The notes: a model not told the origin generated them from the letters alone. Positions 1 to 43,060 are shown, numbered from the stretch's first letter. The stretch is DNA of 43,060 bases from Candidatus Latescibacterota bacterium (GCA_965205655.1 CBDBIJ010000045.1:1-43060), one strand, 5' to 3'. A program made the numbers and translations.

Positions 1-485
1 TGGTTCGACTGGATAGGGGCTGCTCTGGCGGCCCGCGCCATCTGGTCGGCATTGAAATTCGAGACGCCGATGTAGCGGGCTTTGCCCTGTTCCTGGAGCT
101 GGGCCATCGCCTCCATGCTCTGCTCGATGGGACAGGCCGGGTCCCAGCCGTGTATTTGATACAGGTCGACGTAGTCTACCTTGAGCAACCGCAGGCTGTT
201 GTCGATGGCCGCCGCGATGCCCTCGGCGGAGTAGTCCCCGCTGACCTTGGTGGCAAGGAAGCAGCGCTGCCGATAGCCGTCCTTGAGCGCCTTCCCGAGT
301 GTAGCCTCGCTGGACCGGTAGGACTCGGCCGTGTCGACGAGCCCGATGCCGGCATCGATGGCGGCTCTGGTAGTGTCGATGGCGGTCTGCTCATCCATAC
401 GCCCCATGGCGCCGCCGAGGGGCCAGGCGCCGAGGCCGATCACGGAGACCTCCGGACCGTCAGGGCCGAGCTGTCGATACTCCAT
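1..485 (-). CDS. Aldo/keto reductase (5' part; runs off the left edge)
   Basis: Manual translation from ATG at 485 gives MEYRQLGPDGPEVSVIGLGAWPLGG...GLVDTAESY...FLATK...SLRLLKVDYVDLYQIH...ARYIGVSNF, which are AKR family motifs. Not in the ORF track because there is no stop inside the window. Confidence 0.9.
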   Translation of the reverse strand, partial: MEYRQLGPDGPEVSVIGLGAWPLGGAMGRMDEQTAIDTTRAAIDAGIGLVDTAESYRSSEATLGKALKDGYRQRCFLATKVSGDYSAEGIAAAIDNSLRLLKVDYVDLYQIHGWDPACPIEQSMEAMAQLQEQGKARYIGVSNFNADQMARAARAAPIQSN

Positions 486-496
486 CCGCGGCTACC

Positions 497-1078
497 TCAG
501 ACGAGATCGCACGCTTCGGCCGGCATCCAATGGGCATCCCGATCCTTCCACTTGACGTTGCAGACGAGTGGGTTGGTCAGCTCGACCTCAACCTGCCCGT
601 CTTCCAGAACCGCTTCGACGGCATCGCGCAACTCGCTGGTGGTTTGGGTGCCGCTTTCCCTGGGATTGTGGTCCATCCTGCCGGTGTAACGGAGCTTGCG
701 GTCGGCATCGAAGAGAAAGAAATGCGGGGTGCGCAGAGCGCCGTACGCCAGAGCGACATCCTGCGACTCGTCGCGCAAATACGCGAACTCGAATCCCTTC
801 TCACGAGCCCGTTCGACCATGTGATCGAAGTCGTCGGTGGGATGGCCAACCCCTTCGTTGGAGTTGATGCTGACCATGGCCATGCCTCGTGGCGCCAGGT
901 CGCGATGCAAGGCGATCATGCGATCCTCGCTGCCGATGACGTAGGGGCAGTGATTGCAGGTGAAGCCGACGACGAGGGCTTTCGCATCGGCAAAATCCGC
1001 CAGAGAGCATGTCTTGCCGTCGACGCCGGGAAGGCTGAAATCCGGAGCGGACTCGCCGATCTGCAGGGTGAATGCCAT
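497..1078 (-). CDS. Thioredoxin-fold / AhpC-TSA family redoxin
   Basis: MAFTLQIGESAPDFSLPGVDG...FTCNHCPYV (CxxC)...YGALRTPHFFLFD; GAGGAGG RBS upstream of ATG 1078. Confidence 0.85.
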   Translation of the reverse strand: MAFTLQIGESAPDFSLPGVDGKTCSLADFADAKALVVGFTCNHCPYVIGSEDRMIALHRDLAPRGMAMVSINSNEGVGHPTDDFDHMVERAREKGFEFAYLRDESQDVALAYGALRTPHFFLFDADRKLRYTGRMDHNPRESGTQTTSELRDAVEAVLEDGQVEVELTNPLVCNVKWKDRDAHWMPAEACDLV

Positions 1079-1106
1079 TGGAGGTCCTCCTCGTTGTCTG
1101 CGTCCG

Positions 1107-1854
1107 TCAGATCTCAACGACGACACCGAGCCATTTCTGCAACAGAAACGTGACGCGGCCGATGAGCAGAGACATTCGGGCCATGATGGTGTAGCCGAAA
1201 GAGGCGCCGAAGGCAATCATCAAGAACCAGATGCCGACCTTCGAGGCGCCTCCAACGACACCTTTGTGTTCGACGGAAAAGAAGAAATAAACGAGAACGG
1301 TGATGACGCCCACGAGAATGATGAACAAGATCGAGACCCTCCGCACTCCAGCTCAACGGCTGCGATGGCTGGGCTCGATCTGGCCGAGGACGTACGACGA
1401 GATATAACGGGGAATCGTAAAGCCCGCTCCGAGGCCAACAAAAAAGGCAAAGGCGATACTTGCTCAGCCAAGCGTAAGTGACGCGAGAAGCGCGTCAGCA
1501 TGAGCAGACCGAGAGCTGGTTGGTATGATCGAGGTGGAGGGTGCTGCCGGCATTGCCGTCCTCTGCGTAGAACACCGGGCCGTACGATGATCGCCGATAC
1601 AGGACCTGGAACCAGACCTGACCGAAGACATATGCTGCGGCAGCGGCACCGACGTAGACATGCTCGCCAAACTTGAAGAGCGGGTTGTCCTTGTACAGAA
1701 AACTGTAGAGAAAGAGGGTGAACCCGGCCGCGACAATGGTGCCGAAGCCGCTGGCAGTCAGACAGAGAGGTCTTCCGAACGCCAACGAAGAACGCCGCTG
1801 ACGATGACAAAGAGGAGCGACGAAACTGCCGAAGATGTAGGTATCTCGACTCAT
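1107..1854 (-). CDS. Conserved multi-pass membrane protein of the GlmL/DUF6754 cluster (split by several indels)
   Basis: Pieces in three frames: YSFLYKDNPLFKFGEHVYVG (1495-1854), LGLLMLTRFS (middle), VLVYFFFSVEHKG...FLMIAFGASFGYTIMARMSLLIGR (1107-1346). ATG 1854 overlaps the upstream stop (ATGA). Confidence 0.7.
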
Positions 1855-2705
1855 CCTTGACCATGATCCGCCCGCAGCGCCCTTCGAGGCTCTTCAGGAT
1901 ATGAAGAACGTGACGTTGCGCCATGACGATGAAGGCGATGATGACGACGATGGGTGATCGGACTGCGGCCGCATGCCCGACACCGCCACTGCCGGGGTGG
2001 TCCACGAGCGTTCTCGTATTCGGCGGCACCGGCGAGACCGCCGATCATGCCCACCAGCTGGCCGGACTGAAGAAAGGGAAACAGGTCCGGCGCAATGACG
2101 GCCGTACAGCCGCCGGCGAGGTTGAACTTGTACTTCTCCTGACCGAAAGGGATCCACCAGTGATCGATCGATTCCCCAGCGGCGAAGTCGAAGACGAAGT
2201 CGAAGTCGCTCAATGAGCGGACATTCCTGGTGACAGGAAGTGTATCTGTTCTGGCACCCGCCTGGTCAGTCTCGAAGGCGACGCGAAAGTCCTGACCCAT
2301 GTTGATGATGAGGACCGACTGGCCCGTCTTGTACCCCATGAAGGCGTAATCCTCACCGTATTCAGCGCCATACTCCGCGGCGATCGTCTGCAGGGCATCC
2401 TGAGCCAGGCCCACGGCGTCGGGCCACAGGCAGACGGCGACGAACTCAACGTCTTTGGAGAAGAGGTGTCGCAGTATGGCTCGGGCCATTGGCTGGAGCT
2501 CGGGCTCGGATCCGCCACCGTACGAGAACGACAGCAGGACCTTACCGTCATTTTCAGCCACGCGTTCGATCTCGTCGTACACAGCGCGCACTGTATCAGT
2601 GGCCTTGATGGGGAAGGAGAAATCGACAAGTAGCGGAATGGTAACGCCGAGAAAGACGAAAATGAAAATGATGCGCCGGTCGATGTTCAAGAGCCTATCG
2701 ATCAT
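1851..2705 (-). CDS. Membrane-anchored conserved hypothetical protein (N-terminal TM, soluble alpha/beta domain, C-terminal TM; indels near the 3' end)
   Basis: IDRRIIFIFVFLGVTIPLL TM; EPELQPMA, YGEDYAFMGYK, GQLVGMIGGLAGAAEYE. The C-terminal GMRPQS and VVIIAFIVM lie in other frames. Confidence 0.7.
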   Translation of the reverse strand: MIDRLLNIDRRIIFIFVFLGVTIPLLVDFSFPIKATDTVRAVYDEIERVAENDGKVLLSFSYGGGSEPELQPMARAILRHLFSKDVEFVAVCLWPDAVGLAQDALQTIAAEYGAEYGEDYAFMGYKTGQSVLIINMGQDFRVAFETDQAGARTDTLPVTRNVRSLSDFDFVFDFAAGESIDHWWIPFGQEKYKFNLAGGCTAVIAPDLFPFLQSGQLVGMIGGLAGAAEYENARGPPRQWRCRACGRSPITHRRHHRLHRHGATSRSSYPEEPRRALRADHGQG

Positions 2706-3359
2706 TCGTCACCTCCGCCCAGGTACGAACGCTCGATCCCGAAAATAATCCGGAGCGAGGTAGCGATTAGCGCCGAGGCTGACGCCGAGAAGGATGCCCC
2801 GTTTCGCCGCCAGATTCGGCACCGCCATGAGCCACTGCGATGCCTGCGGGATCGAATCGGAGATGAAGGCGCCGATGGGCACGCGGCCGAGCATGACGAC
2901 GACGGCGGCTACGAGCAGAATCGCCGCCTCGGGCGTGCGGGCGCGGAACGTGCGGTAGGCCGCCGAGGCGATGAAGAAAGCGAGGATGGAAAACATCGTT
3001 GACTGACATGGCACGTACACATTGAGAAAGAGCCACTGATACCCACCGGTACTCGCCTGGGCGTGGAAGGGCCAATGCCCATCGTTGTAGATGACGAAGG
3101 CGACCATCAGGGCGAAGCTGCAGTAAACGACGATGCTGTAGCCCCATCCTGCCTGCTGCACGCGGATGCGGTTCCAGTGAAGATTGATGAGGCTGACGAG
3201 CCCCAGGAAAAAGGCGAAGGCGGCGACGATTCGGACCCACAGGGACAGCTCCGTCGTCAGGTCTTCGGCACCCTGGTGGGGGATGTAGAAGACGGAGATG
3301 CCGATGGCGCCAAAGGCGAAGGCGATAATCAGGGGCAGTGTGCGAGTGAAGAACAGCAT
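2702..3359 (-). CDS. Conserved multi-pass membrane protein (one extra base near 2768)
   Basis: About six hydrophobic helices; STMFSILAFFIASAAYRTFRART. Removing one A restores the ending GAIATSLRIIFGIERSYLGGGDE*, whose TGA (2704-2702) overlaps the next ATG. Confidence 0.75.
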
Positions 3360-3371
3360 TATGACCAGATC

Positions 3372-4592
3372 TCAGTAGGCGGTAAATGCGTGAGTCAGAA
3401 AAGAGACATCGAAGCTCGCCAGGATCGTGCCGAGGACAAGCACGACCAGCAGCACACCTTTGCCGAGATCCTGTCCCTTGAGACTTCCGAGCAGCCTCGG
3501 CTCGCGGGAGAGGTAGGCACTGGCGGCGTAGAGCTCCTCTCCCATGAGGGTGTAGTCACACGTGGTTATGAAGAAAGGCAGCTGGGTGTACGAATCGGTC
3601 CCGGCAATCTGGATCGCTCCGGTCGTGGCGCCGGTTTCTGCCAGCAGCAGCGATTCGGCGAAGAAATAACCCATCATGATGTGGGCGGCCGGTCGCTCCC
3701 GAATCATGATGCCATCGACAGCCGCGGCATAGCTGAACTGGTCCGTAGCAGCCATGAAGACATCGTCCTCGTTGAACGCATCGGGACGGCCCGCTTCGAC
3801 GTACGACGCTTTGACAGTTTCCTGTGACACGGCCATGACGACGGGGTCGTAGTTGGTCACCCGAAGTTTGGTGTCGTACTCGGCAGTGCGCCGAGCCACA
3901 CGGCTGAGGATGTTGACCGCGGCGATGGTGGGGATAGAATCCATCCCTCTCAGGCCATGGACGAAGAGAACGGCCTTGCCCATTTCGGTGGCACGTCCCA
4001 GCGCCTCGTCCAGCGCCTCGAGACCGGCGATGCGCCGGATAAACAGCTCCCGACGACGGGCGAGGGCGATGCAGATGAGGATGGCCGAGGAAACCAGCAC
4101 CCCCAAAATGAGGTTGTTCAGCTTCGCCCAGTTGAAGTAATTGCCACTGGCAGACGCCTCCACGACCTGCCCCCGGGTCTCCCCCATGGGAGAGCGAATG
4201 CCCAGACGGACATAGTAGGTCGTGTCGTTCTCCAAAAGGATTTTTTCGCCATCGCCGGTGCGGGGCTCATAGCTCTTCACATGGACGTAGTGAAAGTTCT
4301 CGTTCTTGGCCGCACGACCGAAGGCAGCCGGATCCTCGGACATGAAACTGCCTCCCGGATCGACGTCGGCGGCATAGTGAAACGGGCCTTTCGACGATTC
4401 GCCGATGTAGACGCGGTAGGTCGTTCCGGCCGGTACGTCGTCCGACCGGGGCCACGTCACCGTGATGCTGCCACCGGCATCGTTGGGCGTATCGAAGGCC
4501 TTGATCTCTATCGGTGCGGCGACGACGGTCGAGGCCGAGACGGTGGCGGCGCAAGCCGCAATTGCGAAGAAAGTGGTGAGGATATGACGCAT
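3372..4592 (-). CDS. Signal peptide + fibronectin-III-like beta domain + DUF6754-like domain protein
   Basis: Signal peptide, then DTPNDAGGSITVTW...YYVRL beta domain, a TM helix, IRRIAGLEALDEALGRATEMGKAVLF, FFAESLLLAETG, QLPFFITTCDYTLMGEELYAASAYLS and a C-terminal TM. Confidence 0.75.
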   Translation of the reverse strand: MRHILTTFFAIAACAATVSASTVVAAPIEIKAFDTPNDAGGSITVTWPRSDDVPAGTTYRVYIGESSKGPFHYAADVDPGGSFMSEDPAAFGRAAKNENFHYVHVKSYEPRTGDGEKILLENDTTYYVRLGIRSPMGETRGQVVEASASGNYFNWAKLNNLILGVLVSSAILICIALARRRELFIRRIAGLEALDEALGRATEMGKAVLFVHGLRGMDSIPTIAAVNILSRVARRTAEYDTKLRVTNYDPVVMAVSQETVKASYVEAGRPDAFNEDDVFMAATDQFSYAAAVDGIMIRERPAAHIMMGYFFAESLLLAETGATTGAIQIAGTDSYTQLPFFITTCDYTLMGEELYAASAYLSREPRLLGSLKGQDLGKGVLLVVLVLGTILASFDVSFLTHAFTAY

Positions 4593-4598
4593 CGAATC

Positions 4599-5742
4599 CT
4601 ATTCTTCTATCAGTTCCACATTCGCTCGAGGTACGACGGCCCGCTCGCCGTCTTCGAACGAGACTTCGAGCACTCGCACCAGGGCACCCGTTTCGATCCG
4701 GCGCAGCTCGGGGATGAGGTCGCACACCCGGCCGATCCGACCAAAGTAGGGATCGCGGATGACGCGGAGTGGATCTCCCGCCTTCATACCCTCTGCCTCG
4801 CCGGCTCCCATTTGAGCGTCCACCGGATCAGCGGCAGGGGCGGCTGTCGCCCGTCCCGGTACGATGATTTCTGGACGCAGGACGCCAGCGCGGATCTGGG
4901 TGGCGCCGGAAATCGACGCCTCTCTGCCAGCGCAGGACCGCAGAATATCGAAAGTCTTGCCGGCCATGGCTATGTCCCCGAAACCCTCGGTGACGACGAC
5001 GGTGAGACCGATGGCCTCGGCGCCGGTGATGGCGACGCCCAGATCGTAGCCGAGCAGGTCTCGCAGTACGTGGTCGCGAATTCCGCCCGCGACGAGCGCG
5101 GCGACCCCGACCTCGCGGGCCCGCTGAATGGCTTCGCTGCTGATGAGGCCACCACCGACGACGATCTTTCCCCGACACTCGGGGCCGATACGCCCAGAAT
5201 CGATGCTCTGGTCCGGGCTGTCAACGAGCAACTGCAAACTGCCCCAGCACTCACCACCGACGCCGAATATCCCCTGTACGAATGCCCCCGATGTTTCGAC
5301 GACGATCCCCTCCTCCGGTATGAGATCCACCACCGTTCCGTCGACGTAGGCGAAAACCTCCACCGGAGCTGGTGGTTCACGCAACATAACCTGACCCGTC
5401 ACCGACGATACGCTCTCGACTGTCCCGTCGATCTCCGAGCTCACCGTCGTCTTGAACCACTTGATGAATGGCCGAGTTTCAGCTATTGACTCGCCAGCGT
5501 GTACTGAGTCGCCGACCGCTTTGAGCATGTAGCGCGGCAGCTCCGCAGCCGTGATGCCGAGGCGGTTCACGAGATTGACGGTGGAGACATTTCCGGGGAG
5601 TTCGGTGCGTGCCACGACCTGGTCTCGTCGCACCGCATCACCGAGCCCGACGAGAATCTCGCCCTTCAACGGCAGTCGCCGTTCCTTCCGCACGGTGGCA
5701 TCGGCACTGACCCGAAGGCCTGGCGTGTAAGCGTGGCGCCAT
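4599..5742 (-). CDS. Conserved hypothetical GlmL-cluster protein with biotinyl/barrel-sandwich-like repeats and a KOW-like C-terminus (one extra base near the start)
   Basis: Removing one C after ATG 5742 gives MAHAYTPGLRVSADATVRKERRLPLKGEILVGLGDAV. Also QGIFGVGGE, VVVTEGFG, GATQIRAGVLRPEII and LRVIRDPYFGRIGRV...VPRANVE. Confidence 0.7.
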
Positions 5743-5743
5743 G

Positions 5744-7582
5744 TTACGCCACCTCCATTTCGGCGGGATATAGCTGCAACGCCCGCTCCCAGGTGCGAAT
5801 CCGCTCGCGTCGTTCGTCATCGTCTTCCGGGAACCGAAGCGGCCGGCCGCGAGCGTCCAGAACGACACCCACCGCGCCTCCCCGCACTCTCGTACGAAGT
5901 TCCTCACCAGATCCCGACCCGGCGTCCCAGCCGCGCTCGCAGGCGACGACGAGTTCGCCCTCCTCGCCCTCGTCAAGGGGCAGACGTATCAGCTCGCCGA
6001 CGCGGAGCTCGCCGGTGAGGCGGGAGTCGGATGATTGCTCGCCACCGCATACAAGCTCGTAGCTGGCGCAGATCTGACCGTCCTTGCCGGAGCCGACGAG
6101 GCCGACGCAGGCACCGAGTGCGATGAGGCAGTCCCGTTCGAACACATCAGTGGCCGCCTTTTCGTCGATTGAGGCGAGGACACCCAGATGGGGCATCATG
6201 AAGATGCTGTCCACGGCGAGACCGGTTACACCCTCGGGCTGAAAGGCATCGATGAGCATGGCGGCCGTCTGCACCCGGTGAGGGGCGTGAGAGAGAGCCC
6301 CACCGCTGCCGACGAGCAGATCGAGGGACTTCATGTCGATGATACTTTCCCCTGTGGCGGACTGATCGAAGGCGTCGGAAAGGGATCGCTCCGACTGCAC
6401 CCCCTTCAACCCGACCGCGAGCTGCCGGTGCTGGTGGAAGGCGAGGCGCAGGGCCTCGCGCGCCACGGCGTGTTCCAGCTGCAGGTCTTCGAGGAGCTGG
6501 GGGATGGTGGTGGGCCGAATCATCTTGTTCTTGATGCGGTCGCGCAGATCGGCCTCGTCGAGGGCGAAGGGAATCCAGCGCGTGATGGCCTCGAAGCCGG
6601 CCTCTGCCACGACGTTCGAGATGCTGTAGGACATGCCGAGGTTGGCGCTGACTGTGCGGTTGAAGACGGGCTCGGGAGATCCGTCGACTTCGAAAACGCT
6701 GAACACATCCGTGGTGGCGCCGCCGATGTCGACCCCCAAGACATCGATGTGCCGCTGCCTGGCGATCGTCTGCATGATCTGCCCGACCGCCGCCGGTGTG
6801 GGCATGATCGGGGCCCCCGTCCAGGAGATCAGTTTGCCATATCCTGGTGCCTGCGCCATCACGTGTTCGAGAAAGAGGTCGTGGATGACGTGCCGAGCCG
6901 GACCCAGGTTCTCGCGCTCGAGTACGGGGCGGATGTTCTCACTGATCGTCAGGGCCATCTTTTCGTTCAACACCGAGGAAATCTGCTCGCGGGCGTCACT
7001 GTTGCCTGCATAGATGACCGGCAGTTCGAAGCTGGTGCCGAAGCGCGGCTTCGGGTCTGCGGCCGCCACAAATTCGGCGAGCTCGACGACGTGCGAGATG
7101 GTGCCGCCGTCAGTACCTCCAGAAAGGAGGACCATGTCGGGGCGAAGATGGCGGATGCGCTCGATCTTCTGATGGGGGAGGCGGCCGTCGTTGGCGGCCA
7201 GCACATCCATGACGATGGCGCCCGCCCCGAGAGCGCAGCGCTGAGCCGACTCAGCGGTCATGGACTGCACGACGCCGGCGACCATCATCTGCAGACCGCC
7301 GCCGGCGCTGCTCGTGGAGATGTAGATGTCGACGCCCCGCTCGCCATCGGCGGGTGTCAGAATTCGTTCGCCCTCGAGAATCTCGCGTCCCGAAAGTTCC
7401 TCGACTTCCTGAATCGCGTTCAGAACGCCTCGGGTGACATCCTCGAATGGGGCCTCGACCGTCGTCGGCGCCTCGCCGCGGAAGGTCTGACGATATCCCC
7501 CATCTCCCTTTTTTTCGATCAGGATGGCCTTTGTCGTGGTGCTGCCGCAGTCAGTCGCGATGATTACGTCCAGCTTACTCAA
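5744..7582 (-). CDS. glmL: GlmL/MutL (glutamate mutase L)-family ASKHA-fold ATPase, long form
   Basis: ASKHA phosphate-1 motif ATDCGSTTTKA and phosphate-2 motif GVDIGGATTDVFS; TSSAGGGLQM, PDMVLLSGGTDGG, PIMPTPAAV, RTVSANLGM, GSGGALSH. Confidence 0.8.
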   Translation of the reverse strand: MSKLDVIIATDCGSTTTKAILIEKKGDGGYRQTFRGEAPTTVEAPFEDVTRGVLNAIQEVEELSGREILEGERILTPADGERGVDIYISTSSAGGGLQMMVAGVVQSMTAESAQRCALGAGAIVMDVLAANDGRLPHQKIERIRHLRPDMVLLSGGTDGGTISHVVELAEFVAAADPKPRFGTSFELPVIYAGNSDAREQISSVLNEKMALTISENIRPVLERENLGPARHVIHDLFLEHVMAQAPGYGKLISWTGAPIMPTPAAVGQIMQTIARQRHIDVLGVDIGGATTDVFSVFEVDGSPEPVFNRTVSANLGMSYSISNVVAEAGFEAITRWIPFALDEADLRDRIKNKMIRPTTIPQLLEDLQLEHAVAREALRLAFHQHRQLAVGLKGVQSERSLSDAFDQSATGESIIDMKSLDLLVGSGGALSHAPHRVQTAAMLIDAFQPEGVTGLAVDSIFMMPHLGVLASIDEKAATDVFERDCLIALGACVGLVGSGKDGQICASYELVCGGEQSSDSRLTGELRVGELIRLPLDEGEEGELVVACERGWDAGSGSGEELRTRVRGGAVGVVLDARGRPLRFPEDDDERRERIRTWERALQLYPAEMEVA

Positions 7583-7931
7583 TGCCGTCGCCTGCCTCCG
7601 AACCGATGGAATCTCTCTCGGCGATCAAGTCGATGATGAGATCCACGCCGGCGCGCTTCTCCAGAAATCTCACAAAGCGGTCGTACTCGTCGGGTGAAAA
7701 AAGCATCGTTGCGAAAGGAGCCATGAACGCGAGGAGCTGACTACCGAGAAAATTGAGTGGCCTGCCCGTCTCCAAGAGCATGATAGCGGGCGCGGTCATG
7801 CGGCGACGCACGATAAAGCTCGCCACCCGGCTCGCGAGTTCGCGCTCGACCTCATCGAATTCGGCGCTCTCGGGTGTCTCGACGGCAAAGGCGTGCCGGA
7901 GTCGTGACCGCAGCGAGCTATGAGCGGACAT
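7575..7931 (-). CDS. Small conserved hypothetical protein
   Basis: MSAHSSLRSRLRHAFAV...IVRRRMTAPAIMLLETGRPLNFLGSQLLAFMAPF. Overlaps both neighbours; start could alternatively be 7961. Confidence 0.65.
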   Translation of the reverse strand: MSAHSSLRSRLRHAFAVETPESAEFDEVERELASRVASFIVRRRMTAPAIMLLETGRPLNFLGSQLLAFMAPFATMLFSPDEYDRFVRFLEKRAGVDLIIDLIAERDSIGSEAGDGIE

Positions 7932-8325
7932 GCGATCGAACGTAGGCGGCCACGTCGCCACCGTTCTCGAAGCAGCGAATGAACAACCCTCTGAACGGGT
8001 CGAGACGCGTCGGCTTGGGAAACGGGCTGAGAAAGACTCCGTCCCGATGGATGTCAGCTCGGCGGAAATCAGCCCATCCGCAGCGACGGGTCCAGATCAG
8101 ATGAGAGGTCGTCAGACCTTCATCATCGAGGCAATAACGGGTCGGGAGGAGGTAGCGAGACATGGACGCCACGAGAATGCCAGTCGCGATAGCACCGTAG
8201 ATGATCCCCCCGAAGCTGGCCGTGACCGTCGCGGCCACGACGAGGATGACAGTGACCAGAGACGCCGACTTCATCCACGATTCGTCGGTCAGCGGGTGGG
8301 CGGTCCAATTCATTGCTGGTGGCAT
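7918..8325 (-). CDS. Small two-TM membrane protein with a C-terminal PH-like beta domain
   Basis: Two hydrophobic helices, then YLLPTRYCLDDEGL...GVFLSPFPKPTRLDPFRGLF. 1-nt gap to crp. Confidence 0.65.
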   Translation of the reverse strand: MPPAMNWTAHPLTDESWMKSASLVTVILVVAATVTASFGGIIYGAIATGILVASMSRYLLPTRYCLDDEGLTTSHLIWTRRCGWADFRRADIHRDGVFLSPFPKPTRLDPFRGLFIRCFENGGDVAAYVRSHVRS

Positions 8326-8326
8326 C

Positions 8327-9040
8327 CTATTCCCCCGACTCTTCGTCCCCCGAGCCGTCTTCTTGAGATTCAGTTTCGTCGGGCAGAATCAGTATCTCCC
8401 GTCCCCGGCACACGATATACCCATCCCGTTCCAGTTGCCGCAAAGCGCGGGTGACGGTTTCGCGCGTCGTGCCCGCCATGTTGGCCAGCTGCTGATGAGT
8501 TGGTCGCTGCTCGATCAACACACCATCATTCGTCTCTTTGCCGCGATCCGCCGCAAGCCGCAGGATCGTCTTGGCGACCCGGGTGTGGACGTCGAGCAAG
8601 GCGAGACCGCCCACCTGTTCGTCGGTCCGTCGCAGGCGAGAGGCGAGCTCCTCGAGCAAAGCGACGGCGATCGCCGGGATACCCTGCACGAGCTGGAGGA
8701 AGTCCACCCGTTTGAGCATGAGCAACTCGGTCTTTTCGAAGGCGACAACATTGGCCGAGCGCGGCTCGTCGTCGAGCAGGGCGAGCTCGCCAAAGAATTC
8801 GCCCTCGGTGAGAAGCGACAGGATGAACTCCCGGCCATCTTCGTGAATGAGGCTCACCTTGACCTGCCCCCTGCGTATGATGAACAGGGTGTCCCCCGGC
8901 TCGTCGACGAGGATGATGAGCTGGCCTTTCTCGAAGGTCCTGGCGAAGGTCAGGTCGGCCAGGGCTGCGAGCTCACGGTCACCGAGGCAATCGAACAGGG
9001 GAACGCGGCGCAGGAAAGAGGCGATGTCCATATCAGGCAT
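8327..9040 (-). CDS. Crp/Fnr family transcriptional regulator (cNMP-binding type)
   Basis: FLRRVPLF; cNMP pocket FFGELALLDDEPRSANV; HTH THQQLANMAGTTRETVTRAL. No Fnr Cys cluster. Confidence 0.95.
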   Translation of the reverse strand: MPDMDIASFLRRVPLFDCLGDRELAALADLTFARTFEKGQLIILVDEPGDTLFIIRRGQVKVSLIHEDGREFILSLLTEGEFFGELALLDDEPRSANVVAFEKTELLMLKRVDFLQLVQGIPAIAVALLEELASRLRRTDEQVGGLALLDVHTRVAKTILRLAADRGKETNDGVLIEQRPTHQQLANMAGTTRETVTRALRQLERDGYIVCRGREILILPDETESQEDGSGDEESGE

Positions 9041-9070
9041 CCAGCATCGAGATGTACGGGCATCCGCGGG

Positions 9071-10020
9071 TCACGAGAGCTCCTTCAAAAGTGCCTTCCA
9101 GCTCTGTCGCTCGACCTCTGGATCGACGAGCGACTCCCGTTGGCGGCAGTGCCGTCTGAGCTCTTCGCAGAAATCTTCATCTCTCTCCGTTCGCTCCATC
9201 AGCTCAGCCAGTTTTGCCGTCTCCCCGAAAGGAAAGTAACCAGGATAGCTCTCGCCGAGAAGGCCGACGGACCCGCCGATTCGGGTGGACAAGACGGGTG
9301 TTCGGCAGGCGAGAGCCTCACACACCACGTGCGCCCCCCTTCCATTTCGGAGGTGAGCACGAGCAGCCGGCTGCGGGCGATCAGGCGGATCGTTCGCCAT
9401 CGGGGCAGTTCACCCAGCCAGCGATACCTGGGGTTTTCGCGCTCCTCCGATTGAGCACGTCGAGCCATGTCGTCGCTGAGGGCCGACCCCACGTGGGTGA
9501 CGGTGACGCCGGATGATGCGGGAAGCAGACGGGATGCCGCAGCGGCCCTGAAGGGATCTTTCACCGGCCGCAGGTGGCCGACGACGCTGACCTCGAACAT
9601 GTCCTTTCGCGGTGGGTGCTTCCCGGGTGGCCGACGAATCGACTGGTAGATTGTTCGGGCTCTGTCGCGCAACGCTGCGGGCAGTTCATTGACGCCGAGA
9701 GTTTGCAGTACCACGAAACGGTCGGCCAGCTGCAGCGAGCGTTGAGCTTCTGGATCAGTGCGGATGTCACCGTATAGGTCCGTACCGGTAAGAGCGAGAA
9801 CGAGTGGACGCTCGGGGTGACGCTCTCGGAAACGCCGAACGGAGGTAGCGCTACGGCGGGCGTGAAGCGCGATCATGAGATCGCACCGCTGCCGCTCGTA
9901 TTCCACGGCGATCGAAACGCGATGACCGAGACCGCGCAACAGGCGGGACCAGCGCAGAGCCGTAACTCTGTTACCTGCTCTGGATCCGGCCGGGGCGGGT
10001 GTGACAATGAGGATCCTCAT
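9071..10020 (-). CDS. senB: Selenosugar synthase SenB (GT-B glycosyltransferase); one G missing in the G-run at ~9334-9339
   Basis: MRILIVTPAPAGSRAGNRVTALRW, MIALHARRS, LALTGTDLYGDI, VVGHLRPVKDP, SEMEGG/AHVVCEA, GLLGESYPGYFPFG. Directly downstream of senA. Confidence 0.88.
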
Positions 10021-10068
10021 GGGATCCACCCTATACTGCTGATGCGTTGGTCCCGGCGTTCTCCGGCT

Positions 10069-11381
10069 CTACAGCGCACAGGTGCGAAAACCGGTGAGAA
10101 CGTCGCGGCGGTCGGGAGTCTGGAAGTTGCGGTAGTTGGCCCGAATGAGCCGGGAACGGGTGACCCAGCATCCCCCGAGCATCACCTTGCGAGTGCCGAA
10201 CCAGGGCTCGGAATAATCTTTGTACGGATCGGCGACGAATCCCGGAAAGGGAAGAAAGTCCGAGCTCGTCCACTCCCAGACGTTGCCGATCATCTGGCGG
10301 CAGCCCCAGGGGCTGTCCCCAGCCGGCAGGTCCCCGACATCCGTTGTGCCCATTTCGCGCCAATCCAAATTTGCCAGCTCGGGTGTGGGCGGGGCATCTC
10401 CCCAGGGGAATCGCCGCCTCTCTTTCGACAGTCCGCCGTTGGGCGCCGGCTCCGCCGTCGCCGCAGCCACCCATTCGGCCTCGGTGGGCAACCGACGTCC
10501 CGCCCAACGGCAGTAGGCGTCAGCCTCGTACCAGTTTACGTGGATGACGGCCTTGTGCGGTTCGAGATCGACCCACTCATCAAAGTGGCGCCGCTGCCAG
10601 GTGCCGCCTACGCGGCGCCAGTGGACATGGTGCTCGGCTTTCTGCTCCTGCCGCCACTGCCAACCCTCGTCGACCCAATATTTCTTTTCGGTGTAGCCGC
10701 CGGCATCGGTAAAGTCGGCATATTCGGATTGGGTGAGGGCGGCGCGGGAAATTCTGAAGAGCTCTAGCTCGACGGGATGGACCCATTTCTCGTTGTCGAA
10801 GACGAAGGCCTCGTCCCGGCCCGAGCCCAGCATGAAGCTGCCTCCGGAATCTCGATGTCTCCCGGCAGTGGACCGCCTCCCGACGTATGCCACGGCGGCG
10901 CCATCTCGGAAAACCGCGGCGGCGGAAAGCCGTGGGTCTGGCGGGTGTAGGTAAAGGCTTCTGTATGCATGTCCTCGTGGAGGGTGCTGTAGAGGGCGTG
11001 ATAGCGCAGCTCGTCGCTGGGATCCTCTTCCAGAAGGGCGAGAACCCGGTCGCGGACCTCCCGCATGTAGTCGAGGGTCGCCTCCCGCGTGGGAAGCGGC
11101 AGATCCCAGCGCCTGTCATGAGCGATTTCCATGGAGTCGTAGAGCTCATCCTCGCGGTCGACGACGGGCGCCTGACGGCCGGCGTGGCGCAGGGCCCACC
11201 TCGACTGGAACCAGGCGTGGTGGCCCATCTCCCAGAGTCCCGGATTCACCACGGAAAGCTGAGGCCCCATCAACTGTTCATCGGACAGGTCACCGACGAG
11301 GTCGAAGGTGCGCTGGCGCGCGTCCTTCACCCACTCGATGAGCTGGGAATCTGAAGCGACACGACCGATGTCGCCGTCCAT
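10069..11381 (-). CDS. senA: Selenoneine synthase SenA (EgtB homolog; DinB + FGE-sulfatase domains); indel at ~10845
   Basis: Iron triad in [10 protein letters not shown] and [51 protein letters not shown]...GFRTC. Flanked by senB and selD. Confidence 0.85.
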
Positions 11382-11472
11382 GAAATTACTCCGGAGCTGG
11401 CGTACGCAAAGATGGGGGTTCCATTTAAACGCATATTATCATAGGTTTGCGCGCTCAAATCCAGAGGGTGAT
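11382..11472. promoter_or_regulatory. Divergent promoter region between senA and selD
   Basis: 91-bp AT-richer spacer (TTTAAACGCATATTATCATAG) between oppositely oriented starts; each start has a plausible RBS. Confidence 0.45.
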
Positions 11473-12530
11473 ATGGCGATCTTCTCAAAAGAAAAAACGC
11501 TGACGAATCTGGCCAAGACCTGCGGCTGAGCGGCGAAGGTGAGTCCGGTCGGACTCGGCAGACTGCTGGCGGGGTTGCCCAAGAACGTCGACCCGAATCT
11601 CCTCGTCGGATACGAGACGAGCGACGACGCCGGAGTGTATCGTCTCGACGGTGAGACCGCCCTCATCACGACGGCCGATATCATAACGCCACCGGTCGAC
11701 GATCCGTTCGTGTTCGGGCAGATCGGGGCGGCGAACTCCCTGAGTGACATTTTCGCCATGGGCGGCAGACCGCTCACGTGTCTGAATCTGATCGGGTTTC
11801 CGACGAAAGCGCTGGGACAGGAGGTGCTCGAGGGGATCGTCGAGGGGGCGCTGAGCAAGATAACGGAGGCGGGCGCCGTGCTCGCGGGGGGACACACGAC
11901 CGATGACGAAGAGCCCAAAATTTGGCCTCGCGGTCACCGGCATCGTTCATCCGGAGAAGCTGTGGCGCAATACTGGCGCGAAACCCGGAGATGTCATCAT
12001 CCTGACGAAGCCGATCGGCAGCGGCGTACTGTTCAACGCCAACTTGAAGAATCTGGTTTCCGAGGCCGCCATGGACGCCTGCATCGCGACCATCTCGACT
12101 TTGAACAAAGCAGCTTCCGAAGTGCTACAGCGCTACACCGTGCACGCGGGCGACGGACGTGACGGGTTTTGGCCTCGCCGGGCATGCGCTGGAAATGGCG
12201 CAGGGTTCGGCGGTGACGATCGAGTTTGACGTCGACGAAATTCTCGTTCTCGACGAGGCTCTGCAGCACTACGACAACGGTGTCACCACCGGGTCAAACC
12301 AGAACAACCGCGCCCTCATCGAGAATTCAGCCCGCTTCGACAGGTCGCTGCCCAGTAAGCAGAGTGAAATCTTCGTCGATCCTCAGACCAGTGGCGGTTT
12401 GCTTGTAGCCATGCCGGAGGATGAGGGTCGGCAGGCCCTGCCGGCCCTGCACAATGCGGGCATCGATACGGCTCGCATCATCGGCAATGTGATTTCTATC
12501 CAGCGATCAGACCATCTCGTTTTCAAGTGA
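11473..12530 (+). CDS. selD: Selenide, water dikinase SelD/SenC, selenocysteine-containing; two indels (~11920, ~12149)
   Basis: MAIFSKEKTLTNLAKTCG-UGA-AAKVSP..., LVGYETSDDAGVY, TADIITPPVDDPFVFGQIGAANSLSDIFAMGG, GGHT, EPK/FGLAVTG, LTKPIGSG, TDVTGFGLAGH, DPQTSGGLL. Confidence 0.95.
11527..11557 (+). promoter_or_regulatory. Sec codon (TGA 11527-11529) and bacterial SECIS-like hairpin
   Basis: Stem GAGTCC (11541-11546) / GGACTC (11551-11556) with loop GGTC; 17 nt lie between the UGA and the G-starting apical loop. Confidence 0.75.
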
Positions 12531-12537
12531 GGACCTC

Positions 12538-13398
12538 CTGAAAATTTTCATCGCCACTGCCCTTGTGTTGAACTATTCAATCTCAATCGGCTTCGCCGTT
12601 GAGACGTTTCGGTTCACGGCCATACCAGATCAGAACACGGCCCGCCTGACGGAGCGGTTCGACAAGATCGCCGAATACCTTTCGGGTGAACTCGGAGTGT
12701 CTGTCGAGTACATCCCGGTGAAGTCATACGCCGCATCTGTTGCCGCCTTCAAGAACAACGAAGTGCAGCTGGCGTGGTTCGGAGGGCTCTCGGGGGTTAA
12801 GGCGCGACGCGCAGTGCCGGGTTCGCAGGCGCTAGCGCAGGGGGAAGAAGACCTTCAGTTCGTCACCTACTTCATCGCCAACACGAGTACGGGCCTCAAG
12901 GCGTCGGAAGAATTCCCTGACGGTATTGCCGGCCGCACGTTCATCTTCGGATCCAAAGGCTCGACCTCGGGCCGACTCATGCCGGAGTACTTCATCCGTC
13001 AGCACTACAAAAAATCACCGGATGATGTGTTCAACCGTGTCGGCTTCAGCGGCGACCATTCCAAGACCCTGGCGCTGGTGCAGTCGGGCGCCTACGAAGT
13101 GGGCGCTTTGAATTTCAAGGTCTGGGACAACGAATTGAAAGAGGGTAAGGTAGATAGCGCGAAGGTGCGGGTTATATGGAAGACGCCACCATACCCGGAC
13201 TACAACTGGTCGATTCGCGGTGACGCGGAGACACGCTACGGCAAGGGATTCGTGAAAAAGGTCCAGGACGCCTTGTTGTCTCTGGATGACCCAGACCTAC
13301 TGAGCCGGTTTCCACGCTCAAACTTCATCGCCGCCGACAACTCCATCTACGGTCCGATCCTCGAAACCGGGACCGCGATCGGCATTTTCGAGCAGTAG
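12538..13398 (+). CDS. Putative selenium-associated (selenate-type) ABC transporter substrate-binding protein, PhnD-like
   Basis: FRFTAIPDQN, YAASVAAFKNNEVQLAWFGGLSGVKAR, FGSKGSTSGRLMP, FSGDHSKT, IWKTPPYPDYNW. The signal peptide extends upstream to CTG 12538. Confidence 0.85.
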   Translation: MKIFIATALVLNYSISIGFAVETFRFTAIPDQNTARLTERFDKIAEYLSGELGVSVEYIPVKSYAASVAAFKNNEVQLAWFGGLSGVKARRAVPGSQALAQGEEDLQFVTYFIANTSTGLKASEEFPDGIAGRTFIFGSKGSTSGRLMPEYFIRQHYKKSPDDVFNRVGFSGDHSKTLALVQSGAYEVGALNFKVWDNELKEGKVDSAKVRVIWKTPPYPDYNWSIRGDAETRYGKGFVKKVQDALLSLDDPDLLSRFPRSNFIAADNSIYGPILETGTAIGIFEQ

Positions 13399-13437
13399 GA
13401 CGAAAGTTGCGGCTAACCAGCTGAGATCCCGAGACCA

Positions 13438-14100
13438 ATGTACGACCTCGATAACCTGAGCGTCGCCTACGAAGACGCGCCCGTCCTCAGGGACATCTGT
13501 CTCCAGATCAAACCTGGTGAGAAGGTCGTCATCATTGGACGCAGCGGTGTCGGAAAATCGACTCTGCTGAAAAAGCTGTATGAGCTGCGACAGCAGGAGT
13601 CAGCCCTCATACACCAGGATTACGCCCTGGTGCCCCAGCTTTCGGCTTTCCACAATGTCTTCACGGGACGCCTCGACGAGCATCCGACGACTCACAACTT
13701 GCTCAATCTGCTCAGACCGCAGAAAGGGGAGATCGATCGAATCAGGCCGATCTTTCAGGCTCTGGGTATGGAGGAAAAGATGTTCGAGCGGGTGAGCAAC
13801 CTCTCGGGCGGCCAGCAGCAACGGGTTGCCGTGGGCAGAGCGGTCTATCGAGGCTGTCCCATCATTCTCGGCGACGAGCCCGTATCCTCCATCGATCCGC
13901 ACCAGGCCGGGACAGTGCTGCAGCTCATCCTACAGAGCGCCCCGACAGTGGTTCTGGCGATGCACGACGTGCAGCTCGCACTCGAGCATTTTCCCCGCAT
14001 CGTCGGTCTGAAGGATACGAAGGTCTGCTTCGATCTGCCGGCATCGGAGGTGGACGAGGGCACGCTGGCCGACCTCTATCGAGGAGAGACTCCGCGCTAA
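13438..14100 (+). CDS. ABC transporter ATP-binding protein (PhnC-like)
   Basis: Walker A GRSGVGKS, signature LSGGQQQRVA, Walker B ILGDEP, H-loop MHD. Confidence 0.92.
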   Translation: MYDLDNLSVAYEDAPVLRDICLQIKPGEKVVIIGRSGVGKSTLLKKLYELRQQESALIHQDYALVPQLSAFHNVFTGRLDEHPTTHNLLNLLRPQKGEIDRIRPIFQALGMEEKMFERVSNLSGGQQQRVAVGRAVYRGCPIILGDEPVSSIDPHQAGTVLQLILQSAPTVVLAMHDVQLALEHFPRIVGLKDTKVCFDLPASEVDEGTLADLYRGETPR

Positions 14101-14126
14101 TCGCATCAGTCCGGATTCACTGAGAG

Positions 14127-15626
14127 ATGTTCCGCACCAGTTTGTATTTCCTGTTGGTGGCGCTTGTCTGTCTCGGACTCGCAGACATTGAAGTCACGAC
14201 TCTCGATCCGTGGCAGGAGATGCGCAGGATCGCCATCGGTTTTCTGACGCCGGATCTGCCGGTCCTCTACACGTTCAGAGATGCGCTGCTCAACACGGTC
14301 ACATTCGCATTCTGCGGTCTCAGTCTCGGGGTGCTATTCGGCTCTGCGCTCGCATTCTTCCTTCACCTGGCTCCAGTGCGCCTGTTCTGCGCCTTCATCC
14401 GGGCTATTCACGAGATCTTTTGGGCATTTCTTTTCTTGCCCATCGTCGGCCTCAATCCAATGTGCGGCGTCCTCGCTATCGCCATTCCGTATGCCGGTGT
14501 CTTCGGCAAGGTATATGCCGAAATCATGCAGGAGGCAGACCAGACACCGCTGAGGGGCATACCAACCGGCGCAGGCAGCATCAGCAAGTTCTGTTTCGGC
14601 GTTCTCCCGGTCATCTACAGCGATCTCAAGAACTACACGTCCTACCGTTTCGAATGCGCCCTGCGCTCCAGCGCTATCCTTGGGTTTATCGGTCTGCCGA
14701 CGCTGGGGTTTCATCTCGAGACGGCGTTCAGGGAGGGGCTCTATTCGGAAGCGCCAGCATTGCTATACGCCTTCTACCTCCTCATCGCCTCATTGCGCCT
14801 GTGGTTGAAGCCCAAGCTGGTCATCGCGTACGTAGTGGCTTCCTTCGCACTCATTTCGACGGAAATCACCGTGCAATGGACGAACATCACGCGATTCCTG
14901 ACGTACGAGATTATGCCGTGGCCGATGCGGCGCGAAGGATTTCTCGATGGCACTGGCGAGATTTCTTTCCCCGTCTCCGCGGTGTGGCGTTGGGCGGTGA
15001 GTATCGTCGAGTCGGAGGCGCTGCTGGGGGTGTGGAATACGGTCGTGCTGACCCAGGTCGTCCTCGTGGGAACTGGCGTGTTCACACTTGTCTTCTTCGG
15101 CACGATCTCCCATCACTTCGTAAAGGCGCGGGGATCGCGAGCGCTGTCGCACTACCTCCTCATCGTCATGCGGACGACGCCGGAGTACATCATGGCCTAC
15201 GCCATGCTGCAGCTGTGGGGACCATCGATGTTGCCGGCCGTCGTTGCGATCATCCTCCACAACGGCGCCATCCTCTCCTATCTCACGGGCCAGAACGCCA
15301 ACCTCGTGGAACTGCGGATTGACTCGGCGCGCAGGAAGGCGAATCGATATTTCTTCGAGGTCCTGCCGAGGGTGTACGGGCAGTTTCTGGCGTTCCTGTT
15401 CTATCGCTGGGAAGTGATGATGCGAGAGTCGGCAATCCTCGGTATCTTGGGCATCTACACGATCGGGTTCTTCATCGACAGCGCGATTTCGGATGACAAA
15501 CTCGACAAGGCGGTTTTTCTGATCCTGATCACGGCTGTGCTCAACATGGGAATCGACTCGATTTCCCAGATCATTCGCAGGCGTCTGCGGATTACCACAG
15601 GCGCCGTCTTTACATACCAACAGTGA
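14127..15626 (+). CDS. ABC transporter permease with duplicated PhnE-like domains
   Basis: Two repeats: RAIHEIFW...YRFECALRSSAILGFIG and RTTPEYI...YRWEVMMRESAILGILG. Confidence 0.9.
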   Translation: MFRTSLYFLLVALVCLGLADIEVTTLDPWQEMRRIAIGFLTPDLPVLYTFRDALLNTVTFAFCGLSLGVLFGSALAFFLHLAPVRLFCAFIRAIHEIFWAFLFLPIVGLNPMCGVLAIAIPYAGVFGKVYAEIMQEADQTPLRGIPTGAGSISKFCFGVLPVIYSDLKNYTSYRFECALRSSAILGFIGLPTLGFHLETAFREGLYSEAPALLYAFYLLIASLRLWLKPKLVIAYVVASFALISTEITVQWTNITRFLTYEIMPWPMRREGFLDGTGEISFPVSAVWRWAVSIVESEALLGVWNTVVLTQVVLVGTGVFTLVFFGTISHHFVKARGSRALSHYLLIVMRTTPEYIMAYAMLQLWGPSMLPAVVAIILHNGAILSYLTGQNANLVELRIDSARRKANRYFFEVLPRVYGQFLAFLFYRWEVMMRESAILGILGIYTIGFFIDSAISDDKLDKAVFLILITAVLNMGIDSISQIIRRRLRITTGAVFTYQQ

Positions 15627-15692
15627 CGCTTGGCCGCACGCTGGATCTTGAGGCGTACAAATCACGGAGGACGTATGAACAAGCTTCCAGAT

Positions 15693-16809
15693 TCACCCAC
15701 CCCACACCATCTCAGCCACCTCCACGACGAGCTGCAGGTTTTGCTTTCTGGTCGGCGAGAGTCAGTCTATTTCCAGCGATGGAACTGGCGAAGCCGCATT
15801 GAGGGCTGATGGCGAGCTGCTCTTGCGGAAAATAGCGTCCAGCTTCCCCGATACGGTCGACGAGGTCTGTCGCGGATTCGAGTCTGCCGGTCTTCGTCGT
15901 AATCAGTCCCAACACAACGATCCTGTCATCGGGCACGTGGGCGAGCGGCGCGAAGGTTCCCGAGCGGGCATCGTCGTATTCCAGGAGAAGCCGGTGCACC
16001 CGCACGCGCTGGAAGATCTGGCGGGCGATGTTGTCGTAGCCACCCTCCACGAGCCATCGGCTCTCCTGATTGCCGCGACACAAATGCATAGCGAAGGTGA
16101 TTTCCGAGGTGAAGTCGCCGATGACGGCGTTGTCGAGCTCGATGCCGGACGAGAGCCAGCGATCGATGCTCCAGCCGCGGGATTCGTAGAACGACCGGGC
16201 GGCGGGATCGAGGAGGAGAGGGTAGTGCGGGGCATCGAGCTGGATGTAGGTGGCGCCGAGGCGCACGAGCTCGGCCACTTCTTCCTTGAGGATCTGCGCG
16301 ACGTCGGCGAGGAATGAATCGAGAGTGGGGTAGACGTGTGACGAACGTTCGGCGGACCAGAAGTTGGCGAACAGACTCGGGCTGGGCAGGCTGACTTTTG
16401 GGACGCGGCTCGTCCTGCGGGCAAGGTAGCTGAACTCATCGGCGCAGAGATAGCGGCGACGGGTGAGCTTGTCGATTGCGCCAAGTGTGACAGGGCGGTC
16501 GAGGCTCTTGCTGCCTACGTCTTCGTCGCCGTGCCAGTGGCCCCACAGAAAGGCGTCGATACCGAAGTCGCCGAAACCATCGACAGCTTCGGGCAGCTGG
16601 CTCTGAAACGAGAGGCGGCGCATCTCACCGTCGGTAACGACTTCGAGGCCCGCTTCTTCCTGCAGAGACACCGCTTCGTCGACGGCGCGATTCTCGATCT
16701 GCTTAAAACCCGCTTCAGAAAGGTCACCCGAGTCATGCTGCTGACGCGCGGTGCGCAGCCAATCCGGCCGCAGCAGACTGCCGACGACATCGGTGTGCGA
16801 GGTGATCAC
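15693..16809 (-). CDS. Cobalamin-independent methionine synthase II family (core MetE-like, single Zn barrel); one extra base near 15738
   Basis: VVGSLLRP, VVTDGEMRR, YIQLDAP; Zn ligands in HLCRGN, LEYD and SPQCGFAS. GTG 16809 overlaps the egtD stop. Removing one base restores the ending KLQLVVEVAEMVWGG*. Confidence 0.88.
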
Positions 16810-17819
16810 GGCGGTGCGAATACATTGACACTGAACAGCCGATCGGCGTCGAACCATTGGTGCTCGAGGACAAACTCCGACTGCACCGCCAGCTGCTCGA
16901 TTTCCTGCTGCGAGTACTTGTAGCAGTTCTCGGTGTGGATGGTTTCGCCGGCGGCGAAACCGACGATCAGATCCAACTCATCGATCGCGACCTCCTGTGA
17001 CCCCTCACTGACCAGGTGCATCTCGACTCGGCCGAGCTCGTCGTCGTAGCGCGCGAGATGGCGAAAGGCGACGAGGTCGAAATGGCCGCCAAGGTCGCGG
17101 TTGATGCGCTCGAGGATGTTCTTGTTGAACTGCGCCGTGACGCCCTGGCTGTCGTCGTAGGCCGCTTCGAGGGTGAGGCCATCCTTCCGCATGTCGATGC
17201 CGGCGAGGAAGCGATCACCCTGCGTCATCGCCTGGCGAACTTCGGCGAAAAATTCGACTGCCCGGGAGCGATCGAAGTTGCCGACATTGGAACCTAGCCA
17301 CAGGATGAGCCGCTGTCCGTCTTCGTGCTGCCGAAGATAGGCCAATCCGTCGTCGTACTCGCCGGCCACCGCCAGGATCTCGAGATCTTCGAAGTCCTCG
17401 ACGAGGGCAACCGCGCTTTGCTCCAGGGTGGTAAGAGAGATATCCACGGGAATGAAGCGGAGGCCGCCGTGATGCTCGATGAGGGCATCCATGATGAGTC
17501 GCGTCTTCACTGCGCTGCCGCTGCCGAGCTCGACGAGGGTGACCTCCTCGGGAAAGAGGGCGGCGATTTCGGTGGCCCTCTCGGCGAGGATGGCGCGCTC
17601 GGTCCGAGTGAGGTAGTACTCAGGCAGCGAGCAGATTTTCTCGAACAGCTCAGAGCCCTCGGCGTCGTAGAAGTAGCGGCAGGATAGATGCTTGGGATTC
17701 GAGGTGAGGCCGGAGCGGACGTCTGCGGCGAAATCGTCGGAATGCTGGCGATCGATGGCGGCGACCATCGTGAGTGCGTCGGACTCGACTCGAGTCGGCT
17801 GCCGTGAGAACTGAGTCAT
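16806..17819 (-). CDS. egtD: L-histidine N-alpha-trimethyltransferase (hercynine synthase)
   Basis: YFYDAEGSELFEKICSLPEYYLTRTE, VELGSGSAVKT, WLGSNVGNF, AYDDSQGVTAQFNKNIL, ETIHTENCYKY. Confidence 0.93.
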   Translation of the reverse strand: MTQFSRQPTRVESDALTMVAAIDRQHSDDFAADVRSGLTSNPKHLSCRYFYDAEGSELFEKICSLPEYYLTRTERAILAERATEIAALFPEEVTLVELGSGSAVKTRLIMDALIEHHGGLRFIPVDISLTTLEQSAVALVEDFEDLEILAVAGEYDDGLAYLRQHEDGQRLILWLGSNVGNFDRSRAVEFFAEVRQAMTQGDRFLAGIDMRKDGLTLEAAYDDSQGVTAQFNKNILERINRDLGGHFDLVAFRHLARYDDELGRVEMHLVSEGSQEVAIDELDLIVGFAAGETIHTENCYKYSQQEIEQLAVQSEFVLEHQWFDADRLFSVNVFAPP

Positions 17820-19400
17820 CAGTCGACGGGCTTCAGACGAAGCCCCTTCGGTACGAACACGCGCTCCGACAGTTCGAACAGGCCCTGGACGAGGAGTGCG
17901 AGGACAGCGGCAGGCACGGCCCCTTCAAGAATGAGACTCATATCATCCAGTCGCAGGCCGGTCATGATCGGCTGGCCATAGCCGCCGGCGCCGATGAGGC
18001 CGCCCAGCGCTGCGAAGCCGACGTTGATGACGGCGGCCGTTTTGATCCCGGCAAGTACCGAGCGCGACGCCATTGGCAGTTCCACGAGGCGCAGGCGCAC
18101 GCTCGACTTCAAGCCAAGGGCCTCGGCCGATTCGCGGATGTTGAGGGGAATATCGCACAAGCCAGTGTAGGTATTGCGCACGATCGGGAGCAGGCTGTAG
18201 AGAAAGAGGGCAGCGATGGCGGGTAGCGTGCCGATGGAGGCGAGGCCGACAAGACTGAAGAGAGCCATCATGAACGCGAGCAGGGCAAGAGCTGGAACGG
18301 TCTGGATAACTCCCGTTACACCGAGAATGGCCTGTCCCAGGCGCGGCAACTGGGGCGCCGAGGACGCCCAGGGGGACGGCGACGAGGACGGCGGCGCTCA
18401 GTGAGATGACCACAAGAACGAGGTGCTCAGCCGTGTACCGTAGCAGTCGATCGAAGATGGTTTCCTCTTCGACAATCGTCTCGAGCTCGAGGGCGGTTTC
18501 GAGAAAGTCAGCGGCGATTCTGGTTTCCGGCGCCTTTTCGATGAGCGCGCGCGCGTTCATGCGGATCATGGTGCCGTCGTCGATGAGGTCCTCGAGCTGC
18601 AGTATGGCGGAGACAACGCGGGGTGCGCGCTCTGCAAGGTCGGCGCGATACAGCAGGACCGCGTTGTAGACCGGAAAGTGTGACAGGTCGTCCTCCAGGA
18701 CACTGAGCGCGTACCGCTGGATTTCCGCGTCTGTGGAGTACAGATCCATGGCGTCGATGGCTCCCGACTGGAGACCCTTATAGGCCAGGACATGCTCAAT
18801 GCCGCGGACATCGTGATGGGGCAGACGATACGTGTCGCGGAGACTGGGCCAGCCGTCGCCGCGGTCCATGAACTCGTTGCTGAAGCCGAGGCTGAGCTCG
18901 GGATGTCGGCGCAGGTCGGAGATGGTACGAACGCCGAGCTGGACGGCCCTGCTTTCCAGCATACCGATCGCATAGGTGTTGTTGAAGCCGATGGACCGGC
19001 TCATGTGTAGTCCGTGCTCGGCAACAGCCTTGCGAATAGCCTTCTCACCCTGCACTCCCAGGCCTGCGAGAATCTCCTGGCTGATGGTGCCGGTGTACTC
19101 GGGATAGACGTCGAGCTCGCCGCTCAGGAGACCATTCCACAGAATACGCGTGCCGCCCAGCTGGCGTTGATGGACTGCCGTAGCGTCAGCGCTCCGCGCG
19201 AGATGAGAGATGAGCTCTCCGAGGATGACGGATTCAGTGAAGGTCTTGGAGCCGATTTTCACTTCGATCGCTTCGGGTGTAGGTGTAGCAGCTGACGGTG
19301 GGGCGCTGGCGGCGAGCACGCAAAGGCAGACAGTTACGAGGCCAGGGGATCGGCCTGGTGCCCTCAGTTCGGAGGCCGAAGAACGGACTGGCGGATTCAC
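17819..19400 (-). CDS. Glycine betaine/QAC-type ABC transporter, fused substrate-binding protein + permease (indel at ~18350)
   Basis: [53 protein letters not shown], then permease [34 protein letters not shown]. Overlaps both neighbours. Confidence 0.88.
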
Positions 19401-20149
19401 CGTGCGTCGCCCCCCAGTACCTCGACGGCCGTGCGCTGCGCGTTGATGAACCGCGTTACGAAGGGGTCGGCCGGCTCGCTCACGAGCTGGTGAAGGTTAC
19501 CCTCCTGCAGGATCTCACCCTCGCGCATGAGGATGATGGCATCGCCGAAGTAGCCGGCTTCGGCGATGTCGTGAGTGACCATGACCACCGTCTTCTGGAG
19601 GGTGCGGAAAATCTCACGAAGGTCTGCCTGCAGTTCCGAGCGGACGATCGGGTCGAGGGCGCCGAGGGGTTCGTCGAGGAGCAGTACGTCGGGATCCAGC
19701 ATGAGACCGCGCATGAGGCTGACGCGCTGCCGCTGTCCACCGGAGAGTTGGGCAGGATAGCGGCCCAGGCCGTCCAGGGGAAAATGGGTGAGCGCGCACA
19801 GCTCGCCCAGACGGGTATTGATGCGGGCCTCGTCCCAACCGAGGTGACGGGCGAGCAGGGAAACGTTGCCGGCGGCCGTGAGATGGGGGAAGAGGCCGCC
19901 GTCCTGGATGACGTATCCCATGCGGTGGCGCAACTCGACAGCATCTTCAGGGGTGAACTCCGTTCCTTCGAAGCGGACGGCGCCAGTGTCGGGGCGGATG
20001 AGGTAGAGCATGAGCCGCAGCAAGGTGGACTTGCCGCAGCCGCTTGGTCCGATGAGCGCTGTTGTGAGCCCGGCCCGAATGGTCAGGTCGGTTGGACGGA
20101 TGGCAGGGGTGCCATCGAAGGTCTTGGAGACGTTCGTCAGTTCGAGCAC
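19397..20149 (-). CDS. OpuA/OsmV-like ABC ATP-binding protein
   Basis: GPSGCGKS, GYVIQDGGLFPH, YPAQLSGGQRQR, LLLDEPLGALDP, VTHD. Confidence 0.92.
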   Translation of the reverse strand: MLELTNVSKTFDGTPAIRPTDLTIRAGLTTALIGPSGCGKSTLLRLMLYLIRPDTGAVRFEGTEFTPEDAVELRHRMGYVIQDGGLFPHLTAAGNVSLLARHLGWDEARINTRLGELCALTHFPLDGLGRYPAQLSGGQRQRVSLMRGLMLDPDVLLLDEPLGALDPIVRSELQADLREIFRTLQKTVVMVTHDIAEAGYFGDAIILMREGEILQEGNLHQLVSEPADPFVTRFINAQRTAVEVLGGDAR

Positions 20150-20173
20150 GGAGATAGGGCGTGCAGCCGGCTC

Positions 20174-21553
20174 TCAGTCGAGAGGCTCCAAGCTGCCGAG
20201 CACGGTCGGGATGAGCTCCGAGACGGTGGGGTGAATGTGCACGGCCCGCTGGATGACGGTGTAGGGCGCCTTCGCGTACATGATGTCGAGCAGAGAGTGG
20301 ACGACCTCGTCGCCATTCACGCCGAGGATGGCAGCACCGAGAATCTCCTTCGTATCGGCATCGACGTGAATCTTGATGAAACCGTCGGTTTCGCTGCGCT
20401 CGCGGGCGCGCCCCACATCTGCCATCGCCCGCGTGCCGACGAGGGCGTTGCGGCCCGAGGCGCGCACCTGCTGCTGCGTCATTCCCACGCGGCCGAGCGG
20501 TGGATCGATGAACAGCCCGTAGCAAGAAATGCGATCGGAGACCCGTCGCGGATCGCTATCGAAGAGGTTGGCGGCGACGATCTCGAAGTCGTTGTAAGAG
20601 GTGTGAGTGAAAGCCGCCAGTCCGTTGCAATCGCCGATAGCCCAGATGCCTGGCACGGTCGTGCGCAGCTGGTCGTCGACCTTGATGAATCCCCGATCGT
20701 CGGTTTCCACGCCGGCGGCGTCCAGTCCCAGGTCGTCCGTGTTCGGGCGGCGACCAACGGCGACGAGCAGATGAGAGCCGCTCACCTGCTCTGCCCCATC
20801 CGGTGCAGTGAGGTAAGCGATAACGTCGTCACCATTTTTTTCGACGCGGTCGACGCCGGTCTCACAGCGAACGCTGACCCCATCCTTTTCGAGAATGTCG
20901 CGGATGGCAATGGAGATATCCTCATCTTCCCGGGAAATCACGCGCGGCCCACGCTCGATCACGGTCACGTCGCTGCCGAAACGGCGGTACATCTGGGCGA
21001 ATTCGAGCGCGATATAACTGCCCCCGATGATGACGAGGTGCTCGGGCAGGAAATCGACATCCATTATTGACGAATTGGTCAGATAATCGACCTCATCGAG
21101 ACCTGGAATGGGTGGGGCGACAGCGCGGGCGCCGACGTTGATGAAGATTTTCTCCGCCTCGAGGGTGTCGCCATTGACGGAGACTCGATTCGGTCCTTCG
21201 AAGCGGCCGTGTCCCACGAAGACGCTGCCGTTGTCCAGGCCCTTCATCCAACCGGCGACCCCGGAGTTGGACTGCGCCACGATGGCGTCTTTTCTAGCCT
21301 TGACCTGCTTCATGTCGACGCGGATCGGCTGATTGATCACGACTCCAAAATCGGTGCCGCGTCGGGCCATGTGCGCGGCCCGCGCACTGGCGACGAGGGT
21401 TTTGGTGGGGATGCAGCCGACGTTCACGCAGGTGCCCCCGAAGAGGTTGCGCTCGAGCACGGCGACCTTCATACCCTCGTCACTCAGGCGGTCGGCGAGG
21501 GAGGGGCCGGACTGGCCGGTTCCTATCACGATTGCGTCGAATTTCTGGGCCAT
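20174..21553 (-). CDS. Class I pyridine nucleotide-disulfide oxidoreductase (mercuric reductase/RclA-like family)
   Basis: IVIGTGQSG, redox disulfide GGTCVNVGCIPTK, IIGGSYIALEFA, WAIGDC, C-terminal HIHPTVSE. Confidence 0.9.
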   Translation of the reverse strand: MAQKFDAIVIGTGQSGPSLADRLSDEGMKVAVLERNLFGGTCVNVGCIPTKTLVASARAAHMARRGTDFGVVINQPIRVDMKQVKARKDAIVAQSNSGVAGWMKGLDNGSVFVGHGRFEGPNRVSVNGDTLEAEKIFINVGARAVAPPIPGLDEVDYLTNSSIMDVDFLPEHLVIIGGSYIALEFAQMYRRFGSDVTVIERGPRVISREDEDISIAIRDILEKDGVSVRCETGVDRVEKNGDDVIAYLTAPDGAEQVSGSHLLVAVGRRPNTDDLGLDAAGVETDDRGFIKVDDQLRTTVPGIWAIGDCNGLAAFTHTSYNDFEIVAANLFDSDPRRVSDRISCYGLFIDPPLGRVGMTQQQVRASGRNALVGTRAMADVGRARERSETDGFIKIHVDADTKEILGAAILGVNGDEVVHSLLDIMYAKAPYTVIQRAVHIHPTVSELIPTVLGSLEPLD

Positions 21554-21650
21554 GTTGGACGCAAGTATATCACAGGCCGGAGGCAGTGGCAAGACTCGGC
21601 AGTTCGACAAAGCACAGTAAAATAGTGACTTAGACGCGGAACAGCAGTCG

Positions 21651-22424
21651 TCAGAGTGGCTCGCGGCGACGAAGCATGCGCAAGATCCACCAGGCGGCGG
21701 CGGCGGCGATCAGGTGTTTGAGAGAGTGGCCGCTGATGATGTAGCCGACACCATACATGAGCACGTCGCCGACTTCTGCCAGCTTGGCAGCGATGTAGAG
21801 GGCGGCCACGACGTAGAGATCCCGGCTCCGGGAGTATGGTGAGGGTAGCAGCCCTGCCATGAGCGGTACGAGCAGGACGGGCAAGAGCTGGGCGAGGACA
21901 TAGTAGCGCAGGTCACCGGCGCCAACCTGCTCGGTGAGGCGCCAGTAACAGACACTGAAGATCCCGTAGCCGATCAGGGGGATCAATAGGATGAGGCCAC
22001 CACGCCGGTCGATCCGTTCGGTGATTGCCGTGGCGAGAAGAGACATGAAAGCGATGCTCATGGGTAGACGGTCCCAGAACAGTCGCTCGGTGTCCGGCTT
22101 GAGATGGTAGTATGAGGAGCCGAATCCAGTGAGGAAAACAGCGGCGAAAAGCGCGGCGTACGGAACAACTTCCAAAGCCGAGAGGAAGAAGCCCTCCTCA
22201 GGGATACGGCCGCGGATCAGAAGCCACCACAAGCCGAAGGCTCCGACCACAATGAAGGGCAGATTCGAAACGACGTTCAGACAATGAGGGATACCGAGCG
22301 TTGTGCGCTGATCGGCGAGGTCGTGGTAGGCGGAGTCCTGGGGAATGGGGGGTTGCAGGAAAATGGCCGCGCAGGCGACGACTGTCACAGAGGCGAGGAG
22401 CTTGAGACGATGGTCGCGGGACAT
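21651..22424 (-). CDS. Ceramidase-like (CREST superfamily) 7-TM protein
   Basis: YHDLADQR, NVVSNLPF, GSSYYH, WDRLPM, GDLRYY, SGHSLKH. Confidence 0.8.
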   Translation of the reverse strand: MSRDHRLKLLASVTVVACAAIFLQPPIPQDSAYHDLADQRTTLGIPHCLNVVSNLPFIVVGAFGLWWLLIRGRIPEEGFFLSALEVVPYAALFAAVFLTGFGSSYYHLKPDTERLFWDRLPMSIAFMSLLATAITERIDRRGGLILLIPLIGYGIFSVCYWRLTEQVGAGDLRYYVLAQLLPVLLVPLMAGLLPSPYSRSRDLYVVAALYIAAKLAEVGDVLMYGVGYIISGHSLKHLIAAAAAWWILRMLRRREPL

Positions 22425-22472
22425 CGGCTCTTCTCTATATGGGCTGGCTGGCCGGGGCGGCGGAGCCCAGGA

Positions 22473-22922
22473 TCAGGAGGAGCTTGTCGGGGCGGCGGGG
22501 GCTGAAGGCTGTGAGGTTGAAGGGGCCTGGTCAGCGTTCACGGCGGGAACATCGCAAGAGCCGGTATCGCACTCGACGCGGCCAAAGCGGTGTCGATTCC
22601 GCGCGATGAGGTCGTAGCCAATTTTGAAGAGCTGACGTAGAATCGGGATGCGGTAAGTCCATGTGACCAGGTGGTAGGGCGGCAGCGACCCGTATATCTC
22701 GAACACGGCATCAGCGCCGACACAGACTCTCCCGTCGTCCTTGATCAGCCTCAGACCGGTATTGAAATCGGACTGTGACAGGATGGGAAAGCGCTCGTCC
22801 ACGCCATCCGCCTGACGCGGCAGGTACTCGAACTGATCCTCGCGGTCCAGCGATCGAATGCGCCGCACGCTCCACTGACAGAAGCGGCATTCGCCGTCGT
22901 ATATGATGGTGGATTGGGGCAT
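22473..22922 (-). CDS. DCC1-like / DUF393 thiol-disulfide oxidoreductase
   Basis: MPQSTIIYDGECRFC (DxxCxxC)...GADA...YDLIARNRHRF. Confidence 0.85.
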   Translation of the reverse strand: MPQSTIIYDGECRFCQWSVRRIRSLDREDQFEYLPRQADGVDERFPILSQSDFNTGLRLIKDDGRVCVGADAVFEIYGSLPPYHLVTWTYRIPILRQLFKIGYDLIARNRHRFGRVECDTGSCDVPAVNADQAPSTSQPSAPAAPTSSS

Positions 22923-22954
22923 CGACAGTGAAGATAACCATGATGAGCCAAATG

Positions 22955-22970
22955 TGTAAGGGTGTTCACA
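22955..22970. promoter_or_regulatory. CRP-like box TGTAA-N6-TCACA
   Basis: 9/10 match to TGTGA-N6-TCACA in the divergent spacer between the DCC gene and the export island. Confidence 0.35.
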
Positions 22971-23329
22971 CTCATGTGGCCATATAGGGCCATACGCAGA
23001 TTCCGAAAACTCGACGGGAGGGGAGGTGTAACGGCTGTAACTCTTCATTGATCAGAGCACTTACAAGTACAGAGACAGGAAAGAATGAAAGGCACGGCGA
23101 TTGCGATGGAGAGCACACATCTATAGGCAGTGGTGAAAACAGATTGTCAGCACACAATCAGGACTCAGATCCAATAGGGGCTCTCAGCAGGCTTGGCCGT
23201 CAAGTCGTCGGCAAAATCCTATTCTGGTTTCTGCTGAGCTTCGGCTTGGCTTTAGGCATAGTTATCCTTCTTGGATGGAAGTTACGAACAGAGGTCAGCA
23301 TCTCAGGTCCCGGCATCGCCGAACATGCG

Positions 23330-24756
23330 GGTCAAGGCCCAGTTTCAGTTGAAACAAATCACAGGCTCGGGTGAGTGTGTCAGCCCATCATCGCGAGCTG
23401 TTTGATGCCGAGTTCGGCTTGTATGGCTTGCCGGAGCATCGGCAGATGGCGATAGCCCTTGACCCTGCGCAGACGTGGTTCGATGTCGAGCAGTGCCGTG
23501 GCTACCCAACGGTGACGCTGTGATGAGTTGGTCCAGCGTCGCACGTTGTGTGTGAGCTGCTCCAGGAGACTGTTGACGTTCTCGATGCAGTTGGTGGTGC
23601 GGAAGGAATCCTTGAGCATCGGCGTCAGTCCCAACCGATGGAGTGTGAGGGTCTCTTCCATGCCTTCCTCGAGGCTGTGTAGGGCGGACTGATTCATCAA
23701 CTTCAAGCCCGGTTTGAGCGCGTCCAGTGCCGCCTTGGCCGCCTCGTATCTCGGTTTGCCGTAGGCCGCCTCCATCTTGCGACCCATACCGGACTGCTCG
23801 CTCTTGGACAGATACGACACGACGTTCTGGCGCTTGTGATACTGGCAGCGCTGCACGCAGGCATGTCCTTTGAGCACCGACATCACCGCCTTGTAAAGCC
23901 CCTTGGCGCCGTCGATGACGACCAACAGTCCGGCTTCGTACTGCATACCGCGTTCGACCAGATCGGACAGGAAGCGACGGCAGACGCGCTCGTTTTCCGT
24001 GGCCGCCTGCACGAAGCCAAGAGGAATCTTCTGTCCGTCGAGGGTGACGCCCAGGGCGATGATGATCTCCTCGTCCGCGAAGCTCTTGCCGTCGAGGAAT
24101 AGCGCCACCAGATCATATCCTTCCAGGGATCGCTCCTGGAATTCAGCCAGCTTTCGAGCCGTGCCTTTCACGTAACGACGGGACACCGATGAGGATGACA
24201 GACCAAAGGCCTCGGGTACGGCCTCAGCGCAGGCCTCGTAGTTGCGCGTGGCGATGCCCTTCAGCATCCGCAACAGCAGACCTTCGTCCATCTGTCGAGG
24301 CGTCTGCAGTGCCTGGTAAACATCCAGCGGGACCTCGGTATGGTTGGCCACGTTGCGCACCCGCGGCACATCGACGGGTAGTTTCTGGTCGGCCAGGTAC
24401 ACCGACCCGAGCTGAGACCCCCAGCGGCGTAACGGCTGATCCGACCCCTTGCGCTGATACCGCGGCCCAGCCAACTCAACGACCGCTCTTTGCAGCTCCT
24501 CCGCGACCGCCTGCAGCCCCAAGGGAATCAGCCATTGGATCGCCTCGATCCGGCCATCCAGGTCCTCTACTTGCTCTGCAGTCTCGGGTGCTACCTTGCC
24601 GATGCTCACCGTTCGTTTGACGCCCTTCTTCCGTGCTACTAGCTTGCTCATTGCAGGCTCCTTTTGTTACCGATGCGAGACTTCTTCCAACGGGCTTCTC
24701 GTATCAAAACGTAACGATTGGAGCCTGTGCTGTTTCAACTAAGATCGGGACAAAGC
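23330..24756 (-). mobile_element. IS256-family insertion sequence
   Basis: 9-bp direct repeat GAACATGCG at 23321-23329 and 24757-24765. Imperfect terminal inverted repeats share AGTTGAAACA and CACAGGCTC. Confidence 0.9.
23380..24651 (-). CDS. IS256-family (Mutator-type) DDE transposase
   Basis: VDVPRVR, GIATRNY, LFLDGK, VVIDGAKGL, VQRCQYHKRQN, RTTNCIENVN. Confidence 0.92.
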   Translation of the reverse strand: MSKLVARKKGVKRTVSIGKVAPETAEQVEDLDGRIEAIQWLIPLGLQAVAEELQRAVVELAGPRYQRKGSDQPLRRWGSQLGSVYLADQKLPVDVPRVRNVANHTEVPLDVYQALQTPRQMDEGLLLRMLKGIATRNYEACAEAVPEAFGLSSSSVSRRYVKGTARKLAEFQERSLEGYDLVALFLDGKSFADEEIIIALGVTLDGQKIPLGFVQAATENERVCRRFLSDLVERGMQYEAGLLVVIDGAKGLYKAVMSVLKGHACVQRCQYHKRQNVVSYLSKSEQSGMGRKMEAAYGKPRYEAAKAALDALKPGLKLMNQSALHSLEEGMEETLTLHRLGLTPMLKDSFRTTNCIENVNSLLEQLTHNVRRWTNSSQRHRWVATALLDIEPRLRRVKGYRHLPMLRQAIQAELGIKQLAMMG

Positions 24757-26152
24757 GAACATGCGCGGAAGCACCGTGTTAAGGGTGTTAAGGCTCAACT
24801 TGCAGGTATCGTAAGGGCTATCCCGGTCAGGCAGGGAGAATACGTATCCAAGGGTCAACCATTGCTGATGATGGAAGACGACCAATTGCGGGCAGATCTG
24901 CAGCGGATTGACAAGGAGATTCAGATAAGCGATAGCCGATTGAGAGATCTTGCGCGCCAAATTAAAGTCGACACAAGAAACAAGGAAGCCAAGATAGCAC
25001 TAGCAGTATCAGAGCTGAATCGAGCGAAATTGGAACTGGCGAGGGTTTGCGCCGAACAGCAACTCTATTCCGATACATTCCTTTTCGTGAGCCGGAAGCC
25101 GCTCTCCGAGCTAATCCCAGTCAAGCGCGCGCAATCATTGCTCGATCAGCGAACCGCGAGTGTAGAGTTGGTGAGGCAGCAATTGGCTGCCACCGCGTCT
25201 CGTCTGGGCGAGCTGCGGACAGTTCAAAAGGTTCACCAGAAACTGCAATCGGAAAAGCAACACTATCAAGCGCAACTGAACAAGGCTGTCACATCATCGC
25301 CAGTCGATGGAACAGTACTGACGAACGAGCCACAGAAAAGGGTGGGTGACTGGGTAGACGCTGGAGAAGACGTTGTCGAACTCGCAATATCGGAGGAATG
25401 GCATGTGATAGTGGCTCTGACCGAGCAGCAAATGCCAAAGGTGAGAGTGGGACAACGGGCGCGAGTTTACTTCACGGCATTCCCGCACTCCGAATACAAG
25501 ACGTTTGCCGGCTCTGTCACGGAGGTTTCCGCACAACCTGCAATAGCGACGTCGTATCCCGTGAAGATCATCATTGACGATCCCGTCCTAACGCGTGGGC
25601 AACGGAGGTACGAGCTTCTCGAGGGTATGACAGCAGAGGTACGGATCATAGTCTTGTCCGGGCGAATTATAGAGATAGTCTGGGACAAGTTCATGAGGGA
25701 GTTCGCACATCCGGCTGTGGAAAGAGTTCATGAGGCAGCTGCCTTCGTTTGAGACCAGATCTCCGCACGATGGCGTTACTGCGAGGAATACGTGAAGCTG
25801 CTAGGGGAAACTCATCCTTCTGCTGCGGCCCTACTGGCGGCTGACGACGTATTCCACGGCAATGGCGCTTGTCATCACAGTCCTCAGTCTTCCAGGTCCA
25901 CTCGTCAGCAAGGTCATCATTGATAACGTGTATCCCCAACGAGACGTGTCCCTGCTCTCATTCATCCTGATCGTGGGCGCAACTCTATCAATTTTATTGG
26001 GGATTGCAGAGGCCCTAAACGGATACTTCCAGAAGTGTGTCGACATCAACATGAACTTTGACTTGCAGTCGCGGCTTTACAAGCACTCCAGCGCCCCAGG
26101 GTTTTCTTGGACACATTAGAGGGTCCACATGGACCTGAAAGGAGTGTTTGAG

Positions 26153-26482
26153 ATGACTAAGCAGAAGAAGGGTGTTCGGGTCGGCCGATTCTCCGCTCGT
26201 CGAAAGCAGGAGGCGGTGTTGCGCCTGCTGCGTGGGGAGGACCTGGAGGTCCTGTCCCGGGAGTTGGGTGTGATGGCAGCCACGCTGAGTGAGTGGCGCG
26301 AGCAGTTCCTGGGTGGGGGTGAGTCAGCTCTGCACAGCCGTACCCGTGATGAGCGGGATGAACAGATCGCCCGCCTGAAAGCGAAGGTGGGGGATCTGAC
26401 GATGGACAACGAGTTGCTGGAGTCCAAGATCCATCGCCTGGAGGATGGACTCCCTTTGGCATCCCGGAGGTCGAAGCGATGA
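26153..26482 (+). CDS. IS3-family OrfA (HTH + coiled coil)
   Basis: RFSARRKQEAVLRLLRGEDLEVLSRELGV...LSEWR...IARLKAKVGDLTMDNELL; AGGAG RBS upstream. Confidence 0.88.
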   Translation: MTKQKKGVRVGRFSARRKQEAVLRLLRGEDLEVLSRELGVMAATLSEWREQFLGGGESALHSRTRDERDEQIARLKAKVGDLTMDNELLESKIHRLEDGLPLASRRSKR

Positions 26483-27387
26483 GCCAGACCCAGTCGCCCT
26501 CCAGGAAGCGGCCGTACAGGCTGCAGCGTGTGTGTCGGGTCTGGCAGTTTCCTCGCTCCACCGTCCACGAGCATCGGCGTCGGGCGGCTCTGCGTCCGGA
26601 GGAGCGTCTTGAGCGGAAGAAACGAGGTCCCCAAGGGCCGTGTACCGACGATGAGCTAGCTGAGAAGATTCGCGAGTTGCTGAAGGCGTCCCCCTTTCAC
26701 GGGGAAGGCTACCGCAAGATGTGGGCCCAGCTGCGGGCGCAGGACATCCGCACCTCGAAGGAACGCGTACGCCGTGTGATGCGCGAGCACGGCCTGCAGG
26801 TGCCGCAACGCGCCGGCCAGCCAAGGGGCCCGCAAGCACACGACGGGACGATCACCACCGAGCGACCAGACCAGATGTGGGGAACCGACTTGACCACCAC
26901 CGTGACCACCGGCGAAGGCACAGCTACGGTCTTCGTGGCTGTCGACCACTGCAGCTCGGAGTGCATCGGCATTCATGCAGCGGCCACAGGCGACCGTTTC
27001 GAGGCCCTGGAGCCGATCCACCAGGGAGTCCGCGAACACTTCGGCGGCGGCGACAAGGGTATCGCCGGGGGGCTGCAGCTGCGCCACGATCATGGCTCTG
27101 CGTACATGTCCGACCACTTCCAGAAACAGATCGACTTCCTGGGCATCGAGTCGTCGCCCAGCTTCGTGCGTGCCCCGGAGGGCAATGGCTGCTCCGAGCG
27201 ATTCATCCGCACCCTCAAGGAGAATCTCCTGTGGGTCCGATACTTTGCCACGGTCGAAGAGCTCCGTCTTGCCCTGCTCGAATTCAAGAGAGTCTACAAC
27301 GAGAAGTGGCTCCTCGAGCGACACAACTATCAGACGCCAAACCAGGTGCGCCGGAGCTTCCAGCAGGAGTTGTCCAAGGCGGCCTGA
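26479..27387 (+). CDS. IS3-family OrfB, integrase-core DDE transposase
   Basis: GYRKMWAQLR, WGTDLT, LRHDHGSAY, PEGNGCSERFIRTLKE. ATGA overlap with orfA. Confidence 0.92.
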   Translation: MSQTQSPSRKRPYRLQRVCRVWQFPRSTVHEHRRRAALRPEERLERKKRGPQGPCTDDELAEKIRELLKASPFHGEGYRKMWAQLRAQDIRTSKERVRRVMREHGLQVPQRAGQPRGPQAHDGTITTERPDQMWGTDLTTTVTTGEGTATVFVAVDHCSSECIGIHAAATGDRFEALEPIHQGVREHFGGGDKGIAGGLQLRHDHGSAYMSDHFQKQIDFLGIESSPSFVRAPEGNGCSERFIRTLKENLLWVRYFATVEELRLALLEFKRVYNEKWLLERHNYQTPNQVRRSFQQELSKAA

Positions 27388-28822
27388 CCATCCGCCAAAT
27401 CAGTGTCCAGAAACCCAGGACTTCAGTTTTTTCGACAAAAGAGAGGTAGGCGAGGTCCTGTCTCGCTTTCGAGACATGGAAAACGCTGTCGATGGAGCAA
27501 TAGGGGTAGTAAACACGCTGGTGTTCAACTTGTTTCAATTGGCGATTTTCCCCGCCGTTCTGCTCTACATAAACTGGAAGTTGGCCCTAATCAGTCTGGC
27601 AGTGTTACCAATGGACATATTGCTAGCAACGGTCACCAGGAAGTACACCGGCAATCTTTCGCGTGTAGTTGCTGAACGCGCGGCCGAGCTGTCCGCCAAG
27701 TCCTTCGAATCCGTATCGAGCATTCGAACCATCCAGGCCCTTGGTCTTGAGGGCACCTTCTACAACAGGCTTCGAGAGCTGTTCGCTGGTGTTTCCAGAG
27801 TTGAACTCAAGGCGGGGCTTTTCGCGAATGGAACTGGGGTGGCGACAACGACCATGGCGACTTGCGGATCGCTTGCCTATGGCTGGTATGGTTGGAATCA
27901 GGTGCTCCAGGGAAACCTTTCGCTTGGATCCTTCATTGCCTTTTCCGGCTACGTCGGCTATCTGTCGGGCCCGCTGCGGAGCCTGATTGATCTGATTCCG
28001 AGGCTTGAGACTATTCGAGTGCACGCCAAGCGCTTTTTCGAGCTCTATCACCGGCAGCCAGATATACGCGATCGGGATGGAGCAGCGCCGCTTGAGATGG
28101 TGCGCGGTGATATCCGATTCGAGGAGGTATGCTTCGCCTACGATCCGACGAACAAGGTGCTTCGGGGGGTAAACCTCGAGGTTCCACGAAGCACGACAAC
28201 CGCTCTTGTCGGCAAGAGCGGATCTGGGAAGTCAACGCTCGTGAAGCTGATTCCGCGCTTTTACGAGCCGGAGGCGGGGAAAATCTGCATTGAAGGACGA
28301 GATGTCAGAGAATACACGGTCAGATCGCTGCGTTCCAAGATTGGTTTTGCACTACAGGGGAGCACGGTATTTCACGGATCAATCATCGAAAACCTCACTT
28401 TTGGTCAAGAGATACCACTTTCCGACGTTGAAACGTCTTTACAACAGGCACATATCTACGATTTCGTGTCGTCGTTAGCTGATGGCTTCGATAGCATTGT
28501 TGGCGAGCAAGGGGTCAACATGTCAGAAGGGCAAAAACAACGACTTGCACTTGCTCGAGTGCTCCTGCTCGATAAGCCAATCCTCATCCTCGATGAGCCG
28601 ACAGCTGCGCTCGATCACGAGTCGGAGTTTCATATACAGGAGGCGTTGAAAATCGTCACGGAAGGGAGGACGACAATCATCATCGTTCATCGTTTATCGA
28701 CGATTCAGCATGCAGACACGATTGCAGTGCTGGACAATGGTGTGATAGCGGAGCACGGTTCGCATGATGACCTGCTGCAACAGGGTGGTGTTTACTCCCA
28801 TCTGTGCGCATTGACATAGGAA

Positions 28823-29656
28823 ATGAAGCTGATCGAGCAAATAGCCACGTGGGTGACGGGCGGCCTACCCGCGACTGACGAGGGCGACGATCGCCCCGTA
28901 TCGTCGGTTCCATTTCCGCCGTGGAGTGTGAAGGTGATTCTGCTTTGGATTCTAGGATTCTTTTTCCTCTCCGGAATTGTCGGAGCAGTGGTCGCTCTGG
29001 GGTTGATTTATGTTGATCGATGGGGAGATCTCGGATGGCATCCACACGCACGGATGTTTGTCGGGACCAGGATAAGCGAGTTCACGTATGCGCTTGTCGC
29101 GTTCGGGTTTGTTCGATGGCGACTGCGGAAGGCAAGGTCTTCGATAGGAGAGCTCTGGGGGAGTAAACCTTGGGCAGGGCCAAGGACGCTACTCTTGCTT
29201 GTGGCCGCGGCAGCTGTACTCAAGCAAGGTGAATCCATGCTCCACTTGTGGCTATCGGGCAAACCCGATATCGCCCCGGAGAGCTTGACAGCCCTTGATT
29301 GGAAATTTGGGTTCGCGTTGGATTTCCTATCGCTTGTAGCAGTCGTAAGCATCGTCGAAGAGATCCTATTCCGGGGTCTCCTCTATCGAGCTTTAAGACG
29401 GTCGCTAAGCTTCCCGCTGTCAGCAGCAATCTCATCAAGTGTATTTGCGGCTTACCATTTTGAGTATCTGTTAACCGATATGCTTCGTCTCACTTGGGCA
29501 TTCGCGATTGGTATGATTTCCAGTACGCTGCTAGAACGGAGTGGATCACTCACGGCATGTGCCTGGCTTCATGCATTGGTAAATCTAGCAGCGATCAGTG
29601 TTGTTCGACTACCTAATGGCATAATTCTAGCCAGCTTATTGGCGAGCGAGAGGTAG
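28823..29656 (+). CDS. CPBP/Abi (CAAX protease-like) intramembrane metalloprotease
   Basis: EEILFRG, FAAYH and HALVN motifs; multi-TM; starts 3 nt after the ABC stop. Confidence 0.9.
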   Translation: MKLIEQIATWVTGGLPATDEGDDRPVSSVPFPPWSVKVILLWILGFFFLSGIVGAVVALGLIYVDRWGDLGWHPHARMFVGTRISEFTYALVAFGFVRWRLRKARSSIGELWGSKPWAGPRTLLLLVAAAAVLKQGESMLHLWLSGKPDIAPESLTALDWKFGFALDFLSLVAVVSIVEEILFRGLLYRALRRSLSFPLSAAISSSVFAAYHFEYLLTDMLRLTWAFAIGMISSTLLERSGSLTACAWLHALVNLAAISVVRLPNGIILASLLASER

Positions 29657-29680
29657 GACGCGTCACAAGGAGATGGCAAT

Positions 29681-30044
29681 ATGAGTAGAATTAGGAAACC
29701 CGCAAGAAGCAGCTACGGGGAGAGCAATATCCAAGCATACGCGAGCGAAGCCACGTTTTTCTACAGCTCGCGCTGATGCCACTCGCGTTGCTAGCAGGAA
29801 CAATCTCTCAGCAGCACAAATGGAAAACGCGCGCAGACAGGAGGAGGAAGGGAAGCGAATCGAGACTGCACTAGACCGAATTCATGCCGAGGCTCGGAAA
29901 AAGACAACCTATAGCATGATCATTGGGGCCGCGTCCGGCGCTGTTGTGGCTGGAGGTCCTGGAGCCGTAGGCGGTGGTATCGGTGGTTTTGGAACTGGTA
30001 TTCTCAACACTTGCACAGGTTCCCGGTATCACCGTCTTCCGTAG
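29681..30044 (+). CDS. Glycine-zipper, bacteriocin/toxin-like small protein (~120 aa if one base is removed, e.g. in the T-run at 29756-29760)
   Basis: AAGGAG 8 nt before ATG 29681. Charged helical N-part, then IIGAASGAVVAGGPGAVGGGIGGFGTGIL (tandem GxxxG). A shorter intact ORF runs 29820-30044. Confidence 0.55.
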
Positions 30045-30340
30045 TAGAGTCCTTTTCAAGCGGTTGACGATGTAGCGTAACAACCCTTACCTGAACCTGA
30101 CGCTCCACCTCTCGCTCGCCATCACACTCTCCGTTATGCCAAGCAGATTTCAGCACGCCGCCTTTCAACCCGTACCACCCTCGACTCAACTGCGTAACCA
30201 TTTCGGAAACACCGCAACCACACTGAGACTTTACCGCATCATTCTTCGCTCCTGTAGGTACATCAGATCAGCCCGTGACATAGATGTTGCCTGCACTCGT
30301 GGCGGCAGAAGCAGCAGCTCACAGTCACGAGGTATCTCTA

Positions 30341-31385
30341 ATGACCTACCGACGATCCACGTTCAACCAGGGAAGCGCCTCGCGTCTCGCGGCATTCATC
30401 AACAGACTTCACAGGGAAAACAAGCTGTACAGATTCTTTCCGGACACAACGGGCACCGAACTGATCCGAGCCGCTAGCAAAGCAGAGCACGTCGGCACAT
30501 TTCTGCTCGAGCACAGCGAACAGATCATCGCGGCTGTCACGGTGGAGGAGCTCTGGAAGGAAGGACGAATTGCCGTCTTCTCATGCGTTGAGATGGACCC
30601 CCGCCAGCGAAATCCCTTCTGGGTTCATCTCGGGAAGCCATTGATGAGGGGTGTTTTGTCGAAGCTCTTTTGACAGGCTGGAGACGAAACCGGCCACATG
30701 GCTCGGCAGAGGAAGTGCTCTGTTAGGTCGCTACGGATTTCGGATGGCTCCCGGCCCGGATGCTACAATGACCAACTACCTGCCCGCGATTCTCAGACAC
30801 CCGGCGACAAGGATGTTTTTTCAGCATTGCGATTTCCTGGATTGTCTGCGCGTCGACAACGGATGCAGTGGTATCCTCACAGGACGTGAAAACATCAAGC
30901 TCGTAAAATATTTCTGGTCTACCGATGATGCGATGCTGCAGGTCCTCGTCGACAGCGAACGACATCAGATTGCGCTGATAGATCGCCAGGATTGGTCGGC
31001 TTGCTGCTATACAGCGTCGGAATCTCCCTTTCAAATACACTACAGAATCGGCAACAAGATGGGCACGTCCGAGACTGTTCGAATACAAAGAGCAGGCGGA
31101 AAGGCGGGCAGGAGCCAAACCTACACGCTGCTGCCGAATAGGCACGTCGAGGGAGACATCTTCGTCATGGACCGTCCGAATCAGCGGTATGATGGCGTTC
31201 CCACCAATCAAGAAGTGGAGATCCTTGTAGAGGTCGGTGGGGAGGAAGTCCCTTTCAGTCTACGGCGGTTCAGGCAGGATGCTACCAGAAACAAGCATCG
31301 GCACATGGACGGCCGCCGGCAGACGGGGCTCAGAGATTCCGGGCATGAGTCTACGGCGTTCGAATTCGCGCGCCGCTCCACATGA
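30341..31385 (+). CDS. Divergent GNAT-like protein (frameshift at ~30655; possibly decayed)
   Basis: GAGG RBS, then MTYRRS...ASRLAAFIN...FLLEHSEQIIAAV...VFSCVEMDPRQR, then FDRLET...LLGRYGF...TNYLPAIL. This is the GNAT secondary-structure order, but the acetyl-CoA loop is degenerate. Confidence 0.45.
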
Positions 31386-31433
31386 CCGGGTTCGGTCATG
31401 GCAGCCGCGTTGATGGTGGGTATATGCTGCCGC

Positions 31434-32707
31434 TTAGAAGGGGAGCAGATCTCCGCTGTCGTCGAACTTGATTTCGCTAGGCACTTCGAGGACACTCAGT
31501 TCCTCGCGCTTTTCGACGTCGGGCAAGTAGGCTTCCGAGGCGAGGATCTCCACCAGGTCGAGAGTGTCGTGGATGCGGACGATCTTTTCTTTGCCGGGCT
31601 CGGCGAGACCGACGGTCTTCAGGGCCTTCTCCATGATTTCGCGGTCTGTGTCGAATGGATCGGGATCGAAGCCGCCGAGGGGTGGTTCCCGGTCATCGAG
31701 TTGATGTATGTGATCTCGCGATCCACCTTGTCGACGGCGCGCTTGTGGGCGAACTCGGCCATGCCGAAGCCGCAGGCATTGCCGTGTGTTTCGTCGGTCA
31801 GATCGCGAACCATGATGCGGGTGACCTTGGGGAATTCTTTTTCAGCGGCGTGGTGGTCGTTGTATTTGCGGCCGACGACGTTCGTATCCATCCCCGACCC
31901 GGAGATGTTCTTGCCGATGCGGTCAACGATGAGCAGATCGATGCGCTCGAAGGGCATAACTCGGCATCCAGCGCTTGGCCAGCATGAGGAGCTCTTTCTC
32001 GCCTTCGACAAAATCCGCCGGTGCGACGGCCCGCACCAGGGCCGTCTTGTCGGACTGATTCTCCACGATTCCGAGCCCGAAAAGGACACCGCACTTGTCG
32101 ATCACGGTCTGACCGACGGCGAACGGACAATGCGGTCGAAAGCTGTAGTGGACAATCGCCTGGTGGTAGAGCGCCGCCCCTTTGTGTTTGCCGAGGCCGA
32201 TGAGCATCATTTTGTGGAGGCCACTTTCGATCTCGCCAGTGAAGCTCGTGTGCGCCTTGACGCTGACCGGAAACGACCACGTGATCCGCCTCGTAAGCAT
32301 GTACTTATCGAAATAGACGGCAACCCCTTCTTCGGTTTCGCCAACCTGCTCGACTTCCATCGACGACTTTGATGGGCGCTCCGATATAGTGCTCTTCGGT
32401 GACTCCGTAGCCCTTCCACGATCGCCCGTTGTCCCTCAGCCGTGCCACCACCGTGGCTGCCCATGGCGGGGACGACGAACGGCTTGGTGCCGAGAGTCAT
32501 TGAGCTCTTCGATGACCGTCTTCGGGTGATGAGGGCGATATTGGCGATGCCACGGCTGCCGACGGTGACGGCGACGCTGTCACCTGCCTTGACCTTCGAA
32601 TACCGAGGTCGAGTTTGGCGATTTCCGAGCGCACGCCACCGGGAATATCCTCGAGAGTCGGGAGAGTCGAAGTGCTGTTTGACGCGCATCATTCGCGGAA
32701 AAGCCAT
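31434..32707 (-). CDS. LarA/DUF2088-like (nickel-pincer-associated isomerase family) protein, split by many indels
   Basis: MAFPRMMRVKQHF, VAVTVGSRGIANI, PAMGSHGGGTAEGQ, VKAHTSF, ESGLHKMMLIGLGKHKGA, IGKNISGSGMDTNVVGR, THGNACGFG, across at least four frame segments. Confidence 0.8.
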
Positions 32708-32867
32708 GCAAACCTCCTCAAATGCTGAGTTGCACTCATGTTCAGATGGACAAATATAACAAATAGAAACGGCGGGTCACGCCAAGAGCGGCGTCCCTAT
32801 GATCCGACCCAGCCACCGTTGGGAAGATCCTCAGGTTCATGCCATCGAGAACAGCGGTGCTCGCCAC

Positions 32868-34023
32868 TCAGATGGCCTCCCTGAAGAGCGCCTCGATATC
32901 CTCTGCCTCTGTCTTCCTCGGATTGACGGCGATGTTTCCGCTGGCCATGGCGCCGCGGGTCATCGAGCGGATGGCATTCGCCTTGACGCCGACCTCGCCG
33001 AGTTTGGAAGGAATGCCGAGATCGTCATTGAGGCTGACGCACCTGCTCGATGGCGAGCCAGCGGCGTCTCGATCGCTGAGCCCCTCAGTCTCCTGCCCGA
33101 GGGCGCCGGCGATGGCGGCGAGCTTTTCCATTCGCGAAGGCAGGTTGAACTCCATGACGTATGGGAGCAGGATTGCGTTGGCGAGGCCGTGATGAGTGCC
33201 GAAGTGGCCGCCCACGGCATGGGACATGGCGTGGACGTTACCCAGGCGGGTCCTGGGAAAAGGCGAGCCCCCCCAGGGCGCTGGCAATGAGCATGCGCTC
33301 GGTGGCCTCCAGTTCGTAGTCGTTTGCGCAGGCGCGGCGGAGGTTTTCGGCGATGAGCTCGATAGCTGTCATGGCGATGCCTTCCGATATCGGGCTCGCC
33401 ATCAGAGAGACATAGGACTCGATCGCATGTGTGAGCGCGTCGACGCCGGTGGGCGCGCCCAATGAAATCGGCAGGGCGACCGACAGGTCGGGGTCCAGGA
33501 TGCCGACCTGCGGCACGATCTTCCAGCTGATGACCGGGTCCTTGCTGTGCGTCCTCGGATTCGTCAGCACCGCGAAGGGAGTGACCTCACTTCCGGTGCC
33601 GTATGTCGTGGGGATACAGAGCAGGGGAGGCAGGTCCTCGGAAACCTTGCCGGCGCCCAGGTAGAGGTCGATGCGGCCGCCGTTCGTAGCCACGACACCG
33701 ATCATCTTGGCGACATCCATGGGGCTGCCGCCGCCGACGGCGACAATGGCATCGCATCCCTCTCGTTCGTAAAGGCGGTGTCCCGCGTGCACACACCGCG
33801 CTGGCGGGTTCCCGAGTACGCCGTCGAACACGGCGTACTCCAGAGCCGCATCGTCCAGGACACTCGCAACCCGGTCGACGATTCCGGCCTGCCGCAGGCC
33901 CTTGTCGGTGACGACGAGGACCTTCACCCCATCGGGAAGGAGCTCCGGAATGCGGGCAATAGTGCCACTGCCGTGTACGAGATGAGCAGGGCAGCGAAAA
34001 TCGAAACTGGATTGAAAGGGCAT
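32868..34023 (-). CDS. Iron-containing alcohol dehydrogenase (indels near 33260)
   Basis: VAVGGGSPMDVAK, IPTTYGTGSEVT, DALTHAIESY, LGNVHAMSH, HGLANAILLP. Confidence 0.9.
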
Positions 34024-34026
34024 CGT

Positions 34027-34590
34027 TTACAGTTCCAGGTAGTCCCACAATTCGTCCAGGCTGTGAATCGTCGGACCGTCGACTGGCTGATTGGATTCGT
34101 GAGAAAGGTGGATGTACTCGACACCGGCGGCAGCGCTGGCGGCACAGTCGTAATGGCCGTCGCCGACGAAGCGGACCTGCGCTGGCGAGAGGCCAAGTTC
34201 CCGAAGGGCCATCAACAACAGATCGGGTGCCGGTTTGAGGGTGCCATCCTCACGACTGAGCATGAGATCGAAACAGAGCCCGATTTTCTCGACGACGTGT
34301 TCCATCGCTTCCCGATGGTTGTTCGTGACGAGTCCGAGTCTGATGCCGCGGGCGCGCAGCCGGATCGTCAGCTCGATGATTCCCGGAGTCGGTGTCGCCT
34401 TTCGGGCCGCTGCGAACTCGGCCTGTCTGAGTCTCACTTCAGCAGATTCTCTCTCATCGGCGGGGAGCGAGGAGATATGGTCCATGATTGCCGTCCCCTG
34501 CGGCACGCCCAGCCGATCCCGCAACGCGCGCCAGTCGATGTTCGGTTCGGTGACGGTTCCGTCCATGTCGAAGAGGATGGCCTCGATCAT
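34027..34590 (-). CDS. HAD-family hydrolase
   Basis: ILFDMDGT, LVTNN, KPAPD, FVGDGHYD...AAG. Confidence 0.9.
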   Translation of the reverse strand: MIEAILFDMDGTVTEPNIDWRALRDRLGVPQGTAIMDHISSLPADERESAEVRLRQAEFAAARKATPTPGIIELTIRLRARGIRLGLVTNNHREAMEHVVEKIGLCFDLMLSREDGTLKPAPDLLLMALRELGLSPAQVRFVGDGHYDCAASAAAGVEYIHLSHESNQPVDGPTIHSLDELWDYLEL

Positions 34591-35609
34591 TCGAACAGCC
34601 TCGTGAGCTCATCGACCTCGAACCGAGGCAGGGGTCTCAGCTCGCCATCATCGCCGATCTGAAGCTCAAAGTCCTCTTCACGCGCATGGGCGATGCGATC
34701 GACGCGGATACCATCGTTCCGCAATGCCTTCATGACGGCGCTCGAGGAGGTCTGCGGGCAGCCGATGAGAAGGGCGCCCGACGAGATGATTCCGAGTGGA
34801 TCGAGGCCGTACTCGCCGCAGAGTCGAGCTGACTCGGGAGCGACATGCAGCGCTTCCCGATGCACCTCGAGTCCCACCCCGGAAGCGGCGGCGAGTTCGA
34901 AGAGACCCGTGGCCACACCTCCTTCGGTGGGATCGTGCATGGCGTGGATTGGGACACCGCTCTCCAGTGCCAGTCGCGCATCACGAACGACGCTGATTCC
35001 CGGGTCGCGAAGATATCTTGCGCAACGCTCGAGAAACAGTGGCTCGTACCCTTTCTTCAGCAAATCCTCCCTCTTCTCCCGGGCGATGACGGACGTGGCC
35101 TCGATGGCCAGTCCCTTGGTGAGCAAAACCTCGTCGTTCGGCTCGAGCCCCGACGAGCGCACCAGACGGTCGCGTTCGACTTCCCCAAGCATCTGGCCGA
35201 CGACGATTGGCCGGTCGATGCCATGGGTGATCTCGGTGTGGCCTCCGCACACGGTGATGCCCAGCTCGCCGGCCGCTTCATAGATGGAGGCGAAGATCGA
35301 TTCGACGAGCGACGTCGTCGCCTCCTCTTGAGGGATGATGATCGTGGCCATGAAGAAGCGCGGCTCGGCTCCCATGGCAGCGACGTCGTTGGCGTTGATG
35401 TTGACGGCGTACCAGCCGATGGCGTCGGTGGCGAAGGTGATTGGATCCGTCTTGGCCACGAGACAGCGATCCCCGAAGTCGATGACGGCGGCGTCCTCGC
35501 CGACGCCGGGTGGGACGATGAGTCGGGGGTCATCGGCGTGGGTGTAGGACCGGATCATACCCTCCAGCACGTCGTGGGGGAGCTTGCCAGCGGCGAACCT
35601 GGAGGTCAT
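34587..35609 (-). CDS. AIR synthase-related (PurM/HypE-like) ATP-binding protein
   Basis: GKLP, GVGEDAAV, KTDPITF, NANDVAAMGAEP, GGHTE, LTKGLAIEAT, AMHDPTEGG, DPLGIISSGALL. Confidence 0.85.
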   Translation of the reverse strand: MTSRFAAGKLPHDVLEGMIRSYTHADDPRLIVPPGVGEDAAVIDFGDRCLVAKTDPITFATDAIGWYAVNINANDVAAMGAEPRFFMATIIIPQEEATTSLVESIFASIYEAAGELGITVCGGHTEITHGIDRPIVVGQMLGEVERDRLVRSSGLEPNDEVLLTKGLAIEATSVIAREKREDLLKKGYEPLFLERCARYLRDPGISVVRDARLALESGVPIHAMHDPTEGGVATGLFELAAASGVGLEVHREALHVAPESARLCGEYGLDPLGIISSGALLIGCPQTSSSAVMKALRNDGIRVDRIAHAREEDFELQIGDDGELRPLPRFEVDELTRLFE

Positions 35610-37177
35610 TTCGCGCTCGCGCTATGGTAAAACCGACAGATGGCAGCGACGAGATTCGGAATACTACTTTCCTCCGGCTGCACCTCCACCTTCAGGCCCA
35701 ATTCCTCCACGGCTCGCGTCGTCGTCGGTCCAATGGAGGCGATGTGACCATCCGCAAGTCGACCGACGGCCCGTTTCCTTCCCATGAGGTCGCAGAAGTT
35801 GCGCACGCTGGAGGGGCTGGCGAAGACGAACAGGCCGATGGCGCCATCAACAAGTGCCTGAGGCAGCTCAGCGGAGGCCGGATCCGGGGGCCGATTCTCG
35901 TAGGCGACGACGCGACTCACGCGGGCCCCGCGGGCCGCGAGCTTTTCGTCGAGTATTGTGCGACCGATCGATGAAGCGGGAATCAGGAAATCCACGCTGG
36001 CGACTGGCAGCGACTCAAACGCGAGAGCCAGCCCTTCCTGAGACTGCTCATCTGGCACGAGGTCCGGCAGCAGTCCCCGCAACCGGAGATGGTCTGCGGT
36101 GGACAGCCCCACTGCCGCGACCGAAACGTCCCCGAAGGCCCGGGAATCCCGAGCACTCTCATCGAGCCGCTGAAACAGAAAGTCGACGCTGTTGGGACTG
36201 GTGAAAACGACCCAGTCGAAATCGGAAAGGCGCCCGAGGGCAGCGTCGAGCTCCGACCAATCGCGCGGCGGCTGAATATCGAGGAGGGGCAGGGCGGAGA
36301 CGTCGGCCCCCTCCGCTTCCAGCATGAGTTGTAGAGGGGCGGCTTGCTCGCGGCTGCGGGTGATGAGCACGCGACGGCCGAACAGCGGTTTGCCCTCGAA
36401 CCAGTTGAGCTGCTCCCGCAGGGATACGACCTCGCCAACGACGGCGAGAGTCGGAGACTTCAGTGCCTCTTTCCGGACCTGTTCGACGATGTCTCGGAGC
36501 GTGGAGACGACCGTGTGCTGGTGCGGCCAGGTGCCCCACTCGATGACGGCAGCAGCCGTATCTGGCGGCCGACCACCCTCGATGAGGGCTGTGGTGATGT
36601 CAGGCAGATTGCGATTCCCCATGAAGACGATGAGGGTGGTGGACTCGAGCTGGGCAAGTTTCCCCCAGTCGACGCTCGGCGAGGGCTTGCCAGGGTCTTC
36701 ATGACCGGTCACCAGAACAGCAGAGGTTGCAATGTTGCGATGGGTGAGCGGAATGCCGGTGTAGGCAGGCACCCCCGAGGCAGCTGACACGCCGGACACA
36801 ACCTCGAACGGGATACCCGCTTCTTTGAGGGCGAGTGCCTCCTCGCCGCCTCTGCCGAAGACGTAGGGGTCGCCCCCCTTGAGCCGCACGACTCTGCGCC
36901 CTTCGCTGGCGTAAGCGATGAGCAGCTGGTTGACGTCATCCTGCGATCTGGCCCGGCTGCCGCCGCGATGGCCGACGTACACCCTGTCGCACGCCTGAGA
37001 GGCCATTTCGAGCAGGCGCGAGTCGAGGAGATCGTCGTAGAGCACGACGTCGGCCTCCCGAAGGTACCCCACACCCTTGAGAGTGAGCAGGCCGGGGTCT
37101 CCAGGGCCGGCGCCGACGATGTAGACGTGGCCGGCAGCTGCCGCGGGCAGATTGATGCCGGGGTCGGAGCCGATCAC
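35606..37177 (-). CDS. cobA-hemD: Fused uroporphyrinogen-III C-methyltransferase / uroporphyrinogen-III synthase
   Basis: VGAGPGDPGLLTLKG, VRLKGGDPYVFGRGGEE, VTGHED, then KPLFGRRVLITRS, VFTSPNSV, FASPSSV, IGPTT. Confidence 0.95.
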   Translation of the reverse strand: MIGSDPGINLPAAAAGHVYIVGAGPGDPGLLTLKGVGYLREADVVLYDDLLDSRLLEMASQACDRVYVGHRGGSRARSQDDVNQLLIAYASEGRRVVRLKGGDPYVFGRGGEEALALKEAGIPFEVVSGVSAASGVPAYTGIPLTHRNIATSAVLVTGHEDPGKPSPSVDWGKLAQLESTTLIVFMGNRNLPDITTALIEGGRPPDTAAAVIEWGTWPHQHTVVSTLRDIVEQVRKEALKSPTLAVVGEVVSLREQLNWFEGKPLFGRRVLITRSREQAAPLQLMLEAEGADVSALPLLDIQPPRDWSELDAALGRLSDFDWVVFTSPNSVDFLFQRLDESARDSRAFGDVSVAAVGLSTADHLRLRGLLPDLVPDEQSQEGLALAFESLPVASVDFLIPASSIGRTILDEKLAARGARVSRVVAYENRPPDPASAELPQALVDGAIGLFVFASPSSVRNFCDLMGRKRAVGRLADGHIASIGPTTTRAVEELGLKVEVQPEESSIPNLVAAICRFYHSASAK

Positions 37178-37193
37178 GATGAGGGCTCTAGAG

Positions 37194-38356
37194 TGTCCAG
37201 TTTCGGAATGGTGTTGACACTTCAGTCTCCCTGTTTGAGGATGCCGTCAGTGGCTCCCCAGAAGATGTCAGATGGTATCCGGCCTCGTGTTCGGTACCCC
37301 TGATGCGGCCGTTCGTCGTTATAGAAAGCCAGGTACCGTTTCAGACATCTGTCGAGCTGCGGACGAGCAGTGAAGTATCTCCTGCGAAAGGCCACACGCC
37401 AGTGCTCGTGAAGGATCGTGCCCTGCAGGCGTTCGACGAAGCCGTTGGTCCATGCGTGACGGGGTTTCGTACGTGTGTGACGGATACCCAGGCTCTGACA
37501 GGCTTCATCGAACTCTCCTTTGAACTCGCTTCCCCGGTCGGTCAGGACTCGCCGAAGCGACCATCCAGCGGCTTCGTAGAGCGGCAGGAGGATTTCCACC
37601 AGGAAACGGACGGCGTGCTCAGCGGTGTTGGCCGGAATGATGCGTGCAGCCGCGTACGAGCAGGCCGCATCGCAGGCCGTGATCTGCCAAACCTTCCCCA
37701 CTCCTTTGAGTCGGCCGATGTAGAAGGTGTCCAGACAGACGAGCTCACCCGGCTTGTTGGCCTCCACATGCCGCCTCTGGCGACGGGCGCGCTGCAGTTC
37801 CCGTCGCGTGCGCTCCGTGAGCAGACCTGCTCGCTGGGCACTGTGTCGTTCCAGGACGACGAGTCGCTGCTGCCGAGTTCCCAGATCCATGCGTCGCAGC
37901 GCTCGATAGATCGTGCTGGGCGACAAGGATCGGTGCTGTCGAGCCAGTTGCAGCGAATAGAAGCGGGGTCCGCAGGTGGGATGAGACAGTGCCATCGCAG
38001 AATCACCTGCTCGTCCTGGACCGACAGGCTGTGGGGACGTCCTCTGCGCGTCGTCCGACGTCGAGGGTGAAGCCCATCCCGACCGTAGCGCTCATATCGA
38101 TTTTTCCAGCGGTAGAACAGGGAGCGGGAAATCCCCAGCTCCCGGCAGGCTGCCGAGACATTACCGAGCTCTCCAGCTCGCTGTAGCGCCAGGAGACGTG
38201 TCGCATGTACTTTGTCCTCGAGGGTCATCGGGACACCTTCCCTGAGAGATGTTGTTTGGCGATAACTCTCCCAGAAAGGTACCCCTGGTGGCCTTCACTT
38301 GTTATACCACCCCAAACTCTAAAACTGTCAACAGTATTACGACATCGCTCACTTCA
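37194..38356 (-). mobile_element. IS481-family insertion sequence
   Basis: TG...CA ends; imperfect inverted repeats sharing TCG-AAT-TGTTGACA; 8-bp direct repeat CTCTAGAG at 37186-37193 and 38357-38364. Confidence 0.88.
37222..38228 (-). CDS. IS481-family transposase (indel at ~37997)
   Basis: RLLALQRAGELGNVSAACRELGISRSLFYRWK HTH; PGELVCLDTFYIG, VLTDRGSEF, PRHAWTNGFVERLQGT, YNDERPHQG. Confidence 0.9.
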
Positions 38357-39319
38357 CTCTAGAGGCACAGAAGCGCCCTTCTGCTGAATCTCCTGTGCCA
38401 GGCTGGCACCTAGTGTCTCGGCATCGCCAGGGTCTCCCGTAATGCTGGCGCGGGTCAGCTGCGAGCCGTCGGGTTGAGCCACAACACCGTCGACGCGAAG
38501 CTCGTCGCTGATGACGCGCCCCCAGGCTGCGATGGGCGCTCTGCAACCCCCGCCCAGGGTGCGCAGAAAGCTGCGCTCCGCCATAACGCTGGCCCAGGTG
38601 GGAGAGTGATTCAGCCCTTGAACGAGGCGGACCAGGGTCATGCGATCATCGTCGCGCCGCATCTGGAGGCCGAGGGCACCCTGGGCAGGCGCCGGCAGCA
38701 CCTGTTCGGTATCGAGGTAGACGCTGATTTCCTCCAACATGGAGAGTCGCTGGAGTCCGGCGGCTGCCAGCACGATGCCGTCGAAGTCTCCGTCCCGCAG
38801 TCTGGCGATGCGAGTGTCTACGTTGCCGCGAATATCTACGAAGCGCAGGTCGGGTCGCAGGGCGAGAAGCTGCGCTCGACGGCGGGGGCTGCCGGTAGCC
38901 AGGCTAGCGCCTTTTTGCAGGAGGTCATAGAGGCCGGGAATCTCGCCGGCCGTTGGGCCGGTTACCGGCTTCTCCCGCGTGATGAGGACGTCCCGGACAT
39001 CCGCTCTGCGTGGCGTCGCCAAGATGGCGAGGTCTTCGTGAACGGTGGTGGGCAGGTCCTTCAGGCTGTGGACGGCCAGATCGATCCGCCCGGCGAGCAA
39101 GGCCACTTCGATCTCGGCGGTAAAAACCCCTTCACCGCCGATGACGCTCAACTCTCGCCCCGTCCGATCTCCACTCGTGCTGATGACTTCGATGGTTACA
39201 GCCAGATTCTCTTCCCCGCCGCGGAGTTCGACGAGAAGGGCGCGGACCGACTCGGCCTGGGCGAGCGCGAGTTTGCTGCCGCGGCTGCCAATGACGATGG
39301 TCGATGTGGTTTCGGTCAC
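38354..39319 (-). CDS. hemC: Hydroxymethylbilane synthase (porphobilinogen deaminase)
   Basis: IGSRGSKLALAQ, GVFTAEIE, DLAVHSLKDLP, GSPRRRAQL, IRGNVDTR, AERSFLRTLGGGCRAPI. Confidence 0.96.
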   Translation of the reverse strand: MTETTSTIVIGSRGSKLALAQAESVRALLVELRGGEENLAVTIEVISTSGDRTGRELSVIGGEGVFTAEIEVALLAGRIDLAVHSLKDLPTTVHEDLAILATPRRADVRDVLITREKPVTGPTAGEIPGLYDLLQKGASLATGSPRRRAQLLALRPDLRFVDIRGNVDTRIARLRDGDFDGIVLAAAGLQRLSMLEEISVYLDTEQVLPAPAQGALGLQMRRDDDRMTLVRLVQGLNHSPTWASVMAERSFLRTLGGGCRAPIAAWGRVISDELRVDGVVAQPDGSQLTRASITGDPGDAETLGASLAQEIQQKGASVPLE

Positions 39320-39502
39320 CTTGGAGGAGAACGTGAGGTAATTGAGGGAAAGGCTTTGATAAATAATGGTTTAGGAAATATAGGAAGCGTTCGAATCGGA
39401 GCCAAGACGAGGATGCCGGAGCGGGTCGATTCGTGCGGCGTACACTACGACGTATCTTACGAATCCGAATACGGTGTCGCGCGTCTGCTGAGCAAGCGAC
39501 CG

Positions 39503-39662
39503 TGTCCGGAGCGCAGAAATAAGGGGAGGTACCCTCCCGGAGCGATGGTTACGCGGGGGTTTGTTTCGACCGTGATTTGAGTGGCAACCCCAATCTCGGC
39601 CGAGCCGCGGAAACCTGCGAGGGTACCTTCCTTTTTCTGTACCTACTACTTACTGCCGGACA
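39503..39662. other. Nested long inverted-repeat element between glnA and hemC
   Basis: Nested pairs TGTCCGG/CCGGACA, CAGAAA/TTTCTG, AAGGGGAGGTACCCTC/GAGGGTACCTTCCTT, CGCGG/CCGCG and GGGGTT/AACCCC. Confidence 0.55.
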
Positions 39663-39682
39663 GCCCTGAAGTTCCCTCCGCC

Positions 39683-41152
39683 CTACACCATGTCGTAGTA
39701 CAGAGCGAACTCGTACGGATGCGGCCGCAATCTGATGGCGTCGACCTCTTCCGTGCGCTTGTAGTCGATCCACGCCTCAACGAGGTCTTCTGAGAACACG
39801 CCACCCTCGAGCAGGTAGTCGTGGTCCGCTTCGAGGGCGTCGAGGGCTTCCTCGAGTGACGCGGGTGTCAGAGGGACCGAAGCGCGCTCTTCAGGCGGCA
39901 ACTCGTAGATGTCCACATCCATGGGGTCGCCCGGATCGGTGCGGTTCTTGATGCCGTCGAGGCCGGCCATGAGCATGGCGGTGAGGCCCAGGTAGAGGTT
40001 GCAGCTCGGGTCCGGGCAGCGGAACTCGATGCGCTTCGCCTTCGGACTCTGTGAATACATGGGGATGCGCACGGCGGCGCTGCGATTGTGCTGAGAGAGA
40101 GCCAGGTTGACGGGCGCTTCATAGCCGGGAACGAGGCGTCGGTATGAGTTCGTCGTCGGGTTCGTGAAGGCGATGATCGACTTGGCGTGCTTCAACAGGC
40201 CACCGGCATAGTGCAGGGCCATGTCGCTGAGGCCGGCGTATCCCGACCCCGCGAAAAGCGGCTTGCCTCCCTTCCACAGGCTCTGGTGCGTATGCATGCC
40301 GGTGCCGTTGTCCTCGAAGATCGGCTTGGGCATGAACGTCGCCGTCTTGCCGTGCTTCCTGGCCGTGTTCTTGACGACGTATTTGTAGATCATCATGCGG
40401 TCGCCGCAGGTCACTAGTGGGCAGAACTTGATGTCGATTTCGGCCTGCCCGGCCGTGCCGACCTCGTGGTGGTGGACCTCGACCTCGACACCGCACTCGA
40501 TCATGGTCAGCAGCATTTCGCTGCGCAAGTCCTGCTGTGAATCGTGGGGCGGTACGGGGAAGTAACCACCTTTGTAAGGAGGTTTGTATCCGAGGTTGGG
40601 ACCCTCGTCGGTTCCGGAGTTCCAGGCCCCCTCGACCGAATCGATGAAGTGGAAGGATGAATGCTGGTTCTGGTCATACTGGATGCTGTCGAAGACGTAG
40701 AATTCCGCCTCGGGCCCGAAGTAGGCCGTGTCGGCGATACCAGATGACTTGACGTACTCGGCACCTCTACGCGCCACGCCGCGCGGGTCTCGGCCGTAGT
40801 CTTTCCGGGTAATCGGATCCTCGATGTCGCATATGAACGACAGGGTGGGGTGCTCGGTGAAGGGGTCCCAGAACGCCGAGGACGCATCCGGCATGACGAG
40901 CATGTCGCTCTCCTCGATCGACCGCCAGCCGCGGATGCTGGAGCCGTCGAAGCCGAGCCCGTCGGTGAACATGTCGGCTTCGAGCTCGCTGGCGGGGATC
41001 GAGAAGTGCTGCCAGGTGCCGGGAAAGTCGATGAATTTGAAGTCGACGATCTCCGCGCCCTTCGCCATGGACAGAGCGGAAGAGGTGGAGCCGCCGGAGC
41101 CCCCTTTGGTTTTGGCTTTCTTCGCTCCGCCTTTGGGTTTTGACTTTGCCAT
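39683..41152 (-). CDS. glnA: Glutamine synthetase type I (GSI-beta)
   Basis: [60 protein letters not shown], adenylylation site [17 protein letters not shown] before ATG 41152. Confidence 0.97.
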
Positions 41153-41189
41153 CACTTCCTCCTTCAGGGGGTGTGGGGTAGGGTGTATG

Positions 41190-41251
41190 ACTATGGCCGA
41201 TAAAATCGCCCCGGCCGTCACTGAACCGGGGCGATCATTATCGGCCATAGT
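41190..41251. repeat. Long intergenic stem-loop upstream of glnA
   Basis: ACTATGGCCGATAA-AA-TCGCCCCGG, an 11-nt loop, then CCGGGGCGAT-CA-TTATCGGCCATAGT. Confidence 0.75.
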
Positions 41252-41283
41252 GATCGCAACGCCAAACAGGCGTCGAAATTCGG

Positions 41284-41922
41284 TCAGAAGCTCGTCCCGA
41301 AGACGAGGTAGGCGAGCTCCTTGTCAGGATTCACGATGTAGGACGCGAAGTTGTCGCCGATGCTCGCGTTGATGCTGACGGAGACGAGGTTGGGATCGGT
41401 GTCACTGGTGTAGTTACCGTTGCCGAAGCCGGCGGACAAGCTCACCTCGACGTCATCGGTGGACATCTTTGGACACGGATAGTCCACCTCCGCGTAGTAG
41501 GAGTCATTGGGATCACCGTAGAAGTTGAAGGCTCCCATGACGCTGACCATGCCGAGATCGATGGAACCCATAATCTCGATTGCGTGTGAACCCGTGTCCT
41601 TGTCGTAGTCGAGGAACTCTTTTGGCGGGTTGTAGTAATCGGTGAGGGTCAGTGACACGGACTCCATTGAATAGGTCACGAACAGGTCGTTCTCGTTCGC
41701 TTGGTGCGATATCGACCACGACGACCAGGCGCCGATCTCCAGGTTGTCCTTGGCGCACGAGATCGAGGGTTGAACGTTGACTGCCTCGCCGCCAATTTCG
41801 CTACCGCGCCAGACGTATCGGCTCACGACGTCGGCGCCGATGCCGATCTCGGCGTCAGCTGGAACCGTCGCCAAAAGAGTCGCCCCGGCCAGAGCTGCAA
41901 CTGCGATAATTCTTCTTGCCAT
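41284..41922 (-). CDS. TorF-like putative porin / outer-membrane beta-barrel
   Basis: Signal peptide, [38 protein letters not shown]-terminal Phe (LVFGTSF). Confidence 0.75.
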
Positions 41923-41941
41923 TTCTCCCTCCCTAGGGATT

Positions 41942-41968
41942 GTAGCTCTCAGTGGCACTGAGAGCTAC
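41942..41968. repeat. Perfect 12-bp hairpin upstream of the porin RBS
   Basis: GTAGCTCTCAGT-GGC-ACTGAGAGCTAC. Confidence 0.7.
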
Positions 41969-42087
41969 CTGTGGGTGAGTGGTGATGTGCTAACCAATGA
42001 AAGAACGGCCGCCGCCGACATTCTTGCACCCTTGAGAACCCGGGAGGACTTTCCTCCAGACGGCGGCGGCTCCAACCAAATGGTGAA

Positions 42088-42426
42088 CTACAACGCGCCC
42101 TCGCCGGTCTCCCCGGTGCGAACGCGGATTGCCTGCTCGATCGCGCAGGAAAAGACCTTGCCGTCTCCCACGCTGCCAGTCTTGGCCGCGGTGACGATGG
42201 CGTCGATGGCGGCGTCGCGATCGCTCGCTTTGACGACGACTTCGACCTTGATCTTGGGGACGAAGTCCACATTGTACTCGGCTCCTCGATAGACTTCGCG
42301 ATGGCCGCGCTGGCGACCGAAGCCGCGCACTTCGAGAACCGACAGCCCCTGAATGCCGAGGCCGTTCAGGGCTTGCTGCACCTGGTCGAGGGCAGCGGGG
42401 CGTAAGAAAGCCTCAATTTTGTGCAT
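42088..42426 (-). CDS. glnK: P-II nitrogen regulatory protein
   Basis: 112 aa; GFGRQRG, T-loop YRGAEY (Tyr51), KTGSVGDGKVF, IRVRTGE. Adjacent to amtB. Confidence 0.93.
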   Translation of the reverse strand: MHKIEAFLRPAALDQVQQALNGLGIQGLSVLEVRGFGRQRGHREVYRGAEYNVDFVPKIKVEVVVKASDRDAAIDAIVTAAKTGSVGDGKVFSCAIEQAIRVRTGETGEGAL

Positions 42427-42443
42427 GTCTCTCGAAATCCTCC

Positions 42444-43060
42444 CTAATGCTGCGGTGTGCTGAAATCGGGATAGGCAGAAATGCCGTGCTCGACGATGTC
42501 AAGTCCAACCTCCTCCTCCTCCTCCTCGACCCGCAAACCCACGGTGGCCTTTATGATGGAAAACAGGATGAGGGAGGAAACGAAACACCACACGAATACG
42601 GCGGCGATGCCGGCGAGCTGAACCCCGTAGCTGCCCGCTTCGCCCGGCCGACAGAAGGCGGGAATGGCGCAGGCGAAGGTGCCCCAAGCCCCGGCAGTGC
42701 CGTGGGCGGAGATGGCGCCCACGGGATCGTCGACTTTGATCTTGTCGAACAGAATGACGGAGAAGACGACGATGACGCCGGCCACGAGACCCGTGAGGAT
42801 GCCGCCAATCGGGGTCATGGTGTAGCAGCCGGCGGTGATCGCCACAAGACCTGCTATGGCCCCGTTGAGGGACATCGAAATATCCGGCTTGCCGAACCTC
42901 ATCCAGCTGGTGAACATTGCTCCGATGGCCCCGGCAGCTGCCGACAGGTTGGTGACGAAGGCGACGCGGGCAAAGCTGCCGCCGTCCATCGACGTGGTTG
43001 AACCGGGGTTGAAACCGAACCAGCCGAGCCACAGGATGAAGACCCCGAGGGCGGCTAGCG
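42444..43060 (-). CDS. amtB: Ammonium transporter (3' part; runs off the right edge)
   Basis: LGVFILWLGWFGFNPGST, LNGAIAGLVAITAG, KVDDPVGAISAHG, GLRVEEEEEEVGLDIVEHG. Confidence 0.95.
   Translation of the reverse strand, partial: LAALGVFILWLGWFGFNPGSTTSMDGGSFARVAFVTNLSAAAGAIGAMFTSWMRFGKPDISMSLNGAIAGLVAITAGCYTMTPIGGILTGLVAGVIVVFSVILFDKIKVDDPVGAISAHGTAGAWGTFACAIPAFCRPGEAGSYGVQLAGIAAVFVWCFVSSLILFSIIKATVGLRVEEEEEEVGLDIVEHGISAYPDFSTPQH

What the first reader, a model, noticed from the sequence alone, without database searches (positions are those of the whole stretch)
9071..21553. Expanded, apparently self-contained selenoneine locus: uptake, activation, synthesis, methyl supply, transport and redox recycling
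Known: SenC makes selenophosphate, SenB makes a 1-seleno-sugar, and SenA couples it to hercynine (from EgtD) to give selenoneine without a lyase. Seen: all four genes lie within 9 kb, with no egtC/egtE and no second egtB in the window. Seven accessory genes accompany them: a three-gene selenium-associated ABC importer, a core-MetE enzyme, a two-gene betaine-type ABC transporter and a flavin disulfide reductase. Several are joined by start/stop overlaps. Inference: a fuller selenometabolite system than the canonical senABC triad, possibly making a modified product.
Basis: partly seen in the sequence, partly recalled or inferred. Interest (0 to 1): 0.85.

Follow-up and report, generated by a model that had tools for sequence, protein, structure and literature searches.

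The report
Complete selenoneine supercluster with MetE-like helper
This bacterium keeps all the genes predicted to make the known selenium antioxidant selenoneine in one block, with mostly already-catalogued transport and redox genes plus an optional methionine-synthase-like enzyme that likely recycles methyl groups rather than making a new product.

Summary
Real and intact. All 11 genes are present. The six frameshifts are assembly errors, corrected in short-read contigs. SenA, SenB, SelD and EgtD keep their catalytic residues, so the likely product is ordinary selenoneine.

The locus is not self-contained. The only SelD found in the genome is itself UGA/selenocysteine-coded and needs SelA, SelB and tRNA-Sec from other contigs.

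Six of the seven accessory genes belong to families already tabulated as neighbours of this enzyme class (PMC13674229). Among 34 related sen stretches, linkage falls from selD (23) and the Se importer (21) to egtD (13), MetE-like (5), betaine ABC (4) and reductase (2).

Less known: (i) the YxjH-like MetE core enzyme overlapping egtD. It occurs only in sen-positive genomes of this phylum (12 of 12), and its zinc Cys is TGA in 18 of 80 homologues, but Cys here. (ii) SenA has Gln where the published motif has Phe/Tyr.

Relatives, not this window, carry in-frame UGA in senB at two sites. The scan noted the Sec-MetE-like enzyme and Sec-SenB before on other DNA. Verdict: new variant of a known kind.

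The parts
9071..10029 (-). senB, selenosugar synthase (GT-B). One assembly indel at ~9333 in a G run. No UGA: Arg and Ser at the two sites where relatives have TGA.
   Evidence: TIGR04348 291 + 102 bits on the two pieces; N20/T23/H58/T83/R155/K158 and EGG-AHV motifs present; indel corrected in X1, X3, X4
10069..11381 (-). senA, selenoneine synthase. Composite motif VNEH--HRHMHYYNFQR, with Gln at the V. paradoxus Phe397 position. One assembly indel at ~10845.
   Evidence: NF041186 165 + 307.5 bits against EgtB 61.5 + 232.4; intact relative 488.9 > cut-off 420; motif; indel corrected
11382..11472 (.). 91-bp AT-rich gap between divergent senA and selD; likely bidirectional promoter (inferred; no sigma-70 consensus hit)
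   Evidence: sequence; promoter scan found nothing here
11473..12530 (+). selD/senC, selenophosphate synthetase; predicted selenoprotein (TGA at 11527-11529, U19, CGU-AAK); only selD found in the genome. Two assembly indels (~11917, ~12148).
   Evidence: TIGR00476 pieces; TGA=U reading; TGA kept in all 24 listed selD N-terminal hits, some duplicate; single copy
11540..11557 (+). SECIS-like hairpin behind the selD UGA (7-bp stem, GGUC loop)
   Evidence: fold (z -0.79, not unusual against shuffles); stem kept in relatives, with a both-sides change in some (read)
12541..13398 (+). Putative selenate ABC transporter binding protein; start codon uncertain (ORF finder starts at 12565)
   Evidence: TIGR04553 373.3 bits > cut-off 250
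13438..14100 (+). PhnC-like ABC ATPase of the Se importer
   Evidence: TIGR02315 170 bits, below cut-off; PF00005
14127..15626 (+). PhnE-like double permease of the Se importer
   Evidence: TIGR01097 201 bits, two stretches
15693..16809 (-). Core MetE-like (YxjH/PRK06520-like) zinc enzyme, Cys form (HLC, codon TGT); start overlaps the egtD stop. One assembly indel at ~15737.
   Evidence: PF01717; PRK06520 233.7 bits (cut-off 313); nearest structure 1YPX, E 3e-50; S/E/D and H/C/E/C residues kept
16806..17819 (-). egtD, histidine N-alpha-trimethylase (hercynine synthase)
   Evidence: TIGR03438 358.3 > 290.9; nearest structures are EgtD; only copy found
17819..19400 (-). Betaine-type (OpuAC/ProX/EgtU-like) binding domain fused N-terminally to one permease domain. 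One assembly indel at ~18352.
   Evidence: PF04069 + PF00528; best PDB hit EgtUC, E 9e-35; single ORF in 14 locus hits of relatives
19397..20149 (-). OpuBA/ProV-like ABC ATPase
   Evidence: TIGR01186 207 bits, below cut-off
20174..21553 (-). PRK06370-family flavin disulfide reductase (CVNVGC redox pair, C-terminal HIHPTVSE)
   Evidence: NF004992 772.8 > 629; nearest structure 6KGY, E 7e-78
21564..21592 (-). Sigma-70-like site (TTGCCA-17-TATACT, 10 of 12, extended TG) just upstream of the reductase; may start the reductase-to-MetE-like operon
   Evidence: 3 sites found against 3.7 expected by chance, so only its position is suggestive

Best explanation
The block is an intact, unusually complete selenoneine gene cluster whose likely product is ordinary selenoneine, with optional helper genes predicted to supply selenium, methyl groups, betaine uptake and reduction. 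Steps shown in the literature for homologues and inferred here: SelD makes selenophosphate from selenide; SenB makes a 1-seleno-sugar from a UDP-sugar; EgtD trimethylates histidine with 3 SAM; SenA couples the two, and the selenoxide eliminates without a lyase. Steps inferred only: the TIGR04553 ABC imports a Se oxyanion, and with SelD it also serves the cell's selenoproteins. The MetE-like zinc enzyme, coupled to egtD, re-methylates the homocysteine left by EgtD turnover (methyl donor unknown, most likely a methyl-corrinoid protein or an imported betaine). The Opu-type ABC takes up a quaternary amine, probably a histidine betaine such as hercynine. The reductase reduces oxidised selenoneine or another small disulfide/diselenide. 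Because SelD carries a UGA codon, the whole route depends on the SelA/SelB/tRNA-Sec machinery encoded elsewhere.
For: Family hits and intact catalytic residues for SenA, SenB, SelD and EgtD. The SenA motif matches the published one at all positions but one, including the hercynine-specifying Y/N/F that separates it from OvsA. Indels are corrected in X1 and X3 (6 of 6) and X4 (3). No EgtC, second NHISS or SelU found in the genome. The MetE-like protein keeps the equivalents of E. coli MetE S433/E484/D599 and H641/C643/E665/C726; its start overlaps the egtD stop. It was found in 12 of 168 genomes of the phylum, all 12 with senA and/or senB, against SenB in 31 of 168 (G001 by a contig-end senA). 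It is adjacent to sen genes or egtD in different orders in three phyla. A gene named yxjH in Lactobacillus paracasei is methionine-T-box regulated and co-transcribed with luxS (PMC6004538 passages). The reductase was found in 11 of 168 genomes, all SenB-positive.
Against: No activity, product or expression data. The genome has other candidate routes to methionine: a split MetH-like module on C29 and a second MetE-like paralogue on C54. 66 of the 80 nearest MetE-like homologues have no sen gene or egtD in the fetched flanks (29 of the 80 loci are under 15 kb). The MetE-like gene is on only 5 of 34 related sen stretches and the reductase on 2. Every sen-linked MetE-like copy seen outside the window's family has TGA at the zinc ligand, which a plain methyl-recycling role does not explain. 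SenA has Gln at a position described as Phe or Tyr in all SenA proteins, so its selenol substrate could differ. The Opu binding protein fails three EgtU pocket features. My placing of the protein with YxjH rests on the PRK06520 and 1YPX hits and on recall; I did not compare it with a YxjH sequence. Kin are not independent, and Poribacteria SenB nests among the Latescibacterota rows of an unfinished quick tree.
Confidence: 0.72

Rival explanations
1. The cluster makes or handles a modified selenium metabolite. The MetE-like zinc enzyme transfers a methyl group to or from a selenol (Se-methylselenoneine, methylselenol or selenohomocysteine), and the Gln-variant SenA may take a different selenol donor.
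For: The zinc-ligand Cys is TGA in 18 of 80 homologues and in 3 of 12 Latescibacterota copies. All 13 sen-linked loci of other phyla are TGA forms. SelA is over the cut-off in all 8 TGA-form genomes tested (5; G088, G112, G117). A metE(U)-(one gene)-senA-senB(U) run occurs in G088 and a metE(U)-senA pair in G112 without egtD beside them. SenA has Gln at 397 in 20 of 46 rows.
Against: Homocysteine-binding residues are kept. The enzyme is optional: about two thirds of sen-positive genomes of the phylum lack it. Five TGA forms have no sen gene nearby. The Gln SenAs nest among Phe/Tyr SenAs, with Phe again in three. The window's copy is the Cys form.
Confidence: 0.15
2. The accessory genes are not one system. 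Two or three independent modules (a general selenium uptake/activation unit, a histidine-betaine synthesis/uptake unit, and generic methionine and redox genes) happen to lie together in this lineage.
For: None of 34 related stretches has all genes; in G013 the two halves are intact on different contigs. The Opu transporter is in 43 of 168 genomes, 13 of them in a genus with no senA/senB hit. The reductase is away from sen genes in 7 of 11 genomes. SelD is the only copy found and serves selenocysteine too.
Against: The MetE-like gene (12 of 12) and the reductase (11 of 11) are confined to sen-positive genomes even when unlinked, and co-occur in 8 (hypergeometric p about 0.004 among ~33 sen genomes, overstated by kinship). 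PRK06370 and Opu genes are recurrent NHISS neighbours NCBI-wide (4.0% and 5.4%). Start/stop overlaps tie ATPase, opu, egtD and the MetE-like gene.
Confidence: 0.25
3. The NHISS is a sulfur enzyme (EgtB-like) or an ovoselenol synthase (OvsA), or the frameshifted genes are pseudogenes.
For: By phmmer both halves score slightly higher against OvsA chains than against SenA chains. Five genes are frameshifted in the assembly.
Against: It has His at the EgtB Arg87 position and no Asp416; it has Y/N/F, not the OvsA M/Q/A; egtD is present. SenA HMM beats EgtB HMM. Indels are corrected in short-read contigs, and relatives have single ORFs.
Confidence: 0.04

Closest known systems
senABC selenoneine cluster of Variovorax paradoxus / Amycolatopsis palatopharyngis (bioRxiv 10.1101/2022.04.13.486033; structures 8K5I, 8RYZ, 8JJN, 8FBX)
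   Same: SenA, SenB and SelD with catalytic residues; no lyase; the preprint already notes a putative selenate transporter near many clusters and egtD in a small subset.
   Different: senA-senB and selD are divergent; SelD is UGA-coded and the only copy found; no separate egt pathway found; SenA has Gln at 397; MetE-like, Opu ABC and reductase genes are attached.
NHISS gene neighbourhoods tabulated in PMC13674229 (JACS 2026, Table 1)
   Same: EgtD 69.9%, OpuBA/LolD/PhnC 13.6%, SenB 8.1%, SenC 6.3%, OpuBB/PBP2_AfProX_like 5.4%, Lpd/PRK06370 4.0%, PhnE 3.1%, ABC_peri_selen 3.1%.
   Different: No MetE-like family in the table, and no hit for MetE, methionine synthase or PRK06520 in the text of its supplement (figures not readable).
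EgtU ergothioneine ABC importer (S. pneumoniae EgtUC, 7TXK; bioRxiv 10.1101/2022.05.02.490363) and AfProX
   Same: Best structural-sequence match; keeps K242, T275, T296, N339, Y341, E375, R379, D381, Y419 and Y443 equivalents.
   Different: Phe at G244, Tyr at F293 and Phe at Y337 (the AfProX-like state); His at P401; binding domain precedes the permease, the reverse of EgtU.
Core methionine synthases MesA-MesD (PMC7857596) and the YxjH/1YPX group
   Same: Single catalytic barrel with no folate domain; zinc and homocysteine residues conserved.
   Different: Nearest structure is the uncharacterised 1YPX (E 3e-50); MesD structure 3RPD only E 1e-6. A Cys/TGA pair at the zinc ligand is not in the 119-family table of PMC13188914.
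ovs (ovoselenol) cluster, OvsA/OvsM (PMC11030361)
   Same: Uses senBC and a close NHISS relative.
   Different: OvsA has M/Q/A for free histidine and most producers lack egtD; this protein has Y/N/F and egtD is in the block.

Membership tests
sen cluster (SenA) | Scores as SenA above EgtB/OvoA and above the curated cut-off | tested here: met
   Pieces 165 + 307.5 bits on NF041186 (cut-off 420 for a whole protein; neither piece passes alone) against 61.5 + 232.4 on EgtB; intact Gln-type relative 488.9
sen cluster (SenA) | Three-His iron site, catalytic Tyr, N63/E68/H/R120 selenosugar residues, Y/N/F hercynine residues, R401 | tested here: met
   [31 protein letters not shown]...R
sen cluster (SenA) | Phe or Tyr at the EgtB Asp416 / SenA Phe397 position (published composite motif) | tested here: not met
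   Gln in the window and in 20 of 46 rows, Met in 2; NFQR and NFMR not found in the held supplement of PMC11030361. Nested among Phe/Tyr SenAs, so filed as a SenA variant.
sen cluster (SenB) | TIGR04348 with N20/T23/E231, K158 and EGGAHV | tested here: met
   291 + 102 bits; motifs; residues from PMC10891094 and PMC11237966
sen cluster (SenC/SelD) | SelD with catalytic Cys/Sec-x-x-Lys beside senAB | tested here: met
   CGU-AAK; TIGR00476; SelA, SelB and tRNA-Sec in the genome
sen cluster | Production of selenoneine | not testable with these tools
   needs LC-MS or reconstitution
EgtB (ergothioneine) | Arg87/Asp416 thiol-binding pair; egtC downstream step | tested here: not met
   His and Gln at those positions; no EgtC found
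OvsA (ovoselenol) | M401/Q430/A431 histidine-binding motif | tested here: not met
   Y/N/F present
EgtD | TIGR03438 above cut-off | tested here: met
   358.3 > 290.9; nearest structures EgtD
Putative selenate ABC importer (TIGR04553) | HMM above cut-off and next to selD | tested here: met
   373.3 > 250; follows selD directly
Putative selenate ABC importer (TIGR04553) | Binds a selenium oxyanion | not testable with these tools
   annotation is 'putative' in the library and the preprint
EgtU | Aromatic cage and carboxylate clamp (K242, T296, N339, Y341, R379, Y419, Y443) | tested here: met
EgtU | G244 and the F293/Y337 switch that favour ergothioneine over glycine betaine | tested here: not met
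   F, Y, F in the window and in all 20 listed rows; G244F and F293Y lower affinity in S. pneumoniae EgtU
EgtU | N-terminal permease fused to C-terminal binding domain | tested here: not met
   order is reversed here
Core methionine synthase | Zn ligands H/C/E/C and homocysteine residues S/E/D, no folate domain | tested here: met
MesA/MesB/MesC/MesD | Close similarity to a characterised member | tested here: inconclusive
   MesD structure 3RPD only E 1e-6; NCBIfam methionine synthase models far below cut-off; MesA-C sequences were not compared directly
Core methionine synthase | Methylates homocysteine; known methyl donor | not testable with these tools
   no assay
PRK06370 FAD-containing oxidoreductase | HMM above cut-off; redox CxxxxC and C-terminal His-Glu pair | tested here: met
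   772.8 > 629; sequence. Substrate unknown.

The most novel reading that the evidence does not exclude
The MetE-like protein is a fourth, uncharacterised enzyme of selenoneine metabolism: a zinc enzyme, often with selenocysteine as a zinc ligand, that moves a methyl group onto or off a selenol (for example making or salvaging Se-methylselenoneine). In this clade the pathway is also rationed by UGA codons in up to three of its own genes (selD, senB, the MetE-like gene), so the antioxidant is made only when selenocysteine supply is sufficient.
Probability: 0.17. Interest if true: 0.8.

Novelty: new variant of a known kind. Interest (0 to 1): 0.42.

Why it matters
The pathway is known. The value of this block is that one intact 12.5-kb stretch holds every recurrent but untested neighbour of sen clusters, so four open questions can be tested with natural genes: what the TIGR04553 importer binds, what the Opu-type protein carries, what PRK06370 reduces, and what the YxjH-like enzyme does. 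The Cys-form MetE-like enzyme here is an easily expressed stand-in for a candidate selenoprotein family missing from the 2026 inventory. The Gln-type SenA tests whether the published Phe/Tyr rule fixes the selenosugar. If the MetE-like enzyme acts on selenols, it would be new selenium chemistry.

Tried and rejected
Pseudogene reading of the five frameshifted genes: rejected. EgtB or OvsA identity: rejected by motif. 'Betaine ABC is EgtU': not filed as a member, three pocket residues and domain order differ. 'Betaine ABC is selenium-specific': rejected. A split two-protein SenB in relatives with the linker TGA: not favoured, no conserved restart codon and a conserved coding frame behind the TGA. 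The G002 senB TGA (~aa 168) is at a third, unshared site and was left out of the counts as a probable nonsense change or error. The metagenome scan with the frameshifted SenB piece gave only 3 loci. The promoter/terminator scan was at chance level. Single-strand folding z-scores of the SECIS-like hairpins were mostly not significant. No RNA holder listed, so nothing on expression. The AlphaFold model of the Cys-form SenB (pLDDT 93.9) placed the linker site in a loop and the second site in strand 144-149; no fold search followed. The careful SenB tree did not finish; the quick tree was used. Atlas search of the upstream ceramidase-like gene gave only ceramidase-like clusters. Literature searches with no result: new selenoprotein families + methionine synthase, Latescibacterota + selenoneine. 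PMC12013261 (Haft and Tolstoy 2025) was not held; its families are known to me only through the table of PMC13188914. No complex prediction was run.

Full report
Setting. The window is a whole contig (C45) of a 4.0-Mb, 150-contig assembly, 84% complete. The closest named homologue locus of the MetE-like gene (L053, 70% identity, same reductase-ATPase-opu-egtD-MetE-like order) is from a Candidatus Latescibacterota genome, so the host is taken to be of that phylum.

Observation. The layout is senA-senB leftward; selD plus a three-gene TIGR04553 ABC importer rightward from a 91-bp AT-rich gap; and a converging leftward run of PRK06370 reductase, ABC ATPase, OpuAC-permease fusion, egtD and a MetE-like gene. 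The last four are joined by start/stop overlaps. Six single-base indels, mostly at short base runs, break senB, senA, selD (twice), the MetE-like gene and the Opu fusion. Relatives carry each split pair in one ORF. Contigs of runs X1 and X3 correct all six and X4 three; X2 shows none, its contigs ending at or missing these places. X1 may be the source sample. The genes are therefore intact in the organism.

Core enzymes. The NHISS scores as SenA (165 + 307.5 bits on NF041186 against 61.5 + 232.4 on EgtB); an intact relative passes the cut-off (488.9). Its composite motif reads VNEH--HRHMHYYNFQR. The published SenA pattern is xNEH--HRHxHYYN(F/Y)(F/Y)R and OvsA is xNEH--HRHxHYMQAYR (PMC11030361, passages and supplement part 2). 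So it has the hercynine residues and lacks the EgtB Arg/Asp thiol pair, but has Gln where the 2022 preprint says all SenA proteins have Phe or Tyr. Phe397 lines the donor pocket (PMC11237966, parts 2-3). Gln occurs in 20 of 46 SenA rows, all from this phylum, nested among Phe/Tyr forms (FastTree; four partial or duplicate loci left out). SenB keeps N20, T23, H58, T83, R155, K158 and EGG-AHV (residues). EgtD passes its cut-off. No EgtC, SelU or second DinB-bearing NHISS was found in the genome; EgtE was not searched for.

Not self-contained. selD begins at 11473 and has an in-frame TGA at codon 19 in a CGU-AAK motif. The TGA is kept in all 24 listed N-terminal hits, some duplicate, with a small hairpin behind it. 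It is the only selD found. SelA (C68), SelB (C110) and tRNA-Sec (C15) are on other contigs. SelD and probably the importer thus serve selenocysteine synthesis too, and the pathway depends on that machinery. Sec-containing SelD is a known family.

How conserved the extras are. In 168 genomes of the phylum, SenB was found in 31 and SenA above cut-off in 30. On 34 fetched sen-bearing stretches other than the window (mostly up to 20 kb, many cut by contig ends), selD was present in 23, the Se binding protein in 21, egtD in 13, the MetE-like gene in 5, the Opu ABC in 4 and the reductase in 2; none had all. Two more Opu loci lie just outside the fetched stretch (G128, G129). G013 has both halves intact on different contigs. 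The Opu protein was found in 43 of 168 genomes, 13 in a genus with no senA/senB hit. The reductase was found in 11, all SenB-positive. The MetE-like gene was found in 12, all with senA and/or senB. Kin are not independent, so these overlaps overstate.

What is already in print. The 2022 preprint (10.1101/2022.04.13.486033, parts 1-2 read) notes a putative selenate transporter near many clusters and egtD in a small subset. Table 1 of PMC13674229 (part 1 read, supplement text searched) lists EgtD, OpuBA/PhnC ATPases, OpuBB/AfProX-like, Lpd/PRK06370, PhnE and ABC_peri_selen among NHISS neighbours. That covers the families of six of the seven accessory genes. A MetE-like family is not in that table or in its supplement text. 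Supplementary figures of these papers were not visible and may show such clusters.

The betaine-type ABC. Its best solved match is S. pneumoniae EgtUC. It keeps the cage and carboxylate residues but has Phe at G244, Tyr at F293 and Phe at Y337 (all 20 rows). G244F lowers ergothioneine affinity about 100-fold in EgtU and the F/Y switch is the AfProX state (10.1101/2022.05.02.490363 passages). The domain order is reversed (10.1101/2025.07.28.667264 part 1). It works like a quaternary-amine importer and is not filed as EgtU. Hercynine is my best guess from the egtD coupling; glycine betaine and selenoneine remain open.

The MetE-like gene. It is a single catalytic barrel closest to the uncharacterised 1YPX. 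It keeps the zinc (H, C, E, C) and homocysteine (S, E, D) residues defined in PMC7857596 (passages). A gene named yxjH is methionine-regulated and co-transcribed with luxS in L. paracasei (PMC6004538 passages); that this protein belongs with YxjH is partly recalled. Of its 80 nearest homologues in other genomes, 12 Poribacteria loci read MetE-like, selD, senB; one Tectomicrobia locus reads egtD, MetE-like, senA, Opu ABC; one is the Latescibacterota locus L053; 66 show no sen gene or egtD. In 5 of 5 Poribacteria tested, senA lies elsewhere beside egtD. In Actinomycetota the commonest real neighbour is a homocysteine S-methyltransferase family gene (16 loci). In 18 of the 80 the zinc-ligand Cys codon is TGA, including all 13 sen-linked loci of other phyla. 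SelA is present in all 8 TGA-form genomes tested, and a short hairpin follows the TGA. No such family is in the 119-entry table of PMC13188914 (table read) or mentioned in the main texts of PMC13326102 and PMC12013277 (term searches). The window has the Cys form. The genome also has a split MetH-like module on C29 and a second MetE-like paralogue on C54, so this copy is not needed for methionine as such.

Mechanism. I commit to selenoneine as the product, by the known route (shown for homologues, inferred here; about 0.85). I read the MetE-like enzyme as a homocysteine methyltransferase that restocks SAM for EgtD's three methylations (inferred; about 0.5), against a selenol-methyl role (about 0.2) or an unrelated passenger. 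The reductase is a plausible recycler of the diselenide; the only support is co-occurrence and a mammalian precedent seen as an abstract listing (PMC8868364).

Seen in relatives, not in the window. senB has an in-frame TGA at one linker site (about V. paradoxus Ala135) in 8 of 31 Latescibacterota SenB genomes, from three families. All 8 have SelA. One genome has Cys there. A 7-bp hairpin about 21 bases downstream is 91% paired, with both-side changes in 4 of 7 pairs, above shuffled and slid controls (related sequences can beat such shuffles). Seven of 40 Poribacteria SenBs have TGA at a second site, three residues before GHLR, which is Cys in 100 of 120 homologues; 5 of 5 tested have SelA. Neither site is among the catalytic residues in the passages read. 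I found no paper on this. I reached both the Sec-MetE-like and Sec-SenB observations from my own calls (45, 73) before reading the scan's notes, which report them on other DNA; those notes are unchecked and are not independent support.

Verdict. A real, intact and unusually complete selenoneine cluster; a new variant of a known kind. Most of the set is already tabulated, its linkage is loose, and nothing points to a new product. What remains open is the MetE-like enzyme and the Gln-type SenA. Interest 0.42.

Noticed in passing
L030:10387(+), L144:13075(+), L147:9034(+), L148:9398(-), L149:9602(+), L150:9522(-), L151:9054(-), L152:7516(-): senB with an in-frame TGA at the same interdomain-linker site in 8 Latescibacterota genomes, with a covarying SECIS-like hairpin and SelA in all 8; Cys at this site in L154. 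The window has Arg (codon at 9631-9633).
   Followed up: yes
L166-L172 (e.g. L167:8968+, L169:9244+): Seven Poribacteria senB genes with TGA at a second site (FEV-U-VIGHLR) that is Cys in most homologues; a 4-bp hairpin is perfect in 7 of 7 TGA forms and 9 of 38 Cys forms. The window has Ser.
   Followed up: yes
L057, L059, L061, L064-66, L069, L073, L080, L085-88, L091-93, L096, L127, L142-144, L169: MetE-like homologues with TGA at the zinc-ligand Cys (H-L-U-R-G-N); candidate selenoprotein family absent from the 2026 table.
   Followed up: yes
L144:9220-13638: G088 has a MetE-like(TGA), one unrelated ORF, senA and senB(TGA) on one strand: two predicted selenoproteins in one run.
   Followed up: partly
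window 21651-23048 (-): Ceramidase-like membrane protein and DCC1-like thiol-disulfide oxidoreductase directly upstream of the reductase; the pair precedes the Opu/egtD module in G013 and G015, and the ceramidase-like gene follows senB in G010 and G016. Role unknown.
   Followed up: partly
window 3372-9040 (-): senB runs into a CRP-family gene, two hypothetical genes, a GlmL-family gene and DUF6754. In 11 of 12 Poribacteria loci senB is likewise followed by gpsA, what looks like the same small hypothetical gene (judged by eye) and a GlmL-family gene, which suggests shared origin of the neighbourhood.
   Followed up: partly
L059 etc., ~6700-9930 upstream of the MetE-like gene: In Poribacteria the MetE-like gene is preceded on the same strand by a zinc alcohol dehydrogenase, an FeS_assembly_P protein and an amidohydrolase (9, 11 and 12 of 12 loci).
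   Followed up: partly
G000:C29:61791-69469: Split MetH-like genes (homocysteine-binding, pterin-binding, B12-binding) with further ORFs that look by eye like a corrinoid activator and a methyltransferase: a possible methyl-corrinoid donor for the core MetE-like enzyme.
   Followed up: partly
window 23380-24651 (-): Intact IS256-family transposase just beyond the cluster's right end, where GC drops from about 62% to 54-57%.
   Followed up: no
window 12577: An in-frame 6-base deletion in the signal region of the Se binding protein in runs X1 and X3 relative to the assembly.
   Followed up: no
L028:10298: G002 senB has a lone TGA at about aa 168, not shared by others; nonsense change, error or a third Sec site.
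   Followed up: no
L044, L153, L160: SenA copies over the HMM cut-off that lie apart from senB (G019 has two), forming a divergent branch with L133.
   Followed up: no
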